Assembly (NCBI GenBank): GCA_026397315.1 | Contig: JAPLVC010000001.1 | Coordinates: forward strand, 149,111 to 213,110 | Length of the DNA stretch: 64,000 bases | Reading direction: 5' to 3' | Source: Candidatus Aenigmatarchaeota archaeon | GTDB taxonomy: Archaea; Aenigmatarchaeota; Aenigmatarchaeia; QMZP01; QMZT01 | In this document: positions 1-64,000 of the stretch, piece by piece | Position numbering within the stretch: position 1 is the stretch's first letter | Layout: every line of letters starts with the position of its first letter | Translations under genes and position numbers: made by a program | Notes under the pieces: generated by a model | What the model was told of the DNA's origin: nothing | Database searches by the model: none | Seen by the model: the letters and a program-made list of their open reading frames with translations, nothing else

Positions 1-1
1 C

Positions 2-403
2 GCTTTTCCTAAATGGATTCTTGAAAATAAAAATTATTTCAAAGAATTCACGAAAAGATTTTATAATTGCGAGGGCACTTGCTGGGGAGGTAAAAGCCCG
101 GGCATAGGCTTTGAGATGTGGAAAGAAACTGGTAAAATCGACAATTTAAAAGAATTTCTGGAAGTCATAAGATGTGGCCTGAAAAAATTTTTCGATATAA
201 AAACGACGGAAATTTTCACGACAAGTTCCGTGCATAACAGAAAGGATGGCTATGTGACAAGGCCTCTGAGGTTTTATATAAAAAGAAAAGAGTCTATATT
301 TAAATTCTATAGAGATATAGGATTTGAATACGAAAAACAAAATAAATTGAAAAACATAATAGAAAATTGGGGCAGAACCTCTGTGGGAACTGAAGTGCCA
401 TAA
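2..403 (+). CDS. hypothetical protein, 5'-truncated at the window edge; its K/F/Y-rich C-terminal region is compatible with a homing-endonuclease-like fold, but this is unproven
   Basis: The reading frame stays open from position 2 into the listed ORF 116..403, with no stop upstream. Composition is AT-rich, unlike the following GC-rich trm1. The ORF ends at TAA 401-403, immediately before the tRNA-like element. Confidence 0.4.
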   Translation, partial: AFPKWILENKNYFKEFTKRFYNCEGTCWGGKSPGIGFEMWKETGKIDNLKEFLEVIRCGLKKFFDIKTTEIFTTSSVHNRKDGYVTRPLRFYIKRKESIFKFYRDIGFEYEKQNKLKNIIENWGRTSVGTEVP

Positions 404-510
404 CAGTAGCTCAGCCCGGGAGAGCGCTCGTATGTAGCGGGAATAATGAATCCCGCTTCATGGCGAAGCTGAAGACCGATAGGTCGTGGGTTCAAATCCC
501 ACCTGTCCCA
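404..510 (+). pseudogene. degenerate tRNA-Tyr-like element (or tRNA remnant)
   Basis: A D-arm (TAGCTCAGCCCGGGAGAGC), an anticodon-loop-like ..ATGTAG.., a T-arm (GTGGG-TTCAAAT-CCCAC) and a 3' acceptor strand CTGTCCC plus A are all present. The 5' half is about 75% identical to the intron-containing tRNA-Tyr at 38996..39189, and the 3' half shares ACCGATAGGT(C/T)GTG(G/A)GTTCAAA. However, 4 of 7 acceptor pairs and 2 of 5 anticodon-stem pairs cannot form. Confidence 0.45.
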
Positions 511-546
511 TATTTTATTTTTATTCTTTCCATCGAATCATTCTCT

Positions 547-1620
547 ATGAAAAAGATCGCCGAAGGCAAAGCAAAACTTTACGTTCCAGACGAATCGCTG
601 ACGAAGGACTCGGAAACTTTCTACAACTCGGCCATGGAGCATCAGCGTAACGTGACGATCGCTTGCGTGCGGCTTGCTGGCTCGAAGGACGCGCTGGATC
701 CGCTAGCGGCGACCGGCGTGCGCGGCATCCGCCTGTTAAAGGAAGCAGGCGTCGCCAAAGTCGTGCTCAACGACGTCAGCCCCGCAGCCATAAAACTCGT
801 GCGCAGGAATCTCGTGCTCAACAAGATAAAAAAGTCATCTTATGAAATCTCCAGGAAGGACGCGAACGAGCTTTTCCTCGAAAAAAGGCGCTACAACTTC
901 GTCGACATAGACCCTTTCGGCTCGCCCATCAAGTTCCTGAGAAGCGTCTCTTATGCACTCAGGAAGGACTCGCTGCTGGGCGTGACCGCTACTGATTCCG
1001 GCGCGCTCGCAGGCAAGTTCGCCGACGCCTGCTTCAGGCGCTACGGCGTTTTCGTGTGCGCCACGGACTTCCCGAAAGAGCTGGGCGTGCGCGTGCTCAT
1101 CACTTCGATTCTCAAAAACCTCGCGACGCACGAGATGACTTTCGAGCCGCTGTATTCGCATGCGAACCACTATTTCCGCGTTATCGGACGCGTCTCGTAC
1201 GGGCCGGACAAGAACGTCTCCAAAATAAAAATGGTCTCGTACTGCCCGCAGTGCCATAACAGGAAAATCGGTGTCGAGAGCGTATGCGATAACTGCAAAG
1301 GCGAAATGAAACATATCGGTCCCATATGGACGGGAAAAATCCATGACAGCGAATTTTGTAAAAAGCTGCTGGAAAATTTCGAATTCTCCGGGAAAAGGGA
1401 GATAGAGCTTTCCGCGGCAGAGATAGACCATCCGTTCTATTACGACCTCCACATGCTGGCCCAGTCACTCAAGACCAGCCCTCCGCGCATGGAAAAGCTC
1501 ATCGAAAAGCTGAGAGCGAAAGGCTTCGAGGCGTCGAGAACGCACTTGGAACTCAGGGCCGTAAAAACTAATGCGGGCATAAAAGCAATATCAGTCTTGA
1601 TAGCGGCCGGTAAGAAGTGA
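547..1620 (+). CDS. trm1: tRNA (guanine26-N2)-dimethyltransferase Trm1
   Basis: A 358-aa product starts at MKKIAEGKAKLYVP. The TRM1-family layout is present: a SAM-binding Rossmann region (DALDPLAATGVRGIRL, VVLNDVS), DIDPFGSP and a C-terminal Cys-cluster domain. The start was moved from ORF 460 to ATG 547 so the gene clears the tRNA-like element. Confidence 0.85.
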   Translation: MKKIAEGKAKLYVPDESLTKDSETFYNSAMEHQRNVTIACVRLAGSKDALDPLAATGVRGIRLLKEAGVAKVVLNDVSPAAIKLVRRNLVLNKIKKSSYEISRKDANELFLEKRRYNFVDIDPFGSPIKFLRSVSYALRKDSLLGVTATDSGALAGKFADACFRRYGVFVCATDFPKELGVRVLITSILKNLATHEMTFEPLYSHANHYFRVIGRVSYGPDKNVSKIKMVSYCPQCHNRKIGVESVCDNCKGEMKHIGPIWTGKIHDSEFCKKLLENFEFSGKREIELSAAEIDHPFYYDLHMLAQSLKTSPPRMEKLIEKLRAKGFEASRTHLELRAVKTNAGIKAISVLIAAGKK

Positions 1621-2010
1621 TATTTTATCCTTTTGTTGTCTCGTGAATTCTCTTTCAAGTATCGCATTGAATCTCTGCGCGTCCCATATGTTTATGTTGC
1701 GGTAAACTCCCAGCACGCACACGTCGTGCGGTTTCAGTTCAGCTTCTTCTATCATATCAACTGGTATCTTTATCGAGCCGTCACAAATTTCCACGGACCT
1801 GTTGCTTTCAGAAAGTCTTTCCGGATTGGCCTGGACGTGTTTTTTGTCCCAACCACGTCTCACTAGCTGAAGGTATAGCTCTTTGATTCCATGATTCTGG
1901 AGCAAGTACTGAAGTTTTGGGGAAAGGGTGAGAGTGAGGCCGTCAAAATCGCTTCCCTCGGTGTAGTTTCCCCGGAAAATATAGTTACAGCATTTTAGCA
2001 TGAAAATCAC
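1591..2010 (-). CDS. hypothetical protein (weak minimal-nucleotidyltransferase-like GNYTEGSDFDG segment)
   Basis: A 139-aa ORF in an otherwise empty 430-nt gap. It overlaps the trm1 3' end by 30 nt in convergent orientation. No strong family match was recognised. Confidence 0.35.
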   Translation of the reverse strand: MIFMLKCCNYIFRGNYTEGSDFDGLTLTLSPKLQYLLQNHGIKELYLQLVRRGWDKKHVQANPERLSESNRSVEICDGSIKIPVDMIEEAELKPHDVCVLGVYRNINIWDAQRFNAILEREFTRQQKDKISLLTGRYQD

Positions 2011-2047
2011 GTTAAAAGGAAATCGCAGTAAATTTTAAAAAGCGAGT

Positions 2048-2998
2048 CTACTCCACGAGCTCTTCTTCTTCCTTGACCTTTTCCTCGACCTCGTCTTTTA
2101 TGCCAAGGCGCTCGACTATCTCCTTGTAACGATTTCGAATGGTCACTTCGGTCACGCCTATCGCGTCCGCGACTTCGCGCTGCGTCTTTTTCTTGCCTTC
2201 GAGAACAGCTGCAATGTAAAGTGCCGCAGCCGCGACGCCTATCGGTCCCTTTCCGCTGGTCACGTCGTAGCGCATCGCTTCGTCAAGGACCTTGACAGCC
2301 TTGACCTGGATTTTCTCGTCCAGACCAAGCAGCGAGCCGAATCTCGGGATGTAATCCTGCGGCTTTGCCGGCAGTATGCGGATGTCAAGCTTCCTGGAAA
2401 TATAACGGTAGGTCTTGCCTATGTCCCTCTTGGCGATGCCTGAAGCCTTCGAAATCTCGTCCAACGTCCTCGGCGCGCCCTCTTCACGGCAAGTCGTGTA
2501 TAGTAACGCCGCGATTATCGATTCGGTCGAGCGGCCGCGCACCAATCCCTTTTCGACGGCCTTTTCGTAAAGCTTGGCCACTTTCTCGTGGACGGCCTGG
2601 GACAAATTCAAGTATGAAATGAGCCTCTGCAACTCTGAGAATGCGAACGAGAGATTACGATCCTTCGACTTTATCAGTCTCTTGTGCCATTTGGAAAGCC
2701 TGTAATACTGCGCACGCTTTTTCGCAGCGACCTTGAACAACTCGCCTCGTCCCTTGCCTATCTCAGTCGTCAGCCCCTGATCGTGTTTCGTCACTGTAAG
2801 TGGCGCACCGGTTCTCACGCGTCGCGAGCGCTGGCTGTCGTCGAACGCTCTCCATTCCTGCGTCGTGTCGATCATTGAAGAATTAATAACAAGGCCGCAG
2901 CTGCCGCATGTCATCTCGCCGCGCGAAGAATCATAACGTAAATTAGTGGATTTGCACTCAGGACACTTTTGCTTTTTCTCATCAGTTTTTGGGCACAT
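2048..2998 (-). CDS. tfb: transcription initiation factor IIB (TFB)
   Basis: There is an N-terminal Zn ribbon (CPECKS...CGSCG). Two cyclin-like repeats carry the TFB signatures (RGRSTESIIAALLYTTCR, GVAAAALYIAA, HTH region). Confidence 0.9.
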   Translation of the reverse strand: MCPKTDEKKQKCPECKSTNLRYDSSRGEMTCGSCGLVINSSMIDTTQEWRAFDDSQRSRRVRTGAPLTVTKHDQGLTTEIGKGRGELFKVAAKKRAQYYRLSKWHKRLIKSKDRNLSFAFSELQRLISYLNLSQAVHEKVAKLYEKAVEKGLVRGRSTESIIAALLYTTCREEGAPRTLDEISKASGIAKRDIGKTYRYISRKLDIRILPAKPQDYIPRFGSLLGLDEKIQVKAVKVLDEAMRYDVTSGKGPIGVAAAALYIAAVLEGKKKTQREVADAIGVTEVTIRNRYKEIVERLGIKDEVEEKVKEEEELVE

Positions 2999-3213
2999 GT
3001 TACTCCCTTTAAGTGATTATAGCGAGATAAACGTTAATATATCTTATAGTTTACTCATTTATAAAGATTTGTATGGTTCAGTGTATACTACTCCATGGCT
3101 TTCTGTTTGCATGATATCGGTTTTGCGTGTTACGCCTCAGGAGTGTCTTATTATTAGTCAAAGTATTTATAAGCGCAGGTTAATATTACTAAATTAAGTT
3201 TTGAGGTCTCTTT
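2999..3213. promoter_or_regulatory. divergent promoter region between tfb and the aIF5A gene
   Basis: An AT-rich intergenic stretch with TATA-like runs (tttataaag, ttaatatatc) on both strands, lying between the divergent genes. Confidence 0.3.
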
Positions 3214-3603
3214 ATGAGCGAAAGGGTAGCAACAGTGAAAGACTTGAAGCCAGGTTCGTATGTCATGATAGATGACGAGCCCTGCAGAGTTCTTAAGATA
3301 TCCACATCAAAACCGGGCAAGCACGGCGCTACGAAGGCGCGAGTCGAGGCGGTCGGTGTGTTCGACGAGAAGAAGCGCACGCTGATGAAGCCCACGTCCG
3401 CTGGATGCAACGTGCCGATAATCCTCAAGAAGGGAGCGCAGGTCATTTCCATATCAGGCAACATGGCCCAGCTCATGAACCTCGAGGATTACTCGATGTT
3501 CGACTGCGAGATTCCTGCGGATCTTAAGGACAATGTCCAGCCAGGCAAAGAAGTGGAATACTGGGAAATAGGCGACAGAAAAGTTATAAAACAGGCCAGA
3601 TAA
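3214..3603 (+). CDS. eif5a: translation initiation factor 5A (aIF5A/eIF5A)
   Basis: A 129-aa product with the hypusine-loop motif STSKPGKHGATKARVE and a C-terminal OB-fold region. Confidence 0.9.
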   Translation: MSERVATVKDLKPGSYVMIDDEPCRVLKISTSKPGKHGATKARVEAVGVFDEKKRTLMKPTSAGCNVPIILKKGAQVISISGNMAQLMNLEDYSMFDCEIPADLKDNVQPGKEVEYWEIGDRKVIKQAR

Positions 3604-3803
3604 GGCGGAATGCCTGCAATTTTTCCCTTGTTTATTTGTAATATTATTGTTTTGCCCGTTCGTCAAGTTTAAACAAAAGTCTTATATACCCTTCGTTTTT
3701 TAATAATATCAGGTGATTTGTTTGCTGCTTGAAGATGAAGGCGATGAGCCGGGTGTTGGAGACGACGAAGAGACGGAAGAAGAGGAGGATCTCTAATACC
3801 TAA

Positions 3804-5549
3804 TTAATTTTTCTTATTTTTTATAATATTGCTAGTCTTGTAATCGCCCAGTTTTTCCCTGATTCTCACAATTTTACACACAATGCCATCTTCAGCCAGA
3901 AGCTTCGCTAGCGCTTTCTCGTCAGCCTTCTGGTCATGGCCCAGCGCTATGATATCCGGCATAGCCCACATTATCGTTTTTAAATAACTGCTTTCTTCTT
4001 TGCCCAAAAATGCACCGTCAACATAAGATATTTCTTCCATGACGGCCAATCGTTGCTTTTCCTCGTTAATAGGTAATCTTCCCTTAAAATTTTTTGCAGT
4101 TTGATCTCTGGCTATTATGACTATCAACAAATCTCCCAATAATTTGGCGGATTTAAGCAAATGTAAATGTCCTGGATGTACTATATCAAAAACTCCTCCA
4201 GTAAGAACAACCTTGAATTTCATCCTACCTTTCTCATTTAGTGAATATTTTCCTGGGAGAAAACCAATTAATGACGATCTTCCTCGACTGCCTAAAAAAA
4301 CTCTATCGCTCATCTTATTTACAAGACCTTCACGTAGGAGTTTGCTAACTATCCTTGCCGTTCTAGTATATGTTCTTTGACATTTTAAAGATAATTCGGG
4401 TATTGTGAAAAAACCATATCTGAGTTCTAAAAGGTATGCTTTTTTTAAAAATTCAACAGAAGCTTTACTGTTAGGAAATTGATATTGTTGATAGGAAGAT
4501 AAAGCAACTTTTAATTTTTCCTTTTTATATTTCAAATCAGAACCAATTTTGGTTTCAAATTTAATAAGCTCACTTCTGTTGTCTATGTTTATTTGCCAAA
4601 CGCTAGAATCTGATTTGATTCCTTTGAACTTGGGTCCCACATATTCTATTCCGACTTTATCCAAAAGTTTGCAATCGCCCAACAGCAGAGGGGGTGGGGT
4701 TTTTTTGTCCCTGTTTACCAATCTTAATACAATTGACCGATGTTTCTTTTTTTGATTAAAATAAACAGAACCATCATCGTCAAAACATCTTCTAATAAAA
4801 GTCGTCAAAAATTTTTCATCGTTACCGAAAACAAAATTCGGAATATTCTGTTTATGTTTTTTCAAGTCCCTTTTAAACAAGCAAAGTGTTACTAATGCAA
4901 TAATCGCAGGTAATTTTATTGTATGGTTTGTTAAACTTTTATTCCAACCACCTTTAGGTTCTTCGATTTGACCAAAAATATTAAAAGCAGCATCCAAGAA
5001 GCTTTTTCTCATTAGAAATGCCTCTTTTTCATCACTTGCTTTTTTCTTCGTGTAGGCTGTGAAATTTTCATTTAAAAAGCCATCATGCATGATTGAAGAG
5101 ATATATAGAGCGCCATTATTTGTATTGAAATTGAAAGGTAGTTTGGGATTCAAAATGCTTTTCCTATAAGTTCCTTTGGGTGTTGTTAATTCAAGAATAT
5201 CTTGGTTCTTGATCAATTTAAAATTGTTAATATAATAAAGTATTTTTATCAAAAGAGACAATTTAATAAACTTTCCTTTATCTAGATTGTATAAGGCAGG
5301 GCAGTATCTTTGTCTTATCTTCTCTCCCAAAAACCTGCCAAACTCTGTCAGATTTTTAAAACCTCCCGTTTTTAAGGATAGAAAAATTAGCTCACGCCCC
5401 TTTTTTTCTGTTAATCTTAAGCTGGTTGAAGGGTGCAAATTCCACAAAAATACAATTCCGGTATTTGGTGGTTTATTGAAAAAATCTTGAGATAACAATT
5501 TTTCATTGAAATTCTCAAACGCTTCTTTTAAAAAATCAATTTCAACCAT
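3804..5549 (-). CDS. fusion protein: N-terminal LAGLIDADG-type homing-endonuclease-like double domain plus C-terminal cytidylyl/adenylyltransferase domain (FAD synthase RibL / TagD-like, HxGH class)
   Basis: Residues ~1-440 contain two LAGLIDADG-like motifs about 100 aa apart: ALYISSIMHDGF and FIRRCFDDDGSVYF. Residues ~441-581 form a complete small nucleotidyltransferase (KFKVVLTGGVFDIVHPGHLHLL ... ISYVD). The whole gene is strongly AT-rich compared with both flanks. Confidence 0.6.
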   Translation of the reverse strand: MVEIDFLKEAFENFNEKLLSQDFFNKPPNTGIVFLWNLHPSTSLRLTEKKGRELIFLSLKTGGFKNLTEFGRFLGEKIRQRYCPALYNLDKGKFIKLSLLIKILYYINNFKLIKNQDILELTTPKGTYRKSILNPKLPFNFNTNNGALYISSIMHDGFLNENFTAYTKKKASDEKEAFLMRKSFLDAAFNIFGQIEEPKGGWNKSLTNHTIKLPAIIALVTLCLFKRDLKKHKQNIPNFVFGNDEKFLTTFIRRCFDDDGSVYFNQKKKHRSIVLRLVNRDKKTPPPLLLGDCKLLDKVGIEYVGPKFKGIKSDSSVWQINIDNRSELIKFETKIGSDLKYKKEKLKVALSSYQQYQFPNSKASVEFLKKAYLLELRYGFFTIPELSLKCQRTYTRTARIVSKLLREGLVNKMSDRVFLGSRGRSSLIGFLPGKYSLNEKGRMKFKVVLTGGVFDIVHPGHLHLLKSAKLLGDLLIVIIARDQTAKNFKGRLPINEEKQRLAVMEEISYVDGAFLGKEESSYLKTIMWAMPDIIALGHDQKADEKALAKLLAEDGIVCKIVRIREKLGDYKTSNIIKNKKN

Positions 5550-5632
5550 ATATAATATTATATTGAATTTAGATATTTAAAACTTGGCAAGCAAATATTA
5601 TCAAGTAATAATTTATAATGGTGGTAGATGAG

Positions 5633-5842
5633 TTACTTCTTAAGGCTCATCGCATCGACGGGGCAGAAGTTCACGCAGGCAGCGCAGTTCACGCATCTCT
5701 TCGCGTCGCATTCTATGCCGTGCTCAGTGAGGTCCAGCGCGAGCTTCGGGCAGACCGCCACGCATCCGCCGCATCGAAGGCACTTGTTCTTGTCCGTTAA
5801 CGCAACCATAAACATCACCCATTTAGACAGAAGCAGATGCAA
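5633..5842 (-). CDS. 4Fe-4S ferredoxin (2 x CxxCxxCxxxCP)
   Basis: CLRCGGCVAVCP and CVNCAACVNFCP motifs are present. The true start is probably an internal Met (MVALTDKNKC, ~58 aa). Confidence 0.7.
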   Translation of the reverse strand: MHLLLSKWVMFMVALTDKNKCLRCGGCVAVCPKLALDLTEHGIECDAKRCVNCAACVNFCPVDAMSLKK

Positions 5843-5921
5843 TCTGCTTCATTCGCTTAATAGGTTATTTTTTAAACTGCGAGCTTAAATATTTGAAATA
5901 ACCAGTGCAAAAGGTGACGTC

Positions 5922-6854
5922 ATGGCAGAGGGTTACGGTTTCGGCAAAATCATTTTGTTCGGCGAGCATTTCGTCGTCTACGGCCTGCCCGCGATAGCTT
6001 CGGCCATAGGGGATAAAACCATCGCCACAGTCGAGACGTCGAAAAAATTCGAACTGGTCGACAAGCGGCCAGCGACAGACGGATACAAGGTGACCAAGAA
6101 AGACGAGATGGACCGCTCGATGAAGCTCATACTCGACTTCATGAAAATCAATCCCGTCAAAACGCCGGTCAAAATCACGCTGTCAGGCAACCTCTTCTGC
6201 ACGAGCGGCATAGGGGCGAGCGCCGCGATGGCGACATCGATTGCCCGCGCCTTTTCAGAACATTTCAACCTCAGTCTCAATGACGAACAGGTGAACAGGA
6301 TTTCATACGAAGGAGAGAAAGGTTCGGCAGGCACGCCTTCGGGCATCGATAACACCTGCGCGACTTTCGGTGGCCTGTTATGGTTCGAGAAGAACCTGAA
6401 AGGCGGCGAGAACAGGATGGAGCTGATAAAGGCGAAGAAGCCGATAGAAATCGTGCTTGGCAACACCGGCATATCGCAGGAGACGAAGCTCGTCGTCGAG
6501 GACGTAAAAAAAGCGAGAGAAGCGGACCCGAAGCGATACGAACGCATATTCAGCGATTACATGAAGCTTGTGAAAGAGGCGAGAGGCGTTATCGAGCGAG
6601 GAGACATCAAAAGGCTCGGCGCGCTTATGGACGAGAACCACCGTCTGCTGAAGGAAATGGGTCTTTCGTGCGTCCAGGCTGAAGATATAATAAGCGTCGC
6701 CAAGGCGAACGGCGCGGCTGGCGCGAAGATAACAGGCACCGGCCGCGGCGGTTATGTGATACTGCTCACGCCGGGAAAAGCGGTTCAGGACAAAGTGGCG
6801 AAAGCGATAGAGACGAAGGGTTACAAGACGCTCAAGACGGAAATCGGCGTTTAA
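5922..6854 (+). CDS. mvk: mevalonate kinase (GHMP kinase family)
   Basis: GHMP ATP-binding motif TSGIGASAAMATS, N-terminal KIILFGEHFVVYG, 310 aa. It is the first gene of the isoprenoid operon. Confidence 0.9.
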   Translation: MAEGYGFGKIILFGEHFVVYGLPAIASAIGDKTIATVETSKKFELVDKRPATDGYKVTKKDEMDRSMKLILDFMKINPVKTPVKITLSGNLFCTSGIGASAAMATSIARAFSEHFNLSLNDEQVNRISYEGEKGSAGTPSGIDNTCATFGGLLWFEKNLKGGENRMELIKAKKPIEIVLGNTGISQETKLVVEDVKKAREADPKRYERIFSDYMKLVKEARGVIERGDIKRLGALMDENHRLLKEMGLSCVQAEDIISVAKANGAAGAKITGTGRGGYVILLTPGKAVQDKVAKAIETKGYKTLKTEIGV

Positions 6855-6955
6855 TATTCGACGATTGGCGTCTTTCAACAATTTAAAATAAGAACCCAAT
6901 TTTTCTATTAAGAATATTGAATATCAAACGGTTGAAAGAGTTCAGGGTGATTTTG

Positions 6956-8236
6956 ATGAACATGAGGGAATTCGTCGATTTGCTGGACAAGAAGGGATTG
7001 CTTGTAAAAGTCAGCAAGCCAGTCGATACCAAATACGAGATTTCGACCATAGTCAAGATGCTAGCGGGAAAGCCCGTGCTTTTCGAGCACGTCAAAGGTC
7101 ATGACATGCCGGTCGTATCGAATGTCTGCTCGACGCGCGACCTCGTCTGTCTCGGCCTCGATATCGACAAGAAGGACCTCATAGCGAAGCTCACGCATGC
7201 GATCGAGAACCCGGCGGAGCCGACGAAGAAAGTGTCGCACGAATATCACGAGCTGGAATGCGATTTGCACAAGCTTCCGATTCTGACTTACTATCCAAAG
7301 GACGGCGGGCCGTACATTGCGTCCGGCATCGCTATCGCCAGGGACGCAGAACACGGCACGAACGCTTCTTACCATAGGGCCATGATTCTCGGCAAGGACA
7401 GGATGGTGCTTCGCATTCTCGAACGCCACCTGAACGAGTACAAGAAGCGCGGGCTCAAGGAATTCGCCTTCTGCATAGGCAATCCCACGACCGTTCTGAT
7501 TGGGGCTGCGATTTCGGCTGAACTTGGAAAAAACGAGCTTGCGATAGCGAACGCGCTGCATGAGACGCATACCATCGAACTGAACGGGCATATTGTCCCT
7601 GAGAGCGAGATAGTGATGATATGCGAGTTCACTGGCGAGCTCGCCGAGGAGGGGCCGTTCCTCGACCTGACCGAGACTTTCGACATAGTCAGAAAACAGT
7701 CTGTGGTGCGCGTCAAGAAAATCTACGCGAAGAAAAACGCGCTCTTCCACGCGCTGCTTCCCGGTGATTTAGAACACAAGATTCTCATGGGTATGCCGAG
7801 AGAGCCGACGATATTCCGCGAGGTGAACAAGGTCTGCGACTGCCGCGACGTTTACATCACGCCCGGCGGATGCTCATGGCTGCACGGAGCGGTCAAGATT
7901 CACAAGAAGCACGACGATGACGGGCGCAAGGCGATAGAAGCCGCGTTCAAGGGTCACGCTTCGATGAAGCACGTTTTCGTCGTCGACGACGACATAAACA
8001 TTGAAGAGCCGAAGGAAATTGAGTGGGCGCTAGCGACGCGTTTCCAGGGTGACAAGGACATGATAGTCAGAACGAAAGAGAAAGGCTCGTCCCTCGATCC
8101 TTCGTCTGACATGGCGACGCGCGAGACGACTAAAGTCGGCTTCGACCTTACAAAGCCGCTCGTCTCGAAGGGCAAGGATTTCAGCAGACCCGAGCTGCCC
8201 ATGAAAATAAATCTTGAAGATTACTTGGTGGAGTAG
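6956..8236 (+). CDS. UbiD-family decarboxylase (probable trans-anhydromevalonate-5-phosphate decarboxylase of the archaeal mevalonate pathway)
   Basis: UbiD N-terminus MREFVDLLDKKGLL and conserved blocks through the length. The gene sits between mvk and the dehydratase/UbiX/IPK genes. The start is chosen at an ATG preceded by GGTGA. Confidence 0.8.
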   Translation: MNMREFVDLLDKKGLLVKVSKPVDTKYEISTIVKMLAGKPVLFEHVKGHDMPVVSNVCSTRDLVCLGLDIDKKDLIAKLTHAIENPAEPTKKVSHEYHELECDLHKLPILTYYPKDGGPYIASGIAIARDAEHGTNASYHRAMILGKDRMVLRILERHLNEYKKRGLKEFAFCIGNPTTVLIGAAISAELGKNELAIANALHETHTIELNGHIVPESEIVMICEFTGELAEEGPFLDLTETFDIVRKQSVVRVKKIYAKKNALFHALLPGDLEHKILMGMPREPTIFREVNKVCDCRDVYITPGGCSWLHGAVKIHKKHDDDGRKAIEAAFKGHASMKHVFVVDDDINIEEPKEIEWALATRFQGDKDMIVRTKEKGSSLDPSSDMATRETTKVGFDLTKPLVSKGKDFSRPELPMKINLEDYLVE

Positions 8237-8563
8237 ATGCGCATGCTAACTGCAGGAAAGGGCAAATACAAAGTATGGCTGAAAGAAGCGAGGCAGGGGA
8301 AGGACTTGGTGCTCTTTCTCGGCGGCGGCGAGAGGACACATATAGGATCAGTCGTCGTGTGCGCTCCAGGGAAACCAGCGAAAGTCATCAACAGGAAAGG
8401 CCATTACGATTGGATGGTCGCCATGCCCATAGCGGAGAAAAAGAGCAGAAAGACAAAGAAGGCGGTCGTGTGCATAGCCGGGATTCACGTTAACAATGCT
8501 AGCAAAAAAGAGATAGAGATTCTCAAAAAGAACTGTAAAAAAATAGAGGATTATATTAGATGA
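8237..8563 (+). CDS. hypothetical small protein embedded in the mevalonate operon
   Basis: 108 aa. Its start overlaps the UbiD stop (TAGATG) and its stop overlaps the next start (ATGA), so the gene is translationally coupled on both sides. No family was recognised. Confidence 0.5.
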   Translation: MRMLTAGKGKYKVWLKEARQGKDLVLFLGGGERTHIGSVVVCAPGKPAKVINRKGHYDWMVAMPIAEKKSRKTKKAVVCIAGIHVNNASKKEIEILKKNCKKIEDYIR

Positions 8564-9150
8564 GTCTTATGAAGCGGAACAAGTGGTATAAAATTTTACT
8601 CAAGGAAGCCGAAATGTATTTGAAAAAAGCACCAAAAGTTTCGCCAGTGCACAAATCCGATCACCTGAAAAGGGTCTGGAAGAGGTCGGAGATCCTGTGC
8701 AAGAGTCTGAACTGCGATCCTGATGTCATGGTTGCGGCATGCCTTCTTCATGATCTTGGAAGGCATCACGGGCTCGAAATACACGGAAGGAAATCAGCCG
8801 AACTCGCAAAGCCCATACTTGAAAGGCATAACTTTCCCAGGGACAAAATACCCAAAGTCCTGGATGCGATAGCTCAGCATGACTATAATTTTCCGCCTGC
8901 CGAAAGAAAATCAATAGAGTCCAAGATTCTTTACGATGCCGACAAAATGGACGCTTTCGGAACAGTGGGCATTTACAGGCACTTGCTATTCATTGAGGCG
9001 GGCAGGATAAGGATGAACGAGGTCATTCCACTGCTAGAAAAAAGATGGACTGGTTTAACGCTGATTGAAAGCAGAAAAATCGCAAAGGAGGATTACGAAT
9101 ACACAGTTAACTTTTTTAAAAGCTTGCAAAAAGAATTGAAGGAGGCATGA
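8560..9150 (+). CDS. HD-domain metal-dependent phosphohydrolase
   Basis: The HD motif LLHDLGR and a downstream D (YDADKMD) are present. 196 aa. Located inside the mevalonate operon. Confidence 0.75.
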   Translation: MSLMKRNKWYKILLKEAEMYLKKAPKVSPVHKSDHLKRVWKRSEILCKSLNCDPDVMVAACLLHDLGRHHGLEIHGRKSAELAKPILERHNFPRDKIPKVLDAIAQHDYNFPPAERKSIESKILYDADKMDAFGTVGIYRHLLFIEAGRIRMNEVIPLLEKRWTGLTLIESRKIAKEDYEYTVNFFKSLQKELKEA

Positions 9151-9153
9151 ATT

Positions 9154-10335
9154 ATGTATCTCACTAAAGAACAGGAGAATATGCTTAATGGCGGGCACGG
9201 CGAAGTCGTCGAAAGGCAAATGCGGCTGCTTGTGCGGCTCGGCGAAATATACAAGGCCGACAAGATGATAGACGTCGGCTCCGTGCAGGTCGCCGGCGTT
9301 TCATACAAGTCGATAGGCGACCCGGGTCTCGAGTTCCTCGAGGATATTGCTCACAAAGGAGCGAAGGTCAAGGTCCTGACTTTTTTGAATCCCGCGGGTA
9401 TGGACATGGAGAACTGGAGGGAAATAGGCTTCCCCGAAAGCTTCGCGACGATGCAGAAGAAGGTTATGGACGCGTTCGAGCAGATGGGCATCGTCATGTC
9501 AGCGACATGCACGCCATATCTCGCCGGCAACCTGCCTCGCTTCCGCGAGCACATCGCATGGTCCGAGAGCTCGGCTGTTTCATTTTCCAATTCAGTAATT
9601 GGTGCAAGGACGAACCGTGAAGGCGGACCGTCCGCACTGGCGGCTGCGATATGCGGCTTCACTCCGAACTACGGCCTGCACCTCGACGAGAACAGGAAGC
9701 CCCACATGCTCGTGAAAGTCGACGCGAAGCTGGAATACAACTCGGATTTCGGCGCGCTCGGCTACCACGTAGGCAAGATCGCCGGCAGCAAGATTCCTTA
9801 TTTCACCGGCATAAAGAACGCGAACACCGACAATCTCAAAGCGCTCGGCGCTGCGATGGCGGCCAGCGGGGCTGTCGCTCTCTATCATGCGGAAGGTCTT
9901 ACGCCAGAAGCGAGCACGATGGAAACGAAAGGCCTCGAGATCATAGAGGTCGGCGAGAAGGAGCTGAAAGAAGCGTATGCGAAACTCAACACGGGCAAGG
10001 ACCCGGACCTCGTCGTCGTGGGATGCCCGCACGCATCGCTCAGGGAGATAATAACAATCGCGAAAAAAATCGATGGCAAGCACCTGAAAAAGCCGTTCTG
10101 GATATGCACCTCGCGCGTCATGAAGGACGCTGCGACGCGCATGGGCCTGACGGCAACGATAGAGAAAGCAGGCGGAAAAATCGTGGCTGATACGTGCATG
10201 GTCGTCTCGCCCATCGAGGAAATGGGCTTCAAGACGACCGGAGTCGACTCTGGAAAAGCGGGAAACTATCTTCCCGGCTTCTGCAAGCAGAGCGTCGTGT
10301 TCAAGAACATAGACGATCTGATAAAATCCGGATGA
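9154..10335 (+). CDS. aconitase-X-type dehydratase, large subunit (putative phosphomevalonate dehydratase, DUF521)
   Basis: 393 aa with MYLTKEQENMLNGGHGE...VGSVQVAGVSYK, typical of the AcnX catalytic subunit. It is followed directly by the small swivel subunit. Confidence 0.8.
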   Translation: MYLTKEQENMLNGGHGEVVERQMRLLVRLGEIYKADKMIDVGSVQVAGVSYKSIGDPGLEFLEDIAHKGAKVKVLTFLNPAGMDMENWREIGFPESFATMQKKVMDAFEQMGIVMSATCTPYLAGNLPRFREHIAWSESSAVSFSNSVIGARTNREGGPSALAAAICGFTPNYGLHLDENRKPHMLVKVDAKLEYNSDFGALGYHVGKIAGSKIPYFTGIKNANTDNLKALGAAMAASGAVALYHAEGLTPEASTMETKGLEIIEVGEKELKEAYAKLNTGKDPDLVVVGCPHASLREIITIAKKIDGKHLKKPFWICTSRVMKDAATRMGLTATIEKAGGKIVADTCMVVSPIEEMGFKTTGVDSGKAGNYLPGFCKQSVVFKNIDDLIKSG

Positions 10336-10384
10336 CGACTTGAATTTATGTTCAAGGTCGTCTTTCGAAGGAAATGGTGATGTC

Positions 10385-10783
10385 ATGACGAAAGAAGTTA
10401 TGAAAGGAAGAAGCATTTCGCCTGGGAAAGCGGAAGGCGAAGCGATAGTTTCGAAGACGCCGCTCGGATTCTACGGCGGCATCGATGCAAAAACGGGCAT
10501 CGTCATCGAGAAGGGTCATGAGCTTGAGGGAAAGAACGTCAAAGATAAGATTCTCGTTTTCCCCACAGGCAAGGGCTCGACGGTCGGCTCTTACGTCATA
10601 TATGGACTGAAAAAGAACGGCGTCGCTCCCAAGGCGATAATCAACAAGGAGACGGAAACCATCGTCGCTACGGGCGTGATTCTCGCCGACATACCGTGCG
10701 TCGACCAGATAGACATAGAGAAGCTGAACACGGGCGACAGGCTGAAAGTCGACGCAACGAAGGGAACGGTAGAGCATGCGTGA
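10385..10783 (+). CDS. aconitase-X-type dehydratase, small subunit (DUF126)
   Basis: MTKEVMKGRSISPGKAEGEAIVSK...LVFPTGKGSTVGSYVIYGL. The start is chosen at the ATG after GGTGA. Confidence 0.75.
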   Translation: MTKEVMKGRSISPGKAEGEAIVSKTPLGFYGGIDAKTGIVIEKGHELEGKNVKDKILVFPTGKGSTVGSYVIYGLKKNGVAPKAIINKETETIVATGVILADIPCVDQIDIEKLNTGDRLKVDATKGTVEHA

Positions 10784-11348
10784 CGCTTCAGAAAAGGAAA
10801 GAATCATAGTCGGCATTTCAGGCAGTTCATGCGCCATCCTTGGCGTGCGCTTTCTCGAGGTCGCAAAAAAGCTCGGCTTGGAGACGCATCTCGTCATAAG
10901 CGAGACTGCTGAGAAAATCATAGAGCACGAAACCGGTCGCAAGGTCAGCGACGTCAGAAAGCTCGCGACTAAAGCTTATGGCTACCGCGACCTTTTCGCT
11001 GCGATAGCGTCCGGCTCTTTTCAGACGAAGGGCATGGTCATAATACCGTGCAGCATGAAAACGCTAGCAGGCGTTGCCAGCGGTTATTCCGACAACCTGA
11101 TGTTACGGGCGGCGGACGTTTGTCTTAAAGAACGGCGAAAGCTGGTGCTGGTCGCGCGCGAGACGCCTCTGAGCCTGATACACATCGAGAACATGAAACG
11201 CGTTACGCTCGCTGGAGGCGTAATCCTGCCACCTGTCATGACGCTCTATGCGAAACAGAAAAGCATAGAAGACCTTACGAATCACGTAATCGGCAAGACG
11301 CTCGACGTGCTCGGCATCGACAACAAGGTTTACAACAGGTGGAGCTAG
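10776..11348 (+). CDS. ubiX: flavin prenyltransferase UbiX
   Basis: IIVGISGSS...LVISETAEKII...MVIIPCSMKTLAG...SDNLMLRAADVCLKERRKLVLVARETP. Confidence 0.85.
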   Translation: MRDASEKERIIVGISGSSCAILGVRFLEVAKKLGLETHLVISETAEKIIEHETGRKVSDVRKLATKAYGYRDLFAAIASGSFQTKGMVIIPCSMKTLAGVASGYSDNLMLRAADVCLKERRKLVLVARETPLSLIHIENMKRVTLAGGVILPPVMTLYAKQKSIEDLTNHVIGKTLDVLGIDNKVYNRWS

Positions 11349-11383
11349 AGACGCTTTTTAAGCCAAAAACGGAATTGATATTC

Positions 11384-12163
11384 ATGAAAAACCTGATATT
11401 CGTCAAGCTTGGCGGCTCGCTGATAACCGACAAGTCGAGGCCATACACCGCAAGGCATGATGTAATCAGAAGGCTATGCAGAGAAATACATGAAGCACGC
11501 TCGGACAAGGATTTCCCGCTGCTCGTCGGCCACGGCGGCGGCAGCTTCCCGCACGTATCCGCGAAGAAATACGAGACGCACAAAGGCGCTATTCGCAGCG
11601 ACAGCTGGGAAGGCTTCGCGAAAGTCCAGGACGACGCCGCGCGCCTGAACAGGATAGTCGTCTCGTCGCTCATGGAAGCGGACGAATACGCGGTTTCGAT
11701 ACAGCCGTCAGCATCGTGCTCGGCAAGGAATGATCGTATTATCAAATGGCACATGACGCCCATAGAAGTCGCGCTCTCAAAGGGTCTCATACCCGTGCCG
11801 CACGGCGACGTGTGCGTCGACGATGTGAAAGGATGCTGCATCATATCCACGGAAGAGATACTGGGCTTCCTAGCGAGAAAGCTCAGGCCAGAGCGCATAA
11901 TCATGGCAGGCAAGACCGACGGAGTGCTGGGCCCGCTGGGAGAGACGATAAAGCGGATTGACAGGAAAAATTACGCGGAGATTATCGACTCGCTCTCCTC
12001 GTCGGACGGCGTCGCGGACGTGACCGGCGGCATGGCGCAGAAAGTGAAGATGTCGCTAGCGATGGGTTGCGAAGTCGAAATAATAAACGGCCTCAAACCA
12101 GGCGAGCTGAAAAGAGCGCTGCTCGGGGAGAGAGGATTGGGAACTATAATTAGCGGAAAATGA
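11384..12163 (+). CDS. ipk: isopentenyl phosphate kinase (amino-acid kinase fold)
   Basis: LIFVKLGGSLITDK...LLVGHGGGSFPH. The start was moved to MKNLIF. Confidence 0.85.
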   Translation: MKNLIFVKLGGSLITDKSRPYTARHDVIRRLCREIHEARSDKDFPLLVGHGGGSFPHVSAKKYETHKGAIRSDSWEGFAKVQDDAARLNRIVVSSLMEADEYAVSIQPSASCSARNDRIIKWHMTPIEVALSKGLIPVPHGDVCVDDVKGCCIISTEEILGFLARKLRPERIIMAGKTDGVLGPLGETIKRIDRKNYAEIIDSLSSSDGVADVTGGMAQKVKMSLAMGCEVEIINGLKPGELKRALLGERGLGTIISGK

Positions 12164-13182
12164 TTGTTATGTCTTCTGACAAAAAATCCGTCACCAAGTC
12201 GCGCAAGGACGATCACATACGCATATGTCTCGAGAAAAACGTCGAGTTCGCGAAGTCGAACGGCTTCGACCGCGTCGAGCTGGAGCACAGCGCGCTGCCG
12301 GAGATTGAGAGAAGCGACATCGATTTGTCCACCAGATTCATGGGAAAGAAGTTCCGCTACCCGCTTTTCATAGAGGCGATAACAGGAGGAACGGCACAGG
12401 GCGAGCGCATAAACAAGAATCTCGCTGCTGCGGCAGAAGCGCTTGGAATTGGAATGGGCGTCGGCTCGCAGCGCGCGATGTTGGAGGACGCGAAAGCTAC
12501 GAGAACGTATTCTGTTCGCGACGTCGCGCCCAGCATTTTTCTTCTCGGCAACATAGGCGCGGCGCAACTGAGGAAATACGATACGTCTCGTGTGCTGGCG
12601 CTGGTCGACGCGATAAAGGCCGACGGGCTAGCGATTCATCTCAACGTCGCGCAGGAACTCGCTCAGAAAGAAGGGGATAAATCATGGAAAGGCGTTTTCG
12701 ACGACATAAAGGCGCTGTGCGCCAAATCGAAAGTTCCGATAATCGCTAAAGAAACCGGCTGCGGCATTTCGGGAAAGCTGTCTGAAGCGCTCGTATCAGC
12801 GGGTGTGAAGGCGATAGACATCGCGGGCGCGGGCGGCACGTCGTGGGTCAAGGTCGACAGCCATCGGACTGACGATGATGTGAGTCACATCGAGGAATGG
12901 GGCATCCCGACGGCGCGGGCGCTGAAGGACGTGGCTGGTTCGGTCGAAGTTCCGATAATCGCTTCCGGCGGCATACGCAACGGCGTCGAGGTCGCTAAGG
13001 CGATAGCGATGGGAGCTTCGCTGGTCGGAATGGCGCTGCCGCTGCTGAAACCAGCGACCGAGTCGTCTGAAAGCGTGAGAAAGCACCTGGAAAAAATAAT
13101 TTCACAACTGGAAGACGCGATGTTCCTTGTCGGCGCGAGGAACGTGTCCGAGCTGAAGAAAGTGAAAGTACTTTACGCATGA
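12160..13182 (+). CDS. fni: isopentenyl-diphosphate delta-isomerase, type 2 (FMN-dependent)
   Basis: RKDDHIRICL, PLFIEAITGG, a TIM-barrel FMN-binding C-terminus (IIASGGIRNGVEVAKAIAMGA). Confidence 0.85.
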   Translation: MIVMSSDKKSVTKSRKDDHIRICLEKNVEFAKSNGFDRVELEHSALPEIERSDIDLSTRFMGKKFRYPLFIEAITGGTAQGERINKNLAAAAEALGIGMGVGSQRAMLEDAKATRTYSVRDVAPSIFLLGNIGAAQLRKYDTSRVLALVDAIKADGLAIHLNVAQELAQKEGDKSWKGVFDDIKALCAKSKVPIIAKETGCGISGKLSEALVSAGVKAIDIAGAGGTSWVKVDSHRTDDDVSHIEEWGIPTARALKDVAGSVEVPIIASGGIRNGVEVAKAIAMGASLVGMALPLLKPATESSESVRKHLEKIISQLEDAMFLVGARNVSELKKVKVLYA

Positions 13183-13208
13183 CTCTCTGGTTCTGAAGTA
13201 GATAATAT

Positions 13209-13595
13209 TCAGGCGCTTGTGAACCTGTATCTTCTGGGGGCGAACCTGCCGTTCACACCCGAAAATCCACATCTCTGACAGGTCATCTTGTAAAGGATTT
13301 TCCTGCCCTTGAGGTTCTTCGTGTAAATCTTTTTGAGCCCGCCGTAGCATGACGGGCACTTGTCCATCTTGCCGCCCATGCGCGTTTCAGTGATGATTTT
13401 AGTGCCGGGTATCTTGGAGAAAATGCTGCGCAGGCGGACGCTCGAAACAGAAAGCCTTGAGTCGACCATCTTCAGGCGCATGTTGACGAGGTCAGTGAAC
13501 TCGCGCAGGGAGGCGATTTCTTTATGTTTCTGCATGACCTCTTTTATGACGAAAAGTATGACGTCCTTGTTGGGGACTTTCGCGCCGTCTTTCAT
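13209..13595 (-). CDS. hypothetical protein with a C-terminal zinc ribbon (CPSC...CQRC)
   Basis: 128 aa. Four Cys lie in two CxxC pairs near the C-terminus. Confidence 0.5.
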   Translation of the reverse strand: MKDGAKVPNKDVILFVIKEVMQKHKEIASLREFTDLVNMRLKMVDSRLSVSSVRLRSIFSKIPGTKIITETRMGGKMDKCPSCYGGLKKIYTKNLKGRKILYKMTCQRCGFSGVNGRFAPRRYRFTSA

Positions 13596-13628
13596 GCTTA
13601 ACTTTTGAAGCCGGGATTTTTAAGACTT

Positions 13629-13928
13629 TCAGAAGCGGTGTAGTTGCCTTTTCAGGTCGATTTTGCCGTTCCTTAGCGTTATGCCGTCCTTCCTGAGAAG
13701 CTGCGCTTTCGTTTTCACGCCGCCGCGGCCTGAGTAGCCGCCGAGCGAGCCGTCGGAGCGCACGACCTTGTAGCACGGCGTTTTTACAGGATCGGGGTTG
13801 TGTTTCATGAACATCGCTATCGCTCTCGGGTGCGTTCCGGCCGCTTTAGCGAGCGCTCCGTATGTCGTTATTTTGCCTCGTGGCACCCGCCTCAGCAACG
13901 AGTATACAATCTCCATTTTCGAAGCCAT
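13629..13928 (-). CDS. MGMT-family DNA-binding protein (O6-alkylguanine-DNA alkyltransferase C-terminal domain-like)
   Basis: GKITTYGALA...PCYKVV...LL; a ~95-aa single-domain form. Confidence 0.7.
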   Translation of the reverse strand: MASKMEIVYSLLRRVPRGKITTYGALAKAAGTHPRAIAMFMKHNPDPVKTPCYKVVRSDGSLGGYSGRGGVKTKAQLLRKDGITLRNGKIDLKRQLHRF

Positions 13929-13990
13929 GTTTAAACTTCTTTAATTTAGAATATATATGCCCCAATCCAAATTATTTAAATTGAGGAATT

Positions 13991-14551
13991 ATGCTGAAAG
14001 CCCAGAGCACGAAGGACGGAATAGAGAAGGGCGACGCGGAAAAAGCCATAAAGGAAAACGAGATTATCCTGTTCCTGCTGCCCAACCAGAGCTACTCCGA
14101 CAAGATAAAAGTCGTCGCCGGCGCGGCCGCAAAGACCGGCCAAAGGATATGCTACGTGGCGGCTAACAAGCCTTCAGAAGTACTCTCAAAGGATTTCGAC
14201 AAGAACAAGATCGATATAGCCAAGTTCTATTTCGTGGACTGTGTCACCAAAAGCCTCAAGAATAGCGAGAAAGTCGTCTACGTCTCGTCGCCTAAAGCGC
14301 TCACAGAGATAAACATAGCGCTGAAAAAGATGATAGAGTCGTCTAAAGCGGATATGACGCTTTTCGACTCGCTTTCCACGCTTCTCATATACGAGGACTC
14401 GCACGTCGTCATACGCTTCGTCCACTCGATAATATCGGCTTTCAGGACCATGAAGTCGAAAGGTATTCTAATATCTCTCAAGGAAGAGACGCAGAGCGAG
14501 CTGATAAAAGATTTGAATATGTTCGTTGACAAGGTAGTAGAGTTGGGTTAG
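13991..14551 (+). CDS. KaiC/RecA-like domain protein lacking a Walker A motif (pseudo-ATPase)
   Basis: The RecA-fold layout (..ICYVAANKPSEV...FVDCVT...LFDSLSTLLIY...GILISL) is kept, but the P-loop is replaced by LPNQSYSDK. A paralog sits at 24008..24577. Confidence 0.55.
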   Translation: MLKAQSTKDGIEKGDAEKAIKENEIILFLLPNQSYSDKIKVVAGAAAKTGQRICYVAANKPSEVLSKDFDKNKIDIAKFYFVDCVTKSLKNSEKVVYVSSPKALTEINIALKKMIESSKADMTLFDSLSTLLIYEDSHVVIRFVHSIISAFRTMKSKGILISLKEETQSELIKDLNMFVDKVVELG

Positions 14552-14565
14552 CTGCTGGTGTGTTA

Positions 14566-17500
14566 ATGGCGGTCGGGGTAAAGGGTAAAAAACAAAAGTT
14601 TAGCTGCGGGGATGCATTGCTGGAAAAAATCAGGCAATGCGCTCCCATAGTTGACGTTTTCCCCGACATAGCTTATTTTAAGGACCTGGATCACAGGAAC
14701 GTTTTCATAAACAAGGCATTCGAGAAATTTGCCGGCCGCAAAAAGAGCGATATCGAAGGTAAGCGCGACGACGAGATTCTGCCGAAGGAGCTGGCACGCC
14801 AGTGCATGAAAAGCGACGACGCCGTCAGGAACGGGAAGCCCGTGCACACCGATGAGGCGCTCACGGACAAAGACGGCAAGACTGCATTCTTCGACACCAT
14901 GAAATTCCCCCTGAGGGACGGGGAAGGCCGGATAATAGGCCTCATGGGCATAAGCCGCGAAATCACCGAAAAGAAGCGCGATGAGCATGAGCTCAGGGAA
15001 AGCGAGGCTTCATACAGAGCCATAGCCGACAACATCCCGGGCATTGTTTACAGGATTCATCTCGAGGGTGAAAAAAGCTTCACGGAATTTTTCAACGAGA
15101 ACGTGCAGACGCTTGCAGGTTATCCGCCGGAGAAGCTCAGTGGCGGCAGGTGCCCGATGGATCCGCTAATAGTCAGCGAAGACAGAAAAAATGTGATAGA
15201 GACCATCGCAAATGCGATAAAGAAAGGGCAGCCGTTCAAGGTGGAATATCGCATAAAGAACAAGAAAGGCGATATCCGCTACTTCGCGGAAAGGGGCAGG
15301 CCCATATTTGACGAGAAAATGAAAGCCGAGCACATAGACGGCGTCATTTTTGACGTGACCCAGAGCAAAAAGGCCGACGACGCCTTCAGAAACGTCATGG
15401 ACCAATACAAGTATCTCTATGATGAAAGCCCCGCCGTCAACATAATAGTCGGCAACAACGGCAAAATAATGGACATAAACAGGAAATCTGCGCAGGCGAT
15501 AGGATACAAAAAAGAAGAACTCGTAGGCAAAAGTATTTTCGACCTGATGACTGCGTCCGATATAAAGAAAGCACTGACAGTCCTTAAAGACAGTATCATG
15601 AACAAGTACACACCAGAGATGGAGCTGGCTATAAAATCAAAAGACGGTTCTATAAGAAGGCTGCTTCTTTCCGAAGGCGGCACGCCAATTTACGATAAAG
15701 GGAAAGCTGTCGGAGTGCTGGTCACGGGCATGGACATAACGGAACGCAAGAAAGCGGAAGAGTTGACAAGGCAAAACGAGGAAAAATACAGGAGTATAAT
15801 CGAGCTGGCTCCGGATGGCATAATCTCCGTGAGCCTGAAAGGAACGGTGACAGCGTGCAATTCGGCCTTCGAAAAACTCACCGGATATTCAAAGGAGGAG
15901 ATTGTAGGCAAGCATTTCACCAGTCTCCCGACCATCAACAAGAAGGACATGCCGAGCTACATAAAATTGTTCACTTCCATCATCAGGGGTAAAATTCCGG
16001 AGTCATTCAAGTTCGAATGGAAACACAAAAACGGCTCCTTGCACATGGGCGAAATCCGCGTTGGCCTGATGAAAAGCGGTAACAAAATAACCGGAATGCA
16101 GGCATTCATAAGTGACATAACAGAAAGATTGATGGTAGAAAAAAGGGCTAAGGAGGACGAAGATAAATACAAGTTCCTGGTCGACAGTATGCAGGAGATA
16201 GCAATTATTCTCAGCAAAACCGGAACGATACTGTTCGCCAACAGGTCTGCCCTTGAAACGCTGGGCTATACTGAAGAGGAGGTTATAGGCAAATCCATCG
16301 TTTCTTTCCTCACGAAAGGCTCGCTCAAGAAAGCCTTATATGCGCTCGCGCAGGAATTCCTCGGCAAACATCAGGAGGAGATGGAAGTCGAGGTCAAAAA
16401 CAAAAAAAGCGAGATAAGGACTTTGCTGATTGCCGAGTCATCAAACCCCATTCACAAAGACGGGAAAATGATCGGGATTCTGGTGAACGCCCGCGACATC
16501 ACTGAGCAGAAAAAGACCAATGAATTGCGCAGGGAAAGCGGGGAACAATTCAGAAAGCTCTTCAACGAGATGCCAGACGCCGTCATCATCCTTGACAAGA
16601 AGGGGACGTTGCTTGAAATGAGCAAAGAAGCTGAAAAGATAAGCGGCTATCCGAGGAATGAATTGATAGGCAGAAACATCTTCGCCACACGTATCCTTGA
16701 CATGAAGACGAAGGCGCTCACTATCAGAAAACTGGCCCTGCATTTTTCCGGCGAAAGTGTTCTGCCATTCGAAGTCAAAATCTACAGGAAAGATGGTGGC
16801 ACCGTCCCGCTTGAAATAAAGCCGCAGATGATTGATTACATGGGAAAGGAGGCTGACCTCATAGCTCTCAGGGACCTCACCGAACGCAAGATAGCTGAGG
16901 CTGCAGTCAGCGAGAACGAGGAAAGGTATAGGATACAGTTCGAAGAGGCGCTGGACACTATTGTAATAGCCAACGCGAAAACAGGCATAATAGTTGACTG
17001 CAACCGCGCAGCAACACAGTTGGTCGGGAGAGACAAGTCGGAGCTTATCGGGCAGCATCAAAGAATACTCCATCCGCCAGAAGATACCAAAGGTCAGTTC
17101 AGCGAGACATTCAAAAAACACATAAGCGTTGCCAAAGGCCAACCATTGGAAGCGCGGATTATCACCAAAAGCGGGGAAATAAAGTTCGTTACCATAAAGG
17201 CCAACCTGATTGAAATGAGGGGTGAAAAATTAATTCAGGGAATATTCAGGGACATTACCGAATGGAAAAGAGTGGAAAACGAGTTGAGAAAGAGTGATGA
17301 ACGCTTCAGGCAGATCACCGAAAATGCTTACGAGTGGGTATGGGAAGTTGACACCAACGGTGTGTATACCTATTCGAACACCATAATTGAAAGGATACTT
17401 GGCTACACATCTGATGAGCTTGTTGGTAAGGTACATTTTTACGATTTATTTGCTCCCGATGTGAAAGAGCAGTTAAAGAAAGCGGCCCTTGAAACCTTCG

Positions 17501-18183
17501 CCAAAAAACAACCTATCAGGGGGTTTATAAACCAGAACCTGCACAAGAACGGCAATATGATCATACTTGAAACGAATTGTGCGCCGATCCTTGATGAAAA
17601 AGGCCGCCTCTTGGGCTACCGTGGCGCTGATACGGACATCACCGAACGCAAAAAGACGGAAGATATTATCAAAGAAAGCGAAAGCAGATACAAGCTGATG
17701 GCCGAGCAAACAGGGCAGGTAATTTATGATTATGAGATTGCATCCGGCGCCATTAAATGGTCCGGGGCGATAATGAATATCACCGGTTACACGCCAGAAG
17801 GGTTGCAAAAAATGGGTATAAAAGAATGGGGGGAATCAATCCATCCGGATGATTCCAAGAATGTCTCGGAACTCCTAGACAAAGCAATTAAGCAATGTAC
17901 GAAATTCGACAGTGAATACAGATTCATGCGTAAGGATGGCAGTTACGTGTACGTCGAGGATAGGGGCATCGTGCTAAAAGATGCGAAAGGTAAGCCATAC
18001 CGCATGCTCGGTACCATGAAAGACATTACTTACAGGAAAAAGGCGGATGATGAAATAAAAAATAGGACAGAGGAACTCGAGCGCTTCAACCGTCTCGCCG
18101 TCGGCAGGGAGTTGAAAATGATCGAGCTTAAAAACAGGATTGAGGATCTGGAAAAAAAGCTCAGGGAAAATAAGGATGCATGA
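14566..18183 (+). CDS. multi-PAS/PAC sensor protein without a recognisable output domain
   Basis: About 1200 aa of repeated PAS-PAC units (repeated DITERKKAEE / DITEQKK junctions). The C-terminus is a coiled coil ending ELERFNRLAVGRELKMIELKNRIEDLEKKL. No HisKA or HATPase domain is seen. Confidence 0.8.
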   Translation: MAVGVKGKKQKFSCGDALLEKIRQCAPIVDVFPDIAYFKDLDHRNVFINKAFEKFAGRKKSDIEGKRDDEILPKELARQCMKSDDAVRNGKPVHTDEALTDKDGKTAFFDTMKFPLRDGEGRIIGLMGISREITEKKRDEHELRESEASYRAIADNIPGIVYRIHLEGEKSFTEFFNENVQTLAGYPPEKLSGGRCPMDPLIVSEDRKNVIETIANAIKKGQPFKVEYRIKNKKGDIRYFAERGRPIFDEKMKAEHIDGVIFDVTQSKKADDAFRNVMDQYKYLYDESPAVNIIVGNNGKIMDINRKSAQAIGYKKEELVGKSIFDLMTASDIKKALTVLKDSIMNKYTPEMELAIKSKDGSIRRLLLSEGGTPIYDKGKAVGVLVTGMDITERKKAEELTRQNEEKYRSIIELAPDGIISVSLKGTVTACNSAFEKLTGYSKEEIVGKHFTSLPTINKKDMPSYIKLFTSIIRGKIPESFKFEWKHKNGSLHMGEIRVGLMKSGNKITGMQAFISDITERLMVEKRAKEDEDKYKFLVDSMQEIAIILSKTGTILFANRSALETLGYTEEEVIGKSIVSFLTKGSLKKALYALAQEFLGKHQEEMEVEVKNKKSEIRTLLIAESSNPIHKDGKMIGILVNARDITEQKKTNELRRESGEQFRKLFNEMPDAVIILDKKGTLLEMSKEAEKISGYPRNELIGRNIFATRILDMKTKALTIRKLALHFSGESVLPFEVKIYRKDGGTVPLEIKPQMIDYMGKEADLIALRDLTERKIAEAAVSENEERYRIQFEEALDTIVIANAKTGIIVDCNRAATQLVGRDKSELIGQHQRILHPPEDTKGQFSETFKKHISVAKGQPLEARIITKSGEIKFVTIKANLIEMRGEKLIQGIFRDITEWKRVENELRKSDERFRQITENAYEWVWEVDTNGVYTYSNTIIERILGYTSDELVGKVHFYDLFAPDVKEQLKKAALETFAKKQPIRGFINQNLHKNGNMIILETNCAPILDEKGRLLGYRGADTDITERKKTEDIIKESESRYKLMAEQTGQVIYDYEIASGAIKWSGAIMNITGYTPEGLQKMGIKEWGESIHPDDSKNVSELLDKAIKQCTKFDSEYRFMRKDGSYVYVEDRGIVLKDAKGKPYRMLGTMKDITYRKKADDEIKNRTEELERFNRLAVGRELKMIELKNRIEDLEKKLRENKDA

Positions 18184-18186
18184 ATA

Positions 18187-19944
18187 ATGTTAAACTTTTA
18201 CTCGCTGCTGCCGTTTTCGGCGTTGCTGACAAACCTGGTTTTCGGGATATTCATACTCTACATAGACCCGAAGAGCAGGCTCAACAGGCTATACAGCCTT
18301 TTCACGCTTTCCTTTGCCTTCTGGGCCTTGGGCGATTTCATGGTTTTCATGGCATACGACCAGGGAAGCTCGCTTTTCTGGGCAAAAGCCGCCTCGGTCG
18401 GCTCTACACTTTCTGCAGCTTTCGCCATAAACTTCTTCGTGCTTCTGACGAAGAACAGGCTGGCAAACAGCAAGCTCATGCTGCTTTTTTACGTGCCTGC
18501 GGCGGCGTTCTCTTTGCTATCGCTCGGCACCGACCTTATAACAAAGGGTACGAAGCCCGTTCCGTGGGGCCTGTTGCAGTTAAGGGGACCGCTTTACATC
18601 CCGATGACCCTTTTCATTGTGGCGTGCATGGTGGCGAGCATAATCCTTTGCTACATGTATTATCGCCGCACGGAAAAACAGGATGAAAGAAAACAGATGA
18701 GGATCATGATCATTGGCACGTCAATACCGCTTTTCGGCGGCATCGTGACGCAGATTGTCCCGATCATAATGGGCTTCGAAATGATTCCGCTGTCTTCGAC
18801 GCTCTCGATAATCATAGTGGTGGCCGCCGCGCTCGGCGTCATGCGCTACAGGCTCATGACACCCGTGTCTTTCAGCATCCGCAAGAAGATAATAGTTTCA
18901 ATCATGGTGGCGAGCATAATACCGCTCCTCATGCTGAGTCACGTTTCTATATCGAGCATCAGCTCTCTCGGTTTGATGCACACCGAGCACATGGACACCA
19001 TAAGCAACTTTTCCATAAACGAAACTGTTCATTCGCTGGAAGCGCTTGGCGCCGAAATGGTAAAGCAGAAGGCATTCGACGTCTCGAACCAGATAGGTAT
19101 TTTCATCAGTAAGTCGCCCCAGATGACCGAAGAACAGATGAAAAACAACGCTGAGCTTGCATCGATAGCTGTCCAGCGCGTCGACAAAACTGGTTACACT
19201 GCCGTGCATAACAACAAAGGCATCAACCTGTTCCATTCCAATCCAAATATCATAGGCTCAGATCTTACGAAGCTGAATTTGACGGGCTTCAGGGAGATAG
19301 TGCAAAAAAGCCTGAGTCAGGAGGCGTATGGCTATTACGACTGGAAGGAAAGCGACGGCAGCATAAGGCAAAAATACATGCACTGCGTTCCCGTAAAGAT
19401 GACAGGCTTGGTAGTGTGCGCAACAACATACATAGACGAGTTTTCCGAGCCTTCGGATGCTGCGATGAAAAGACTGAACAATGCCACAAAGCAACACATA
19501 CTTGATGAAAAAGATGTCCAGGCCGCGCTCCTCGTCACCATAGGCGCGATGCTAATCCCGATGGTGGCGATAATGATAATTATTACGTACCTGCTCACCG
19601 GAGCCCTTTCCAAACCCATACTAAAGCTCACAGATGCGATGAAAAAGATAAGCGGTGGCAACCTCGACGTGAAAATAGAAGTGAAAGAAGGCGACGAGAT
19701 AGGCCAGCTTGCTTCATCTTTCAAACAGATGCTTGAGGAACTGAAAACTTCAAAAATCAAAATAGAAGAGCATAGCAAGACGCTGGAGAAAGATGTCGAG
19801 GATAGGACTAGTCAGCTCGAGGATAAAGTGAGCGAGCTGGAGAGGTTCAGCAAGCTGGTCATAGGCAGGGAGCTTAAGATGGTGGATCTCAAGAAAAAAT
19901 TAAAGGAAGTTGAGGATAAGCTGAAGAGCAAGGAGAATAAATAA
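18187..19944 (+). CDS. membrane sensor: N-terminal multi-TM module, extracytoplasmic domain, HAMP, C-terminal coiled coil; no kinase domain
   Basis: Eight predicted TM helices, a ~190-aa extracytoplasmic domain, a further TM helix, a HAMP domain (ILKLTDAMKKISGGNLDVKIEVKEGDEIGQLASSF) and a coiled coil ending ELERFSKLVIGRELKMVDLKKKL. Confidence 0.7.
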   Translation: MLNFYSLLPFSALLTNLVFGIFILYIDPKSRLNRLYSLFTLSFAFWALGDFMVFMAYDQGSSLFWAKAASVGSTLSAAFAINFFVLLTKNRLANSKLMLLFYVPAAAFSLLSLGTDLITKGTKPVPWGLLQLRGPLYIPMTLFIVACMVASIILCYMYYRRTEKQDERKQMRIMIIGTSIPLFGGIVTQIVPIIMGFEMIPLSSTLSIIIVVAAALGVMRYRLMTPVSFSIRKKIIVSIMVASIIPLLMLSHVSISSISSLGLMHTEHMDTISNFSINETVHSLEALGAEMVKQKAFDVSNQIGIFISKSPQMTEEQMKNNAELASIAVQRVDKTGYTAVHNNKGINLFHSNPNIIGSDLTKLNLTGFREIVQKSLSQEAYGYYDWKESDGSIRQKYMHCVPVKMTGLVVCATTYIDEFSEPSDAAMKRLNNATKQHILDEKDVQAALLVTIGAMLIPMVAIMIIITYLLTGALSKPILKLTDAMKKISGGNLDVKIEVKEGDEIGQLASSFKQMLEELKTSKIKIEEHSKTLEKDVEDRTSQLEDKVSELERFSKLVIGRELKMVDLKKKLKEVEDKLKSKENK

Positions 19945-19966
19945 TAATTTTATGGAGGGTGATAAT

Positions 19967-20746
19967 ATGAATAAATTTTTGATTTCGGCGCTGTGCATTT
20001 TGCTTGTCATCGGATTTTCGGGATGCACGCAGACAAACTTGAATGGAAGCGGCTCATCTCTGTTAAAATTGAAAGAGCCGGGCAAACTTATAATAGGCAC
20101 GAATTTGCCGTACGAACCAATGGAGTTCTACGACGCTTCGGGAAATATAGTTGGCATTGACGCGGATGTTGCAAAAGAAATCGCTTCGCAACTTGGGCTG
20201 GAGCTGGAAATAAGAAATGTTGACTGGGACAAGCTGTTCGAACAAGTGAAATCAGGCGATCTGGATATTATAATTTCATCTATATCTATAACAAATGAAA
20301 GGCAAAAGGAATATCTTTTTAGTGCGCCATATTTCAACGCAGGCCAGGTGGTTATCACCAAAAAGGGCAATACCGACATCAAATTCCCGGAGGACCTCAA
20401 AAACAAGAAAGTGAGCGCCCAGAAAGATACAACAAGCGCTGAAGAGGCTGCAAAATACTCGAACAGCTCTATAGTGTACGAAAACTCAGATTACGAAAAA
20501 ACTGTCGCTGACCTTAAAAATGGAAATTTAGACGCAATTGTCATGGATTATGTTGCCGGCATCATGCTGGTGAAGAACGACCAGTCACTTAAAATAGCTG
20601 TGGAACCTTTCACCCAGGAGTTTTACGGCATAGCCACGCAGCTAGGCAACACGGCACTCATGAATGAAGTGAGCAGAGTGCTCAGAAATATGAAGGAGAC
20701 AGGGAAGCTGGAAGAAATAAAAAATAAGTGGCTTAGCGAGACGTGA
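19967..20746 (+). CDS. periplasmic solute-binding lipoprotein (family-3 SBP)
   Basis: Signal peptide with lipobox (LVIGFSGC), then SBP_bac_3-like blocks (GTNLPYEPMEF...GIDADVAKEIA...DIIISSISIT). The start follows a GGAGGGTGA Shine-Dalgarno. Confidence 0.75.
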   Translation: MNKFLISALCILLVIGFSGCTQTNLNGSGSSLLKLKEPGKLIIGTNLPYEPMEFYDASGNIVGIDADVAKEIASQLGLELEIRNVDWDKLFEQVKSGDLDIIISSISITNERQKEYLFSAPYFNAGQVVITKKGNTDIKFPEDLKNKKVSAQKDTTSAEEAAKYSNSSIVYENSDYEKTVADLKNGNLDAIVMDYVAGIMLVKNDQSLKIAVEPFTQEFYGIATQLGNTALMNEVSRVLRNMKETGKLEEIKNKWLSET

Positions 20747-20801
20747 AATGTTTGGATCTGGCAGTGCTTTGAAAAATAACAAAGATAAGTGGCTCGGGTA
20801 A

Positions 20802-22493
20802 ATGAAAATAAACATATCGCTGAAGATAATCGGGGTAGTTTTTTTGCTTTTTTTACTCGTTTTTATAATCATCGCTTACAACAACATCATAATCTATGAG
20901 AACGATGTGACAGGCTACTTCATAGAAAAAGCTAAAGCTATTGCATATTCCATCGAAGCTGGCATAAAGAACAGGGAAACCCTGAGCAAAAAGGATGAGA
21001 TGTTGTCCAGCATCCATAAAATCATGTGGCTTAATTCTGAAATTGTAGATATAACATACGTCACAAGTAGCGAAAGCGGGCTGGTAAATTACATATCAAA
21101 CGACCCCGAAAGAAACGGTGTCGAGCCCGAACCTGAAAATTATGAAGCGTTCGAAAAGGATATCGTGATAAGCAAGATTTACACTCGGGGATATTCAGCC
21201 ATGCTTAAAATCGTATCACCTCTTCACATCTCTGGGCAGGTTGTCGGCACCGTGCAGTTGGATTTTACCATGGAAAGCATTAATGGTAAAATAACAGCTG
21301 TCAGAAACTCCCTCATCGTGGGTTATCTTATGTTAATGATCACTTCCGCTGTTCTGTTGTTCTTTTTGCTGAGAATACTAGTCATAAAACCTATTCAAAA
21401 AATAAACAAAGGCGTTGAATCTGTATCGTCTGGCAAGCTGGACTACAGCGTCGATATAAAATCCAATGACGAGATAGGCAATTTATCAAAAGCTTTCAAT
21501 AGGATGGTAAACGATCTTAAGCAATCCAACGACCAGATAAAAAGGCACGAGCATGATCTCGAAGAAAAGGTAAGCGAAAGGACCAAGGATCTTGACTCCA
21601 AAGTGGGCGAGCTCACGGATACGAAGACGGCGATACTCAACATGATGGAGGACATGGACGATGCCAACAGGAACCTTATGACGATGCAGGACGAGCTCAG
21701 GAACAGCCTCAAGGAACTGAAGGAAAGCGACATCAAGAAGGACGAATTCATATCGATAGCGGCGCACGAGCTGAAGACGCCACTGACATCGATACACGGT
21801 TTCTCTCAGCTGATGCAGAACAAGGACGTCATAGAAAACAAGGAAAGGAGGGGAAAATATCTGGGTATAATGGAGCATGAGACCACGCGCCTGGCAAAGC
21901 TCGTGACCGACATCCTCGACCTTTCAAGAATTGATCTTGGAACGCTTAAAATGGCGATAGAAGAGGTCGATGTTTCGTCGCTTATAGACGACGTGAGCAA
22001 GGAACTCAACATACAGATGAAGTCCCATGGTCTCGAGTCTGAATACATCATAGAAAAGGACCTGAAAATGATGACGGACATGGAGAGGCTTACACAGATA
22101 GTGATAAATCTCATAAACAACTCCATCAAATACACGCCGAAAGGCAAGATAACCGTGAAGGCATGGAAAGACGGCGGCGACTTCCATTTCATGGTCAAGG
22201 ACACGGGTATAGGCATACCGAAGGACAAGCAGCACCACATCTTCCAGAGGTTCTATCAGGTCGATTCTTCATACACCAGGTCAGCTGGAGGCGTCGGCCT
22301 CGGCCTTTCTCTATGCAAGGAGTTCGTGAACGTCCTCGGGGGCAAGATATGGTTCGTGAGCCAGGAAGGCAAGGGAAGCGAGTTCCACGTCACTCTGCCC
22401 ATGAAGAAAACTGTCGCGCCCGGTATATTTGACGTGAAAGCAAAGGCGGCAGAAATCCTCAAGAAGTCTGAAAAAATCACGAAAGGAAAATAA
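20802..22493 (+). CDS. sensor histidine kinase (TM-periplasmic-TM-HAMP-HisKA-HATPase)
   Basis: H-box AAHELKTPLTSI and N, G1 and G2 boxes (DTGIGIPKDKQHHIFQRFYQ...GGVGLGLSLCKEFV). Confidence 0.85.
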   Translation: MKINISLKIIGVVFLLFLLVFIIIAYNNIIIYENDVTGYFIEKAKAIAYSIEAGIKNRETLSKKDEMLSSIHKIMWLNSEIVDITYVTSSESGLVNYISNDPERNGVEPEPENYEAFEKDIVISKIYTRGYSAMLKIVSPLHISGQVVGTVQLDFTMESINGKITAVRNSLIVGYLMLMITSAVLLFFLLRILVIKPIQKINKGVESVSSGKLDYSVDIKSNDEIGNLSKAFNRMVNDLKQSNDQIKRHEHDLEEKVSERTKDLDSKVGELTDTKTAILNMMEDMDDANRNLMTMQDELRNSLKELKESDIKKDEFISIAAHELKTPLTSIHGFSQLMQNKDVIENKERRGKYLGIMEHETTRLAKLVTDILDLSRIDLGTLKMAIEEVDVSSLIDDVSKELNIQMKSHGLESEYIIEKDLKMMTDMERLTQIVINLINNSIKYTPKGKITVKAWKDGGDFHFMVKDTGIGIPKDKQHHIFQRFYQVDSSYTRSAGGVGLGLSLCKEFVNVLGGKIWFVSQEGKGSEFHVTLPMKKTVAPGIFDVKAKAAEILKKSEKITKGK

Positions 22494-22506
22494 GGAAAAA
22501 GACCGG

Positions 22507-23325
22507 TTATTTCTTATCTTGTTTTTTACCCATCGCGCTTGCGCCAGCCTGTTGCGCGGCTTCAAAAAGCCTGGTAATGACCACTCTGTTATATATGAAA
22601 CCGGTAGCCATCAGGATGTAGTCCATGTTCCAAAGTATGTCTATAATGTTTCCGGTCTCATAACTGCCGAGAATATAAGAATATATTATATCAGCGCACG
22701 TGCTCAGCATCAACGCGAAGAATATTACAGACCATGGCTTGATGAATTTGCTGTCCCACAGGTAAGTCAGGCCGAAAGCCATTGAAATAAGCAGGAACAT
22801 GTCTTCTGCAATGTATCCGGCCGAAGCCGCTTTCTCCAACAAAGGAGTTTCAGTATCTGCTGCAAATGGTGCAATAAGAAATATTGAAACCACCGCTATC
22901 GCTATCACAACGGACAGCAATATCCACTTTTTTCTGCCGAGCTTCGATGACGAAAGCTTGCATATGAAAAACATGCCGGCGATGAAAAACGCGTAGCCCG
23001 CATACCAGAAAATATCGGCTATCGACACGACTGGCTTGAAGTCAGTAAATATCTCCAGAACTCCCCATGTTATTTCACCCAGAGTCCAGAATGCCGTCCC
23101 TACCGCGATGAATAACATCGCTTTTCCCTGCTCGCTCTTGAAGCCATGTATCTTGAAGGCGAAAAAGCCGGCCAGCGTGGCCATTATCGCCAGCGCGGCC
23201 ACCCACACGTCTGCGATGACGTAAAATGAGTCGCCCAACGGCCGGAAGGCGAAAAGCGCCAGATTTATTACCAACAGAGCAACGAGAATCGAAAGCCCGA
23301 GATATTTCATATTTTCTAATTTCAT
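22507..23325 (-). CDS. integral membrane protein (7-8 TM), unknown function
   Basis: Hydrophobic helices throughout. It is the last gene of the pseudo-KaiC / response-regulator operon. Confidence 0.6.
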   Translation of the reverse strand: MKLENMKYLGLSILVALLVINLALFAFRPLGDSFYVIADVWVAALAIMATLAGFFAFKIHGFKSEQGKAMLFIAVGTAFWTLGEITWGVLEIFTDFKPVVSIADIFWYAGYAFFIAGMFFICKLSSSKLGRKKWILLSVVIAIAVVSIFLIAPFAADTETPLLEKAASAGYIAEDMFLLISMAFGLTYLWDSKFIKPWSVIFFALMLSTCADIIYSYILGSYETGNIIDILWNMDYILMATGFIYNRVVITRLFEAAQQAGASAMGKKQDKK

Positions 23326-23343
23326 TTTAACAACATCATCATA

Positions 23344-23574
23344 TCATTTGATATATTTCCTGTAAAGCGGATCCATCTTTTTCTTGGCCGCGCACACGCC
23401 TATGAACTTCCCGAGAAAGTCGGTACACTCGTCCAGGAAGTCCTTCGGGTATTTTTCAGGATCATCAAAATTTTTCAGCTGTTCGGATACTACAGAACCT
23501 AGCAACTTGTCAAATACTGATTTAGCTTCTTCTTTCAGTGCCATGGTATCGGCCTGTAATATAAAATGGTTCAT
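23344..23574 (-). CDS. small hypothetical protein
   Basis: 76 aa. The start overlaps the response-regulator stop (ATGA). Confidence 0.4.
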   Translation of the reverse strand: MNHFILQADTMALKEEAKSVFDKLLGSVVSEQLKNFDDPEKYPKDFLDECTDFLGKFIGVCAAKKKMDPLYRKYIK

Positions 23575-23951
23575 CCTATCATTTTCTTGACCCTTTTGAC
23601 GAGGTCGTCGTTGTCAAAGGGCTTGTTTATGTAGTCAAGCACTTTCATTTCCTTGAGGATGTCCTTGCCAGCTTCGGAGAACTTGGCCACGGTTAGAAAA
23701 GCGATTTTCAGGCCCCTGGTCTTCGGGTCTTTCCTTATCTTGTCGCACACCTCGCGGCCGCTCATGCCAGGCATCATCATGTCCAGAAGTATGAGATCCG
23801 GTGACATTGTTTTGAGCTTATTCAGGCAATCCTCGCCATCCGATGCTGTGGCCACGTCGTATCCCTCATGCTCGAGCACGGCAGAGACAAGCTCCCTAAG
23901 GCTTTCCTCGTCGTCGACTACGAGAATCTTCTTTTTTGTCATATTTAACAT
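23571..23951 (-). CDS. response regulator receiver protein (CheY-like, single domain)
   Basis: KILVVDDEE...DLILLDMMMPGMSG...KIAFLTVAKF. Confidence 0.85.
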   Translation of the reverse strand: MLNMTKKKILVVDDEESLRELVSAVLEHEGYDVATASDGEDCLNKLKTMSPDLILLDMMMPGMSGREVCDKIRKDPKTRGLKIAFLTVAKFSEAGKDILKEMKVLDYINKPFDNDDLVKRVKKMIG

Positions 23952-24007
23952 ATTGCATCATCTCTTTATTAAAATTATTAAATCCTGAGATAGTCCTTAG
24001 ATGGCGT

Positions 24008-24577
24008 TCACCCGAAATTTATCGTCTTGTCCGCGAACATGCCCAGATCCTTCATGAGCTTATCGTTCTCCTCCTGCGGTATGGTGTCCTGCTTCAGGAG
24101 GATGAAGAGCTTTTTGACGTTCTCTTTCGTATCGTCCGACATGATGCTGTGGGTGAAGCTCACGACCGACGACGTCTGCTGGTAAATGAGGAGCGTGGAT
24201 ATCGTGTCGAAAAGTATGACGCTGCAGCTCTTTTTCTCGACCGCTTCCTTTATCGCCACCCGTATGGCGGCAAGGTCGCGTGGTGAACGCACGAAAAAGC
24301 AGTCCTTGCACGGCTCGGGGTCGTGGTAATGCGACGTGAGCACGTCTATGAAGAAGAAATCCGACAGATTGAACCCCTGCTTCGAAAGCTCCTCTTTGAC
24401 GTCTTTGACGGGCTTGCTGAGGCACACGTAGCATATTTTCGTCTTTGTCTTCTCCACGCCATTGATTATCTCTTCCATGCGAGCTGTGTATTCGCTCTCC
24501 TCCATCATGATGATGAGGAACCTGTTGCTAGTGATTTCCTTGATGAGGTCCAGTACCATTATTGTAATTAGCGGCAT
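24008..24577 (-). CDS. KaiC/RecA-like domain protein lacking Walker A (paralog of 13991..14551)
   Basis: LFDTISTLLIYQQ aligns with LFDSLSTLLIYED of the paralog, and the C-terminal KDLGMFADK matches KDLNMFVDK. There is no GxxGxGKT. Confidence 0.55.
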   Translation of the reverse strand: MPLITIMVLDLIKEITSNRFLIIMMEESEYTARMEEIINGVEKTKTKICYVCLSKPVKDVKEELSKQGFNLSDFFFIDVLTSHYHDPEPCKDCFFVRSPRDLAAIRVAIKEAVEKKSCSVILFDTISTLLIYQQTSSVVSFTHSIMSDDTKENVKKLFILLKQDTIPQEENDKLMKDLGMFADKTINFG

Positions 24578-24654
24578 AACTTATAAATTTAATTTTAAAA
24601 TGTTTAAACATAATAAATGTTTTATAAGCAAAAGCGATAATAATATATAAACGG

Positions 24655-25452
24655 ATGGAAAAAACACTGCTATCCGTTGCTAAAGAGGCGCTTTCATTCA
24701 TAAAACCTGAGATATGTTTCTTCTGCGCAGGCATAGCAGCGTCGGGGTATATCGTTTTCAACGGGATTGATGCAAAACTCCTGCAGCTTTTCATCGCTGC
24801 TTTCCTGGGAACAGGTGCAAGCTACGCCTACAATTACATGAAAGACGCGAAAGAGGACATGGCAAACGGGAAAAAACTGAACTTTTTCGTCATAAACAGC
24901 GGCCGTGGGCGAATTTTTGTCTCGCTTCTATATGTTGTCGGCTTCCTTTTTTCTCTATTGTCTCCGGTCTCTGCGGCTTTTTATGTCGTCATGGCTGTCA
25001 TGAGCGTGTTTTACTCAAGGAACAGGATAAAGGAGATTTTTCTCGTGAAGAACGTTTTCACCGGCATGACCATATCGCTTTCATTCCTGCTCGGCGCTGC
25101 AGCTGGCGGCTTTTCACCGGCCATGGTACCTTGCGTCGCCGCCATCTTTTTCCTCGGCTCTGCTGCCAACGCGCTGGGCGACATACGCGGCAGGAAAGGC
25201 GACGAGGCGATAGGCATGATCACGCTTCCCATAGCGATAGGCGTGGAAAGGACGAAACTTGTCATATATTCGCTCCTTTCGCTCTGCGGCGCCTCGATAT
25301 TATTGTCCGGCAGCAGGGCATTGTATCCCGTAATACCTTTTGTCGTGCTCACCATAATGTGTCTCTCTAGGAATAATATTGCCCTCAGCAGGGTGTCTAT
25401 GCTGTCGTCTTTTGCCCTGCTGCCCCTTTTCATTATCGCAGGAATCTGGTAG
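24655..25452 (+). CDS. UbiA-family prenyltransferase (integral membrane)
   Basis: 8-9 TM helices, an Asp-rich motif NYMKDAKEDMANG after TM2, and a second D-containing loop GDIRGRKGDEAIG. Confidence 0.65.
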   Translation: MEKTLLSVAKEALSFIKPEICFFCAGIAASGYIVFNGIDAKLLQLFIAAFLGTGASYAYNYMKDAKEDMANGKKLNFFVINSGRGRIFVSLLYVVGFLFSLLSPVSAAFYVVMAVMSVFYSRNRIKEIFLVKNVFTGMTISLSFLLGAAAGGFSPAMVPCVAAIFFLGSAANALGDIRGRKGDEAIGMITLPIAIGVERTKLVIYSLLSLCGASILLSGSRALYPVIPFVVLTIMCLSRNNIALSRVSMLSSFALLPLFIIAGIW

Positions 25453-25457
25453 GTGAT

Positions 25458-26513
25458 GTGATGTGCTGCATAACGTTCAACTGGAAGGAGAACGATGCCG
25501 TGGAAAAGGTGGAGCATTTCAGGCGAAAGCGCACGGTTTCTTGGGCGGTGGTCGAGGTGACCGAGGCGTGCAACCTGAACTGCAAGTGGTGCTACGCCTC
25601 TTCCAGCTACAAAAACAAAAATGCCGGGTTCATGCGGGAAGACGAAATAATCTTCATCCTCAACAGGCTTTCCGAAGCCGGAGCGAGGCAGGTCACGTAT
25701 TCGGGCGGCGAGCCGAGCATTTACCCGCACCTTGATTTTGCCATAAAGGAGGCGAAGGAGCGCGGCATGGTCGTGCACGTGAACACGAACGGCTACATGC
25801 TGACGAAAGGCCTCGCTGCGAAATGGGCCGGGCTCGGAGTTACACAGGTCCAGGTGAATATCGACAGCACGGACGCAGCGAAGCATGACGAAATCCGCGG
25901 CAGGGCTGGCTCCTTTTCCCGCGCATTGAAAGGAATAGGCAACACTGCCGCAGCCGGCATTACGCCGGTTTCGCAAACCGTGCTGACCAGTGAAAACGAA
26001 GGAGAGGTAATGCGCATCATATGCTTGGCCAGAAAAGCGGGCGTCGAGCGCGTCAGGTTGTGGGACATGATGCTTTCGGGCCATGCGCAGGACAGGAGAG
26101 ACATGCTCCCGGCCAGATATCTTGAAATACTCAAGGAGGTTTCAGAATACGCCCTGCAGACCGGCGCGAAAAGCATAGAAGCCGGCGAGCCGCTCTTCCC
26201 TCTCGGATACGAAACTGGCATGAAAGTGATGGATTCTTTCTGCGTATGCCTCGCCGGGCTTCTCGCCAATTTCTCGGTCAGCGGCGATGCTTACTTCTGC
26301 TGCATGCACAGGAAGCCGCTATACAATGTATTCAAAGACGCGGCGGAGGAGCGACTGGACGGGCTTCATGCAAGAAAAATAAGGGAATTCTCGGACCGCT
26401 TTAGCCTGCCAGAAAAATGCGTCAAATGCGACGTGCTTGGAAAATGCATGGGAGGCTGCATCGCCAGGAGAGGCTTCACGCCAGACGGCAGGGACTACTG
26501 GTGCACTGAATAG
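25458..26513 (+). CDS. radical SAM protein with a C-terminal SPASM/twitch Cys cluster
   Basis: CNLNCKWC (CxxxCxxC) and a C-terminal CVKCDVLGKCMGGC...C auxiliary-cluster motif. Confidence 0.8.
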   Translation: MMCCITFNWKENDAVEKVEHFRRKRTVSWAVVEVTEACNLNCKWCYASSSYKNKNAGFMREDEIIFILNRLSEAGARQVTYSGGEPSIYPHLDFAIKEAKERGMVVHVNTNGYMLTKGLAAKWAGLGVTQVQVNIDSTDAAKHDEIRGRAGSFSRALKGIGNTAAAGITPVSQTVLTSENEGEVMRIICLARKAGVERVRLWDMMLSGHAQDRRDMLPARYLEILKEVSEYALQTGAKSIEAGEPLFPLGYETGMKVMDSFCVCLAGLLANFSVSGDAYFCCMHRKPLYNVFKDAAEERLDGLHARKIREFSDRFSLPEKCVKCDVLGKCMGGCIARRGFTPDGRDYWCTE

Positions 26514-27508
26514 ACGAGCTTCAGCCGCCTGCCTGCGTAGTCATAACCGGAAAGGAAAAGGCCGGGCTCGAAAATGCGCAGATAGCCGAGTATGGTCTGC
26601 GACAAGAAATCCCAGTTATCCTTCTCCAACTGCAGGCCGCATGCGGGATTTTTTATCAGGACAATGATTTCCTTCGCTTTCATTTCAATGCTGACGATGC
26701 CCCAGCCCATGACCTGCAGCAGTGTTTTCAGCAGCTGCGCTTTTTTGATGTCGTCTGCGTTGCTTTCCACGATGCCGTTGAAAAAGGATTTGGATACGTC
26801 CGCCACGCAGCCGGACATTATGCCCTTGTTTCCTATTAAATGGAATAGCGTACTTTCTATTGGTGAGATGGATTTGCCGCGGAAACTTATGGCATTGCCC
26901 TTCATCTCGAAAACTTTTGTTTTAAGCGCGTCCCTCAGCGTGAAATCGTCTGACGCATCTGTCCTGTTGAGCTTATCGTAAAGCTGCCTGCTCTTGCCCG
27001 TGATGGACATGCGCTCGCCCGTCCTCCTGAAGACGTACCTGCATTCGCCAGTGCTCTGTTCGGCCTCGACCATGGCGAAGCGGAAGCCGTACAGCGAACC
27101 GAGTATGCCCCTGTAAAACCCTTTCATCAGGCTGTTGCTGCCCACAATCCTTGTCAGACCCTCGTTTCTGGTAGTTATCTCGAACAGGCCGGCATCCTCG
27201 CGCATGTGAAAATAATCCATCAGATACACGCTTACCCATATCTTCTTTATTATGACGTTGAGGAAAAATTTCGGCGGCAGCTTCCTGAAGCTGGATGGCA
27301 GGAGCGAGCCGAAATAAAGAGCCATCCATCTTTCGCCAATTTCCTCCATCTCGGCGGCGTAACCGGCGTCTTCGCAGGCCTTGACATAGCCGGCGCCTAT
27401 CTCCTCGAAGAACAACGTAATCCGTCTCGGGCGCAGCTTTACCCTGTTAACAATGTCGCCGGCGTGCGTCTTGATGCCGCCTTTCCTCAGAAAATCGGCT
27501 ATTCTCAT
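26495..27508 (-). CDS. hypothetical protein with a V4R-like (4-vinyl reductase-type) segment
   Basis: SNSLMKGFYRGILGSLYGF...EAEQSTGECRYVF and a C-terminal NPACG resemble V4R. The fit is weak. Confidence 0.45.
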   Translation of the reverse strand: MRIADFLRKGGIKTHAGDIVNRVKLRPRRITLFFEEIGAGYVKACEDAGYAAEMEEIGERWMALYFGSLLPSSFRKLPPKFFLNVIIKKIWVSVYLMDYFHMREDAGLFEITTRNEGLTRIVGSNSLMKGFYRGILGSLYGFRFAMVEAEQSTGECRYVFRRTGERMSITGKSRQLYDKLNRTDASDDFTLRDALKTKVFEMKGNAISFRGKSISPIESTLFHLIGNKGIMSGCVADVSKSFFNGIVESNADDIKKAQLLKTLLQVMGWGIVSIEMKAKEIIVLIKNPACGLQLEKDNWDFLSQTILGYLRIFEPGLFLSGYDYAGRRLKLVYSVHQ

Positions 27509-27519
27509 GGTCGGTTCTT

Positions 27520-28188
27520 CTATATTATTTTTGTGTCTGTCATCCTGATTTCTTTGGGGTCTATGACAATCTCATGGGGCACTTTCGGGTCGAAGCGCGC
27601 GTATCTCATCTTGTGGATGGTCATGATTCTCTGGGGCTTTTCCTCAAGCTCCAGGAACGAGAGCGAAAGCACGCCGTCGCACTCGAATGATTCTCCGTTG
27701 CCCGTGTCTATGTGCTCGCCTCTCGTCTCGCAGATAAGGAGCGTGCACCCCATCTGCTTGAGGCTTTTCACGAGCTCGTACAGGTGTATCCTGTAGGAGC
27801 GCTCGTTCTCAGCGAAGATGAGCAGCTTGTTGACGTTATCGATAACGAGACGGTCCAGCTTTGGATAGGAAGCGATTATGTCTATGAACTTCTTCATGGT
27901 GATGTTCTCGCCGAGCGGTATGTGCTCTATGGCGAAATTCTTGCCGACGTATTTCTCCATGGTGCTGAGCGTTTCGATGCCTTTGCTAGCGCGGAGAAGT
28001 TCTTCTTTCGTCTCGTTAAGCGAGACGTAGCAGCACCTTTCCTTTTTGAGGATGCCTTCCATGAGGAAATTCATGGCGAAGAGCGTCTTGCCGGAGCCAG
28101 GCCCGCCTGAAACAAGGACCGTCGTTTTCCCCGGGAAGCCGCCGCCAAGCAGCTTGTCCAGCTTCTTAATGCCAGTGCTCATCGTCAT
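27520..28188 (-). CDS. KaiC-like / RecA-superfamily ATPase (single domain)
   Basis: Walker A GGPGSGKT, Walker B LVIDNV, KLDKLLGGGFPGKTTVLVSG. Confidence 0.8.
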   Translation of the reverse strand: MTMSTGIKKLDKLLGGGFPGKTTVLVSGGPGSGKTLFAMNFLMEGILKKERCCYVSLNETKEELLRASKGIETLSTMEKYVGKNFAIEHIPLGENITMKKFIDIIASYPKLDRLVIDNVNKLLIFAENERSYRIHLYELVKSLKQMGCTLLICETRGEHIDTGNGESFECDGVLSLSFLELEEKPQRIMTIHKMRYARFDPKVPHEIVIDPKEIRMTDTKII

Positions 28189-28192
28189 AGTC

Positions 28193-28534
28193 TCACTCCT
28201 TAGCCTCCATGTCCTTGAAAACAGGTATGCCGAAAGCCGACTTCTTGATCTTTATGAGAAGGTACGTGTTGTCGTTGATGCTGAACATCCTGGCCGGGAC
28301 CTTTTTCTCGAGGATCCTTATATCGAATTTCTCGAGTATCTTTTTGGGCAGCATGACCCTGTTGCTGTTGCCCAGCTTCCCCGTGGTCAGCAAATAGCTC
28401 ATGAAAGTGTGGCTGGTGGGCACTAAAATCAGGTCGGAAGTGTTGTTGCTGAGCGTTTCGTATTCGGCCTTGGATATCTTGAGGTTTACCAGAACCTTGT
28501 CTCTCTTGACGTCTATTGTTTGTATCTCGGCCAT
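28193..28534 (-). CDS. small putative DNA-binding protein (AbrB/SpoVT-like swapped-hairpin candidate)
   Basis: NRVMLPKKILEKFDIRI is reminiscent of AbrB. It is the first gene of the operon with the KaiC-like ATPase and the V4R-like protein. Confidence 0.4.
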   Translation of the reverse strand: MAEIQTIDVKRDKVLVNLKISKAEYETLSNNTSDLILVPTSHTFMSYLLTTGKLGNSNRVMLPKKILEKFDIRILEKKVPARMFSINDNTYLLIKIKKSAFGIPVFKDMEAKE

Positions 28535-28631
28535 AAGTTATATATTTAGGCGTAATATTTAAACTTTTCCTGCTTTTTTGCTTACCCTGGACGGCTGTGA
28601 AATTTATTAGCAGCGGATTCAATACGTTTAT

Positions 28632-29483
28632 ATGATTTTGCGCAAGAAGAAAAAACCGGCTTCTTCTGAAAAAATCAAGAAAGCCGAACCGGAAAAGGCG
28701 AAGCCCGTCGCTAGCGAGAAGCCGCTGTCTGCTAAGGCTAAGGAAAGCGAGAATTTCATAAAGACCGGCATAGAAGGCTTCGACGGCCTCATCGAGAAAG
28801 GCATACCTAAGGGGTCAGCGATACTCATAGCGGGCGGCGCAGGCTCGGGCAAGACCATCATGTGCCTCCAGATACTGGCGCACGCCGCCAAGAACGGCAA
28901 AAAGGGCTTTTACATGTCCTTCGAGGAGTCAGAATCGCGTCTTCGAAAACACATGGAGGATTTCGGGTGGAATGCGACTGAATACGAGAAGAAAGGCAAT
29001 CTCGTGATAAAGAGGATGAGCTCATACGAGATAGCGCGCGCGGTCGAGGGATTGCTAGCGAAGGAACGAGGCGAACTCCTTATCGACCTCGAGCCCATAC
29101 TCCTGCCGGACAACTATAAACCAGACCTTGTGGTCATTGACTCGCTGAGCGCGATTGCTTCGTATTTCATGGGCAAGACCGGCCAATACAGGAGTTACGT
29201 CGAACAGTTATTCAGGTATTTCGAGCGCATGGGGACGACTTCATTCATGATAGCGGAAACGAAACAAATCCCTGAGGTATTCAGCCCGACGGGTGTGGAA
29301 GAGTTCCTGGCTGATGGAGTCGTCGTGTTATACAACATCCGCAAGGGCGACATACGCGAGAACGCGATAGAAATACTCAAGCTCCGTGGCACGAAGCACG
29401 TAAAAAAGATAGTCGCCATGCAGATAGTCGACAATCAGGGCATAGCTGTCTACCCTGACCAGGAAGTCTTCGGCGGACTCTGA
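28632..29483 (+). CDS. KaiC-like / RecA-superfamily ATPase with a Lys-rich N-terminal extension
   Basis: GIEGFDGLIEKGIPKGSAILIAGGAGSGKT plus Walker B LVVIDSL. The first ~50 aa are a K/E/A/P-rich low-complexity region. Confidence 0.8.
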   Translation: MILRKKKKPASSEKIKKAEPEKAKPVASEKPLSAKAKESENFIKTGIEGFDGLIEKGIPKGSAILIAGGAGSGKTIMCLQILAHAAKNGKKGFYMSFEESESRLRKHMEDFGWNATEYEKKGNLVIKRMSSYEIARAVEGLLAKERGELLIDLEPILLPDNYKPDLVVIDSLSAIASYFMGKTGQYRSYVEQLFRYFERMGTTSFMIAETKQIPEVFSPTGVEEFLADGVVVLYNIRKGDIRENAIEILKLRGTKHVKKIVAMQIVDNQGIAVYPDQEVFGGL

Positions 29484-29510
29484 ATAATTTTTACAGTTTC
29501 TTTTCAAGTC

Positions 29511-29663
29511 TCAGTTCCAGACGACGCTGTCTTCCTGCTCGTTCTCGAGAACCAGGCCGAACGGCGTGAAGAAAGTCGAACATTTAGGACAGACGAACGC
29601 TTCCGGCGTTTTGTTCCATATCCTGCCGTGCGCCCCGCATACGGGACATTTCTCATCGAACAT
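29511..29663 (-). CDS. small zinc-ribbon protein (50 aa)
   Basis: MFDEKCPVCGAHGRIWNKTPEAFVCPKCSTFF... It lies immediately downstream of rpl32e on the same strand. It is below the ORF-track size cutoff and was translated by hand. Confidence 0.4.
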   Translation of the reverse strand: MFDEKCPVCGAHGRIWNKTPEAFVCPKCSTFFTPFGLVLENEQEDSVVWN

Positions 29664-29714
29664 ACTACAGACCATACCCTCAAACAGCCGTGTTACGAAA
29701 AATACGCTGTCAAT

Positions 29715-30113
29715 TTACTTTTTGTTGGCAACTTTTATATTGTTTTTAACAGCGAACTCCATGATTGCAAAGCGCTTTCTCTTGCCGACAGTGCCGGCTA
29801 TGACCGCCATGTCGTCCTTGCGGTTCAGTTTTTCCATGTCTTTCGTGTTCCTTACAAGGACTTCCCTGTAGCCCATCCTGTTAAGGCCGCGGACTGCGGC
29901 TGGCGAGCCGTATCCCACACGGGGAAGCGCTCCCCTGGCGACCTCGTGCTCGCGCTGCTTGGAATGTATGCCCCTCGGCTTGCGCCAATTGCGATCTAGC
30001 GTTTTCTTGCACCACCACTCCTGACGGAGGAATGACGGTTTTCTCTTTTTCATCTTCCTGCGAATCGCTAGAAGTTCCTCTTTGGTTTTACCCGTCGCTT
30101 TTTCGTTGCTCAT
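29715..30113 (-). CDS. rpl32e: 50S ribosomal protein L32e
   Basis: KRKPSFLRQEWWCKKTLDRNWRKPRGIHSKQR. Confidence 0.85.
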   Translation of the reverse strand: MSNEKATGKTKEELLAIRRKMKKRKPSFLRQEWWCKKTLDRNWRKPRGIHSKQREHEVARGALPRVGYGSPAAVRGLNRMGYREVLVRNTKDMEKLNRKDDMAVIAGTVGKRKRFAIMEFAVKNNIKVANKK

Positions 30114-30658
30114 TCCTCTCCCTCCAGGTATGGCTTCCTTGTTATGTAAAGGCCGTCTTGGAAAACACGCTTATCATAACCGCGTATCCTTGTCGTTTGC
30201 TCTATCCTGCCGCAAAGCTGGCCCACGCGCTCCTTGTCGTGGCCGGAGACTTTTATCAGGCTCTGGTCAAGTTCGACTTTTATGTCTGACGGTATCGGAA
30301 CGCTCCTCGGGCTTTTCTCGCCCAGGAAGTTGTCGATGAGAAGTCGTCCCTTGTCGACCTTGAGCTTTATCGGGAAGTGCGAGTAGACGAGCTTCAGCTC
30401 GGCTTTCCAACTCTTCTCGGTTCCCTTGAACATGTTCCTGACGAGCGTCTCCCAGGTGGTGACTATCGCTCGCACCTTCTTCCTCTCGTTCGGGGACGTT
30501 ATGACTATTTTGCTCCCTTCGAGGCTCATGCCGAGCATGGGGTTGACGAAGACCTTGCTCGCTTCGCCTTTCTTGCCCTTGACAGTCAGCCTTCCGTCCG
30601 CTAACGACACGTTCACTCCTGCCGGGATTTCTATCTCGTTCTTAAGCATAGGTTGCAC
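30110..30658 (-). CDS. rpl6: 50S ribosomal protein L6
   Basis: Two L6 alpha/beta repeats (IEIPAGVNVSLADGRLTVKGKKGE...). Confidence 0.85.
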   Translation of the reverse strand: MQPMLKNEIEIPAGVNVSLADGRLTVKGKKGEASKVFVNPMLGMSLEGSKIVITSPNERKKVRAIVTTWETLVRNMFKGTEKSWKAELKLVYSHFPIKLKVDKGRLLIDNFLGEKSPRSVPIPSDIKVELDQSLIKVSGHDKERVGQLCGRIEQTTRIRGYDKRVFQDGLYITRKPYLEGEE

Positions 30659-30698
30659 CTGAAATATGAATATCTTTAGAAGGTAATATATTTAAGCG

Positions 30699-31964
30699 TT
30701 ATTTCTTTTTCTTGGCAGCGGCTTTCTTCTTTTCCTTCGCTTTCGCCGGCTTTTCCTCTTTCTCTGCCTTCTTTTTTACGGGTTTCTCGGCTTTCTCTTC
30801 CTTCTTCTCGGCCTTCGTCTCCTCCGCCTCGTCTTCGGGCTGCTCCACCTTGACCTCAGGCATGCGCCCGACGAGCGTGAACGCTCCGGTGCCCATGGGT
30901 ATGACCTGGTTCATGATGATGTTTTCCACATGCCCCTTGAGCGGGTCGCGCATTCCTTCGATAGCCGCGGAGATGATGTGCTTCTTCGTCTCCTCGAAAG
31001 CCATTCTCGCAAGAACTGAGTCCTTGTTGCCTGCGATCCCGTATCGCCCGATGCCCATTATTTTGCCGCCGGATGTCATGAGATCGGCAAGCATTGAAAC
31101 ATAACGTATGTCGACACCGAGGCCCTGCTCCTCTATCGTGCCGACGGCTTCCTTGATTATCGAATTTCTCGCCGCTTCTACGCCAAAAACGTCGTATATC
31201 TCGAACGGGTTGTTACATGTCGTTCTTGTCGTGTCGACGCCCTCGATGGCGAGAACCTTGTGCAGGTTCGAGCCAAGCGTCGATATCACCCATTCGTCGC
31301 CCTCTTCTTTGCTGACGATGACGTGTGAAATGTTTTTCACGCCCTTTATGTGGGTTTCCAGCAGCTTGTATTTCAGCTTGTGCAGGTTGACGTTGTCCGC
31401 CTTCTTTGGCATGATTATGAGTTCCTTGCCCTTCGCCTCGACGTCGATGTTCTTCAGCTTGACGTGTTTCGGAAGGTCCTTCATGTCGACGTCGAACTTC
31501 TTCAGCTTCTCGACATCCATATGGCATGTAATGGTGAGGTTTATCAGGTCTATGACGTTGCTGAGGACGAAGTCCTTGAGCTTGACTTCCTTGATTTTCT
31601 TGGCTATCTCTATCGCTTTGGTCTCGCTGCCGTGCTCCGGATCGAGATATATGGTCATGCTCGGGGTCTCGGGCTCTTTCTTCGCATCGAAAATCTCGGC
31701 CAGACGCGGCAGGCCCAGCGTGACTTGTATGCCTGCGGTTCCTGCGAAGTGGTATGTTCGCATCGTCATCTGCGTCGCGGGCTCGGAAAGAGACTGGGCG
31801 CTCACGACTCCGACCGCTTCCTCAGGGTCATACATGGACATGCGGTAGAAATGCTTTACTTTTTCGACTATCTCGTGCTTCTTCTCGCTCTCGATGCCCT
31901 TCTTCTTGCAGTATTCATCGATTTCTTCCCTGATTTTCAGCGGCAGATCTGTCATCATAATCAC
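30699..31964 (-). CDS. rpoA2: DNA-directed RNA polymerase subunit A''
   Basis: SEPATQMTMRTYHFAG...; carries an unusual ~55-aa K/E/A-rich C-terminal tail. Confidence 0.9.
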   Translation of the reverse strand: MIMMTDLPLKIREEIDEYCKKKGIESEKKHEIVEKVKHFYRMSMYDPEEAVGVVSAQSLSEPATQMTMRTYHFAGTAGIQVTLGLPRLAEIFDAKKEPETPSMTIYLDPEHGSETKAIEIAKKIKEVKLKDFVLSNVIDLINLTITCHMDVEKLKKFDVDMKDLPKHVKLKNIDVEAKGKELIIMPKKADNVNLHKLKYKLLETHIKGVKNISHVIVSKEEGDEWVISTLGSNLHKVLAIEGVDTTRTTCNNPFEIYDVFGVEAARNSIIKEAVGTIEEQGLGVDIRYVSMLADLMTSGGKIMGIGRYGIAGNKDSVLARMAFEETKKHIISAAIEGMRDPLKGHVENIIMNQVIPMGTGAFTLVGRMPEVKVEQPEDEAEETKAEKKEEKAEKPVKKKAEKEEKPAKAKEKKKAAAKKKK

Positions 31965-34459
31965 CCGTGCTCCACGAAGTCAATCCAGTTCAGCTTGCCC
32001 CAGTCCGATTTGGACGGGTCGATGCCGTCGTCGCCCACGAAGAACTGTATTATGTTGCCGTTCGAGTCGCGCACGCTCATGTCTCCGCAGACCTTGAGGT
32101 CCTGCAGCGAATTCATCAGTCGTCGCTGCATGTAACCCGACTTTCTCGTACGCAGTGACTTGTCCATCAGGCCTTCTCGTCCGTTCATGACGTTCCAGAA
32201 GAACTCGAAAGGCGTCAGCCCCTGCTTGAATCCTCTCGCTACGAAGCCCCTGGTAGCGGCTGAAAGGTCACCCACTTTGAAGTGCGTCGTCGTGCGTCCG
32301 AGATAGCCGCGCTGTATGCGTTTTCCGAGGATGGTCTCGGAGCCTACGCACGCGGACATCTGGGTCGTGTTGATGTTCGAACCCTTCGCGCCGGACTGCG
32401 ACATCACGAGGATGTCGCTCGGCCTGATGTTTTTTATCATGATCTCGCTGACCGTGTTGAGACCCTCGGCCAGCGTGGAAAGTATCTGTGTCTCTAACGA
32501 ATCTTCGGGCGTCATGCCCGGAAGAACCTTGAGCTTGTCCTCGTTGAACTTGATTACAAGCTTGTCGGCGTCTTTCATGGACGTCTGTATCTCTTCGCTT
32601 ATGATGTTCTCGATCCTTGTCGGGACGTCGAGATCCGAGATGCCTATGGAGAAGCCCCTCATCATGAGATACGATACGCCAAGCCTGCCGAGCCTGTCGA
32701 TGAAGTTCTTCAGTTCATCGTCAGCGACGAGCCGCCTGATCTTGTTGAGCATCTTGCCCTTGAACGCGCCTGCAGCTCTCGTGTCTAGCACGCCCGTCTT
32801 CAGCACGCCGTCTTTGATAGAAACCCACATGTCGTGCTTGCATTCATCTTTAAGGCACTTGTCGCATTCCTTGCACGCATTGGCCTTGAAGTACATGTTG
32901 AGCTTCTTGGGCAGAAGCAGACTGACTATGTCCTTGCCCGTGAACGTATCCTTGTCGGGCAGCTCGATGTCTATCGCCGCCCTTGAGAAAAGCTCCGCAG
33001 TCTCTTTCCTGCCGAGAACTGTTTCCTTGCTTGTGAGAAGGAACAGGCCGGATATGTGGTCCAGGTCGAGACCGACAAGCGGGCCGCCGAACCTCGGTGA
33101 GATGATGTTGTTCTTGACTTCCATGAGCATTGACGCTTCGACCTGCGCTTCCTCCGACTGCAGCGCGTGTATGTTCATCTCGTCGCCGTCGAAGTCTGCG
33201 TTGTACGGAGCGCATACGCTCGGGTTCATGCGGAACGTCCTGTACGGCATGACCTTTACCCTGTGAACCATTATAGAAACCCTGTGCAGCGAGGGCTGCC
33301 TGTTGAAAAGCACGACATCGCCATCTTTCAGCTGCCTGTCCACGCTCCAGCCAATCGCGAGGTTGGTTATTATGTCTTTCCTGTTTTCATCCGTAACTTT
33401 TATCTTGCGGCCGTCAGGCCTTGTGATGTAGTTGACCCTGCCGTCCTTTATCAGCTCTTTTATGTTCTTGGCATTGAGCGTGGTGATGGTCTCGGGAATC
33501 GTGAGCTCTCTGGCGACTTCGACCGCGGGTATGCCGACCTCGTTTATCGAGAGTGTCGGATCGGGTGATATGACCGTGCGCGAGGAATAGTTTACCCTCT
33601 TTCCCAAGAGGTTGCCGCGTATGCGCCCTTCCTTAGCTTTCAGCCTCTGTATTATGCCTTTCAGCGGTCGGCCTGAACGATGTCTCGCCTGCGGGATGCC
33701 TGTAAGCTCGTTGTCGAAATACGTCGCGACATGATACTGCAGCAGTTCCCAGAGGTCGTTGAGAATGAATTCCGGCGCGCCGATGTCTATGTTCTCCTTC
33801 AGCGACTGGTTTATGCGGACGATGTCGACAAGCTTGTGCGTTAGATCGTCTTCGGAGCGCTCTCCAGTCTCGAGGGTAATGCTCGGTCTCATCGTGACCG
33901 GAGGGATGGGGAATAACGTAAGCGTGAGCCATTCAGGACGTCCGCCGCGGAAGCCGATTTTCTGTAGATCCTCGCCTTTTACGCGCTCGAACCATTCCCT
34001 TATCTGCATGGGGTTGAGCTCTTCCTTGCCGAGATAATAAGTGTAAGGCTTGGCGAACGTGACTTTGCCCTGCTGTTTGTCGCAGTGGGTGCATTTCCTC
34101 ATCGGCGCCTTTGCAACCTGGTCCAGCGAGATGGGATTCCTGTGAAGGATGTGCCCGCATTTGGAGCACGAGGCCTTAAGCAACTGGTAAATCTGCTTGG
34201 TGTACATGACATGTATGACCGGCCTTGCCAGCTCCACGTAACCGAAGTGGCCAACGCAGTCGCCTATCGTGCTGCCGCATGTCCTGCAACGGAGACCTGG
34301 ATCGACGACGCCCATTCTCGGGTCCATCGCTCCTCCGTCGACCGGGTAGCCGTCCGCATCGTATAAATCGGACGTCACTATTCGCACAGTCGCTAGCGAC
34401 TTGACCATGCTCGGTGAGAGCAGGCCGAAATCAATCGAATTGATTTTTGACAAAGTCAT
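31961..34459 (-). CDS. rpoA1: DNA-directed RNA polymerase subunit A'
   Basis: 832 aa with Zn-binding CRTCGS...C and the NADFDGDEMN active-site motif. Confidence 0.9.
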   Translation of the reverse strand: MTLSKINSIDFGLLSPSMVKSLATVRIVTSDLYDADGYPVDGGAMDPRMGVVDPGLRCRTCGSTIGDCVGHFGYVELARPVIHVMYTKQIYQLLKASCSKCGHILHRNPISLDQVAKAPMRKCTHCDKQQGKVTFAKPYTYYLGKEELNPMQIREWFERVKGEDLQKIGFRGGRPEWLTLTLFPIPPVTMRPSITLETGERSEDDLTHKLVDIVRINQSLKENIDIGAPEFILNDLWELLQYHVATYFDNELTGIPQARHRSGRPLKGIIQRLKAKEGRIRGNLLGKRVNYSSRTVISPDPTLSINEVGIPAVEVARELTIPETITTLNAKNIKELIKDGRVNYITRPDGRKIKVTDENRKDIITNLAIGWSVDRQLKDGDVVLFNRQPSLHRVSIMVHRVKVMPYRTFRMNPSVCAPYNADFDGDEMNIHALQSEEAQVEASMLMEVKNNIISPRFGGPLVGLDLDHISGLFLLTSKETVLGRKETAELFSRAAIDIELPDKDTFTGKDIVSLLLPKKLNMYFKANACKECDKCLKDECKHDMWVSIKDGVLKTGVLDTRAAGAFKGKMLNKIRRLVADDELKNFIDRLGRLGVSYLMMRGFSIGISDLDVPTRIENIISEEIQTSMKDADKLVIKFNEDKLKVLPGMTPEDSLETQILSTLAEGLNTVSEIMIKNIRPSDILVMSQSGAKGSNINTTQMSACVGSETILGKRIQRGYLGRTTTHFKVGDLSAATRGFVARGFKQGLTPFEFFWNVMNGREGLMDKSLRTRKSGYMQRRLMNSLQDLKVCGDMSVRDSNGNIIQFFVGDDGIDPSKSDWGKLNWIDFVEHG

Positions 34460-34468
34460 AATGACACC

Positions 34469-36271
34469 TCAAACTTCCACGACGTTCAGCTTCGGGTAGA
34501 CACCGAGCGATTTCAGCTCGTCCATCGTCAGCTTGAACGCGTACGAAGTGCTGACCCACAGGATTTTCGAATCCTTGCACACGGGACAGTAAGTCTTGTT
34601 CTTCGCCTTGTCGTTTATCGCTATAAGGCCGCACGACTGGCAGATGGGAAGCGACGTTTCGTCGGAGTTGAAGCGTTCCTTGAGTGTAAGCGCTGCGCCG
34701 TGCCCTACCAGGCACTGCTGCTCCATCTCGCCGAGACGAAGCCCGCCGCGCTTCGAGCGGCCCTCGGTCGGCTGTCTCGTAAGAAGCGTTACCGGTCCTT
34801 TCGAGCGTGCGTGTATCTTGTCCGCGACCATGTGGTCCAGCTTCATGTAGTATGCTATTCCCGTGAAAATCATAACCTCGAATTTCTTGCCCGTGCGTCC
34901 GTCGTATAACGTTTCTTTCCCGTCGTCGCGGAAGCCGAGCTTCTTCAGCTCTTTCCTTATGTTCTCTTCCCTGGTTCCGGAGAAAGCGGACGAGTCGATT
35001 TTTTCACCAGCGATTGAGCCGTATTTGCCCGAAAGCAGCTCAAGCAGCTGGCTGACGGTCATACGAGATGGAATGCCGTGCGGGTTGAACAATAAGTCAG
35101 GCACGATGCCTTCCTTAGTGAATGGCATGTCCTCCTGCGGCACGAGCAACGCCGTTACGCCTTTCTGCCCGTGCCTCGTGGCGAACTTGTCTCCAAGCTC
35201 CGGTATGCGCTCGTCCCTTGTCCTTATCTTGAAAAGCTGCTCACCGCTCACCGTCTCGCTTATCAGCACGCGATCGATTATGCCGCGCTCGCCGTAGCGT
35301 ATCGTGACCGACGATTCTCGCTTGTTTTCAATATCAGTCGTGAAATCGCCACCCGTCAGGAAACGGAGCGGTGAAGTCTTGCTTACAAGGACCGAATCCG
35401 ATTCGACGTTGGTCTCCGGGTTGATTACGCCGTCTTCAGGGATGTCCTTGTAGGCTTCCTCGCCCCTGTATCCCTTTATGCCCGGCTCGGGGATCGCTAT
35501 AACGTCTTCCTGGCCGCCCCAGTAGCGTTTTCGAATGGTTTCATAAGTCCTGAAGTAGAATGAGCGGAACATGCCGCGATCGACGGAACCTTTGTTGAGC
35601 ACGACTGCGTCGTTCATGTTGAAGCCGTCCCAGCACATGACCGCGACCACGATATTCTGGCCGTATGGATGCTGCTTGAGAATCTTGTCCGTCGCCGTAT
35701 CTACGAGCGGCATTTGCGCGTAAGTGAGGACGTTGAACTTCGTGTCCGTCCTGACCTGGAAGTTGTCTATGGGCGCGCCTATCGCCTGTCCGACCATCTT
35801 CGCTCCGTAGTTGACGCGGTCGCCACGGTTGTATTCAGGGAATGGCGTAAGGCTTGCTGAAATGCCAAGTATGAGAAGCGGGTTTATCTCCGCGTGCGTG
35901 TGCTCTTTGTTGACTTTTTCTATGTCGATTGCTATGTAACTGTTTTCTTCCTCTTCAGCGTCTACGTATTCGATTATGCCGTGCTTGACCAGGAAGCTCC
36001 AGTTTATCTTGCCGGCCTTGAGCTTTTCGATGTGTTCCTTCGTAAGCTTCGGCTTGCCATCCTCCACGACGACGAGCGGCCTTCTGGCGCGTCCCGAATC
36101 GGTGTTTATCCTTATCTCGCCGAACTCGGTGTGATAAGAAACATTCATCTGGTCGGGCAGTATGCCGTGCCTTCTCTTCTTCCTCAAATCTTCGACTACA
36201 TCCTCCGGCTTGTCCGTCGTGCCGACGAAATCGCCGTTGAAATATATGTCAGCTTCTGATTTGCCTTTCAT
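34469..36271 (-). CDS. rpoB1: DNA-directed RNA polymerase subunit B' (C-terminal part of split B)
   Basis: 600 aa with a C-terminal Zn motif CQSCG...CPVC and conserved subunit-2 blocks. Confidence 0.9.
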   Translation of the reverse strand: MKGKSEADIYFNGDFVGTTDKPEDVVEDLRKKRRHGILPDQMNVSYHTEFGEIRINTDSGRARRPLVVVEDGKPKLTKEHIEKLKAGKINWSFLVKHGIIEYVDAEEEENSYIAIDIEKVNKEHTHAEINPLLILGISASLTPFPEYNRGDRVNYGAKMVGQAIGAPIDNFQVRTDTKFNVLTYAQMPLVDTATDKILKQHPYGQNIVVAVMCWDGFNMNDAVVLNKGSVDRGMFRSFYFRTYETIRKRYWGGQEDVIAIPEPGIKGYRGEEAYKDIPEDGVINPETNVESDSVLVSKTSPLRFLTGGDFTTDIENKRESSVTIRYGERGIIDRVLISETVSGEQLFKIRTRDERIPELGDKFATRHGQKGVTALLVPQEDMPFTKEGIVPDLLFNPHGIPSRMTVSQLLELLSGKYGSIAGEKIDSSAFSGTREENIRKELKKLGFRDDGKETLYDGRTGKKFEVMIFTGIAYYMKLDHMVADKIHARSKGPVTLLTRQPTEGRSKRGGLRLGEMEQQCLVGHGAALTLKERFNSDETSLPICQSCGLIAINDKAKNKTYCPVCKDSKILWVSTSYAFKLTMDELKSLGVYPKLNVVEV

Positions 36272-37755
36272 TTCTTTCCACCCTGCTTTTCTCCATGCAA
36301 AAGATTAAGTATGTTGTCGTCTTCCTCTTTCGATACGCCTGGCGTTATTTCCGTCAGCAGCGCCAAATGCTTTCGAAGCCCGATTGAGCTGCCTTCTGGC
36401 GTTTCGGCCGGGCACAAGCGACCCCATTCGGTCGGATGAATCTGCCTCGCCTTGAAATGCTCCTGCGTTGGCGTCAGGGGCGAGAGAACCGAACGCAAGT
36501 GAGAAACCGTCTTTATGTAAGAACTTCTGTCCAGGCGCTGCGATACGCCAGTGCGCCCGCCTATCCACGTTCCGGTCGCCAGCGACGAAAGAATCTGCTT
36601 CGTCACGGTGTTTGCCTCTATTATTGACTGGACTGACGGGAACTTGCCTCTCTTGACAAGTTTCTGGTAGTTGTAAGTCATCTTCGCTATAAGGCCCCAT
36701 CGTCCCAGAAGTATGGAGCGGAACAACTGCCCGAACAGTTCGCCAGACATTAGTAACCGCTTGTTCGAGTAGTGGTCTATGTCATCCTCTGGTGAGAGAT
36801 CGAGTCTTATGTATATGCACTTCCTGATTATCCTCGCCAGGTATTTGCTCTTCCTTATCCTGTCGCCTACCTCCTGGCCCAGATGGGGCAGCAGGTAGCG
36901 GTCAAGGATCTGGTTTACCCTTTCATCTATGTAATCTTTGGTAACCTTGAGTTTCTTGCCTATGTAATCGACCGCTTCCTCCGTCGTTATGACGTCGGTC
37001 TCGTAAAGGTTCGTGTAGAACTCGTTAAGAATCTTGTCTTCCCTCGAGACGAGGTCGCAAAGTTCCTTGTCGTTCTCCAGGCCCAGCGCCTTCATGAGGA
37101 CGACTATCGGCAGCTTCTTGATGTTGGCAAACGAGATGGTTATTTCTCCGTCGGGCTTCATTTCGACCAGGTGACGCTGCTTGAATCCCGACTTCTCGGA
37201 GTTTATCCTCACGGACACGCCGCTGTTTTCGGTTTTCTCGAAAATCGGCTTGTTCGAAGTGATTTCCTCGATTAAAACCAGCACGCGTTCGGTACCATTG
37301 ACGACGAAGTATCCCCCAGGGTCGGTCGGGTCTTCGCCCGCGGCGATCAGCTCTTCGTCAGAGATGCCGGTAAGGTTGCATATCTTGGATTTGACCATGA
37401 CGGGCAGGTCGCCTACGTGGACCGTTTCCGACTTCTCCTGCACGCCGTTGAAAATGGGAGTGAGTTTGACGTAAATGGGCGCCATGTAGTTCAGGTTGCG
37501 TATTCTCGCCTCGTTCGGGTATATCGCTCTGCTCGAGCCGTCCGCTTCGTGGACGACGGGCTTGCCCAAAGCGACCTCGCCGAACTTTATCTTCAGGTCT
37601 TCCTTGTCCTGCACGACGCGAATGGTGCCGACCTCATTTATGATTTTCTGCAGGCCGAAGTCAATGAAGTTATTGAAAGACTCGACCTGATATCGCACCC
37701 ATTCCTTTTCCTTCCCGAAACCGCCAACTATAGTGACAACCGACATACAAATCAC
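36268..37755 (-). CDS. rpoB2: DNA-directed RNA polymerase subunit B'' (N-terminal part of split B)
   Basis: 495 aa; the stop overlaps the rpoB1 start. Confidence 0.9.
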   Translation of the reverse strand: MICMSVVTIVGGFGKEKEWVRYQVESFNNFIDFGLQKIINEVGTIRVVQDKEDLKIKFGEVALGKPVVHEADGSSRAIYPNEARIRNLNYMAPIYVKLTPIFNGVQEKSETVHVGDLPVMVKSKICNLTGISDEELIAAGEDPTDPGGYFVVNGTERVLVLIEEITSNKPIFEKTENSGVSVRINSEKSGFKQRHLVEMKPDGEITISFANIKKLPIVVLMKALGLENDKELCDLVSREDKILNEFYTNLYETDVITTEEAVDYIGKKLKVTKDYIDERVNQILDRYLLPHLGQEVGDRIRKSKYLARIIRKCIYIRLDLSPEDDIDHYSNKRLLMSGELFGQLFRSILLGRWGLIAKMTYNYQKLVKRGKFPSVQSIIEANTVTKQILSSLATGTWIGGRTGVSQRLDRSSYIKTVSHLRSVLSPLTPTQEHFKARQIHPTEWGRLCPAETPEGSSIGLRKHLALLTEITPGVSKEEDDNILNLLHGEKQGGKK

Positions 37756-37997
37756 ACAACTAGCCTGTAATAAACGTATTCTCCGGCGACTTCGGATTTT
37801 CTCTTTATCTCGAGGATGTCGCCCTTCTTGGCCTCGATATTCGTGACTATGGGATCAACCTGAAGAATTTTAGGTAATTTTTCTTTCGTGGTTTTGAGTT
37901 TTTCGAGAAGCCTCGCCTTCTCCTCGTCTGAAAGGACCCTGAATTTAGGAACTAGGACATGTTCTAAAATGTTAATGCAATCACCCTTTAAACTCAC
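37752..37997 (-). CDS. rpoH: DNA-directed RNA polymerase subunit H
   Basis: 81 aa; HVLVPKFRVLSDEE...KGDILEI. Confidence 0.8.
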   Translation of the reverse strand: MSLKGDCINILEHVLVPKFRVLSDEEKARLLEKLKTTKEKLPKILQVDPIVTNIEAKKGDILEIKRKSEVAGEYVYYRLVV

Positions 37998-38159
37998 AAG
38001 GCTTAGCAGCCGTAGAGGAGTTTTAAGTTTTTAATGGGTATAGTATGGTGTAGGCGTGGTTCGATAACTAAAATAGATAAACTTGTTATTTAAATACTTT
38101 TCGGCTTTTGTCGTCTTTTTCCGGCCAAAAAGGCAAAAAACCGGATTTTCAGGGGTTTT

Positions 38160-38177
38160 GGAGAAAAAAAGAGGGAG
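38160..38177 (-). terminator. T-rich tract immediately 3' of tRNA-Lys
   Basis: The minus strand reads CTCCCTCTTTTTTTCTCC directly after the tRNA discriminator base, an archaeal oligo-T terminator. Confidence 0.35.
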
Positions 38178-38323
38178 TGAGCCCGGCGGGAATCGAACCC
38201 GCGACCCCCAGATGTCTTTCCGCACCTTGTTCTGTCATTGGCTTTCGCCAGAAAGCGATAACCTCAGCATACTTTTATCGAACAGATAAAAGTCTGGTGC
38301 TCTACCGATTGAGCTACAGGCCC
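38178..38323 (-). tRNA. tRNA-Lys (anticodon UUU) with a ~73-nt intron at the canonical 37/38 position
   Basis: Acceptor GGGCCUG/CGGGCUC (two G-U pairs), D-arm GCUC-AAUCGGUA-GAGC, anticodon stem CCAGA/UCUGG, loop CUUUUA+A, T-arm GCGGG-UUCGAUU-CCCGC, discriminator A. Confidence 0.75.
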
Positions 38324-38412
38324 ACGCAGCGACAGACGCAGTTTGCGACTGCGTCATACGCTTGCAGCGACAGACGACCTGAAATATAAATTCAAGTCGT
38401 CAATTGCTGCGA

Positions 38413-38523
38413 CGCCCTGGCCGGGAGTTTCAGACGGACGCAGATAAAATCTGCGTCATGCGCCTTTGAACCCGGGTCCTCGAAGTGACAGTCCGAGATG
38501 ATAGGCCACTACACTACCAGGGC
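38413..38523 (-). tRNA. tRNA-Asp (anticodon GUC) with a 38-nt intron at the non-canonical 59/60 position in the T-loop
   Basis: Acceptor GCCCUGG/CCAGGGC, anticodon stem UCGGA/UUCGA, loop CUGUCAC, T-stem CCGGG / CCCGG with the loop UUCAAA|intron|U, discriminator G. Confidence 0.75.
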
Positions 38524-38630
38524 AGAGTTTTCTGGTTGATAATATTTCTAATCACGTCCAATATTTATAAATCTGAAAAAAGGCAGGAAAAACACTAAAC
38601 GGAAAAACGAAGCAAAAAAGATTAACAAGA

Positions 38631-38746
38631 GGTGAGCAGCTATCTGAGGTTCCCCCTTGTTCAGGAGTACTTTCCAGACCGTCGGAAAGTTTAACTTCCG
38701 TGTTCGAAATGGGAACGGGTGAACCTTTCCACTTTGGCCGCTCAAT
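38631..38746 (-). rRNA. rrf: 5S ribosomal RNA
   Basis: The minus strand has ..CACCCGUUCCCAUUUCGAACACGGAAGUUAAAC.., matching the universally conserved 5S loop and helix region. Helix I pairs 5' UGAGCGGC with 3' GCUGCUCA. Length is about 116 nt. Confidence 0.7.
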
Positions 38747-38995
38747 ACTTCTATTGCCGGCTACTATTTAAAAGCTTTGCGTCCTGAAAAAAATAGGCCC
38801 AGCCTAGAATTTAATCAATATGAGCATTATAGCCATAACTATGCCAGCCAGATAAATCCTGCGCTCGAGTCTTGCAAAGTTAATGCTCATGTAAAATCAC
38901 AAATGTGAAGTATACTATGAAGAGATAAGTTTTTAAACGTGTTTACCGCCCGGATCGTCCAAAAAACATGGTTTCAGTATTAAAAAAAAGAAGTA

Positions 38996-39189
38996 TCCCC
39001 CGGGTGAGATTTCCATACGCGAAAGCTGCTGGTTTTCGCTTAAGCCTTTTCAACAAAAGGCTTATTTTGAACTCACAACCTATCGGTTTCTGAAGCGACT
39101 GCGAATGACCAACACACTCGTAAAACCGAGTTTAAGTCACCGTGCGAGAGTCTACAGCCGATCGCTCCACCAGATTGAGCTACCGAGGG
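38996..39189 (-). tRNA. tRNA-Tyr (anticodon GUA, C1-G72) with two introns (~64 nt at 37/38 and ~57 nt at 59/60)
   Basis: Acceptor CCCUCGG/CCGGGGG, D-arm GCUC..GAGC, anticodon stem AUCGG/CCGAU, loop CUGUAG|intron|A, T-stem GUGAG/CUCAC perfect, T-loop UUCAAA|intron|U, discriminator A. C1-G72 is the archaeal/eukaryal Tyr identity pair. Confidence 0.7.
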
Positions 39190-39208
39190 ATGCACGCAAT
39201 ACGCGTAA

Positions 39209-39218
39209 TATTATATAA
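39209..39218 (-). promoter_or_regulatory. TATA-box-like element upstream of tRNA-Tyr
   Basis: The minus strand reads TTTATATAAT, centred about 25 nt upstream of the tRNA 5' end. Confidence 0.4.
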
Positions 39219-39405
39219 ACGTCTCCAGAATTTAAATATTGGCCAGACCACGGTCATTATCAGTCGGAGTATAAGAACGGTGGAATCCTTTATCTAAAAA
39301 TGTTCTTTTTTAGTTTTTTGTTGTCTTTTTGAATAGCACTTGAACCATTAATTGCATTTTGTGTTTCGTGCGCCCATCTATCAGGTTATCAGATGCTTTA
39401 TGATA

Positions 39406-42360
39406 TCAACATCCGGGTTTGCTGCCTTTTCCGAAGTCCTTGCCTATCGTGACCAGATCGAAAATGTTGACTCCCGAGTCATGGTTTATGTCAGCAGCCA
39501 CGTTGAAGCCGGAAGTCAAACCGAAGTTTGTGGCGACAAGAACCGCATCGGAAATATCCACGCAGTGGTCCCCGGTCGTATCGCCGGAGCACAACGGGTC
39601 AGTGCCGTCGCAATTCTCGTCTGCGCTATTGTCGCATATTTCTGTTGTTGGGTTTATTGATCCTGTGCAGTTGCTCCATTGTCCTGCTACGCAGGTTTGG
39701 TTTCCTAGTTTGCAGATTCCTATGTTGTTTGTTCCGCATGTTTTTTTCTGCCCTGCTGTGCAGTTGCATGTAGAGCATAATGAAAGATTAACTCCATATG
39801 AATTTCCTTCAGGCAATACTATTGACAAATTGCCATAACTATTCGTAATGGCAGTTGTATTCAGAATTGAATTGATAAATAGATTATAAGTCCTGTCTGG
39901 AATAAGACCTGTTTTATTCATGATTGTTGGTTTATCCATCCTTTCTACGTAAAATGTCGTTTTAATATTAGACAGATTCTTTATTACAAACCAATTAGCA
40001 GATGCGTTAGAATAACAGTTTTGAGTTGGTGAGATAAATGTGTAGTTTGCAATTGTAATTTTTTGGTTGCAATAATGATATATGTTAAAATTTGATTTAT
40101 TCATCACGTAGTATTTTGTGTTATTAATTGTTTTTACTAATTCTCGCATATACAATTCATTGCCCGAATAATTTAGATGCACAACATCATAAAGAAGCGA
40201 AGTATTCCCTCCCATCAAATACTGAATTTCCATAAAGGGAATCTGATTGTCAATTGCGATTTGCCTTAAGCCAGCATCATATAATGATTGAATTGTGCGA
40301 TTGTCATAATTTGTTATATATAATGTAGTTGTAGAAGTTATTAGAGTTGTGTTTAAAGCATTGTTTTTTATTCCCTCAAGTAATATCCTGGCATCTCTTG
40401 TGTACTCTGAAGCTGATACTCCCTTCGGAATATCATTTATGTTTGGGAGAACATACGCGAAGCGAGGATTGTACGAAACAACGTCATTCATATATCTATT
40501 TACAGCACTTGTAGCAGGATTTGGGCACGTGCTAGCTAAGCAAGACCCGTCTATCCCTTTATTCACGGAGGTTAGATTCCAAAATGAGTAATTTGTAGCT
40601 AATTCTAAAGCCGCAGGTGCGATGAAACTTCCACGAGGAAACCCCCTCATTACAGAATCACCAAGGCCAAGAAGAGTATTATTCCAAGAATTGACTGCGG
40701 GTGTCGTGCCGTTCACTGTTATATTAATGTTTGGAGTGAAGTCCCCGAACCATTCCACTCCCTCTTTAAGCATCCTCCATCTTAGTACATATGTTCCGAG
40801 CTTGGATGGAGCGATGATGGTGAACCTGAACTCCTTGCTCGACCCGGGATTCACTATCTCACCCTGATTAAGAAATGCTCCGGAAATAACCCAAACGCTG
40901 TCATTCCCTGATTGAATCCCCAGACGATGAGAACTCGCCTTAGTCCATGCCGTCGTACCAGTATTATTCATGGTGACAGAGATATTATAATTTTTTCCAG
41001 CAGCCATCCTTGTTGGAATAGACTGTGAGACGAACCGAGCATTATTCACAGGAGGCTGAGTCGTATTTTGATACTTGCAGCTTTGATTGCACAGCCCGGT
41101 TCCTGGTGCCTTGCCATTGCAGGATTGTGATGCGTTGCAGGCGGAATCACAGAGGTTATTTCCAGAACCGCCAGGCCTTACTGTTAATGTACCATTGCAT
41201 TTTGCTTGTTCCGCGTTTCTATAGCTGACTCCGTTCACCCCGCAGAATGGATTCGGGTCCTGGATGCTGCACATGACTTCTTTCCCCCAGGCTTTATGCT
41301 GGGCCAGCATATCAGGGACATGCAAGCCAATTCCCAAGCACTTCATTGTGGTGGCTGAAAGATATGCATTATAAGCCGCGGCAGTAGAATATGTGAATCC
41401 TATCACTCCTACCACATCAGAATCAGATTTAGCCCAATCATAATACCATTGCTGCTGGCAAATGCTCGGTATCTGACTTATGCCCCAGCCTCCGCCATAT
41501 TGATTGCACTTAAAATTCTGCGGTATCAAAAGTATTTTTTTGGAGGAATCAGAATGAACAACCCTATCAATCTCGGCCAATTGTTCCGCTGTACATCCAT
41601 CGGGATAAGGCTCATCACAAGGGGCATATTGGATTATAGTGCCGCCGGATTTAACCCAATAAAAAACATCGTTCATTTGATCAAGGAAAGATTGTTTATT
41701 AGCGGCATTGCATGCGAAAGGGTTTGTATGCGAAGCTTCATAATCAGTGGTGAAAAAGTATGGGTCAAGGGCTATAAAGTCTAATTTTGGATTATTGAGA
41801 ACTGATCTGCCGCCATCGCCGCCCCAAGCCACATTAAAAACAATAAATGTCTCTATATTTGGAAAGTATTCTTTTGATAGATTGATAATCAAATCAACTC
41901 TTTCTGGATGATGTATAAACTCAAAATAATTATACGTGTTTGGCTCATCCATCAAATAAAATGACCAGACTTTATCAGCATTAGCGCCAAGATTAGTCTT
42001 TATCTTATCGAGGCAGCTTCGCCACACACTTTCTGATTCCCAAAAATTATGTGCATAATAAGATGTAAGCGAAAGAATTATCTTATGACCATTATTATAT
42101 GCAAAATTTATATTCGTGTCATAAGTCTTATTGCTGGTATCACAGGAAGCACCAATAAAAACGATGTTCGTGAAGAGGGAGAGATTCGCCTCTTCTGCGG
42201 TGCCGGTCCTCACAGGGGCGCCATAAAATCCATAATATTTTAAGTTGGTCGAAGAAGCTTGCGCGATTCCGATAGTATTTTCAAATAGACATGAAATGAT
42301 TAAGACGACGGTAGTAATTACTAATAAGAGAATGGGCCTCTTCATAAAAACAATAATCAT
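39406..42360 (-). CDS. large secreted Cys-rich protein with a putative glycoside-hydrolase-like N-terminal region and a C-terminal dockerin-like Ca-binding repeat
   Basis: A signal peptide is followed by ~950 aa with many Cys, many N-x-S/T sequons and a LMDEPN segment. The C-terminus ADINHDSGVNIFDLV matches the dockerin/EF-hand loop DxNxDxxVNxxD. The gene is AT-rich relative to its neighbours. Confidence 0.6.
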   Translation of the reverse strand: MIIVFMKRPILLLVITTVVLIISCLFENTIGIAQASSTNLKYYGFYGAPVRTGTAEEANLSLFTNIVFIGASCDTSNKTYDTNINFAYNNGHKIILSLTSYYAHNFWESESVWRSCLDKIKTNLGANADKVWSFYLMDEPNTYNYFEFIHHPERVDLIINLSKEYFPNIETFIVFNVAWGGDGGRSVLNNPKLDFIALDPYFFTTDYEASHTNPFACNAANKQSFLDQMNDVFYWVKSGGTIIQYAPCDEPYPDGCTAEQLAEIDRVVHSDSSKKILLIPQNFKCNQYGGGWGISQIPSICQQQWYYDWAKSDSDVVGVIGFTYSTAAAYNAYLSATTMKCLGIGLHVPDMLAQHKAWGKEVMCSIQDPNPFCGVNGVSYRNAEQAKCNGTLTVRPGGSGNNLCDSACNASQSCNGKAPGTGLCNQSCKYQNTTQPPVNNARFVSQSIPTRMAAGKNYNISVTMNNTGTTAWTKASSHRLGIQSGNDSVWVISGAFLNQGEIVNPGSSKEFRFTIIAPSKLGTYVLRWRMLKEGVEWFGDFTPNINITVNGTTPAVNSWNNTLLGLGDSVMRGFPRGSFIAPAALELATNYSFWNLTSVNKGIDGSCLASTCPNPATSAVNRYMNDVVSYNPRFAYVLPNINDIPKGVSASEYTRDARILLEGIKNNALNTTLITSTTTLYITNYDNRTIQSLYDAGLRQIAIDNQIPFMEIQYLMGGNTSLLYDVVHLNYSGNELYMRELVKTINNTKYYVMNKSNFNIYHYCNQKITIANYTFISPTQNCYSNASANWFVIKNLSNIKTTFYVERMDKPTIMNKTGLIPDRTYNLFINSILNTTAITNSYGNLSIVLPEGNSYGVNLSLCSTCNCTAGQKKTCGTNNIGICKLGNQTCVAGQWSNCTGSINPTTEICDNSADENCDGTDPLCSGDTTGDHCVDISDAVLVATNFGLTSGFNVAADINHDSGVNIFDLVTIGKDFGKGSKPGC

Positions 42361-42504
42361 AAATATTATATATAAAACAATAAATTTGCGTTAAGTCTAT
42401 ACAAGGTTGCCAAAAAATAATCGATTCTGGGAATTTAAAATAAAAGTATTGAAACAAAGTCCTGATTTATCCGTATTCGATTCTTAAAAAATTATTCGGC
42501 CGCT

Positions 42505-43866
42505 TTACTCCAGGATGACTTCACGAGAGAAGACTTTTGTCTTCCCTTCGCTTTCTTCCATGCCCGTCCTGTAGGAAATGTATGCCCTCGGCATCTTGAG
42601 CTGCGCCTCGACGAGCGGCTGAATCTTGTATGAAAGGTAAATCTGGCTTCTCGGCTTCATGTCGCCGAGATTCCAAAAGAGCTCGGTCCCGTATTCCGTT
42701 TCCCTTATGACCGGCTTGGGCCCGCCAAACTCGGGAAGGACTTTGCCGAGCGCCGTTACCCTGTCCTTGACTATGACGTTCTTCAGGTCGCTCATGACAG
42801 GGCCCTTTATCTCGAGAACTATGATGTGTTCGTTCCTCTTTTTCACGTGGCTCTTCTTTATCGACGGCGCCCTGACCTTGACCGCGCCCATTCCCAGAAG
42901 AGCGACAAGGCAGAATATCATGATGAAGGAGCCGATGACGAAGGGTAGCCTGCTTATGTTGTATACGAATGAGACGCTCTTGCCAACTGCAAGACCCTCG
43001 ACCCTCCAGTTGTAGCTGACGGCGCTGCCATCTATGAGCGTGCTGGACGGTGTGTCGACAAAGCCAACATACTGGTTCGCCTGCACGCTGTCAGAAGCGA
43101 CGTAGTCTTCAGGTGTGTTGCCTTCATTCGTGACTGTTATTATGACATCCTGTCCAAAAGGCGTGGAAACGACTTCCTTCTTGGTCACGACCTCGTGTAT
43201 GGCAGTGACTGCGAACGAACTCTGCGCCTTCACGCCGAATTCCGGCATGTCGACCTTGACTATGTAATTGCCGGCGAGAAGTTCGCCGAGTTCGAATGCC
43301 TGGGTGATGACCCCTATACCACTGACCTGCTTATTCATTTCAAAATGCTTTACAAGGTTGCCGCCGGCATCGAAAACATCGAAAGGTATTTTCACGGTCC
43401 TGCTGCTCTTGGACGTGACTTTCGCCTCCACCAGAAGCTGGGTTCCAGTGATTTCGCTTTTCAGTTCCTTGACGTCGAACTCCTTTTCCGGAATAACTGT
43501 AAGCTCTATGGCTTTGGAGTCAATCCTTTCAGTGTGGTCTTTCGCATAAACAATGACGCTGTAGTCGTATTTCCCCTCGAGAGTCGGGTAGAAGAAAAGG
43601 CCTATGTCCTGGCTTTCGCCGCCGGCAATGGTCGTGAAATAGCCGCCCAGGTTAAGCCATTCGAGATGCGGGCCGGTGACCGTTATCACGAACTCCTCGG
43701 ACATCGGGTAGTCATTATTTATCTGTATATTATACCACCCGTTCTGTCCAGTCTCCACTTCGACTGAAGAAGGCGAGACGCTTATCTCGACGGCGCGCGC
43801 GGGACTTGCAAAAAATGCGAGCGAAAAAATTGACAAAACACAGACTAATAGGACTAGCTTTTTCAT
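42505..43866 (-). CDS. cell-surface protein (signal peptide, beta-rich ectodomain, single TM anchor, cytoplasmic tail)
   Basis: N-terminal MKKLVLLVCVLSIFSLAFFASPARA, an internal TM helix LPFVIGSFIMIFCLVALLGMGAV, and a ~120-aa C-terminal tail. Confidence 0.55.
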   Translation of the reverse strand: MKKLVLLVCVLSIFSLAFFASPARAVEISVSPSSVEVETGQNGWYNIQINNDYPMSEEFVITVTGPHLEWLNLGGYFTTIAGGESQDIGLFFYPTLEGKYDYSVIVYAKDHTERIDSKAIELTVIPEKEFDVKELKSEITGTQLLVEAKVTSKSSRTVKIPFDVFDAGGNLVKHFEMNKQVSGIGVITQAFELGELLAGNYIVKVDMPEFGVKAQSSFAVTAIHEVVTKKEVVSTPFGQDVIITVTNEGNTPEDYVASDSVQANQYVGFVDTPSSTLIDGSAVSYNWRVEGLAVGKSVSFVYNISRLPFVIGSFIMIFCLVALLGMGAVKVRAPSIKKSHVKKRNEHIIVLEIKGPVMSDLKNVIVKDRVTALGKVLPEFGGPKPVIRETEYGTELFWNLGDMKPRSQIYLSYKIQPLVEAQLKMPRAYISYRTGMEESEGKTKVFSREVILE

Positions 43867-43985
43867 ACTTCTTTATATCGCGTGCAGATTTAAATTATTT
43901 CATTGAGCCTGCCGCGACGGCGAATGCGGTTTTTTGGATTTTTTCATGAAAAAAATTATAAAAACAGCACTGACAATTAAGGATT

Positions 43986-44654
43986 ATGAAAGATGCGCTA
44001 GTCCTGCTGATAAATCTCAAGACGTATGACGAAGGCACGGGAGCGAACGCGCTGAAACTTGCGAAAGCCGCTTTCTCACTAGGGAAAGAAAAGGTAGAGA
44101 TAATATTCGCAGCGCAGGCAACCGACATAAGAATGCTTTCGAAAGAAACGCACATTCCAATTTTCGCGCAGCACGTCGACTCGGTGAAGTTCGGCTCGAG
44201 CACGGGATGGATTCTGCCGGAAGCCGTAAAATCCGCTGGAGCTAGCGGCACGCTGCTCAACCATTCCGAAAGGCGCATCGATTTCGAAACCGCGAAGCGC
44301 TCGCTAGCAAGATGCCGCGAACTGGGCCTGCGCGTGGTCATGTGCGCCGAGTCGCCTGAAAAAGCGCAAGAGCTCGCGTCGCTAAGGCCGGATTATATTG
44401 CAATAGAGCCGCCCGAACTCATAGGCGGCGACATCTCGGTATCGAAGGCGAAACCAGAAGTTATAACTGAATCCGTGCAGAAAGTCCACGCGGTCGCGCA
44501 CGTCCCTGTCCTCTGCGGCGCTGGCGTCAAGGATGGCGAAGACGTGCGCAAAGCGCTAGCGCTAGGCGCGAAGGGCATACTCGTCGCTTCCGGCGTCGTC
44601 AAAGCGAAAAACCCTGTGGAAGCGATAAAAAATCTTCTGGTCGGGTTCGAATAA
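43986..44654 (+). CDS. tpiA: triosephosphate isomerase (archaeal type)
   Basis: LINLKTY...LLNHSERR...IAIEPPELIGG...GAGV. Confidence 0.9.
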   Translation: MKDALVLLINLKTYDEGTGANALKLAKAAFSLGKEKVEIIFAAQATDIRMLSKETHIPIFAQHVDSVKFGSSTGWILPEAVKSAGASGTLLNHSERRIDFETAKRSLARCRELGLRVVMCAESPEKAQELASLRPDYIAIEPPELIGGDISVSKAKPEVITESVQKVHAVAHVPVLCGAGVKDGEDVRKALALGAKGILVASGVVKAKNPVEAIKNLLVGFE

Positions 44655-44668
44655 GGAAATGAAGAAAT

Positions 44669-45172
44669 ATGTACAAGCATCATGTTTATTCTACATCCAG
44701 GATGAACTGGATAAAAAAGAGCAAGGCAAAAACGTCAGGATGCCTTTTCTGCCGCGTCGCTAGAGACGACCCGCACGTCGAGAAGGAAATTATTTACAAG
44801 ACAAAAGATATCATGGTCGCGATGAACATCTATCCTTACAACACGGGACATCTGCAAGTCGTGCCATTAAGACACGTGGAAAAGTTCGAGGAGCTGAGCG
44901 AGAGCGAGATAGCGTCGCTTTTCGTCATGACGCAGAAATGCGTGAAGCTTTTGAAAAAAGTCCTGAATCCCGACGGCTTCAACATCGGCATGAACATCGG
45001 AGGCGACGTCGCGGGCGCGTCTGTCATGCATCTCCACGTCCACGTGGTCCCGCGCTTCGTCAGGGACAGTGGCTTCATGGAAGCCGCATGCGAAACTAAA
45101 GTCCTGCCGCAGACCGTCAGCCAAGTCGCAGAAAAACTAAAGAAGGAAGTTAAGATGCTAAAAAGTGAGTGA
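44669..45172 (+). CDS. HIT-family hydrolase
   Basis: Histidine triad HLHVHVVPR. A CLFC motif is upstream. The start may be an internal Met (MNWIKK). Confidence 0.75.
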   Translation: MYKHHVYSTSRMNWIKKSKAKTSGCLFCRVARDDPHVEKEIIYKTKDIMVAMNIYPYNTGHLQVVPLRHVEKFEELSESEIASLFVMTQKCVKLLKKVLNPDGFNIGMNIGGDVAGASVMHLHVHVVPRFVRDSGFMEAACETKVLPQTVSQVAEKLKKEVKMLKSE

Positions 45173-45173
45173 T

Positions 45174-45734
45174 TCATTCAAAGAAGCCGAGCTTGTTCAT
45201 AATTTGTCTGACTTCCGGTGAAAATGAATCCAGATTGATGAAATTTTTGATTTTTATATGGCCACGGTTTCTCTCGGCAAAATCCATTAAACTTTCCATG
45301 AAATATGATGCTCCTTTTGCGAAATCTTTTCTGGCAACATCTGACGCAATTTCCTTCTCACGCCCCATGAAACTTTTCTCAAACAGCCTGTAAAGTCTGA
45401 AATTAGACAGCTTACCACCAACAGTCAGATAGCCTTTGTATTTGTCGTTTGTAATGTCTGGGTTGAGGAGATTTATGCGCAGTAATTTTTCTTCACCGTG
45501 TCTTATATCACTGCTTCTAACTAAATGCGCAGGTAAAAACGTACCTCTTTGAGTAAGCATACCATCTTCTATAGCGACATGAATACCTGACTCGCTGAAA
45601 TCTATTCCTGTATTACTGGCTTCTCCGAAAGGTCTATATGCAATGGACGGAAATCCGTTTCGGTATGTTGTTTCTATTACAGAAACAGGAGCGAATTTAG
45701 CATCCTGAACGTAATTCTGGCTTGGCATAAACAA
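45174..45734 (-). CDS. conserved hypothetical protein
   Basis: 186 aa with typical codon usage and no recognised domain. Confidence 0.5.
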   Translation of the reverse strand: MFMPSQNYVQDAKFAPVSVIETTYRNGFPSIAYRPFGEASNTGIDFSESGIHVAIEDGMLTQRGTFLPAHLVRSSDIRHGEEKLLRINLLNPDITNDKYKGYLTVGGKLSNFRLYRLFEKSFMGREKEIASDVARKDFAKGASYFMESLMDFAERNRGHIKIKNFINLDSFSPEVRQIMNKLGFFE

Positions 45735-45838
45735 TCGCTGGAACCAAGCTTTTTAAAAGTATCGTTTTCACTACTTTTTGGTTCTCTATATATGTATATA
45801 ATATATCCAACGCTCTTGGTGCTGAGGCGTTCAGGGTG

Positions 45839-46966
45839 CTATTTTCTGGTTTTCTTTGCTTTCTTTTCTCCCCTGACCACGAACTTCTTGTCCAGCTCAT
45901 TCATTATCTCGACTATGCCGCCGTATTCCAGCTCGCTGTATGACAGCATCGCCGGGCCTGAGAACCCTTGCCTGCGGATTTCCAGCGCTTTCTTCGACAC
46001 GCGCTTTCTCACGAAGTCCCAGAACGGATGGTCGAACGCGTCCGCCGCCTCGGTAAGCTTGCCGTTATGGACGCAGAAAGCCGCGCAGCTCACGATGGGC
46101 GGGCCGTCGAAGAACGAGATGGGTGAATTAAGCTTGACCGGCATGAGCGGGCCCGTGTGGGAACCGCGCATGAATCCCGCTACATAATGGCCTATTGCGA
46201 ATGGCGACAGCACCTCGCCAGTCGCCGGGAAATCTTTCTGCACGCGCACCAGCATGACGGGATCGTCCTTGCCCACGTATTTTCCCGCGATGTTGTGCAG
46301 GCGCGTCGTGCTCACGGAGGCGGCCTGATCCCTCGTCGCTCTCGAATGGATTGATTCGACGACGAACCTGCCGTTGTCGCGCAGCAGGGCCGCTATCTTA
46401 TACATGTCTTCGGGCGTGTTGAGCTCGATGACGCGGTCGCCTTTCGTGTTCTCGACGTCCATTATCGTGTACTTGAATCCCTTTCCAAGGCTGCTGCTCA
46501 AAAGAAGGCCTGCGCAGTGCATGGGATCCGTGAACGCTAGGTAAAGAGGCAGGTTGTACGCGCCGGGCTCAGTCTTGTCCGCGGCGAAGAAGAGGAACGC
46601 CTCGTTCGGCCTCTCTTCAATTTCGAGCTCCGCGACAGCCGGGCCCATGCCTTTCACGTTCCCTGAAAACGAGTCTTTAAGCAAATCCTGGCCGGCGCCG
46701 TAAAGGCCCTGATCTTTCGCGGTCTGAGTTCCCGCCTTGAAAGCGTCCCAGGCCAGCTTGTGTATTTTTTCGCTCTCGCACCCCAGCGCATGGGTCATGA
46801 GAATCGCTATGTCGTCTCCTGTGTAGCTTATATAATAATCCTTGAGCAGGTCCTTGCCATACTCTGCTATGAACTCGCGCACCGTATCGAGGACCCTGGC
46901 GCTCGGTTTTATGTGGCCCCCTATGCTGCCTATGTCCGCCTTTATCACAGAAATCGTAACCTTCAT
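45839..46966 (-). CDS. fbp: fructose-1,6-bisphosphate aldolase/phosphatase (class V FBPase)
   Basis: MKVTISVIKADIGSIGGH...YTGDDIAILMTH. The start was moved to MKVTI (the ORF-track start is 32 codons upstream). Confidence 0.9.
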   Translation of the reverse strand: MKVTISVIKADIGSIGGHIKPSARVLDTVREFIAEYGKDLLKDYYISYTGDDIAILMTHALGCESEKIHKLAWDAFKAGTQTAKDQGLYGAGQDLLKDSFSGNVKGMGPAVAELEIEERPNEAFLFFAADKTEPGAYNLPLYLAFTDPMHCAGLLLSSSLGKGFKYTIMDVENTKGDRVIELNTPEDMYKIAALLRDNGRFVVESIHSRATRDQAASVSTTRLHNIAGKYVGKDDPVMLVRVQKDFPATGEVLSPFAIGHYVAGFMRGSHTGPLMPVKLNSPISFFDGPPIVSCAAFCVHNGKLTEAADAFDHPFWDFVRKRVSKKALEIRRQGFSGPAMLSYSELEYGGIVEIMNELDKKFVVRGEKKAKKTRK

Positions 46967-47058
46967 GCCAACACCTCTCTTAGATGAAACTGATACATGT
47001 AAAATACATTGATAATTTATTCTGAAAACAGAACAATAAAAAGTTTTGGATTCGCTGT

Positions 47059-47313
47059 TCACTGGGTTTTTGCTTCCTGCTTCGCTTCCATGGCCTTGGC
47101 CGAGCTTATGCTAGTGTAGCCGCACTTGCCGCAGTAAAGCCTGTTCTTGTGCTTCGAGAGAAACACGCCTCCGCCGCATCTGGGGCAGAAGTTGTTCTTG
47201 CGCGTGAACGTGTCGCCCTTGAGCTCGTATTTCTTCCAGATTTTTATCGTCTCGTGCTTGCGCCCTTTGCGCACGCGCTTGCCTTTCGTCCTTACTTTCT
47301 TTTCCTTTCCCAT
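47059..47313 (-). CDS. rps27ae: 30S ribosomal protein S27ae
   Basis: CPRCGGGVFLSKHKNRLYCGKCGYT Zn ribbon and a Lys-rich N-terminus. Confidence 0.8.
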   Translation of the reverse strand: MGKEKKVRTKGKRVRKGRKHETIKIWKKYELKGDTFTRKNNFCPRCGGGVFLSKHKNRLYCGKCGYTSISSAKAMEAKQEAKTQ

Positions 47314-47351
47314 TTATCCACCTATGAATATTATACTAATACTTTATACTG

Positions 47352-47642
47352 CTACTCGGCCGTGAGCTCGAATTTCCCGGCGCGGAATCCCTTTTTCGTG
47401 TGCATCTTGTTGCATTGCTTGCATAACAGGCGGAGATCGACTTTTTTGGTCGGTTTGCCTTCTCCGGTCGGCTTCGGTCTGGGGAAAGAGCCGTAGCCGT
47501 CCATCTTCCGCTTGAAGCGCCTCTGCGACTGCGACAGCGGGTGCGCGCTGGAGCGGCCTTTTCTCTTCGCCTGCTTTACCAGATGTTCCGTGTGCTTCTT
47601 GCACTTGGGACAATATGTATTGACAGTTTTAGGGAATTTCAT
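47352..47642 (-). CDS. rpl44e: 50S ribosomal protein L44e
   Basis: MKFPKTVNTYCPKCKKHTEH...LLCKQCNK. The start was moved to MKFP. Confidence 0.8.
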   Translation of the reverse strand: MKFPKTVNTYCPKCKKHTEHLVKQAKRKGRSSAHPLSQSQRRFKRKMDGYGSFPRPKPTGEGKPTKKVDLRLLCKQCNKMHTKKGFRAGKFELTAE

Positions 47643-47760
47643 GCTCGCACCTATATAACAACTTATAATACTCATGTCAATTTATAAACTTATTCGCTTC
47701 CAAGCCCGGCTTTTATGCGCACAGACAGGTTTTAAATTTCTTATCTTTTAACAGATAACC

Positions 47761-48192
47761 ATGCCTTCGATGCACTGGTTCAGACACTGGGACAAGATAT
47801 TCTGGCTGTTTTTCATACTCATGTGTCTCGCTATCGCTATCGGTGGCGTGACTGGGCTGGTATCCGCCGAATTTTTCGTCGTGCTGGGCATATTCATGGT
47901 TATAATGGGCGCGGGCAAGCTAGCGTCTGAAATAACGCACAGGAAGGTCATGAACTACCAGGACGACATCTACAAGAAGCTGCACCAGATGTCCCAGCAT
48001 ATCGAGAAGACATTCGAGCTGGCGAGCATGAACAAGGAGAAAACCGAGTTCCGCATAGGCAAGCTGCACCAGAGCAGAAAGGACATGGACAAGAAGATAG
48101 ACAAGAACTACCGCGACCTCGCCAGAAAAATAATCGACGTCGAAAACAAGCTCAACAAGATGAACAGAACGTTGGGCAACAAGAGATTTTGA
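47761..48192 (+). CDS. membrane protein with a C-terminal coiled coil, unknown function
   Basis: Two TM helices, then a K/E-rich helical region. Confidence 0.5.
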   Translation: MPSMHWFRHWDKIFWLFFILMCLAIAIGGVTGLVSAEFFVVLGIFMVIMGAGKLASEITHRKVMNYQDDIYKKLHQMSQHIEKTFELASMNKEKTEFRIGKLHQSRKDMDKKIDKNYRDLARKIIDVENKLNKMNRTLGNKRF

Positions 48193-48193
48193 T

Positions 48194-49141
48194 TCACTCG
48201 AATTCTATGGTTCCCGGCGGCTTGTTGGTGATATCGTATACGACGCGATTGACTTTCTTGCCTAAGACGTTCGTTATTTTGACCGAGATTTTATCAAGCA
48301 CATCATGAGGGATTTTAGAGTAGGAAGCGCTCATGCCGTCGATGCTCTCGACCGCCCGCAGGGCAATCATGTAGCCGTAGTTGCGCAGGTCGCCGTGCAC
48401 TCCGACGCTTTTCACCGGCAAGAGAGCGGCGAAATACTGCCATGGCTTCGACACTTTTTTTTCGGCGAACGCTTTTTCCATCTCCCCGTCCATTATCGCG
48501 TTCGCTTCTCTCGCGATCTCGACGTTTTCTCGAGTCAGCTCGCCTATGACGCGGACTGCGAGGCCGGGACCGGGAAACGGCTGGCGCTCATGAACCTCGA
48601 TGTTCAGGTGCTTCGCGACTTTCCTGACTTCGTCCTTGTAAAGGTCGCGCAGCGGCTCGACTATCTTAAGGCCCATCACTTCCGGGAGGCCGCCGACGTT
48701 GTGGTGCGATTTTATCTTGTCGCGCACGCCGCCGCCGGATTCTATCCAGTCCGGAGCTATCGTTCCTTGTATGAGATATTCCGCCTTCTCTTCGCTGGCG
48801 ATGCGCTCGAACACGCGGATGAATCTCTCGCCGATTATTTTTCTCTTTTGTTCCGGCTCTGTCACGCCTTTGAGCGCTGTGAAAAACTCGTCTTCCGCTT
48901 TCACGACGCGCAGGTTGAGGCCTATGCGCTCGAGCATGCATTTGACTTCGTCGGGCTCGCCCTTGCGCATGAAGCCCGTGTCGACGAAAACCGCTATCAG
49001 GTTCTTGCCTACAGCTTCCTTAGCCAGCGCGGCCGCGACCGTCGAATCGACGCCGCCGGAGCACGCGATTATGGCTTTGCCTTTTATGCGCTCTCTCAAA
49101 CGTTCGGTTTCTTCTTTGACAAATTTATCGACGTTGAACAT
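48194..49141 (-). CDS. guaAB: GMP synthase subunit B (ATP pyrophosphatase)
   Basis: P-loop SGGVDSTV and a GMP synthase C-terminal dimerisation domain. Confidence 0.9.
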   Translation of the reverse strand: MFNVDKFVKEETERLRERIKGKAIIACSGGVDSTVAAALAKEAVGKNLIAVFVDTGFMRKGEPDEVKCMLERIGLNLRVVKAEDEFFTALKGVTEPEQKRKIIGERFIRVFERIASEEKAEYLIQGTIAPDWIESGGGVRDKIKSHHNVGGLPEVMGLKIVEPLRDLYKDEVRKVAKHLNIEVHERQPFPGPGLAVRVIGELTRENVEIAREANAIMDGEMEKAFAEKKVSKPWQYFAALLPVKSVGVHGDLRNYGYMIALRAVESIDGMSASYSKIPHDVLDKISVKITNVLGKKVNRVVYDITNKPPGTIEFE

Positions 49142-49150
49142 GATATCACC

Positions 49151-49744
49151 TTATTCATGCTTATGTTTCTTCTCGCTGTGCTGCCTGCATATCTCGATGA
49201 AATTCCTGAATATGTCGTCGCCGAATTCGCAGTCCTCCACTTCAGGGTGGAACTGCAGGCCAAATAAAGGTTTGGTGCGATGGTGTATGGCCTGTATCCT
49301 GCAGTTGACTGAAGAAGCGAGAATCTCGAATTCTTTCGGCAGGTCCTTTATCTCGTCGTTGTGCGATTCCCAAGCCGTGAACTTTTGCGGCAGGTTTCTG
49401 AAGATGGGCGAGGCCTTGTGTATCTCGACTTCCATCCTGCCGAATTCCGGGATATCAGATGGCCCTGCGGAGCCGCCGTAATGCAAAGCCATGAACTGGT
49501 GGCCTACGCAGATGCCGAGTATGGGAAAATCGCCCTTGTCTATGTATTCGCCTATGTTGCCGAGCTTCGCCGATTCCCAGCCTATGCGCGCGGCGCCGCC
49601 CGAAAGAACGAGGCCGTCGACATCCTTTATTTCGTCCAGCGACGTGTCATTGACTATTATTTTTGTATCCACGCCCAAGTCGCGGAGAACGCGCCATTCC
49701 CTGTGCGTCCACTGGCTGCCGTTGTCGACGACAAATATCTTCAT
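49151..49744 (-). CDS. guaAA: GMP synthase subunit A (glutamine amidotransferase)
   Basis: Class-I GATase GICVGHQ, HPE triad. Confidence 0.9.
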   Translation of the reverse strand: MKIFVVDNGSQWTHREWRVLRDLGVDTKIIVNDTSLDEIKDVDGLVLSGGAARIGWESAKLGNIGEYIDKGDFPILGICVGHQFMALHYGGSAGPSDIPEFGRMEVEIHKASPIFRNLPQKFTAWESHNDEIKDLPKEFEILASSVNCRIQAIHHRTKPLFGLQFHPEVEDCEFGDDIFRNFIEICRQHSEKKHKHE

Positions 49745-49859
49745 GTTTCAAATACGCTTTTGGTAAATAAAGCTTTTATGCAACAGACAACATTAATGAA
49801 AACGTACCCGCAAAAACAAAAAGGTAAAGGTTTTTAAACTACGTTCTTGATAAAATATT

Positions 49860-51467
49860 ATGCAGAAGAAAACGAAGTTTATTGTCGTAACCGGAGGGGT
49901 TATTTCCGGTCTCGGCAAGGGGATATTCACTGCTTCTCTGGGAAAGCTGCTCCAGTCCAAGGGGTTCAACGTCGTGCCGATAAAGATTGACCCCTACATG
50001 AACGTCGATGCGGGAACCATGAACCCGATAGAGCATGGCGAAGTCTTCGTTCTTGATGACGGCGGCGAGGTGGACATGGACCTCGGGAATTATGAGCGCT
50101 TCCTTGACATTACTCTGCGCAGCGAGAACAACATAACCACTGGAAAAATATATCACAAGGTCATAGACAAGGAACGCGAGGGCAAATACCTCGGCAAGAC
50201 CGTGCAGATAATACCGCACATCACTGACGAGGTCCAGAGCTGGTTCAAGAAAGTCGCTGCTAGCTACGATGCGGACATCGTGCTCATAGAGATAGGCGGG
50301 ACCGTGGGCGACATAGAGAACCTCGTTTTTCTGGAGGCATGCAGGCAACTCTCGATGAAAGACGACGTGATTTTCGTGCACTGCACCCTGGTGCCCGTGA
50401 TGAACGTCGTCGGCGAGCAGAAGACGAAGCCGACGCAGCAGAGCGTGCAGAAGCTCAGGGAAATAGGCATAATGCCGGATTTCCTTTACTGCAGGTCCGC
50501 CGAGCCGCTGAAGCAGAAGATAAAGGAGAAGATATCGCTCTTCTGCGGCATACCGGAGGGGAATGTCATATCGGGCCCGGACGTTGACAACATATACAGG
50601 GTGCCGCTCCTGCTGGAGGACGAAGGCGTAACGAGAAAGGTCCTGGATAAACTCGGCCTGCAGGCCACCAAGAAGGACATGAAGGACTGGGAAGAGCTTG
50701 TACGTAACATCAGCTGTGCGAAGAGGACTGTGAACATAGCCATAACGGGCAAATACACTGAATTGCACGATTCTTATGTTTCAATAATGGAGTCGCTGAA
50801 ATCCTCATGCGGCAACGTAGGCGTGAAAATGAACGTCAGATGGATAGAGACAACCGATATAGAAAACAAAAAAGTGAGTGCTAAAGAAGCGTTAGAAGGC
50901 ATAGACGGCATCATCGTCCCTGGCGGCTTCGGCCCGCGTGGCACGGAGGGAAAGATAGAGTGCATACGCTACGCCAGGGAAAACAACATTCCCTTCCTCG
51001 GCCTTTGCTACGGCTTCCAGCTGGCGACCATTGAATTCGCCAGGAATGTGTGCGGCATGAAAGATGCGAATTCAACCGAGATAAACGAGAAGACGCAGCA
51101 TCCTGTCATAGACCTGCTACCTGAACAGAGGAAGATTTACAAGAAAGGCGGCACCATGCGTCTGGGCGGCCACGACGTCATAATCAAGAGCGGAACTAAA
51201 GCGCATAAAATCTACGGGGCGCTCAAGGTAAGGGAGCGCTTCCGCCATCGATGGGAGTTCGTTCCGAACTACAAGGAAAAGATAGAATGCAAAGGCATCG
51301 TTTTCTCCGGCCACGACTCATCCGGCGAGATAATGCAGATACTGGAACTGCCTGGCCACCGCTTCTTCATGGCTTCCCAGTTCCACCCGGAATTCACCAC
51401 GCGCGTGCTGAAGCCGAACCCGCTGTTTCTCAACTTCATAAAGGCTTCAGCGGGCAAAGAACAATGA
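49860..51467 (+). CDS. pyrG: CTP synthase
   Basis: [17 protein letters not shown]-terminus and a C-terminal GATase with GLCYGFQ. Confidence 0.95.
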
Positions 51468-51515
51468 AAGTTTAAATTTACACAATCCAAAGTTCTGTAT
51501 TGTCCCGGTGGGAAT

Positions 51516-52967
51516 TTGAAATCTGACCTGACAAAAAAAGAAGCTTGCGGAGTTTTTGGCGTACGTTCCTTTGACGAACAGAATGTTTCCAGGATTATTT
51601 ACAACGGGCTCATTTCTCTCCAGCACAGAGGTCAGGAAGCATGCGGCATCGCTACTTTAAACGAAAATCAAATACATGTGCAAAAGTCGCTGGGCCTCGT
51701 ATCCACTTCATATTCGGACAGGGCTCTTTCCGAACTCGAGGGCAGAATAGGCATAGGCCACGTGCGCTATTCGACTGTAGGTACGTCGACCGTTACGGAC
51801 GCGCAGCCATTCAAGATAGGATATCCCAGGAATGGCATTGTCCTCGCTCACAACGGCAACCTTGTCAATTACGTAGAAATGAGGAACGAGTTGCTGAAGA
51901 ATGGCAGAAACCTCGAATCGACGTGCGACGCGGAGATAATCGCGCACAAGGTCGCTGACGAGCTGATAAGAACGAAGGACATCGAGAAGGCTGTTTATAA
52001 TTATATGGAAGCTGCTGAAGGCTCGTATTCGACCGGCATGTTCACAGGCGAGCGCGAGCTCATCGCCTTCCGCGACCCGAACGGCATAAGGCCGTTCAGC
52101 TTCGGCGTGAACGATAAGGCGGCGATGCTTTCTTCGGAGAGCGTTGCGATAAACGTCAACGGAATCGAGAATGTTCAGGACGTAAAGCCCGGCGAAATGA
52201 TAATTTTTCACGAAGACGGCAAGACCGAGAGAAAATGCATCATGAAGGGTGAGGGCAAACACTGCATGTTCGAATATGTTTATTTTTCCAGGCCCGACAG
52301 CACGATAGAGGGCAGGAGCGTTTACGACGTGAGGATAGAGCTGGGCAAGAACCTGGCCAAAGAGTACGCTTCAAACGCGGACATAATAGTTCCGGTTCCG
52401 GACACGTCGCGTTCTGCTGCAGAAGGGATTGCCAGGCAAACTGGCATACACGTTGCCGAGGGTCTTATGAAGAACCGCTACGTGCACCGCACTTTCATCA
52501 TGCCTGAGCAGAAGACGCGCTCGCTCATGGTGGAAATGAAACTGAACCCCATAAGGTCGATACTCAAGGACAAGCACATCATACTCGTCGACGATTCAAT
52601 CGTGCGCGGGACCACCATGGAGAAGATAGTGAGCATGGTCCGCAAGGCAGGCGCGAAGAAAATAGACCTTTTCATCACGTGCCCGCCGGTGATTTCTCCG
52701 TGTTTTTACGGTGTTGATATAGCGACGCACAATGAACTGATTGCAGCGAATCATTCGATTGCGGAAATACAGAAGAAGCTCAACGTCGACAAGCTGTGCT
52801 ACCAGAGCATGGATGGCCTCGTAAAATCGATAGGCCTTGGTAACAACATATGCAAAGCCTGCCTGACGGGCGAATACCCGACGTGCAAGGCCCAGAAAAT
52901 TGCGGACAAGATGAAGACGCAGAAGTCGCTCACACACAAGAGATACTACGAGATGGATCACTGCTAA
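51516..52967 (+). CDS. purF: amidophosphoribosyltransferase
   Basis: An Ntn Cys after a short propeptide (ACGVFGV), a PRTase motif (ILVDDSIVRGTT) and a C-terminal Fe-S Cys cluster. Confidence 0.9.
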   Translation: MKSDLTKKEACGVFGVRSFDEQNVSRIIYNGLISLQHRGQEACGIATLNENQIHVQKSLGLVSTSYSDRALSELEGRIGIGHVRYSTVGTSTVTDAQPFKIGYPRNGIVLAHNGNLVNYVEMRNELLKNGRNLESTCDAEIIAHKVADELIRTKDIEKAVYNYMEAAEGSYSTGMFTGERELIAFRDPNGIRPFSFGVNDKAAMLSSESVAINVNGIENVQDVKPGEMIIFHEDGKTERKCIMKGEGKHCMFEYVYFSRPDSTIEGRSVYDVRIELGKNLAKEYASNADIIVPVPDTSRSAAEGIARQTGIHVAEGLMKNRYVHRTFIMPEQKTRSLMVEMKLNPIRSILKDKHIILVDDSIVRGTTMEKIVSMVRKAGAKKIDLFITCPPVISPCFYGVDIATHNELIAANHSIAEIQKKLNVDKLCYQSMDGLVKSIGLGNNICKACLTGEYPTCKAQKIADKMKTQKSLTHKRYYEMDHC

Positions 52968-52973
52968 TGATGT

Positions 52974-53648
52974 TTACTCTTTCTCTTCGGCGTATTCGCT
53001 GTTGAGCAACTCCCAGATTTTGTTCGCTTTTACCTCTCCGATGCCCTCGACTTTCATGAGTTTTTTCCGGTCGGCCGAGAAAACGCGCCTGGGCGTCTTG
53101 AATTTCTTTAGCAGGTTCCTGCCCAGTTTTGTGTTTATGTCGGGCAGGCCGGCAACGAGAAATTCCTGGTGGTCGCTTGTTGTTTTTTTCTTCTCCGGGC
53201 AGCGAACCGCGACAGAACGCTTTTCGTCAGACTGCTCCCTGCGGGCTATCCAGTATATCTGCTCCGCCGTCTCTCTAGCGTCGCTGGTCCAGATTATGGG
53301 AATATGATGGTCTATCGCTATCGAAGCGAGTGCGCCTCTTATGGCGTTGGGATGGACGTCGCGGTCCGAGAACAGCCTCGAGACGTCACCCTCGACAATG
53401 AGCACGGGCTTTTCAAAACATTCTTTCATCTCCGCGACCTGCCTGAAAATCCTGCGGTCTATCATCGACTGGACGAAATCGCTCACAGTCTTCCTCTCGA
53501 CAACGACCCTGTCCGAGCAGATGAAGTCGCCCGTCTTCAGCTGTTCGCATGTGAGCTCCGCGTCGGTGTCCTTGAGATGCAAGAAAACGTGGTTCTTCGT
53601 CTCCCTGTGATCAACAAATATTTTTATTTTCGGTTGTGCCTCTGCCAT
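52974..53648 (-). CDS. XPF/Hef-type ERCC4 nuclease (short form with HhH2)
   Basis: ERKTVSDF nuclease motif and a C-terminal helix-hairpin-helix pair (LVAGLPDIN...EGIGEVKANKI). Confidence 0.75.
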   Translation of the reverse strand: MAEAQPKIKIFVDHRETKNHVFLHLKDTDAELTCEQLKTGDFICSDRVVVERKTVSDFVQSMIDRRIFRQVAEMKECFEKPVLIVEGDVSRLFSDRDVHPNAIRGALASIAIDHHIPIIWTSDARETAEQIYWIARREQSDEKRSVAVRCPEKKKTTSDHQEFLVAGLPDINTKLGRNLLKKFKTPRRVFSADRKKLMKVEGIGEVKANKIWELLNSEYAEEKE

Positions 53649-53741
53649 AAAGAATAATTGCAGTCAAATAATATATTTGACTCGCTTCCCTGCAGCAGCA
53701 TTTTGATAAGTTTTTATACGGGCGGGCCGGAATTATATAAT

Positions 53742-54335
53742 ATGAGTATCAAAAACACAATAGGCAAAAGGAAGGGAGCCATAGAGTTGAGCTTGGGGTT
53801 CATCGTGACTGTCGTCTTCGCAGTCGTTCTTCTGAGCCTTGCAATAGTATGGTTAAGAGGCATGTTCGCCAACATCGACGTCGTTGCAGTGGACTTGACG
53901 ACACAAGCACAGGAAGAAATAGGCAAGACCTTCAGTGAAACGACTTCGAATTTCGCGGTAAGGCCCGCGAGACCGGACGTCACGAGAGGGACGTCACTGA
54001 AAGTCCAGGCTGGTATCAAAAACAACGACCCGAGCGGAAAAACGCTTAGATACGTGGTAAACATAAAGGCTGGTAACACAAACACACAAGTCACCAAAGA
54101 AGAGATGACAAAGTGGATCACACAGACCACGGAAACCGCGGCTGGCCCGAATCAAATCGCTTACAGGGACGTCGTAATAACGATACCACAGAGCGCAGAA
54201 ACAGGCGCGTACATGTTCGACGTTTTCGCATGCGCTTCGGAAACATCGGGCTTGGACCCGGCAACCTGTGACACGACCAGCAACAACCTATGGGGAGTGC
54301 CTCAGACTCTCACGGTTAATGTGAAGTCCAGCTAA
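53742..54335 (+). CDS. archaeal type-IV-pilin-like protein (class III signal peptide)
   Basis: MSIKNTIGKRKG|AIELSLGFIVTVVFAVVLL is a basic pre-sequence followed by a hydrophobic segment, typical of a prepilin-peptidase site. The rest is a Thr/Ser/Asn-rich domain. Confidence 0.6.
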   Translation: MSIKNTIGKRKGAIELSLGFIVTVVFAVVLLSLAIVWLRGMFANIDVVAVDLTTQAQEEIGKTFSETTSNFAVRPARPDVTRGTSLKVQAGIKNNDPSGKTLRYVVNIKAGNTNTQVTKEEMTKWITQTTETAAGPNQIAYRDVVITIPQSAETGAYMFDVFACASETSGLDPATCDTTSNNLWGVPQTLTVNVKSS

Positions 54336-54368
54336 ACCATTTATTCTCCCCCTTTACATTATTTAATA

Positions 54369-54842
54369 ATGGACGTGTCCCTGGTTTTCGGCATAATATT
54401 CGCATCTATAGTCATGGGTCTGATTGTTTTTTTCGGCTACAACTACATAAATCAGATGATGATGCTGAGCTGCCAGTCGCAACTGGGCCAGCAGATTGAA
54501 AAGATGGATAGCACGATAAAGTCGACTCTTACGCTCTCGAAGGGCTCTGCCCAGGAATTCGACATACTGCTGCAGAGCAATTGCGTCACTAAGATATGTT
54601 TCGTGGACCCTGAGCAGGCTTCGATAGAGAACGAGGCCGGCGGCTGGATGCCCGACGAGTTCACCGCATATTTCGCCTCGCGCAACAAGTTTAACGTCAT
54701 CATATTCAAGCCGGACAATGGGATGGACGGCTATGAAATAGCTAAGCTGAAGCCCTCCGCCAACTTCTGCCTGACATCTTCGAAAAAGGTGATTTTCAGG
54801 AACACGGGCGTGCTGGTCGACGTCGGCCCGCCAAATGCTTAG
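54369..54842 (+). CDS. N-terminally anchored pilin-like or membrane protein
   Basis: A hydrophobic N-terminus and a ~130-aa extracellular domain. It lies in the pilin cluster. Confidence 0.35.
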   Translation: MDVSLVFGIIFASIVMGLIVFFGYNYINQMMMLSCQSQLGQQIEKMDSTIKSTLTLSKGSAQEFDILLQSNCVTKICFVDPEQASIENEAGGWMPDEFTAYFASRNKFNVIIFKPDNGMDGYEIAKLKPSANFCLTSSKKVIFRNTGVLVDVGPPNA

Positions 54843-54860
54843 CGGATCCGTGGTGCGCAA

Positions 54861-55916
54861 ATGTTAAGCGTCTTCGATATTTTCAAAATAATTCTCGGGA
54901 TAATAATATCGGTATTTATCATATTCGTCGTCATGAAATTCGTCGGCTCATACATGGAAATCGGCGAGTCGGGCAGACAGGTCTCTTTGATGGTCAACTT
55001 CAAGAAAACGGTCGAGAACGTCTACACCACGGGTATATCAACCGACTTCGAACTCAAGGAGAGCGAAATTCTCGATTACAGGCCGCCGTTAATCGAGACC
55101 GAGAGCACGGTCATTGACACCAGTCCCACGCCAACGTTGCTGCTGCCAGGCAAAAAGCTCTCGGTTGGTAGGGTTGATTACGAAATTGGGTGGTGGAAGT
55201 TCTATGTCATAGAGGCGCTGCCTGACACGAAAATAATATTTGTCGTTCCGGAGGCGGACGAGACGACGTGGGCCCTGGTGGGCAACATCACTAAGGCGCT
55301 TCCGTCGACTGAGAACACTGAAACCAAGGTCTGGTTCGGCGTTGGATGCACCAACAAGACTGCCCCGAATTTCGGATGGGAAGGAAAAAAATTCACGGAC
55401 AGCATTATTCCGGGCATAATATCCATCAAAAAGGAATTCGAGCTCTGCGAAAATGCGGCATACTGGAAAGAAAAAGACTATAAGCTGGTCACCATAACGC
55501 AGACGCCGGGTGAAGAAGATTTCGTTGTAAAGCCCGGCGATAACGGCATAGGCCACGTTTACATAAAGACAGACGATGGCTACAGCGATTACATTTACAG
55601 GAACAACATCGACATCGCGGCTTTGCTGCTGGGCGGGCAGATATTTTACAGGTACATGAGCGGGAAATTCCTGAGCGAGCTTGACGTCGCCGCCAGCGTC
55701 GCGCAGAAGGAGTATGGCCTTCTGATGACTAACACGGAAATAGCCAGGCGATGCAGCAAAGACGTCAGCGACTTCCTGGCGATTCTGGACGCGATAAGAG
55801 AAACGATACCTAAGGTCAAGGACGGCCAGAACGAGGAGTTAATCGCGGAATTTGCCGGGTATCTGGGGGATTCGCGGGCGAAGTTCAGGCAACTCGAGAG
55901 TGAGGGATGCGCATGA
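54861..55916 (+). CDS. N-terminally anchored pilin-like or membrane protein (large)
   Basis: A hydrophobic N-terminal helix and a 320-aa extracytoplasmic domain. It lies in the pilin cluster. Confidence 0.35.
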   Translation: MLSVFDIFKIILGIIISVFIIFVVMKFVGSYMEIGESGRQVSLMVNFKKTVENVYTTGISTDFELKESEILDYRPPLIETESTVIDTSPTPTLLLPGKKLSVGRVDYEIGWWKFYVIEALPDTKIIFVVPEADETTWALVGNITKALPSTENTETKVWFGVGCTNKTAPNFGWEGKKFTDSIIPGIISIKKEFELCENAAYWKEKDYKLVTITQTPGEEDFVVKPGDNGIGHVYIKTDDGYSDYIYRNNIDIAALLLGGQIFYRYMSGKFLSELDVAASVAQKEYGLLMTNTEIARRCSKDVSDFLAILDAIRETIPKVKDGQNEELIAEFAGYLGDSRAKFRQLESEGCA

Positions 55917-56395
55917 AAACGAAGGGACAGATGCACATGATGGAATACGTGCTGCTCAGCTTTTTCGTCCTGCTCATAATAGTCGTCGTCACTTTTTTCC
56001 TCACTGGATGGCAGATAAGCTCGACGCGCTCGGAGCGCAGGGAAGTCGAATACCAGAAAGCGGAATTCCTGCTGCGCACGATAGCCAACTCGCCGTACAT
56101 AAACAGGAATACGTACAAGGAAGGCTCGATGCTTGAGGACTCTAAGCTCACGTCGATAACGTGCGAAGAGTTCCAAACGCTTTACGGCACCGGCTGGTAT
56201 GCCGAAATCGAAATTCCCGGTTTCAACGATGCCTGCCTGCCTGACGTCTATCCGTTGTGTGGCAGCTGGAGCTACTGCAAAGACGAAAGTAAAGAAGCGA
56301 TGATATTCGACATACCAGTGAACATATACAGGAAGATGACTGGCGCAGTCGACGCAGGATTCCTGAGGGTAGGAGTGTATATAAATGCGAATTAA
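55907..56395 (+). CDS. pilin-like protein (class III signal peptide candidate)
   Basis: MRMKTKGQ|MHMMEYVLLSFFVLLIIVVVTF. Confidence 0.5.
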   Translation: MRMKTKGQMHMMEYVLLSFFVLLIIVVVTFFLTGWQISSTRSERREVEYQKAEFLLRTIANSPYINRNTYKEGSMLEDSKLTSITCEEFQTLYGTGWYAEIEIPGFNDACLPDVYPLCGSWSYCKDESKEAMIFDIPVNIYRKMTGAVDAGFLRVGVYINAN

Positions 56396-56888
56396 TGAGT
56401 ATCAGAACTGCACCAGGAAAGGCCAGACGAGCATAATGCTCATAGTCCTCGTAGTCGTAATATTCTTCGTCATAGGTATATTCCTCCTTGTCTCGTCCAT
56501 AAAGCCCGTTAACAACGAATATTACAACCTCTATGCACACAATCTGCTGCTTTCGGTTCTCAGGAGCAACACCGGATACGGAGGATACTGCGACACGTAT
56601 TCGGCAACGATTTCATGCGCCTACATGACTTCTTACAGGAAGTGCGGCGGCGTTGAATGCAGCAACCTTTCGGCGGAAATAGTACCTCAACTCATAGAGC
56701 GCCTGATAAAGCCCAGCATGGATTACTGTATGATAATCGAGCCTGAAAACGGCACCTTTGGCAGCCAGATTGTTTACGGGCCGCGGTGCGACGTGGTCAT
56801 GGGAAAGAAGTCCGTGTGGACGGCCAACGAGAAGATTCTGCAGTACGGGGCGAACCTCAACATCCGCATGACGATAGCCGAGACGTAG
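56385..56888 (+). CDS. pilin-like protein (class III signal peptide candidate)
   Basis: ...NCTRKGQ|TSIMLIVLVVVIFFVIGIFLL. Confidence 0.55.
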   Translation: MRINEYQNCTRKGQTSIMLIVLVVVIFFVIGIFLLVSSIKPVNNEYYNLYAHNLLLSVLRSNTGYGGYCDTYSATISCAYMTSYRKCGGVECSNLSAEIVPQLIERLIKPSMDYCMIIEPENGTFGSQIVYGPRCDVVMGKKSVWTANEKILQYGANLNIRMTIAET

Positions 56889-56928
56889 ACAGCAAAACTC
56901 TTAGGACAATAGCCCAATAAAAATCTTT

Positions 56929-57846
56929 TTGTCAATTTTTTATAATATTATGAAAGATGTACCCGACGGTATGGCCACGACATCCGATGTGGCAAACTAT
57001 CTTGGCATTTCCCCAACAACTGTCAGAAGATACTTGACTCCAGCAGATAAACTTGGTAATAGTAATGTGTACAAATGGAGCGACGTCAAAAAGCTAGAAA
57101 TTGAGATGGGCCACACATCGGATGCTACAGAAGCTCTTTCGCCTGAAAATATTGGAATTGATACAGGGTCTTTTGACGCAAGCGCCGTTTTATACGATGC
57201 ATTGAACCGGCTATCAAAAAACATCAGAAGAGTCACTCGGGAGAGAAACGGGCTAAAAGTCGAAGCCGCCCTTGGCCCTAATGGCAAGTACACTGGAGAT
57301 AACGTGGTAGAAGGCGTGACCCATGTCACCAGATATAGAAGAAGTGTTGAATCTGCAGAACTTTTTAAATACATCCCGTTGGAAGATTTGGTCAAAAAGA
57401 GAGTGTTCACTCCTTCTTATGACATGAAAAAACTGCGCAAAATAGGACCAAACCTTGTTTCTAGAGTTGTCATAGCAACGCTGAAAGACATTGAAAAATA
57501 TTGCAAAGAAAATGGTATAGAAATTGAAAAAATTGGCAGGAAAAAACTGGCAACCTTGACCAGCGACTTTAGAAAGAAAACAAAGACAAAAATACCGCCA
57601 GTAATACTCAAAGAAATGATAGAAGACCGTCACTATGGAAAGATCAGTGCCGGTGCTGTAAGGGACTATGCTACTGATATTCTGAAAAGTTGCATCAAAA
57701 AGACACCATACACGAGAGAACTTAAAGTAAGACTCACGGCTGAATACAGAAACTCTGTGCAAAAAATCATAGAAGAAGTTGAAAATAATGCTACGAAACA
57801 AACTGAAAGCGAGATAAACAGACTTTTCGGCATAGATGATATTTAA
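56929..57846 (+). CDS. HTH-domain protein (MerR/excisionase-like N-terminus), rest unknown
   Basis: ATTSDVANYLGISPTTVRRYL is a helix-turn-helix. The gene is AT-rich, unlike its flanks. Confidence 0.5.
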   Translation: MSIFYNIMKDVPDGMATTSDVANYLGISPTTVRRYLTPADKLGNSNVYKWSDVKKLEIEMGHTSDATEALSPENIGIDTGSFDASAVLYDALNRLSKNIRRVTRERNGLKVEAALGPNGKYTGDNVVEGVTHVTRYRRSVESAELFKYIPLEDLVKKRVFTPSYDMKKLRKIGPNLVSRVVIATLKDIEKYCKENGIEIEKIGRKKLATLTSDFRKKTKTKIPPVILKEMIEDRHYGKISAGAVRDYATDILKSCIKKTPYTRELKVRLTAEYRNSVQKIIEEVENNATKQTESEINRLFGIDDI

Positions 57847-57869
57847 AACGCGGCCCGACTATTTCTCAT

Positions 57870-59120
57870 ATGAAACCGCGCATGTCCGTATACATCGAGA
57901 CTTACGGCTGCACTGCCAGCCAGGCGCGCTCTGAAATAATGGAAGGTGCACTGGCGGCGAATCAGATGGCTATGGTCAAGCATCCTGCCAGAGCGGATGT
58001 TATTCTCCTAAACACGTGCATAGTCAAAACGCCCACGGAAAACAGGATACGTGACAGGATAAAATCATTGGTCAAGAAATATCCGCACAAAACCCTTGTC
58101 ATTGCTGGTTGCGCAACCGATGTCGGGTTTTTCAGAAACATCGCACCCAACGCGCTTTTCCTGTCCTCGCATAAGCCGGAAGAAGTGACTAAACTACTTC
58201 TGAAAAAGACTAATGAAAAAACTGGTAAAATGAGAAAGAACCCGCTGGTCGGGATAACAGAGATATCAAGCGGGTGCCTGGGAAAATGCTCGTATTGCAT
58301 CGTCAGGCTGGCCAGGGGCGAGCTAAAGTCGAAAAGCCCGGACGAAATAATCGCTGAAGTTGAGCGCGCCCTGGCGGATGGCTGCATGGAGATATGGCTC
58401 ACTAGCCAGGACAACTCATGTTACGGCTTCGATATCGAAAGCAATCTTGCCGGGTTGCTCGAGAAAATAGCGAAACTGGACGGCAAATTCAGAATCCGCG
58501 TGGGCATGATGAACCCGTCGCACGCAAAACCGATTCTCAAGCGGCTACTGAAAGCTTACGCCAGCAAAAAGGTCTACAAATTTGTCCATATTCCGGTCCA
58601 GTCGGGCTCGGATAAAATCCTGAAGTCCATGGGTAGGGGTTACAGCGCTGGCGAATTCGAGAAGCTGGTGGACGCTTTCAGGCATGCTTTCCCGCTAGTC
58701 ACGCTCTCCACAGACGTCATAGTCGGTTTCCCCGGAGAGACGGGCGGGAATTTTGAGAAGACATTGAAACTCATAGAGAGGATAAAGCCCGACATCGTCA
58801 ACGTATCTAAATTCGGCGCGCGACCAGGGACGATTGCTGCCCGCATGCGACAGCTAGACAACAGGATTATCAAGGAGCGTTCAGCAGCGATGGCGTCGCT
58901 CGTCAGGAGAATCGGCGCGGAGGCGAATAAAAAATGGCTGGGCAGGACGTGCGAGATATTCGTGACGGAGAAAGGCCGCGACAAAAAACAGTTCACCGGC
59001 AGAAACGAATCATACAAGCCCGTCATAGTCGAAGGAAAGCGACTGCTTGGAAAAGTGTTAAAAGTAAAAATTACAAAATGCGGTCAGACTTTCCTGGCCG
59101 CAAAGATCAACCAAAGCTAG
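57870..59120 (+). CDS. MiaB-like tRNA methylthiotransferase (archaeal MtaB-type): MTTase N-domain, radical SAM, TRAM
   Basis: An N-terminal Cys triad (YGCTASQ..NTCIVK..AGCA), radical SAM CLGKCSYC and a C-terminal TRAM domain. Confidence 0.85.
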   Translation: MKPRMSVYIETYGCTASQARSEIMEGALAANQMAMVKHPARADVILLNTCIVKTPTENRIRDRIKSLVKKYPHKTLVIAGCATDVGFFRNIAPNALFLSSHKPEEVTKLLLKKTNEKTGKMRKNPLVGITEISSGCLGKCSYCIVRLARGELKSKSPDEIIAEVERALADGCMEIWLTSQDNSCYGFDIESNLAGLLEKIAKLDGKFRIRVGMMNPSHAKPILKRLLKAYASKKVYKFVHIPVQSGSDKILKSMGRGYSAGEFEKLVDAFRHAFPLVTLSTDVIVGFPGETGGNFEKTLKLIERIKPDIVNVSKFGARPGTIAARMRQLDNRIIKERSAAMASLVRRIGAEANKKWLGRTCEIFVTEKGRDKKQFTGRNESYKPVIVEGKRLLGKVLKVKITKCGQTFLAAKINQS

Positions 59121-59535
59121 GCACGAAACCGCTGGCTATGCCCACGAGATACGGCACCACGAATATGCTTATGAAGTAGCCCGCTATGCCGACGATCAGC
59201 ACGTGCGTGAACTTCATTTCTCTGAAGAACAATTTTATTACCAGCACCCATATCAGCGCAGGCAGTATGATGCCAAGGAACGGTATGAACGAGATGTAAG
59301 GCATTATCAGCGCCGTGACGCCGAGCAGGTTCACCAGGTTTATTATAAGCACCACGATGAACGCGTTTACAAGCTTCACCTTCTCCTTGAACTTCATCTC
59401 CAGCATTTGCACCAGCAGGAGGAGCACTATCCCGCCTATCAGCGTGGACAGTATCAGGTTTATGGCCAGTGTTATGGGATTTGCGAAATTTATGCCTAGG
59501 CTGCCTACCAGATTCGTAAGAACGTCTGCTGCCAT
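59107..59535 (-). CDS. integral membrane protein, unknown function
   Basis: 142 aa with four TM helices. Confidence 0.5.
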   Translation of the reverse strand: MAADVLTNLVGSLGINFANPITLAINLILSTLIGGIVLLLLVQMLEMKFKEKVKLVNAFIVVLIINLVNLLGVTALIMPYISFIPFLGIILPALIWVLVIKLFFREMKFTHVLIVGIAGYFISIFVVPYLVGIASGFVPSFG

Positions 59536-59578
59536 AATAATATTTTGGCCGCGGCCTCTTTTAAAGATGTTCTGAAAA

Positions 59579-61336
59579 TTACTTGACTGTAACCGATTTG
59601 GCCAGATTTCTGGGTGTGTCTATATCGCAGCCTCTCAGGTCGCCGAGGTGGTATGCCAGAAGCTGCACTGGTATTATGTTGACCATGGGCGATGCGAGGC
59701 CTACGTCTGGCGTCTTGAGCCAGAAATCGAATACTTCGTATTTCTTCGGACCCACGCCTATTATGTATCCGCCTCGTGCCTTTATCTCCATCGCGTTGTT
59801 TACGGTGTCCTGGTCCGAGCCGTCGCCTGTGAGGACGATGCAGGGCGTGTTTTTCTCTATGAGGGCAATGGGGCCATGCTTCATTTCGCCCCCTGCGAAG
59901 CCGTGGGCATGTATGTAGCTGACTTCCATTATTTTTATCGCTGACTCCATCGCCATTGGATAATTGAGCGAGCGGCCGATTATGTATATGTTTTTTTTGC
60001 GCTGCATGGAACACGCCAGCGCCCTTATCCTTTCGTCGTATCTTGGATTTAGCATGTCGTTTATTTTTGACGCAACCTCGAGAAGCAGCCGCTTGCCCTC
60101 TTCAATCCTGCCCGCACAGGCGTACGCCAGAAGATAGAGTATGGCCAGCTGGGCAGTCGTGGCTTTCGTCGAAGCGACCGCTTTCTCAGGGCCCGCGTTT
60201 ATGTGGAACGTGAAATCCGACATGCGATGGAGAGTCGAGCCGCGCACGTTGACAAGCGATATGACCTTTGCGCCTTTTTCTCTGGCTACTCTTACTGCCT
60301 CGAGCACGTCCGCAGTCTCGCCACTCTGCGAGACCATTATGAGAAGCGTTTTCTTGGTCAGGAAATCTCTGTAACCGGGGAATTCGGAAGCGACGACGTG
60401 GTTGACGTGCTTTTTCGCTATGGAGGAAAATATGTATTCGCCAGTGTGGCAAACGTTGCCGGCGGTGCCGCATCCGATGAGGAAAACGCCGTAAGCTTTG
60501 TTTATAGCGGCCGCGACCTTTTTTATCTCGCCGTCGTTCTGGTTTATGGCGCGGATTATGGTCTCCTTCTGTTCCATTATTTCCTTTATCATGAAGTGGC
60601 GGTAATTGCCTTTTTCAGCGTGTTTCGCATCCCAGTCTATCTTTATAATGCGCTTTTCGATCCTGGTGCCAGTGCCTATGTTCCTGAATACCGGCTTCCG
60701 GTCACGCTCCAGGACTACCATTTCACCATCGTCGAGATACATGACATCTTTCGTCCTGTTCAAAAACGCAGGCACGTCCGACGCTATAAAATACTCGTCT
60801 CGACCCACACCGAGAATCAATGGCGAACCGTTCCTCGCCGCCACGATGCCGTCGAAATCGTTCTTTATAACAAGGACGGCCGACCGGCCTTTCAGTATTT
60901 TCATAGTCCTCATGACGGCCTCAGGAAGGCCAAGCTCGATGCTATCCTCTATGAGATGCGCTATTATCTCGCTGTCCGTATCGGACCTGAAAACATGGCC
61001 CTTCTTCACAAGGTCGCTTTTCAGCTTCTCGAAATTCTCTATTATGCCGTTGTGTATGACCGCTATGCGCTTGGTGCAATCGAGATGGGGATGCGCGTTC
61101 GCTTTCGTCACCTTGCCATGGGTCGCCCATCGTGTGTGCGCTATGCCGACAGAACCGGGGAGTTTCTCGAATCCGGCCTCGCTGACCTTGCCTTTGCTTT
61201 TCCTTACCCAGATTTTTTCCCCGTCAAGCGTGGCGAAGCCGTAAGAATCATAGCCTCTGTATTCCAGGCGTTTTAGCGAATCAAAAAGTATTGGAGTCGC
61301 ATTCTTCGCTCCCACATAACCTATTATGCCGCACAT
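59579..61336 (-). CDS. glmS: glutamine--fructose-6-phosphate aminotransferase
   Basis: MCGIIGY Ntn start and two SIS domains. The start was moved so Cys is residue 2. Confidence 0.9.
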   Translation of the reverse strand: MCGIIGYVGAKNATPILFDSLKRLEYRGYDSYGFATLDGEKIWVRKSKGKVSEAGFEKLPGSVGIAHTRWATHGKVTKANAHPHLDCTKRIAVIHNGIIENFEKLKSDLVKKGHVFRSDTDSEIIAHLIEDSIELGLPEAVMRTMKILKGRSAVLVIKNDFDGIVAARNGSPLILGVGRDEYFIASDVPAFLNRTKDVMYLDDGEMVVLERDRKPVFRNIGTGTRIEKRIIKIDWDAKHAEKGNYRHFMIKEIMEQKETIIRAINQNDGEIKKVAAAINKAYGVFLIGCGTAGNVCHTGEYIFSSIAKKHVNHVVASEFPGYRDFLTKKTLLIMVSQSGETADVLEAVRVAREKGAKVISLVNVRGSTLHRMSDFTFHINAGPEKAVASTKATTAQLAILYLLAYACAGRIEEGKRLLLEVASKINDMLNPRYDERIRALACSMQRKKNIYIIGRSLNYPMAMESAIKIMEVSYIHAHGFAGGEMKHGPIALIEKNTPCIVLTGDGSDQDTVNNAMEIKARGGYIIGVGPKKYEVFDFWLKTPDVGLASPMVNIIPVQLLAYHLGDLRGCDIDTPRNLAKSVTVK

Positions 61337-61486
61337 TGAAAGTGATTTCCCGCGAACCATATATATGGATTATTAAAGAAAATTTCATAGAACCAGCGAG
61401 CGACCGCAAAGTATTTAAATACTTATATTAAAATAAAAACAATAATATTATAAAAAAATTCATGGTATCATTCCAGGAGGCGCATT

Positions 61487-62413
61487 ATGAAGGAAAAACA
61501 CTATCTCATGAAGAGCGGCAACGAGGATGCTATAACGCCGGCCAGATTTTTTGAGAAGCCTGACATCCTTAGAGCGATGGCCAGCCCGCTGGGGTTTCGC
61601 ATACTCCAGATGCTCGCAACGCCGCGCTGTCCCATGGACATAGCCAGGAAGCTGGGCGAGCACGAGCAGAAAGTCTATTATCACATAAACAAGTTCAGGA
61701 AGCACGGCCTCGTGGAGGAAGTGAAGAGCGAGAAACGCAAAGGCACGCTTGCCAAGTTTTACCAGACAAGGGAAAACGCCTTTGCATTCAAGCTTGGCGA
61801 GGCGAAATGGCAGACGCTATCGTCGCTGGTTCACGAACGTAAGAGGTCGTTAGAGCCGTTCGTGTCGAATGGCAAGGCCGATTTCATAATCATCGTGGGA
61901 TCGCCTGACCCGCACGGCCCGTGGAACGAGCGCGCGCTCGATTCACCAACAGCGATAGACCTGGCGCTCTTCATCGGATCTTTCATAAGCGAGAAAGTCA
62001 CGCCAGTCTACAAGCTAGACGTGGAAACGAGGGAGAAAGACCTGAAAAACAACCTCATTCTCGTCGGAGGACCGATAGTCAACATGGTGACGAAAAGGGT
62101 GAACAAAATCCTGCCCGTCAACTTCGAGCCGAACAAGAGGGACATAATATCGAGGATATCTAAAAACGTCTACAGGGACGACCAGTTCGGCGCCATAAAC
62201 CTGATAGAGAACCCGTGGAACCGGTCGAAAAAGATTCTCGTCTTCGCCGGCAAGCGCTTCCCCGGAACGCGCGCTGCCATCCTGGCCTTCATGAACGATC
62301 ACCAGCGGCTACTGAAGGGAAACCGCTTCGATAGGACAAAAATCTCGCGCGTCGTGAGAGGGTATGACATGGACGGCGATGGCGTGATAGACAGCGCAGA
62401 AATAATGGAGTAA
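61487..62413 (+). CDS. ArsR-like winged-HTH regulator with an unknown C-terminal domain ending in an EF-hand-like loop
   Basis: ILRAMASPLGFRILQML...IARKLGEHEQKVYYHINKFRKHGLV is a winged HTH. The C-terminal DMDGDGVIDSAE fits the canonical DxDxDGxIxxxE EF-hand loop. Confidence 0.6.
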   Translation: MKEKHYLMKSGNEDAITPARFFEKPDILRAMASPLGFRILQMLATPRCPMDIARKLGEHEQKVYYHINKFRKHGLVEEVKSEKRKGTLAKFYQTRENAFAFKLGEAKWQTLSSLVHERKRSLEPFVSNGKADFIIIVGSPDPHGPWNERALDSPTAIDLALFIGSFISEKVTPVYKLDVETREKDLKNNLILVGGPIVNMVTKRVNKILPVNFEPNKRDIISRISKNVYRDDQFGAINLIENPWNRSKKILVFAGKRFPGTRAAILAFMNDHQRLLKGNRFDRTKISRVVRGYDMDGDGVIDSAEIME

Positions 62414-62422
62414 AAAGTCGTT

Positions 62423-63535
62423 TTATTTTAATTTAACAGCCCAATATGACGGATCTGACTTGGCTCCCATTTTCCTTTTCATGTCGTCTAGCCCCCTAAG
62501 CTCGGATCCTCCGAGAAGAACTTCGTCGAAATTTCTTGCCTCCAAGTCTTCAAAGATAGTGAGATAAGTTGCTGCCGGCATTGCAGTAAAACCTCTTTTC
62601 CGTTCCTTTTTGTCTGCAATTGTTTCATTAGGATTCATTCCAAGTTCATTGAATACAAACATCGTATCTCTTAGTGTAAACGGCGTATATAAAGCGACTC
62701 TCTTGTCAGAAAGTTTCTCACCAACAAACAATGAGACAGGCAGATTGTCCAAAAAACCTAAATGCGCAATTGTAGAATCCAATCTTGCTATTTTTGCATC
62801 TATAGAATTGTAGTGATCTTCGGGAACAGAGCCAACTTGCTTGCCTGCTTTTCTGAGCATATCAAAATGCTTTTCAACAATAATCTTTGCAATCTCATAA
62901 TCTTCTTCTCCTCGATATTGTCTTAGGTGATATCTCAGTCCATTTCTTTTTAAAAAGTTATCAAATCTGTTGGACGCCAGTCTTAATTTTTCATTGCTTT
63001 TGATTGCATTATCCAAATTTATCAAAGAATGTGAAAAGGTTTCATCCTCTCTAGAGGCAGATGCATGCCAAGGATTATGAGATTCATCCACAGACAGAAA
63101 GCCTTTATTTAATAGTTCATCGTATTGTTCTCTGATCAAAAAACGTGCATAAACTCCTTTGCAAGGTATTTTGCAATCACTTATTGCAGCATCAGTAAAT
63201 TCCATGATTTTCTTTGTTGCATTTCTACCTCTGGGTGAAACCACAAAAATATAGCCAGTAGAATCTTTTGGGTCCGATTCTTTCCTGTAGTATCCGATGG
63301 AAAATAAGGTTTCTCCGTCTTCAAAAACCAGCCCGAACGGATGATTTGAACTCCTACCTCTCGAGTTATTACCGTTTGAGTAGAGGGCAAAACCTATATT
63401 GCTTACGCCATAACTGCCATCTTTGTATCTGTCGATTGTTCCTTTTCGGGCTTCTTCTGCCGTAAAGGACCTGACACTGTCAAAATTTTCCAGTAAATAT
63501 TTTTCCAGGATGTCTCTATTATTTTCGCTACTCAT
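62423..63535 (-). CDS. hypothetical protein
   Basis: 370 aa, AT-rich, no recognised domain. Confidence 0.5.
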   Translation of the reverse strand: MSSENNRDILEKYLLENFDSVRSFTAEEARKGTIDRYKDGSYGVSNIGFALYSNGNNSRGRSSNHPFGLVFEDGETLFSIGYYRKESDPKDSTGYIFVVSPRGRNATKKIMEFTDAAISDCKIPCKGVYARFLIREQYDELLNKGFLSVDESHNPWHASASREDETFSHSLINLDNAIKSNEKLRLASNRFDNFLKRNGLRYHLRQYRGEEDYEIAKIIVEKHFDMLRKAGKQVGSVPEDHYNSIDAKIARLDSTIAHLGFLDNLPVSLFVGEKLSDKRVALYTPFTLRDTMFVFNELGMNPNETIADKKERKRGFTAMPAATYLTIFEDLEARNFDEVLLGGSELRGLDDMKRKMGAKSDPSYWAVKLK

Positions 63536-63622
63536 AAATAGTTAGTAATGACATATTTTATAAAATGTTGTAGTAAAAACTTTTACTAAAATATTTAAAA
63601 GGATAGGAATCCATTTTATATA

Positions 63623-64000
63623 ATGAAAGAAGTTCTCAAGGAACTTGGATTGACGAACAACGAAACCGAGGTATATCTTACGCTTTTGAGAAAGGGCTCG
63701 ATATCGGTTAACGAGATTGCCCAACGTTCTGGATTGCATCGGCAAGCGGTGTATGACGCGCTGGACAGGCTTCTCGAAAAGGGATTTGTAAGCTTCGTCA
63801 TTAAAAACGGCAAGAAATATTTCCAGGGCATAAAACCGGAGAAGATATCGGAATATCTCAAGGAAAAGGAGGAGAAGTTCAATTCCATTTTACCTGGGCT
63901 GATTGACCTTACAAAACTTCCGAGAGAAGACACGTTCGTCGAAGTGTTCAAAAGCAAAGGAATCGTCAAGACAGTTTACAGCGATATAATAAATGAATTT
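63623..64000 (+). CDS. TrmB-family HTH transcriptional regulator (3'-truncated at the window edge)
   Basis: MKEVLKELGLTNNETEVYLTLLRKGSISVNEIAQRSGLHRQAVYDALDRLLEKGFV. The frame is open to the end of the window. Confidence 0.6.
   Translation, partial: MKEVLKELGLTNNETEVYLTLLRKGSISVNEIAQRSGLHRQAVYDALDRLLEKGFVSFVIKNGKKYFQGIKPEKISEYLKEKEEKFNSILPGLIDLTKLPREDTFVEVFKSKGIVKTVYSDIINEF

Follow-up and report, generated by a model that had tools for sequence, protein, structure and literature searches.

A conserved C-terminal helix of output-less archaeal and bacterial sensors, operonically linked to histidine kinases and probably coupling the sensors to them

The locus described here raises the question of how two large sensor proteins without an output domain pass on what they sense. 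It lies in a 64-kb stretch of DNA (the window) from a DPANN archaeon, a Candidatus Aenigmarchaeota MAG. ORFs were called crudely, by greedy selection of the longest; the five genes of a preliminary description, with their domains, positions and a C-terminal motif shared by two of them, were all confirmed. The plus-strand operon begins with a gene for a KaiC-like protein of 186 aa, iKaiC1 (13991..14551). Fourteen nucleotides downstream is the gene for a cytoplasmic PAS sensor (1205 aa, 14566..18183, plus strand; an alternative GTG start lies at 14560, and the public gene call is 14566), which has no transmembrane (TM) segments and is named in NCBI only as 'PAS domain S-box protein' (MCX6817392.1). 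The membrane sensor that follows (585 aa, 18187..19944, plus strand) is ordered 7TM (HisKA_7TM), TM, Cache, TM, HAMP, signalling helix (EDRT, aa 538-541) and tail; a hydropathy scan gave about nine TM segments, the number proposed earlier. Its Cache domain was absent from the preliminary description and was found by Pfam, and its Cache-HAMP part has MCP homologs. That neither sensor carries an output domain was borne out by Pfam, which returned only nine PAS stretches for the first (NCBIfam was also searched) and only HisKA_7TM, Cache and HAMP for the second. Next come a lipoprotein-type solute-binding protein (SBP_bac_3 by Pfam and NCBIfam, 264 aa, 19952..20746, plus strand) and a complete histidine kinase (563 aa, 20802..22493, plus strand), in which Pfam identified HAMP and, as previously assigned, the HisKA and HATPase_c domains of a kinase core. 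The kinase is ordered TM, periplasmic domain, TM, HAMP, signalling helix, acidic stalk, HisKA and HATPase_c, with SERT at nt 21573-21584, the stalk AILNMMEDMDD at nt 21630-21662 and the H-box at nt 21765-21782. The same SBP gene is found directly 5' of the same TM-sensor-HAMP chassis in loci L003, L006 and L061, and the SBP probably delivers ligand to the kinase encoded next, at its periplasmic domain.

Both sensors end in the shared motif, here called the tail. In the PAS sensor it reads ELERFNRLAVGRELKMIELKNRIEDLEKKLRENKDA before the stop (18073..18183, plus strand) and matches tail profiles A1 and A3; in the membrane sensor the translation reads ELERFSKLVIGRELKMVDLKKKLKEVEDKLKSKENK, again followed by the stop (19834..19944, plus strand). 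The tail is helical and about 35 residues long, with the consensus ELERFN(R/K)LAVGRELKMIELKK(R/E)I. Translated in all six frames, the window contains GRELKM at two places only (18103 and 19864), each 20 residues ahead of a stop codon. In the membrane sensor, 21 residues, or three heptads, separate the Arg of the DRT signature from the GRE Arg that follows it. The codons for the invariant tail residues include every synonymous one, and the tail is therefore under selection at the protein level.

Database searches showed that the tail is not a local feature. At E<=1e-3 a tail profile matched 15,465 cluster representatives, 3,428 of them at E<=1e-10. The tail was C-terminal in the best 150 of these 3,428 matches, the GRELKM core ending 14-53 aa (median 26) before the C-terminus, and all 90 tail ORFs in 80 genomic loci had a stop 12-33 aa past the core. 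An HMM search of all ORFs in the tail loci detected no internal copies and none in kinases. The module is thus strictly C-terminal. PAS domains were present in 103 of 126 carriers, REC in 12, PocR in 12, GAF in nine and HAMP in five; there were Cache carriers too, and many carriers are polytopic membrane proteins. HisKA, HATPase, GGDEF, EAL and MCPsignal were absent from the 25 most frequent of the 37 families matched by these 126 proteins, and among the carriers examined the tail is confined to proteins without an output domain. About half of the tail loci are bacterial. Searches of Pfam, NCBIfam and PDB yielded no entry covering the tail, in keeping with the earlier statement that it belongs to no nameable family; the PDB and Pfam searches returned generic coiled coils only. 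The tail is therefore an unannotated C-terminal module on thousands of bacterial and archaeal sensors and, as had been suspected, a dedicated conserved part of output-less sensors, not a truncation artefact. In the 12 carriers with an N-terminal REC domain, the tail could be a response-regulator output acting on a partner other than a kinase.

Comparison of related proteins suggested what the tail replaces. Residues 1-264 of the window kinase are 42% identical to a tail-terminated protein of 311 aa (L061:9212-10147), and in L061 the kinase stands on the 7TM chassis and the tail on the other one. Conversely, a complete kinase (L005:10153-12603) shares 32% identity with the membrane sensor across about 550 aa, and the two part ways right after KV(S/G)EL. 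Homologous chassis thus end either in the tail or in LNMMED-HisKA-HATPase, joined at the same position of the signalling helix, and in these alignments tail and kinase core are interchangeable on the same chassis. Tail and kinase stalk have L-17, K/R-14, E-11 and L-10 in common and diverge afterwards, the tail continuing with G-1, R0, E+1, L+2, K+3, M+4 ... K+8 and the stalk with N-1, M0, M+1, E+2, D+3 ... N+8. Counted from the xRT signature, the spacing takes discrete values, 14 or 21 residues in tails and 13 or 20 in kinases, with no clear pairing of tail and stalk spacings within loci. A relaxed stalk motif, A.xN[MIL][ML].D, was present in 49 of 63 kinases, all of them from tail loci.

The gene neighbourhood of the tail is strongly directional. 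Of 92 tail genes, 27 have a kinase as the next same-strand gene and 17 as the second one; none has a kinase just before it and four have one second before (binomial p=1.5e-9). In 35 of 61 loci a co-directional kinase was among the next three genes, compared with 5 of 45 upstream. Gaps between tail and kinase genes ranged from -20 to +44 nt, some with overlapping stop and start codons, and in 12 of the 80 loci two to four tail genes preceded a single kinase. Directional synteny and overlapping stop and start codons together indicate co-expression and a stoichiometric function. For the reciprocal test, metagenomes were scanned with AILNMME, a peptide of the kinase stalk, as seed; this gave 12 loci, 10 with upstream sequence. 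In nine of the 10 the kinase was preceded by a tail gene with a strong match (E 1e-18 to 1e-31), directly so except for one locus, where the tail gene lies two genes upstream; all 12 are relatives of the window kinase and so are not phylogenetically independent. Tail and kinase genes are therefore linked in operons whichever of the two the search starts from. About 40% of the loci with enough downstream sequence had no kinase within three genes, so the coupling may be facultative or may work over longer distances.

Receiver and KaiC-like genes lie near the tail genes as well. iKaiC1 lacks a Walker A motif, as first described: an alignment places LPNQSYSDK where its KaiC-like neighbours have GxxGxGKT. 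Its predicted structure (AF2 pLDDT 91.5) is a truncated RecA/KaiC fold, for which Foldseek found KaiC and PH0284 (TM 0.64-0.71). The view that it belongs to no nameable family was not upheld, as it scores 37 bits against Pfam DUF7504 (cut-off 27) and 30.5 against KaiC (cut-off 26.6), its homologs are nearly all PF24336 (DUF7504), and inactivated KaiC (iKaiC) domains are listed among archaeal signalling outputs (PMC5847659). The preliminary description overlooked four further genes. These encode a stand-alone receiver (REC; 23571..23951, minus strand; Pfam Response_reg, E 6e-29); iKaiC2, a P-loop-less KaiC-like paralog (189 aa, 24008..24577, minus strand) that adjoins the REC gene, is 32% identical to iKaiC1 and gave weak Pfam matches to DUF835 and KaiC; and two KaiC-like ATPases with intact Walker A motifs, GGPGSGKT (27520..28188, minus strand; Pfam KaiC, E 3e-38) and GGAGSGKT (28632..29483, plus strand; Pfam KaiC, E 9.5e-56). 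The REC-iKaiC adjacency repeats in L002, L003, L005, L007, L022 and L037. The stand-alone REC of the window is the likely phospho-acceptor of the kinase.

Tail genes are usually found just upstream of a histidine kinase gene, and the tail therefore probably links extra sensors to that kinase. The reading we favour, at slightly better than even confidence, is that the tail is a coupling helix acting in trans, which feeds kinase-less sensors into the neighbouring kinase and so creates a multi-input two-component system. The inputs would be the nine-PAS protein and the 7TM-Cache-HAMP protein. In each, the tail prolongs the coiled-coil signalling helix in register, at the site where homologs carry the A.LNMMED stalk and HisKA-HATPase_c. 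As the sensor output it would associate with the stalk region of the downstream kinase (20802-22493), so that several sensors modulate a single kinase; the earlier proposal that several sensors feed one kinase fits the downstream synteny, the reciprocal search and the loci with more than one tail gene. The kinase would then phosphorylate the receiver (23571-23951) and, in the archaeal lineage of the window, the signal may pass via the iKaiC adaptors (13991-14551 and 24008-24577) to the nearby KaiC-like ATPases. Hydrophobic tail residues are conserved off the a/d seam, at L-4 (g), V-2 (b), L+2 (f) and I+5 (b), and the g/e' residues K/R+3 and K+8 are like-charged, whereas the stalk has an invariant D+3; these features would favour hetero-association over a plain homodimer. 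We infer the physical contact between tail and stalk, as well as the direction of regulation between tail sensors and kinase and the roles of REC and iKaiC in tail signalling.

The tail might instead serve only as a structural cap, in which the coiled-coil end pairs or oligomerises with itself and so stabilises sensor dimers, the linkage to kinases reflecting common ancestry and the sensors acting in some other way, for example by ligand buffering or PAS-domain contacts. The heptad repeat of the tail, which keeps the register of the signalling helix, the generic coiled coils returned by PDB and Pfam, and chassis clearly derived from those of kinases would all agree with this. However, some 20 residues are near-invariant across archaea and bacteria, including residues exposed at b, c, e, f and g (G-1 98%, E+1 100%, L+2 94%, K+8 98%), which is far beyond the needs of a dimerisation zipper. 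A simple homodimer is made less likely by the like g/e' charges and by the Arg placed at core position d, and directional synteny with overlapping codons suggests a stoichiometric function. We regard a cap as unlikely, though it is the strongest of the alternatives.

Somewhat less probable again is that the tail docks on the receiver or on iKaiC instead of the kinase, the sensors serving as scaffolds or targets after phosphorylation or feeding a KaiC hub directly. Half of the tail loci (40 of 80) have a stand-alone REC gene, in most cases as the second or third gene after the tail gene, but REC follows the kinase in most two-component operons and its presence is therefore unspecific. An iKaiC gene lies directly 5' of the first tail gene and is translationally coupled to it in the window and in L004, L037, L048, L082, L083, L085 and L086, and archaea have fused REC-iKaiC response regulators (PMC5847659). 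Yet iKaiC was found in only 14 of the 80 loci, all archaeal; it is missing from the other 66 and from every bacterial one, where the tail sequence is unchanged. The adjacent pseudo-KaiC, earlier put forward as a possible partner, is therefore not the general partner of the tail and is an unlikely general docking target. It is the kinase stalk that shows positional equivalence and charge complementarity to the tail.

By eye the tail also resembles an H-box, and it might be a degenerate DHp helix 1 with Arg in place of His (AVGRELKM versus VVSHELRT), acting as a pseudo-substrate or poison subunit of the kinase; tail proteins would then be further-decayed forms of the non-enzymatic archaeal HK-like proteins that have HisKA without HATPase (PMC5847659). 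This is improbable: profile-profile comparison of tail and DHp gave a probability of 1.4% with the Arg not aligned to the His, which is weakly refuting, Pfam HisKA models did not match the tail even at E<=10, matching both F to F and R to H needs a one-residue indel, and on homologous chassis the tail replaces the stalk upstream of DHp, not DHp itself. Still more doubtful is a bZIP-like nucleic-acid-binding output (N-x2-A-V-x-R, then a zipper), for all its superficial likeness to the bZIP signature N-x2-AA-x2-(C/S)-R and the scarcity of DNA-binding outputs in archaeal response regulators (PMC5847659), as the region just upstream is acidic, the motif has a net charge of only about +2, polytopic membrane proteins are common among carriers, no bZIP model matched, and the synteny is with kinases. 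Full-length kinase homologs exist for both chassis, but an origin of the two genes as kinase fragments, through frameshift or assembly error, is refuted to the point of being negligible, since the gaps from the PAS sensor stop to the membrane sensor start (3 nt) and from there to the SBP gene (7 nt) exclude kinase remnants, of which the preliminary description had likewise seen none, an independent public assembly has the identical gene structure, and the tail has a sequence of its own that is conserved and stop-terminated in hundreds of loci and is under protein-level selection.

Several known systems resemble the proposed coupling. The MCP kinase-control tip couples many receptors to CheA. 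Tail sensors similarly place varied inputs (PAS, Cache, HAMP, 7TM) on one extremely conserved helical interaction region, with many receptors per kinase, but tail systems have no MCPsignal, hairpin or CheA/CheW genes; only one helix, of ~35 aa, makes up the tail, and its proposed partner is a classical HisKA kinase. In RetS-GacS, Sda/KipI-KinA, FixT-FixL, LuxP-LuxQ and TorT-TorS, a separately encoded protein modulates a histidine kinase in trans. Such 'three-component' and kinase cross-regulation systems share with ours a separate sensing protein proposed to modulate the kinase in trans, and the SBP gene that adjoins the kinase gene of the window is similar to periplasmic co-sensors of the LuxP/TorT kind. 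Those systems are each idiosyncratic, whereas a single short conserved module, the tail, is common to thousands of unrelated sensor architectures from bacteria and archaea. The signalling helix (S-helix) is a linker joining two signalling domains (Anantharaman, Balaji and Aravind 2006; PMC1592074). Like it, the tail is a parallel coiled-coil segment after HAMP or PAS domains with a conserved polar Arg at core position d, which belongs to ERT in the S-helix and to GRE in the tail, and the tail stands in register with the upstream xRT, two or three heptads on. It differs from the S-helix in being always terminal, in having a near-invariant sequence of its own, in replacing the downstream output and in being covered by no model. 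The iKaiC domains comprise DUF835, MEDS and DUF7504 (Makarova et al. 2017, to the extent cited in Galperin et al. 2018, PMC5847659). Both window proteins likewise combine a RecA/KaiC fold with the loss of Walker A and are associated with REC and kinase genes, but they stand alone instead of being fusions, and one is co-transcribed with tail sensors, an association of which we found no report in the literature consulted. The archaeal 'HisKA, no HATPase' proteins keep HisKA with its conserved His (PMC5847659); tail proteins are comparable as PAS/GAF sensors that have lost kinase activity and are presumed part of two-component signalling, but have neither HisKA nor the conserved His.

Two more genes lie between the kinase and the receiver, on the minus strand. 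The last gene of the convergent operon (22507..23325) encodes a multi-pass membrane protein of 272 aa by hydropathy, which had no Pfam match and is syntenic in L002, L003, L004 and L082. Next to it is a conserved ORF of 66 aa (...DFLDECTDFLGKFIG...; 23344..23544, minus strand; gene call in L001), with homologous small ORFs in L002-L004.

The preliminary description had recognised a signalling locus of five co-directional genes. Their boundaries were confirmed in the ORF list of the window, the gene calls in the public assembly of the same contig are identical, and the assigned domains were recovered with Pfam and NCBIfam. The first gene (13991-14551, + strand) encodes a KaiC-like protein, iKaiC1, which matches DUF7504 and KaiC above both thresholds. 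It is followed by a sensor with nine PAS stretches (14566-18183, +), a membrane sensor with HisKA_7TM, Cache and HAMP domains and about nine hydrophobic segments (18187-19944, +), an SBP_bac_3 protein (19952-20746, +) and a kinase with HAMP, HisKA and HATPase_c domains (20802-22493, +). The Pfam matches to HisKA (E 3.5e-18) and HATPase_c (E 3.2e-32) identify the last as a histidine kinase, with the H-box HELKTP at residues 322-327. Neither of the first two sensors contains any further domain in Pfam or NCBIfam, in line with the absence of output domains noted in the preliminary description; no HisKA family and no HATPase_c domain was matched in them by Pfam, and MCPsignal (PF00015) has no match among the window proteins. 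Their NCBI product names are merely 'PAS domain S-box protein' and 'HAMP domain-containing protein'.

Both output-less sensors end in a helical module of about 35 residues, here called the tail, which contains no histidine in either protein. Its core, GRELKM, occurs twice in the six-frame translation of the whole window, each time 20 residues ahead of the stop of an output-less sensor. A word-index protein search with the tail returned 12 short proteins or fragments, showing a near-invariant ELERFNRLAVGRELKMIELKKEI. When 1.84 billion cluster representatives were searched exhaustively with a tail profile, 15,465 matched at E<=1e-3 and 3,428 at E<=1e-10, and in all of the 150 best matches listed the tail forms the extreme protein end, with 14-53 residues (median 26) following GRELKM. 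We propose a 'GRELKM tail' family, with the core [LIV]-A-[VI]-G-R-E-L-[KR]-M-[IV]-[ED]-L-K lying 12-53 amino acids from the C-terminus of a protein that has sensor domains and no catalytic output. Both window sensors, 150/150 top database matches and 90/90 tail ORFs from the genomic loci compared here belong to it. The tail has a long variant, ending ...EINxLLxxLGkEPrYkIvge, and a short one, ending ...ELKKRIKELEekl, which is the form found in the window.

A Pfam scan of 126 carriers found PAS in 103, REC in 12, PocR in 12, GAF in 9, HAMP in 5 and Cache in some, and the 25 commonest families included no kinase, cyclase, phosphodiesterase or MCP domain (MCPsignal among them). No Pfam family covers the tail region in these carriers, isolated tails matched nothing meaningful in Pfam at E<=10, and the tail profile retrieved only generic coiled coils from PDB sequences (best E 0.31). 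The tail has no model in Pfam, NCBIfam or PDB, no source annotation names it, and full-text peptide and keyword searches of the searchable literature found no description, the sole peptide match being unrelated. The early suggestion that the motif lies outside named families held, and its C-terminal place in output-less sensors, which the preliminary description had proposed to check, was borne out. We place high confidence in the existence and definition of the module.

Genomes scanned with AVGRELKM as an exact peptide yielded 264 confirmed places, and 80 loci were retained. About half are archaeal, from DPANN lineages, Methanosarcinales/ANME, Thermoplasmata, Hadesarchaea and Heimdallarchaeota; the bacterial half comes from Omnitrophota, CPR/Patescibacteria, Desulfobacterales, Nitrospirota, Chloroflexota, Rhodospirillaceae and others. 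In our own ORF calls the stop of each of the 90 tail ORFs comes 12-33 residues past the core, and the tail HMM detected no internal copy in any ORF of the 80 loci, kinases included; the module is C-terminal and exclusive to output-less sensors. Every synonymous codon is used at invariant tail residues, indicating that the constraint acts on the protein. In the window, the genes following the two sensors begin 3 and 7 nt past the sensor stops, so that no hidden kinase remnant is possible. A frameshift or pseudogene reading, against which the preliminary description had already argued, is refuted by the ORFs, the public gene calls, the tail ORFs with their own stops and the codon usage.

On the sensor part that precedes it (the chassis), the tail is interchangeable with the kinase core. 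Residues 1-264 of the window kinase, comprising TM, periplasmic domain, TM, HAMP and the start of the signalling helix, are 42% identical to a 311-aa tail-terminated protein in locus L061, and the likeness stops at RTKEL. A complete 816-aa kinase in locus L005 shares 32% identity with the window's 7TM-Cache-HAMP sensor across about 550 residues, and the two diverge immediately past KV(S/G)EL. L061 is the reverse of the window, having the tail on the SBP-associated chassis and the kinase on the 7TM chassis. In database homologs of 18187-19944, the Cache-HAMP part carries HisKA_3/HATPase, SpoIIE or MCPsignal outputs, or none. The swaps on a shared chassis, together with these other outputs, indicate that the tail occupies the place of an output domain. 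Database matches P0275-P0288 to the Cache-HAMP part are a family of proteins of about 322 aa that stop directly past HAMP and are tail-less and output-less. They are a second, distinct class of output-less membrane sensor, and the tail is therefore not the sole way of lacking an output domain.

Tail genes are linked in operons to kinase and REC genes. For 92 tail genes, a same-strand kinase was the next gene in 27 cases and the second next in 17, was directly before in none and second before in 4 (p=1.5e-9). Where loci had 3 kb or more of flanking sequence, a kinase in the same orientation lay no more than three genes downstream in 35/61 and upstream in 5/45. The distance from tail stop to kinase start was -20 to +44 nt, typical of translational coupling. 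De novo clustering of the neighbours yielded four recurrent families: kinases in 51 loci; stand-alone REC proteins in 40, for the most part at the second or third gene downstream; iKaiC proteins in 14, all archaeal; and KaiC-like ATPases with Walker A in 11. In 12 loci one kinase follows two to four tail genes, often with lipoprotein solute-binding genes in between. A reverse search of metagenomes with the kinase stalk peptide AILNMME, a seed holding no tail information, gave 12 confirmed loci, 10 of them with upstream sequence; in 9 of the 10 a strong tail protein (E 1e-18 to 1e-31) was encoded directly upstream or, in one of these loci, two genes upstream. These 12 loci are relatives of the window system and so are not independent lineages.

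Some loci have more elaborate arrangements. At L004:10157-13219, L040:5635-8776, L037:7755-9152 and L022:3341-4735, a lipoprotein-type binding protein (335-465 aa) and, after it, a TM-HAMP tail protein (about 300-430 aa) form a unit that is repeated several times in a locus ahead of a single kinase, which suggests arrays of binding-protein-dependent transducers. In the CPR/Patescibacteria loci L034, L040, L058 and L072, tail proteins have partner genes whose products, about 200 aa long, end ...ETKCMFxGDPYHEFLIRW and are V4R-like by eye; ahead of the downstream kinase stands a 393-aa gene starting MIKAGVGRSNNPD, FIST-like by eye.

Position tables were compiled from 237 tails and 37 kinase stalks, the stalk being the acidic A.LNMMED or A.LNMLED segment upstream of HisKA, and the R of GRE, at a heptad d position, being numbered 0. 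Tails and stalks run in a common heptad register and agree in their residues as far as about position -9 (L-17, K/R-14, E-11, L-10), and then diverge. The tail continues F-7, N-6, (K/R)-5, L-4, A-3, V-2, G-1, R0, E+1, L+2, K+3, M+4, I+5, E+6, L+7, K+8, and the stalk A-4, I-3, L-2, N-1, M0, M+1, E+2, D+3 ... E+6, A/T+7, N+8. Measured from the xRT signature of the signalling helix that lies upstream (EDRT in the case of the membrane sensor, 18187-19944), the distances are quantised: the tail Arg follows at 14 or 21 residues and the stalk Asn at 13 or 20, which puts the two motifs at equivalent positions. When xRT-to-core spacing was compared between tail proteins and neighbouring kinases no clear pairing was seen, few pairs being informative. 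This signalling helix (S-helix), a helical stretch about 40 aa long with the ERT signature at its centre, is located between two signalling domains (PMC1592074); the tail has GRE instead of ERT and is terminal instead of inter-domain.

At its d position the tail R0 is a polar core residue, as is the ERT arginine of the S-helix. Conserved tail hydrophobics lie off the a/d seam, at g, b, f and b positions, and basic residues occupy g (+3) and e (+8); at g (+3) the stalk residue is invariably Asp. The polar core, off-seam hydrophobics and basic g and e residues suggest that the tail packs against another helix, and by these sequence features the acidic kinase stalk would be a good candidate partner. 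A relaxed stalk motif was present in 49 of the 63 kinases of tail loci, the set surveyed, CPR and ANME kinases included. The kinases at L064:10135-11931, L074-L076, L075 and L040:3617-5428 have a tandem double A.LN[MI]LED unit; in many tail-locus kinases such units are about 28-35 residues apart, and no Pfam model was seen for the unit.

Coupling of the tail sensors to the kinase encoded downstream is, as a whole, the explanation towards which we lean, if slightly; the arguments for a physical coupling come from synteny and the sequence register. Each sensor dimer would offer its tail to the stalk of that kinase, and the contact would bias kinase or phosphatase activity. Direct docking of tail on stalk is a more tentative proposal, with a candidate contact of tail LAVGRELKMIELK against A.LNMMEDxD, K+8 to D+3. 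The SBP would bring a ligand in the periplasm to the sensor domain of the kinase itself, and the kinase would phosphorylate the stand-alone REC protein; in this archaeal lineage, REC and iKaiC adaptors might then relay the signal to the nearby KaiC-like ATPases.

A purely structural cap is rather unlikely, since the basic g (+3) and e (+8) residues would be mutually repulsive in a parallel tail homodimer. Docking of the tail on REC or iKaiC is less likely still: iKaiC is missing from every bacterial tail locus and so cannot be the general partner of the tail; the adjacent pseudo-KaiC had earlier been named, beside a kinase, as a possible target of the sensors. A degenerate H-box or DHp helix 1 has a low probability, and homology of the tail to the H-box was rejected, because hhalign of 68 tails with 22 DHp segments gave a probability of 1.4% with the Arg not aligned with the His, and the Pfam HisKA families miss the tails at E<=10. 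A similarity to HisKA_3 (ERxRIARELHD) was discarded for lack of Pfam support, and a bZIP-like DNA-binding end is very unlikely.

Loss of Walker A in the first gene product, seen in the preliminary description, was borne out. The GxxxxGK[ST] motif is missing from iKaiC1 in the alignment, with LPNQSYSDK in place of the GGCGTGKT/GSCGTGKT of Walker-A KaiC-like proteins encoded in related loci, and it is lost in all nine aligned iKaiC sequences, both window paralogs among them. The hhhhD element is retained (MTLFD, with D126 invariant), and the KaiC-like domain lacks about 50 residues at its C-terminal end. The AF2 model of iKaiC1 (pLDDT 91.5, pTM 0.87) has a RecA-like alpha/beta core, and its top Foldseek matches were KaiC and the RecA-superfamily ATPase PH0284 (probability 1.0, query-normalised TM 0.64-0.71). 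The idea that this fold belongs to no nameable family did not stand: iKaiC1 is a member of DUF7504 (PF24336; 37 bits, gathering threshold 27) and matches KaiC (PF06745; 30.5 bits, cut-off 26.6), and PF24336 is already the annotation of nearly all 106 homologs, most of which come from DPANN archaea. PMC5847659, citing Makarova et al. 2017, describes the iKaiC domains DUF835 and MEDS as REC-associated outputs in archaea; the P-loop-less KaiC thus adds a member to a known kind. Translational coupling joins iKaiC1 to the first tail gene, both in the window and in no fewer than seven related loci.

Accessory sensors that act on kinases in trans are a known kind; what appears to be new is one conserved connector common to thousands of sensors, bacterial as well as archaeal. 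Genome censuses contain very many PAS/GAF/HAMP and REC-PAS proteins without recognisable output. For archaea, such output-less proteins were named as an open problem by Galperin et al. 2018 (PMC5847659). The tail would offer thousands of them a concrete, testable output and predict the partner, a kinase encoded just downstream, by genome context alone, and could at once become an annotation domain model for proteins now generically named. The modular scheme it suggests, with several inputs on one kinase, would be reusable in synthetic signalling, and the placing of iKaiC adaptors in a defined DPANN operon is a starting point on the proposed KaiC signalling hub. More speculatively, the GRELKM tail might be a universal bacterial and archaeal plug-in connector, wiring any chassis in trans to a kinase with a complementary acidic A.LNMLED stalk; PAS, GAF, PocR, Cache, HAMP, 7TM and REC-PAS chassis could, just as tentatively, be served by it. 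If true, this would provide ordinary two-component systems with many-to-one, chemoreceptor-like sensor assemblies and account for a large share of the unassigned output-less PAS and REC-PAS proteins.

The preliminary description had overlooked several parts of the locus. A convergent operon on the - strand faces the kinase. It contains a 272-aa multi-pass membrane protein (22507-23325) and a conserved 66-aa ORF (23344-23544; ...DFLDECTDFLGKFIG...), neither with a Pfam match, a stand-alone REC (23571-23951) and a second P-loop-less KaiC paralog, iKaiC2 (24008-24577). The membrane protein and the 66-aa ORF keep their synteny with the kinase in loci L002-L004 and L082, and the adjacency of REC and iKaiC recurs in L002, L003, L005, L007, L022 and L037. 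The REC and iKaiC2 pair resembles the known REC-DUF835 regulators (PMC5847659) split into two genes. A few kb beyond lie two KaiC-like ATPases with intact Walker A (27520-28188, -; 28632-29483, +) and, beside them, a 337-aa ORF without Pfam match (26495-27508, -), which a 336/337-aa ORF in L037 and L054 resembles.

Elsewhere in the window, 5922-13182 holds an archaeal modified mevalonate pathway cluster, noteworthy for a DPANN (Aenigmarchaeota) MAG, with genes for a GHMP kinase, UbiD-like and LpdD-like proteins, AcnX large and small subunits, a flavoprotein, an isopentenyl phosphate kinase-like AA_kinase and an FMN-dependent IDI2-like protein. The protein encoded at 39406-42360 (-), 984 aa long and containing Ig-like and GDSL lipase domains, lies inside a low-GC stretch at 38-42 kb (0.41-0.43); a second such stretch is found at 4-6 kb (0.35), the remaining window having a GC content of about 0.50.

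Follow-up and report, generated by a model that had tools for sequence, protein, structure and literature searches.

In ARMAN-2 (Ca. Micrarchaeum), pre-tRNA-Cys(GCA) carries an intron in the T-loop, at position 59/60, and pre-tRNA-Pro(GGG) is interrupted at both 53/54 and 59/60 (Fujishima et al. 2011, PMC3239211). The 59/60 intron of this pre-tRNA-Cys, of the hBH type, is cleaved in vitro by the organism's own EndA (PMC3239211). Multi-intron tRNA genes and large-scale intron transposition have been described in the Thermoproteales (Sugahara 2008; Fujishima 2010; reviewed in PMC4033280, PMC4090602, PMC8450103), and heterogeneity of the locus for tRNA-Thr(GGU) within a Caldiarchaeum subterraneum population (PMC3293823). 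In Haloferax and other Euryarchaeota, the intron of pre-tRNA-Trp contains a box C/D guide (d'Orval 2001, reviewed in PMC11408192). Introns at 59/60 and tRNA genes with several introns are already known from ARMAN-2 and the Thermoproteales, but not from the Aenigmatarchaeota. The locus described here goes beyond these systems in the rapid turnover of its introns, in an Asp intron core that belongs to a lineage-specific hairpin repeat, and in the four-intron tRNA-Lys genes of its relatives.

We analyzed a stretch of 64,000 nucleotides (the window) from an uncultivated member of Candidatus Aenigmatarchaeota (DPANN), placed by its RpoB''. The nearest genomes were Candidatus Aenigmatarchaeota MAGs (Nanobdellati, i.e., DPANN), in line with the "DPANN-like" lineage guessed at in the original prediction. 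The genes for tRNA-Tyr(GUA), 5S rRNA, tRNA-Asp(GUC), and tRNA-Lys(UUU) form one cluster on the minus strand, in which the three tRNA genes hold four short introns in total, two of them in the T-loop. The limits predicted for the cluster, 38178 to 39189, coincide exactly with the 3' end of Lys and the 5' end of Tyr. Its features are as follows (TATA-like boxes are predicted from sequence):

38178-38323, minus strand: tRNA-Lys(UUU) gene; exons 38287-38323 and 38178-38213; Rfam tRNA, 59.3 bits; ARAGORN i(38,73)
38214-38286, minus strand: Lys intron, 73 nt, at 37/38; strict hBHBh'
38324-38412, minus strand: Asp-Lys spacer, 89 nt, with two stable hairpins; fold z = -6.6
38325-38363, minus strand: spacer hairpin 2, a copy of the hairpin repeat (R1, 39 bits), ending immediately upstream of the Lys 5' end
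38373-38401, minus strand: spacer hairpin 1, with a TTTATAT loop; pattern match
38413-38523, minus strand: tRNA-Asp(GUC) gene; exons 38465-38523 and 38413-38426; cloverleaf after removal of the insert
38427-38464, minus strand: Asp intron, 38 nt, in the T-loop at 59/60; relaxed BHB
38560-38573, minus strand: predicted TATA-like box upstream of Asp, resembling the Tyr box
38631-38745, minus strand: stand-alone 5S rRNA gene; Rfam RF00001, 68 bits against a gathering score of 38, model positions 1-120
38763-38778, minus strand: predicted TATA-like box of the 5S gene
38996-39189, minus strand: tRNA-Tyr(GUA) gene; exons 39152-39189, 39066-39087, and 38996-39009; cloverleaf after removal of both inserts
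39010-39065, minus strand: Tyr intron 2, 56 nt, in the T-loop at 59/60; hBH, with the T stem as outer helix
39088-39151, minus strand: Tyr intron 1, 64 nt, at the canonical 37/38; relaxed BHB
39207-39219, minus strand: predicted TATA-like box TTTATATAATATT, 18-30 nt upstream of the Tyr 5' end

The entire tRNA/5S gene group is located upstream of the rpoH-rpoB''-rpoB'-rpoA'-rpoA'' operon, and the same genes are found upstream of rpoH throughout the phylum. There is practically no chance that the region is an assembly or chimera artefact, as an independent Logan assembly (L081 of SRR20698647) was 100% identical across 11,820 nt and homologous introns were present in several independent MAGs. The exons of all genes are collinear within 111-194 nt, ruling out split or permuted tRNA genes. 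Very likely, the tRNA genes of the cluster are functional in their Aenigmatarchaeota host, and the inserts that interrupt them are archaeal bulge-helix-bulge (BHB) introns. As predicted, Lys, Asp, and Tyr all bear introns, and their cloverleaves are complete once the inserts are removed.

The Lys gene was the most readily recognized, with an Rfam match showing an insert of ca. 74 nt after position 37 and a tRNA-Lys(ttt) with a 73-nt intron called by ARAGORN when introns were allowed, the length anticipated for a 37/38 intron in the original prediction (ca. 73 nt). The unspliced Asp gene scored only 19 bits in Rfam, under the gathering score of 29, and in silico removal of the T-loop insert yielded a 73-nt tRNA-Asp(GUC) cloverleaf (ARAGORN). 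The same gene in the relative L001 is intron-less, with exons identical at 73/73 positions; it reads ...GGGTTCAAATCCCGG... and scores 58.1 bits in Rfam, so that this orthologue equals the ligation product expected from the predicted 38-nt intron at 59/60. The unspliced Tyr gene was detected by neither Rfam nor ARAGORN. Removing its T-loop insert alone led ARAGORN to call a tRNA-Tyr with a 64-nt intron at position 37, and removing both inserts gave a 74-nt tRNA-Tyr(GUA) cloverleaf (ARAGORN). Both positions predicted for the Tyr introns held, as did the 64 nt of the one at 37/38, but the T-loop intron measures 56 nt rather than ca. 57 nt. Tyr orthologues are present in L001, L002, L004, and L006, all of which keep intron 1, while the genes of L002 and L004 are without intron 2 and their T-loop reads GTGAGTTCAAATCTCAC. 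Intron-less orthologues match the predicted ligation products exactly, which proves the junctions far beyond chance.

Folding of the exon-intron junctions, proposed together with the original prediction, gave a BHB or relaxed motif at each of the four, strict in Lys and relaxed in the other three. An outer helix of 5 bp is common to all four introns, as are 3-nt bulges where the cuts are predicted; the central helix is complete (4/4) in Lys, Asp, and Tyr-59/60 and 3/4 in Tyr-37/38. In Lys, the central helix is CUUU/AAAG, with bulges UA↓U and AC↓A and an inner helix of 4 bp. In Asp, the central helix joins nucleotides 54-57 to the intron's 3' end (UUCA/UGAA), with bulges AA↓G and AC↓U, and a bulged C shifts the register of the inner helix, GCG/CGU. 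The equivalent helix of Tyr intron 2 is UUCA/UGGA, with bulges AA↓A and AA↓U; shifting the register to 57/58 or 58/59 left just 1-2/4 central pairs, against the 4/4 at 59/60. The interior of this intron consists of two hairpins making a three-way junction, and the minimum free energy (MFE) structure of the Tyr T arm is itself the hBH form (z = -3.3) and contains the predicted hairpin UAAGCCUUUU/AAAAGGCUUA. Tyr intron 1 has a central helix CUG/CAG plus a U35.U mismatch and a 3' bulge AAA, and its inner side is weak, with nearly no inner helix in register. The BHB conformers of the three remaining junctions lie 2.5 to 6.5 kcal/mol above the most stable fold: 2.5 in Tyr-37/38, 3.3 in Asp, and 6.5 in Lys, where the alternative fold pairs the intron with positions 28-37.

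We also compared the T-loop introns of Lys, Asp, and Tyr genes across 55 Aenigmatarchaeota loci. The central helix was 4/4 in 25 and 3/4 in 8 of the 35 introns, as counted by T-arm-anchored scoring, which mis-anchors two or three loci (L044, L054, and L006, the last really at 58/59). At slid control positions, a 4/4 helix appeared in just 4/405 cases (1%). Dynamic-programming alignment to the mature tRNAs of the window gave wrong intron borders in divergent relatives and was not used for this reason.

For splicing, the arm with the insert, which is the anticodon arm in the case of 37/38 and the T arm in that of 59/60, would extend into a helix of 4 bp between loop nucleotides 1-4 and the intron's 3' end, with a 3-nt bulge on either side. 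On each strand, EndA would cut 2 nt 3' of this helix, after which the exons would be joined by an RtcB-type ligase. In the 7-nt T-loop, position 59/60 corresponds geometrically to 37/38 of the 7-nt anticodon loop, and this would explain why the site is used repeatedly. The relaxed form of three of the four junctions fits the need, deduced in the original prediction, for an endonuclease of broad specificity such as experiments have demonstrated for the 59/60 hBH intron of ARMAN-2 (PMC3239211), and the locus predicts such an enzyme in the lineage; we infer both the splicing enzymes and their tolerance of relaxed motifs. EndA variants in DPANN have been associated with more tRNA disruption (PMC5829648).

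In the 64-kb window, Pfam scans of all but a handful of the ca. 66 long ORFs detected neither EndA (PF01974, PF02778) nor RtcB, and tblastn with the EndA of M. jannaschii (the query was identical to PDB 1A79) retrieved nothing from the window or from all 81 loci. Together with the three junctions that are only relaxed, this absence of EndA from the window is what could be held in favor of inserts being removed or tolerated without EndA, whether by self-splicing of group I or II, by other RNases, or by retention as expansion segments. Such a scenario is extremely unlikely, since the conserved 4-bp helix with its 3-nt bulges is the EndA signature and an insert of 38-56 nt retained in the T-loop would destroy the T-loop/D-loop contacts. 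Group I and group II introns were ruled out, as a ribozyme core needs several hundred nucleotides and the inserts, of 38-73 nt, matched no Rfam intron family.

The reading of the inserts as BHB introns of functional genes is also supported by their conservation. Exons were identical to those of relatives at 70-73/73 positions (the Tyr values of L002 and L004 are underestimates, as MAFFT misaligned the 3' exon of these intron-less genes), while the spacer matched at only 26-41/90 and the introns were intermediate. Near-invariant exons beside a diverged spacer indicate purifying selection on the exons. This pattern, and the presence of the genes upstream of rpoH phylum-wide, make it very improbable that a selfish hairpin or MITE-like repeat was copied into the genes and turned them into pseudogenes, with functional copies elsewhere. 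Some support for that explanation does come from the Asp insert, the core of which belongs to a family of repeats with nested copies and with others in spacers, leaders, and a 5' UTR. Nevertheless, every insert sits exactly at a BHB site, its 3' end complementing loop nucleotides 1-4, which random insertion would not produce.

These introns resemble those of ARMAN-2 in the 59/60 site, in the T stem serving as outer helix, in the relaxed hBH-type motif, and in the co-occurrence of canonical and non-canonical introns, both organisms being members of the DPANN superphylum. However, the two belong to different phyla, and the T-loop introns here are 38-56 nt long with structured interiors, compared with 13 nt in ARMAN-2. 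There, the enzyme is of the epsilon2 type and cleavage was shown in vitro, whereas the present introns are identified from sequence.

Intron content changes rapidly among relatives, with introns precisely present or absent between species that share 91-98% identity in RpoB''. In three sister pairs, the Asp 59/60 intron was found in one of the two members, and the orthologous intron of L002 is identical to that of the window at 34/38 positions. Variation between close relatives at a single tRNA locus recalls Caldiarchaeum subterraneum, but there it is tied to gene splitting and to an element of 1.8 kb that bears a recombinase, whereas here no recombinase is close by and BHB introns of 38-56 nt are precisely present or absent. 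The locus offers a clean natural series for the gain and precise loss of BHB introns, as close relatives have the same gene with and without a given intron, and the occurrence of intron cores in a free-standing hairpin repeat adds to its value for the study of intron gain.

The core of the Asp intron is a 9-bp hairpin with a triloop and belongs to this lineage-specific repeat, being the best match (44.2 bits) of the hairpin model R1. Cores of the repeat are common to the Asp and Lys 59/60 introns and to nested copies, and copies lie within one another in L001, L008, and L014. The 39-nt hairpin is found as well outside introns, in tRNA leaders, in spacers, after 5S genes, and at one mRNA 5' end/5' UTR, which suggests a concrete source of new introns. 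Shared intron modules occupy sites at 37/38, at 59/60, and in the D-loop of different tRNAs; these matches between similar introns in different tRNAs are matches between genomes. Tyr intron 2, for instance, resembles the Asp-37/38 intron of L015 (91% over 32 nt; blastn E = 5e-5 in the intron set, nhmmer E = 0.0017 in 0.9 Mb) and the Lys-59/60 intron of L005 (E = 0.013). A K-turn in the hairpin repeat was considered and rejected, given that no G.A pairs lie opposite the 3-nt loop. We likewise rejected the creation of the T-loop BHB by target-site duplication (a TTCGAA palindrome), as the UUCA of Asp and Tyr is faced by its complements UGAA and UGGA, not by repeats.

The Thermoproteales also show several introns per gene, many non-canonical sites, and rapid gain and loss, and their similar introns in different tRNAs and positions may have a parallel in the matches between genomes seen here. 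Unlike those Crenarchaeota with an (alpha-beta)2 EndA, the lineage studied here belongs to DPANN, and its intron pool is partly shared with a hairpin repeat outside introns. The Thermoproteales papers cited (PMC4033280, PMC4090602, PMC8450103) give a maximum of three introns per gene, whereas the Lys tRNA genes of the relatives reach four. The Aenigmatarchaeota might, tentatively, be a second lineage after the Thermoproteales in which a pool of BHB introns is actively turning over, although we consider this somewhat doubtful.

The Lys(UUU) intron at 37/38 raises a separate and weaker idea. Its flanks are conserved phylum-wide, and the intron pairs with positions 28, 29, and 31-37 in 25-28 of 28 loci, with covariation at position 31. 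In these 28 loci, the intron hairpin is invariably preceded (5') by a 4-mer and followed (3') by RAUGA, and this conserved intron may be a box C/D-like guide for 2'-O-methylation of C32. As in the pre-tRNA-Trp guide, a stretch complementary to the gene's own anticodon arm lies directly 5' of CUGA ... hairpin ... RAUGA. Guides of that type have C/D and C'/D' box pairs folding into K-turns and a guide element of at least 10 nt that terminates at the D/D' box, its target lying at the fifth pair. The Lys intron differs from that guide in having one box pair and no terminal C/D pair (no second box pair was found in the 28 loci), and half of the relatives have a degenerate D'-like box (the flanking 4-mer is YUGA in just 14 of 28-29 cases); we regard it as a resemblance rather than membership in the class.

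None of the tRNA genes in the window was called by ARAGORN in default mode, and Rfam detected 2/4. Standard finders miss these genes, and annotations, completeness, and codon-capacity estimates of Aenigmatarchaeota and similar DPANN MAGs will under-count tRNAs unless multi-intron, non-canonical searches are used. A "tRNA-Asp" called at 34527-34715 by ARAGORN in relaxed mode was a false call inside rpoB', and mir-322, HPnc0260, Plastid-ycf2, and other weak Rfam matches from a permissive scan were treated as chance, being below the gathering score and overlapping tRNA or spacer hairpins. A fourth tRNA gene with introns, Phe, with two non-canonical ones, is located elsewhere in the window (385-510, plus strand) and had been missed in the original prediction.

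A full-length RF00001 match bears out the stand-alone 5S gene predicted between Asp and Tyr on the same strand. Hand inspection of the Asp-Lys spacer found no BHB motifs. A T6 run follows the 5S gene, and Tyr, a 28-codon ORF, and 5S appear to be separate transcription units, with Asp and Lys either co-transcribed or Lys driven by a TATA-like element in the spacer.

Default ARAGORN found no tRNA anywhere in the window. With introns allowed, the program called tRNA-Lys(UUU) with a 73-nt intron and, once the T-loop insert had been excised, tRNA-Tyr interrupted at position 37 by an intron of 64 nt. The unspliced tRNA-Asp scored only 19 bits against Rfam and the unspliced tRNA-Tyr had no Rfam match even at E = 10; both are invisible to standard tools. 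The parts of the cluster, with coordinates checked by re-extraction, are as follows.

Genes and introns of the cluster
39088-39151 and 39010-39065, minus strand: tRNA-Tyr introns of 64 nt and 56 nt; excising both gives a 74-nt tRNA-Tyr(GUA) cloverleaf
38631-38745, minus strand: 5S rRNA, full length, above the Rfam gathering threshold (68 bits)
38427-38464, minus strand: tRNA-Asp intron, 38 nt, T-loop 59/60; excision gives a 73-nt tRNA-Asp(GUC) cloverleaf
38178-38323, minus strand: tRNA-Lys(UUU), Rfam tRNA 59.3 bits, likewise above the gathering threshold, with ~74 nt skipped after position 37

CCA is not encoded. All four intron sites of the original prediction (Lys 37/38, Asp 59/60, Tyr 37/38 and 59/60) were recovered, with cloverleaves after excision, as were the lengths of the Lys (~73 nt), Asp (38 nt) and first Tyr (~64 nt) introns and the stand-alone 5S rRNA between Asp and Tyr on the same strand. 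The Tyr T-loop intron is present where proposed, with a length of 56 nt instead of ~57 nt.

A back-translated search with the neighboring RpoB'' retrieved 54 related loci from Candidatus Aenigmatarchaeota MAGs (63 to 98% identity), whose lineage (Archaea; Nanobdellati, i.e., DPANN) agrees with the DPANN-like affiliation suggested earlier. The order Tyr/5S/Asp/Lys upstream of rpoH is also found in the closest relatives. In the related locus L001 (RpoB'' 98.4% identical, flanks ~92% at the nucleotide level), tRNA-Asp is insert-free, with exons identical to those of the window at 73/73 positions (Rfam, 58.1 bits), and its sequence, GGGTTCAAATCCCGG, is exactly the ligation product predicted for the window gene. 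Locus L002 keeps the orthologous Asp intron (34/38 identical), and its tRNA-Tyr has no T-loop insert (GTGAGTTCAAATCTCAC; 50.1 bits). An assembly artifact can be ruled out because an independent Logan assembly (L081, SRR20698647) matches the window at 100% identity across 11.8 kb. Among close relatives, exons are identical at 70 to 73 of 73 positions while the Asp-Lys spacer matches at just 26 to 41 of 90, which indicates purifying selection on the exons and rules out that these are pseudogenes.

Junctions were scored for bulge-helix-bulge (BHB) geometry, that is, an outer helix, a central helix of 4 bp that ends 2 nt before the 5' cut, two bulges of 3 nt each and an inner helix. Folding them as the original prediction had proposed gave a strict BHB (hBHBh') for Lys and relaxed forms at the other three of the four.

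BHB motifs at the cluster junctions
Lys 37/38: central helix CUUU/AAAG, 4/4; outer helix 5 bp; inner helix 4 bp, strict hBHBh'
Asp 59/60: central helix UUCA/UGAA, 4/4; outer helix is the T stem, 5 bp; inner helix GCG/CGU, offset by one bulged C
Tyr 59/60: central helix UUCA/UGGA, 4/4; outer helix is the T stem, 5 bp; inner side is a three-way junction with two hairpins
Tyr 37/38: central helix CUG/CAG plus U35.U, 3/4; outer helix 5 bp; inner side minimal

The Tyr 37/38 intron has a clean 3' bulge (AAA). In the Tyr T arm the minimum free energy (MFE) fold is the hBH structure itself; for Lys, Asp and Tyr 37/38 the BHB conformer lies 2.5 to 6.5 kcal/mol above the local MFE. A run of A permits three registers for the Tyr T-loop intron, with a 4/4 helix at 59/60 only. 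In the related loci, 35 introns in the T-loops of tRNA-Lys, tRNA-Asp and tRNA-Tyr were scored, and the central helix was 4/4 in 25 and 3/4 in 8, compared with 4/4 in just 4 of 405 slid control positions (the script mis-anchors two or three loci). The predicted BHB pattern is thus general across the related loci. With its 5-bp stem and 7-nt loop, the T arm is shaped like the anticodon arm, making 59/60 a structural twin of 37/38 and therefore a hot spot for introns.

The best explanation of these introns is the standard archaeal pathway, in which the splicing endonuclease EndA would cleave the pre-tRNAs in both bulges and RtcB would then ligate the exons. According to the literature, relaxed junctions require a broad-specificity enzyme; in ARMAN-2, the epsilon2 EndA cuts pre-tRNA-Cys in vitro at its 59/60 hBH intron (PMC3239211), and in DPANN an alpha4 EndA with an extra L3 loop accompanies increased tRNA disruption, in an analysis that did not include Aenigmarchaeota (PMC5829648). 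Pfam scans covering nearly all of the ~66 long ORFs detected no EndA or RtcB in the window, and tblastn with Methanocaldococcus jannaschii EndA (query verified against PDB 1A79) gave no match in the window or any fetched locus.

Intron content changes among close relatives. On the RpoB'' tree, ((window, L001), (L002, L006)), (L004, L005), the window, L002 and L004 carry the Asp 59/60 intron and L001, L006 and L005 lack it, a pattern that takes two or more precise losses, or else repeated gains. The window and L001 share the Tyr T-loop intron, which L002 and L004 do not have. In L006 tRNA-Tyr (L006 4564-4767) its place is taken by a sequence-unrelated intron that fits a BHB at 58/59 alone, where the helix register is moved by one (GUUC/GAAC); both features point to an independent gain at the neighboring site. 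Different sites also appear to have intron sequences in common, as the window Tyr 59/60 intron matches the Asp 37/38 intron of L015 (32 nt, 91%) and, more weakly, the Lys 59/60 intron of L005.

At its core, the Asp intron has a copy of a lineage-specific hairpin repeat of ~39 nt (consensus GCG-WWU-GAC, ~9-bp stem, triloop, GUC-UNU-CG, often followed by AAA).

Hairpin-repeat copies in the window
38427-38465, minus strand: core of the Asp T-loop intron
38325-38363, minus strand: upstream of Lys
5820-5858, minus strand: start of a small ferredoxin-like mRNA

When 19 copies were used to build a covariance model, its strong matches were confined to the window and its closest clade (L001 to L014). 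Stems differ in sequence among copies; pairing statistics are circular, because a perfect stem was the criterion for including a copy in the training set. Copies occur in Asp and Lys T-loop introns, nested in other introns or other copies, 13 to 16 nt upstream of mature tRNA 5' ends, including the window copy before Lys, and, in relatives, also just 3' of 5S genes. This distribution suggests, without proving it, that some introns arise from the repeat. The hairpin is neither a K-turn nor a BHB by itself.

The canonical Lys(UUU) intron (38214-38286, minus strand) is conserved phylum-wide, in 27 related loci and the window, with the layout UAAAAG, 4 nt, a YUGA-like (CUGA-like) 4-mer, a variable hairpin and RAUGACAGA, in which RAUGA is invariant. 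Its 5' stretch pairs with tRNA positions 28, 29 and 31 to 37, with covariation at 31 (U-A31/C-G31), and this pairing ends at the 4-mer, the fifth pair from the box being C32. The arrangement looks like one half (D'/C') of a box C/D guide of the pre-tRNA-Trp intron type (PMC11408192), and would target C32. We rate a box C/D-like cis guide low, because half of the loci have a degenerate D'-like box and RAUGACA doubles as the BHB inner helix; the pairing may be merely an alternative fold of the precursor.

All four tRNA genes of the window are interrupted; of their six introns, four are non-canonical. The fourth gene, tRNA-Phe(GAA), scored only 29.7 bits unspliced (Rfam) and was miscalled as Met by relaxed ARAGORN; once both introns were excised, ARAGORN recovered a clean cloverleaf.

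385-510, plus strand: tRNA-Phe(GAA), with a 4/5 intron (389-403, 15 nt) and a 30/31 intron (431-467, 37 nt)

Both Phe introns are non-canonical with 4/4 central helices, and the BHB of the 4/5 intron uses the 5' leader. In nine relatives (L008, L011, L013, L030, L031, L044, L047, L049 and L054), the tRNA-Lys upstream of rpoH carries four inserts (D-loop, 30/31, 37/38 and 59/60); ARAGORN recognized tRNA-Lys after excision, which was guided by alignment to a reference tRNA and leans towards that result. The D-loop junction of L054, examined by hand, is a strict BHB (central GGCU/GGCU, inner GGGG/CCCC). The archaeal maximum is given as three introns per tRNA gene (PMC4033280, PMC4090602, PMC8450103), and our literature search found no report of an archaeal gene with four.

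Thermoproteales, Thaumarchaeota and ARMAN-2 already provide documented cases of BHB introns that are non-canonical or multiple, of the 59/60 site, of relaxed motifs and of intron transposition (PMC3239211, PMC4033280, PMC4090602, PMC8450103), so the cluster is a case of a known kind of intron; a full-text literature search found no paper describing such introns in Aenigmarchaeota. The rapid gain and loss, the link to a hairpin repeat and the very high intron density come on top of this.

Directly downstream of the cluster lie rpoH, rpoB'', rpoB', rpoA' and rpoA''. Four TATA-like boxes were identified by eye.

39207-39219, minus strand: TATA-like box before Tyr
38924-38938, minus strand: TATA-like box before a 28-codon ORF
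38804-38890, minus strand: the 28-codon ORF (MSINFARLERRIYLAGIVMAIMLILIKF), between tRNA-Tyr and 5S
38763-38778, minus strand: TATA-like box before 5S
38560-38573, minus strand: TATA-like box before Asp

Together with oligo-T runs 3' of Tyr, 5S and Lys, these boxes indicate that the "cluster" is several transcription units; there is no such run 3' of Asp, and Asp and Lys are possibly co-transcribed. The ORF, probably a small membrane protein, is kept in L001, L002, L006 and L004 with mostly silent or conservative changes. A palindromic hairpin, GACGACTTGAA-TTTATAT-TTCAGGTCGTC (38373-38401, minus strand), longer than the hairpin repeat and with a TATA-like loop, also occurs upstream of tRNAs in L002, L004, L009 and L014. 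Because it lies ~26 to 29 nt from the tRNA 5' end in L004 and L009, it may be a dyad-symmetric promoter and not an element of the RNA; in the window, the distance to the Lys gene downstream is 64 nt and includes a copy of the hairpin repeat.

Two tRNA modification genes were found in the window, Trm1 (PF02005; m2,2G26 methyltransferase; ~560-1620, plus strand), directly 3' of tRNA-Phe and with a longest ORF that overlaps it, and a MiaB-like radical-SAM methylthiotransferase (UPF0004, Radical_SAM and TRAM; 57870-59120, plus strand). For a DPANN genome, the window is rich in metabolism and signaling genes (5922-13182 and 14560-22493). A modified mevalonate pathway set is represented by a GHMP kinase, a UbiD-like protein, AcnX, an amino-acid-kinase-family protein and an FMN-dependent dehydrogenase. 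The window also has a 1,207-aa multi-PAS protein, two HAMP-domain sensors, of which the second carries histidine-kinase domains, and several ATPases of the KaiC-like kind.

Follow-up and report, generated by a model that had tools for sequence, protein, structure and literature searches.

A dockerin-bearing, putatively carbohydrate-active protein inserted as a single gene upstream of tRNA-Tyr in an Aenigmatarchaeota archaeon

The stretch of DNA analysed here (the window; 64,000 nucleotides) derives from a Candidatus Aenigmatarchaeota archaeon, an organism with a tiny genome, and contains a 984-aa open reading frame (ORF) on the minus strand, as had been predicted from the sequence alone. In the public annotation, the protein (MCX6817414.1) starts five codons later with MKRP and comprises 979 aa; this ATG at 42345, which is preceded by an AT-rich TATA-like stretch, is likely the true start. 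Read by eye from the translation, the N-terminus is a Sec-type signal with MKR, a hydrophobic core and a cleavage-type site between AQA and SS, in line with the secretion proposed for the protein. From the N- to the C-terminus, the signal peptide is followed by a GH-A-like barrel, a Kazal-like Cys knot, an NBR1-type Ig domain, a predicted SGNH esterase, an Asn-rich segment, a MopE-like Cys-rich module and a two-repeat dockerin. The rRNA/tRNA cluster that the original prediction had placed nearby is real and comprises a 5S rRNA gene, an intron-containing tRNA gene and a two-intron tRNA-Tyr gene that both tRNA tools missed. The features of the locus are as follows.

39406..42360, minus strand: whole ORF, 984 aa (translation)
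42253..42345, minus strand: signal peptide, residues 6-36 (read directly from the translation)
41266..42252, minus strand: novel (beta/alpha)8 barrel, residues ~37-365 (AF2, Foldseek, alignment of the family)
41053..41265, minus strand: putative Kazal-like module and Cys-rich knot, residues 366-436, 7 Cys (weak evidence)
40726..41028, minus strand: NBR1-type Ig-like domain (PF16158), residues ~445-545 (Pfam)
40126..40683, minus strand: SGNH/GDSL hydrolase domain, residues ~560-745 (Pfam and motifs)
39778..40125, minus strand: Asn-rich segment, residues 746-861, 9 sequons (no Pfam or homologue match)
39589..39777, minus strand: MopE-like Cys-rich module, residues 862-924, 10 Cys (Pfam PF11617, E 0.018)
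39433..39588, minus strand: dockerin, residues 925-976, two Ca-binding F-hand repeats (Pfam, PDB and family profiles)
39192..42503, no strand: inserted segment, 3.3 kb, GC 0.40 (comparison with syntenic relatives)
38996..39189, minus strand: tRNA-Tyr(GUA), two introns, directly downstream of the insertion
38631..38745, minus strand: 5S rRNA
38178-38323: intron-containing tRNA
42505..43866, minus strand: native upstream gene, 453 aa (conserved in relatives without the insertion)

The dockerin gene stands apart from its surroundings in composition, with a GC content of 0.41 and a GC3 of 0.39 against GC3 values of 0.62-0.74 in the adjacent rpo genes, tpiA and the 453-aa neighbour (0.66 in the last). 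Four relatives (L017, L018, L019 and L020) share the same synteny, consisting of tpiA, the 453-aa gene, tRNA-Tyr, 5S rRNA and rpoH, and have no dockerin gene at the site; rpoB of L017 is 98-99% identical to that of the window, and the other three are more distant. The absence of the gene from these syntenic relatives therefore delineates a single-gene insertion of ~3.3 kb and 40% GC, with inner limits perhaps at ~39240 and ~42495, which contains the dockerin gene alone together with 143 bp of AT-rich sequence upstream and 214 bp downstream. The 453-aa neighbour, which encodes a signal peptide, a beta-rich ectodomain and a transmembrane (TM) segment, is native, so the "AT-rich island" of the original prediction is indeed AT-rich but extends over one gene only. 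Composition and absence from the four relatives together strongly support the horizontal acquisition that had been proposed for the gene.

At ~45 bp upstream of tRNA-Tyr, the insertion point is outside the tRNA gene and just upstream of its promoter-like TTTAAATTCT element. We found no integrase at the insertion, no flanking repeat as long as 14 nt and no direct or inverted repeats of note; the two junctions share only a weak GGCC(G)AATA repeat. An integrative genomic island was considered and rejected, given the lack of an integrase and of flanking att repeats and a tRNA gene that was not entered. No relatives of the gene were detected on viral contigs. The locus offers a clean and dated case in which one gene was transferred horizontally into a conserved neighbourhood of rRNA, tRNA and rpo genes.

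The AF2 model of the N-terminal region is a barrel of eight beta/alpha units (pLDDT 91, pTM 0.89), and its best-ranked Foldseek matches in the PDB were nearly all clan GH-A glycosidases (GH164, GH10, GH42, GH5 and GH158; E 1e-6 to 1e-4), with a probability of 1.0, TM-scores of only 0.45-0.57 and sequence identities of 9-14%. The target barrel matched no family in Pfam or NCBIfam, the barrel profile retrieved no glycosidase among PDB sequences, and one relative matched Pfam Cellulase (GH5) below threshold, at E 0.02. Long insertions and several conserved Cys residues further characterize the domain, which represents a previously undescribed, clan-GH-A-like family.

Active-site positions were mapped from the predicted secondary structure, without superposition. 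On this basis, the LMDEPN motif that the original prediction had singled out (residues 136-141) contains D138-E139-P140, which is invariant in the family and directly follows strand 4; the residue preceding Glu139 is an invariant Asp at the place where the GH-A Asn-Glu-Pro motif has Asn. D199-P-Y201-F follows strand 6, and Gln281, within a G-Q/E-S-F motif, comes after strand 7, where GH-A enzymes have their nucleophile; PSxCQQxWYY spans residues 298-307. Gln occupies the nucleophile position in 13 of the 15 aligned family members, Glu being present in P0020 and also in P0028, which lies outside the alignment. D-E-P, D199, Y201 and a W/Y close to strand 8 vary little or not at all and lie at the C-terminal strand ends, where active sites are located; this pattern, together with Glu in two members, suggests that a polar residue still functions in the catalytic site and has not simply decayed. 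The TIM-barrel fold of the original prediction is accordingly borne out. A glycoside-hydrolase profile match, named beforehand as a check, was not found in Pfam for the target, and because Gln also replaces the nucleophile Glu, the label "glycosidase" is not established and the barrel could be non-catalytic.

The barrel family is very rare: only 21 proteins were recovered at E<=1e-3 among 1.84 billion representatives, and only nine loci in 185,579 species genomes, all of them in Aenigmatarchaeota, Woesearchaeota, further archaea or Patescibacteria. All 21 proteins belong to DPANN archaea or Patescibacteria, and the family was absent from cellulolytic taxa in both searches. Archaeal members end in dockerins and bacterial members in PG_binding_1 or other wall-type modules, a distribution that fits interchangeable surface anchors. 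An enzyme-like barrel common only to two episymbiont-rich radiations, fused to dockerins in one and to peptidoglycan-binding modules in the other, points to surface display as a common theme.

The modules in the middle of the protein had all escaped the original prediction, as had the MopE-like module. The Kazal-like motif PFCGVNGVSYRNAEQAKC, with the core pattern C-x-x-x-G-x-x-Y-x-N-x-C, is present and is kept together with the barrel in relatives; the Kazal_2 profile matched only three relatives (E 7.5e-4), and leech tryptase inhibitor (PDB LDTI) was a weak match with family profile A1 (E 0.067). The NBR1-type Ig domain was recognized by Pfam at residues 450-540 (E 2e-7, 31.9 bits against a cut-off of 28), in agreement with the database annotation, and is common to the hits P0005-P0011. 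The SGNH domain displays the blocks LGDSV (566-570), NKGIDGS (600-606), PNINDI (639-644) and DVVHLN (725-730), which supply the key residues G-D-S568, G603/G605, N642 (NIND) and D725-x-x-H728. Its Lipase_GDSL_2 match (E 5.8e-7) covers profile positions 2-177 of 178 at 30.6 bits, 2.3 bits short of the cut-off of 32.9. These motifs predict an SGNH esterase whose Ser-Asp-His triad is intact. Residues 545-870 retrieved nothing at E<=1e-3 from a set of 5.8 billion proteins, a phmmer search of the SGNH domain and Asn-rich segment against the PDB gave nothing meaningful, and the single-sequence AF2 model of residues 556-870 (pLDDT 31) was unusable.

The 33 Cys of the ORF are clustered in residues 366-436 and 862-924, so that the Cys-rich character described originally stands, but not for the whole middle of the protein. 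We counted 31 N-x-S/T sequons, about twice the 15.7 +/- 3.5 expected from 20,000 shuffles (z 4.4), none of which reached 31; the reversed motif occurs 19 times in the 984-aa ORF. The sequon enrichment behind the earlier claim of heavy N-glycosylation is therefore real, and from it we infer N-glycosylation itself; the protein is probably a disulfide-stabilized secreted protein carrying such glycans.

Dockerins consist of two tandem segments of ~22 residues, each an EF-hand-like Ca-binding loop of 12 residues followed by a helix. The C-terminus of the target contains two such calcium loops, DTTGDHCVDISD at 927-938 and DINHDSGVNIFD at 957-968, matching the loop and preceding repeat that had been proposed, and ends in the tail DFGKGSKPGC; no other ORF in the 64-kb window contains the calcium-loop motif. 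The target alone was marginal, with 16.2 bits in Pfam for the whole protein and 22.2 bits for the isolated module (cut-off 22.9) and a phmmer E of 4.9e-4 against the PDB, but a profile built from eight family C-termini matched 2y3n_B at E 1.3e-14, 2jnk_A at 7e-9 and CipA type II dockerins at 1e-8 to 1e-7. Furthermore, Pfam Dockerin_1 matched 8/8 family members (best E 5.9e-7), both loops are in register with both 2y3n_B repeats and with seven relatives, and the module is kept at the C-terminus of relatives. These profiles indicate a genuine two-repeat dockerin, whose binding to a cohesin in the source archaeon we infer. It shares 43-53% identity with adaptor-borne dockerins versus 24-37% with enzyme-borne ones, which places it in the adaptor class. 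Residues 243-357 of the coh2 adaptor at L003 aligned with window positions 39409-39744 by tblastn (40% identity, E 1e-18); the MopE-like module and dockerin are together homologous to the C-terminus of this cohesin-dockerin adaptor.

A cohesin-bearing scaffold or surface anchor had been expected elsewhere in the genome. The 64-kb window was covered, and no cohesin was found there by Pfam scans of 20 proteins, by tblastn and phmmer with the L003 cohesins, or by an HMM of 25 cohesin sequences run without filters (best E 0.23). The 453-aa upstream neighbour was considered as a hidden cohesin and rejected, with no sequence support from Pfam or the cohesin HMM; it is native and kept in relatives without the insertion, and is therefore not a dedicated partner. 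Cohesin genes adjoin homologues in L003, L022 and L023. In the Aenigmatarchaeota-like L003, a TM-anchored cohesin and an adaptor of cohesin, Cys-rich module and dockerin lie directly upstream of the homologue P0004 on the same strand, and syntenic cohesin-dockerin cassettes occur in L022-L024. The cassette of the relatives comprises a TM-anchored cohesin, cohesin-dockerin adaptors and several dockerin enzymes; each cohesin protein has one cohesin and is either anchored, through an N-terminal transmembrane helix, or a cohesin-dockerin adaptor, and no multi-cohesin primary scaffoldin was present in these clusters. The complete Aenigmatarchaeota genome containing P0002 has no cohesin within 10 kb of it, as is often the case in relatives with dockerin-bearing homologues.

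Collectively, our findings favor, with a probability of about 0.55, a secreted multidomain carbohydrate-active enzyme that was recently gained by an Aenigmarchaeota-type (DPANN) archaeon as a single-gene insertion and is displayed on the surface by cohesin docking. Sec export would be the first step; the dockerin would then bind, in a Ca2+-dependent manner, a cohesin on a membrane-anchored surface protein, so that the barrel and the esterase would be exposed at the surface of the cell. In that position, the two could act together on an acetylated glycan, either a polysaccharide from the environment or one belonging to a partner cell, in its envelope or exopolymer. The barrel would have kept its acid/base Glu, with Asp-Glu in place of Asn-Glu and Gln in place of the nucleophile Glu; given this pair and the Gln, the barrel, if active, most likely dispenses with classical double displacement. 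A candidate mechanism is neighbouring-group (2-acetamido) participation, which is used by hexosaminidases with an Asp-Glu pair. A barrel that is active without the nucleophile Glu would constitute a new glycoside hydrolase family and might also represent a new mechanistic variant of the GH-A fold.

Several other explanations bear on this reading. The sharp switch in composition at both gene ends might reflect a chimeric join of an AT-rich segment from another organism during assembly or binning, but this is extremely unlikely, as an independent Logan assembly of SRR20698647 contains the same junctions on both sides, in an 11.8-kb contig with tpiA, the 453-aa gene, the dockerin gene, rpoH and rpoB, and the flanks run collinear with those of the relatives as far as the insertion point. 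We also rejected, as very unlikely, a classical cellulosome-type enzyme for plant cell walls, namely a cellulase or xylanase with an acetyl-xylan esterase on a multi-cohesin scaffoldin. The fold resembles GH10, GH5 and GH164, and cellulosomal hemicellulases typically combine an SGNH esterase with a dockerin; against this, the protein matches no known GH or CBM family, the barrel lacks the nucleophile Glu, the relatives' cohesin proteins carry single cohesins, and the family is missing from cellulolytic taxa.

The remaining alternatives concern the two ends of the protein. Because the gene came alone, a matching cohesin may be absent, and it is possible, though it has a clearly smaller chance than docking, that the gene was transferred without its cohesin and that the dockerin is only a calcium-binding, stabilizing tail, the protein being simply released or retained by other means. 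The single-gene insertion with no co-transferred cohesin, the cohesin-free window and the frequent lack of a cohesin within 10 kb in relatives agree with this idea, as do archaeal dockerins without scaffoldins, which published surveys have recorded (PMC9012536, citing Peer et al. 2009). Conversely, the search covered just 64 kb of this genome, the target retains an intact pair of calcium loops along with the class-specific tail DFGKGxxC, and lineages of similar GC content with similar dockerins have membrane-anchored cohesins. Somewhat less likely still, the barrel may be a catalytically dead, lectin-like glycan binder in what is mainly an adhesin, which would assist attachment of the small archaeon to a host or substrate and leave the SGNH domain as the sole enzymatic part. 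Gln at the nucleophile position in most members, the missing GH profile match, the several binding-type modules (NBR1-Ig, Cys-rich repeats) and the restriction of the family to ultra-small, presumably host-attached lineages are compatible with a dead barrel; the near-invariance of D-E-P, D199, Y201 and W/Y where active sites lie, and Glu at the nucleophile position in two members, argue for a working one.

Extending the display model, and at present speculatively enough that we regard it as unlikely, Aenigmatarchaeota-type DPANN may possess a minimal, membrane-anchored cohesin-dockerin display with mobile, exchangeable cargo, the barrel acting on N-acetylated envelope glycans. Such a system may combine a TM-anchored cohesin, cohesin-dockerin adaptors and two dockerin specificity classes, its cargo may include the DPANN/Patescibacteria-specific barrel with the Asp-Glu pair and Gln for the nucleophile, and the glycans may be those of the host or partner cell. 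If so, cargo genes would move between symbiont lineages as single-gene insertions, and the window would have captured such a transfer in the act. Little is known about how ultra-small DPANN archaea and Patescibacteria attach to partner cells and feed on them, and their surface proteins are mostly unannotated. The locus provides three concrete handles on this question: the rare barrel family, compact cohesin-dockerin cassettes with membrane-anchored cohesins in Aenigmatarchaeota-like genomes, and the single-gene transfer.

We compared the modules with known systems. Like clan GH-A (the 4/7 superfamily, including the GH164 beta-mannosidase 6T7G, GH10 xylanases, GH5 mannanase, GH42 and GH158), the N-terminal domain is a (beta/alpha)8 barrel, in which a conserved Glu maps right after strand 4 in x-E-P, with a Tyr after strand 6, a polar residue in G-x-S-F after strand 7 and aromatics after strand 8. 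It differs in having Asp for Asn before the acid/base Glu and mostly Gln for the nucleophile Glu, and in its 9-14% identity, missing profile match, long insertions and conserved Cys. The SGNH domain shares blocks I, II, III and V (Ser, Gly, Asn, Asp-x-x-His) with the SGNH/GDSL carbohydrate esterases of multifunctional enzymes, covers the full length of the profile and, as in those enzymes, is fused to a glycosidase-type barrel, here also to a dockerin; unlike known members, it is extremely divergent, with no relatives among the 5.8 billion proteins or in the PDB and no CE family that fits. Similarly, the C-terminus resembles type I dockerins (PF00404; Cel48 dockerin of Bacteroides (Pseudobacteroides) cellulosolvens, PDB 2Y3N chain B), as it occupies ~60 residues at the C-terminal end of a putative secreted enzyme and has two repeats that each comprise a 12-residue Ca loop (D1, N/D/T3, D5, D/N9, D12) and a helix. 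Unlike type I dockerins, it occurs in a DPANN archaeon, follows a MopE-like Cys-rich module, has a Cys-containing tail and belongs to a sequence class otherwise found on cohesin-bearing adaptor proteins.

At the level of the whole system, no paper in the library that we searched tied dockerins, cohesins or cellulosomes to DPANN archaea or Aenigmarchaeota. Archaeoglobus fulgidus and ANME archaea possess non-cellulosomal cohesin-dockerin proteins (PMC9012536), which share with the system described here archaeal surface proteins with single cohesins and dockerins, no link to cellulose degradation, variable cargo domains and a gene content that differs between close relatives. The present cargo, a new GH-A-like barrel with a predicted SGNH esterase, sets it apart, as does the compact cassette of its relatives, in which a TM-anchored cohesin is joined by adaptors and several dockerin enzymes. 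The amylosome of Ruminococcus bromii (PMC4611034) likewise uses cohesin-dockerin pairs and small scaffoldins to hold non-cellulolytic, glycan-active enzymes on the cell surface; it is bacterial and acts on starch with GH13 enzymes, whereas the anchor in the archaeal relatives is an N-terminal transmembrane helix.

Translation of the window confirmed the secreted ORF of the original prediction in position, strand and length (39406..42360, minus strand, 984 aa), with a Sec-type signal at its N-terminus (MKR, a hydrophobic core and AQA|SS). The public protein MCX6817414.1, named 'NBR1-Ig-like domain-containing protein [Candidatus Aenigmarchaeota archaeon]' and encoded on a contig of 231,741 bp, is identical, its annotation starting at the second ATG to give 979 aa. 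The proposed abundance of sequons was also upheld, with 31 N-x-S/T sites against 15.7 +/- 3.5 when the mature sequence was shuffled 20,000 times (z 4.4; no shuffle reached 31) and 19 occurrences of the reversed motif. The protein contains 33 Cys, as a Cys-rich middle would suggest, but these are concentrated at residues 366-436 and 862-924.

The dockerin assignment, marginal when the target was considered alone, was established at the level of the family. Pfam Dockerin_1 scored 16.2 bits for the entire protein and 22.2 bits for the 64-residue module by itself, both below the cut-off of 22.9, and phmmer against the PDB retrieved the Cel48 dockerin 2y3n_B at E 4.9e-4. The same C-terminal module ends many relatives of the target's N-terminal barrel (P0002, P0004, P0014, P0015, P0016, P0018 and P0028), and a profile built from these seven C-termini and that of the target matched 2y3n_B at E 1.3e-14, 2jnk_A at 7e-9 and the CipA type II dockerins at 1e-8 to 1e-7; Dockerin_1 was matched by all eight members. 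Both 12-residue calcium loops of the target (927-938 and 957-968) are intact, which, together with the profile matches to solved dockerins, rules out a generic EF-hand. Judged by these alignments, the C-terminal module is a real dockerin.

Residues 30-440 yielded no match in Pfam, NCBIfam or PDB sequence searches, and HMMER, run exhaustively against 1.84 billion representatives, recovered no more than 21 proteins at E<=1e-3, of which about ten are full-length relatives. An AlphaFold2 model built from a 15-sequence alignment of the barrel (pLDDT 91, pTM 0.89) comprises eight strand-helix units, after which comes a small Cys-rich subdomain. Nearly all of the top-ranked Foldseek matches in the PDB were barrels of clan GH-A (GH164 beta-mannosidase, GH10 xylanases, GH42, GH5 mannanase, GH158 and GH2), with E values of 1e-6 to 1e-4, TM-scores of 0.45-0.57 and 9-14% identity; the predicted TIM-barrel glycosidase was therefore right at the level of the fold. 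A Kazal-like motif (PFCGVNGVSYRNAEQAKC), of weak statistical support, lies directly after the barrel and is conserved together with it. The active site was mapped by placing the invariant residues of the alignment on the predicted strands.

Active-site mapping of the barrel family
After strand 4: D138-E139-P140, invariant
After strand 6: D199-P-Y201-F, invariant apart from the nearly invariant P200
After strand 7: a G-Q-S-F type motif, with Gln in the target and 13 of the 15 members and Glu in P0020 and P0028
After strand 8: conserved aromatic residues

In clan GH-A, the Glu of an Asn-Glu-Pro motif after strand 4 serves as the acid/base, and a second Glu, after strand 7, as the nucleophile. 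The barrel family keeps the first Glu, carries Asp in place of the preceding Asn and mostly lacks the second Glu, and thus one defining feature of GH-A membership. Going by the predicted structure, the barrel forms a new family, GH-A-like in fold and non-canonical in its active site. In hexosaminidases that work by neighbouring-group participation, an adjacent Asp-Glu pair acts and there is no enzymic nucleophile; the barrel may be glycosidase-like by such a route, a lead for which the alternative is a non-catalytic, glycan-binding barrel. The domains between the barrel and the dockerin are as follows:

Residues 450-540: NBR1-type Ig domain (Pfam, 31.9 bits; cut-off 28)
Residues 566-735: Lipase_GDSL_2, full-length profile match (Pfam E 5.8e-7; 30.6 bits, below the cut-off of 32.9)
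Residues 862-924: MopE-like Cys-rich module (Pfam)

All four SGNH blocks with their catalytic residues were found (GDS568, Gly603/605, Asn642 and Asp725-x-x-His728), by which the SGNH domain is likely an active esterase. No domain was assigned to residues 746-861, and the region spanning them and the SGNH domain (545-870) had no detectable relatives in a search of 5.8 billion proteins (E<=1e-3) or by phmmer against the PDB.

The barrel is encoded at only nine loci when one genome each of 185,579 species is considered, namely in two Aenigmatarchaeota MAGs, one Woesearchaeota MAG (three copies), two other archaeal MAGs and one Patescibacteria MAG. The archaeal members have a C-terminal dockerin; the bacterial member P0003 ends in PG_binding_1, and its locus also holds FtsW, MurG and an M23 peptidase. 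In further members, the modules are Ig-like, LamG or repeats. Most simply, the protein can be read as an enzyme displayed at the surface, its anchor exchanged to match the envelope: archaea would use cohesin-dockerin, and bacteria would bind peptidoglycan. On the Patescibacteria-like contig (L002, 5279-10426), the P0003 gene lies between genes for the N- and C-terminal halves of a split transketolase, which looks like another insertion.

Horizontal acquisition, originally proposed from AT-richness, was supported by both composition and synteny. The target gene has a GC of 0.41 and a GC3 of 0.39, compared with GC3 values of 0.62-0.74 in the rpo genes, tpiA and the adjacent 453-aa gene. Its surroundings are as follows:

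42505..43866, minus strand: the 453-aa gene, native upstream neighbour
38996-39189, minus strand: tRNA-Tyr(GUA) with two introns (one of 64 nt at the canonical 37/38 site, the other of 55 nt within the T-loop) and the archaeal C1-G72 pair
38631-38745: 5S rRNA (Rfam), just downstream of the target gene
38469-38523, minus strand: a weak tRNA-like match (19 bits, E 0.79), which may be another unusual or split tRNA
38178-38323, minus strand: a tRNA with a 74-nt intron and anticodon loop UUU (Lys), found by Rfam and not by ARAGORN

The tRNA-Tyr was missed by ARAGORN on raw DNA and by Rfam in both gathering and E-value modes; it was called by ARAGORN after in-silico splicing. Scanning JGI metagenomes with the 453-aa neighbour as query gave five related contigs. 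The closest, L017, is 98-99% identical to the window in the rpoB halves, 98% in the 5S rRNA and 95.5% in intergenic DNA, with L018, L019 and L020 successively more distant. As far as each contig reaches, the common order is tpiA, the 453-aa gene, a short spacer, a conserved RNA, 5S, tRNA, rpoH and rpoB; L017-L020 retain the tRNA-Tyr and lack the 984-aa gene. Homology between the window and L017 ends at ~42504 and starts again at 39191. Because a promoter-like TTTAAATTCT element is common to the window, L018 and L020, the inner limit of the insertion is suggested to lie at ~39240. The 3.3-kb insert (GC 0.40) has the target gene as its sole gene, with AT-rich flanks. The independent Logan assembly of run SRR20698647 has the same junctions, which makes a chimera unlikely. 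No integrase or att-type repeat was found at the insert, only a weak GGCC(G)AATA at both junctions, and a viral contig search found no relatives. The databases contained no close donor sequence; the genomes that carry the closest relatives of the barrel and of the tail have 42-44% GC, which fits a donor among AT-richer DPANN archaea. These observations support gain of the target gene by single-gene horizontal transfer.

L017 carries its own ~90-bp GC-rich insertion (~2626-2719) between the promoter-like element and the tRNA-Tyr, so this short spacer is a repeated indel target. Elsewhere in the window, four genes with GC3 of 0.30-0.37 against a background of ~0.65-0.75 are probably further foreign insertions: 3804-5549 (-), 45174-45734 (-), 56929-57846 (+) and 62423-63535 (-). 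One has a cytidylyltransferase-like C-terminus, one an HTH, and two no Pfam match. For the 45174-45734 gene, tblastn gave no match between the homologues of its two neighbours in L018, L019 and L021, suggesting its absence there. A 1207-aa protein at 14560-18183 (+) consists almost entirely of about nine PAS domains and is followed by genes for a 7TM/Cache/HAMP protein, a solute-binding protein and a HAMP-HisKA-HATPase kinase, unusually elaborate sensing for a genome labelled DPANN. Three consecutive small genes at 54861-56888 (+), with N-terminal hydrophobic segments and no Pfam match, may encode archaeal pilin-like or surface proteins.

A dockerin had been taken to imply a cohesin elsewhere in the genome. 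None was found in the 64-kb window when 20 candidate proteins were scanned with Pfam, when archaeal cohesins were used as tblastn and phmmer queries, or with an unfiltered 25-sequence cohesin HMM; by sequence, the upstream 453-aa membrane protein is not a cohesin either. Cohesin cassettes do occur in related lineages. P0004, which along its entire length shares 55-58% identity with the Aenigmatarchaeota protein P0002, is the last of four consecutive same-strand genes on the archaeal contig L003:

Cohesin-dockerin cassette of L003
Gene 1: 987-aa DUF6259 protein with a C-terminal dockerin
Gene 2: 220 aa, N-terminal transmembrane helix and cohesin (PF00963)
Gene 3, the adaptor: 357 aa, signal peptide, cohesin, MopE-like Cys module and dockerin
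Gene 4: P0004, the barrel homologue

The syntenic contigs L022-L024 hold a like cassette with other cargo, Laminin_G_3 and beta-helix proteins with dockerins. Across these Aenigmatarchaeota-like contigs, the hot-spot (L003 3109-11726; L022 1454-3700; L023 2086-9909; L024 2-5459) is flanked by LigT/ATPase_2 and Na/H-exchanger/RadA/RPA/DUF373 and encloses cassettes of variable content, in which a TM-anchored cohesin is accompanied by one or two adaptors (cohesin + dockerin) and by large proteins that carry dockerins (DUF6259, Laminin_G_3, beta-helix, GH-A-like barrel).

Cohesins and dockerins outside cellulosomes are already well known from archaea (PMC9012536, a review citing Bayer 1999, Haimovitz 2008 and Peer 2009), and that review describes archaea as having lacked multi-cohesin scaffoldins. 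Dockerins in archaea are not new in themselves. The R. bromii amylosome (PMC4611034) is a non-cellulolytic cohesin-dockerin enzyme system, and a Shapirobacterales MAG is the one CPR example found (10.1101/2021.08.21.457207). Our search of the literature library returned no paper tying DPANN archaea to such systems. What is new is the combination of a bona fide dockerin with a new barrel family, restricted to DPANN/CPR and atypical in its active site, in a gene moved by single-gene transfer. The protein is not ordinary; its function and partner we infer.

Dockerins of L003, L022-L024, L001, L011, L016 and the window (39433-39588) fall into two sequence classes, an 'enzyme' class ending in ...VFVASRFT and an 'adaptor' class ending in ...DFGxGxxC with a Cys preceding the module. 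Over its last ~120 residues, the target shares 40% identity with the L003 adaptor's tail (tblastn E 1e-18). Identity of the target's dockerin to those on cohesin-containing adaptors, every one ending DFGxGxxC, is 43-53%, compared with only 24-37% for the 'VASRFT'-type dockerins of enzymes, its own barrel relatives included. By analogy with the type I and type II pairs of cellulosomes, the two classes suggest two cohesin specificities, so that the target would dock at the adaptors' site, plausibly on the membrane-anchored cohesin.
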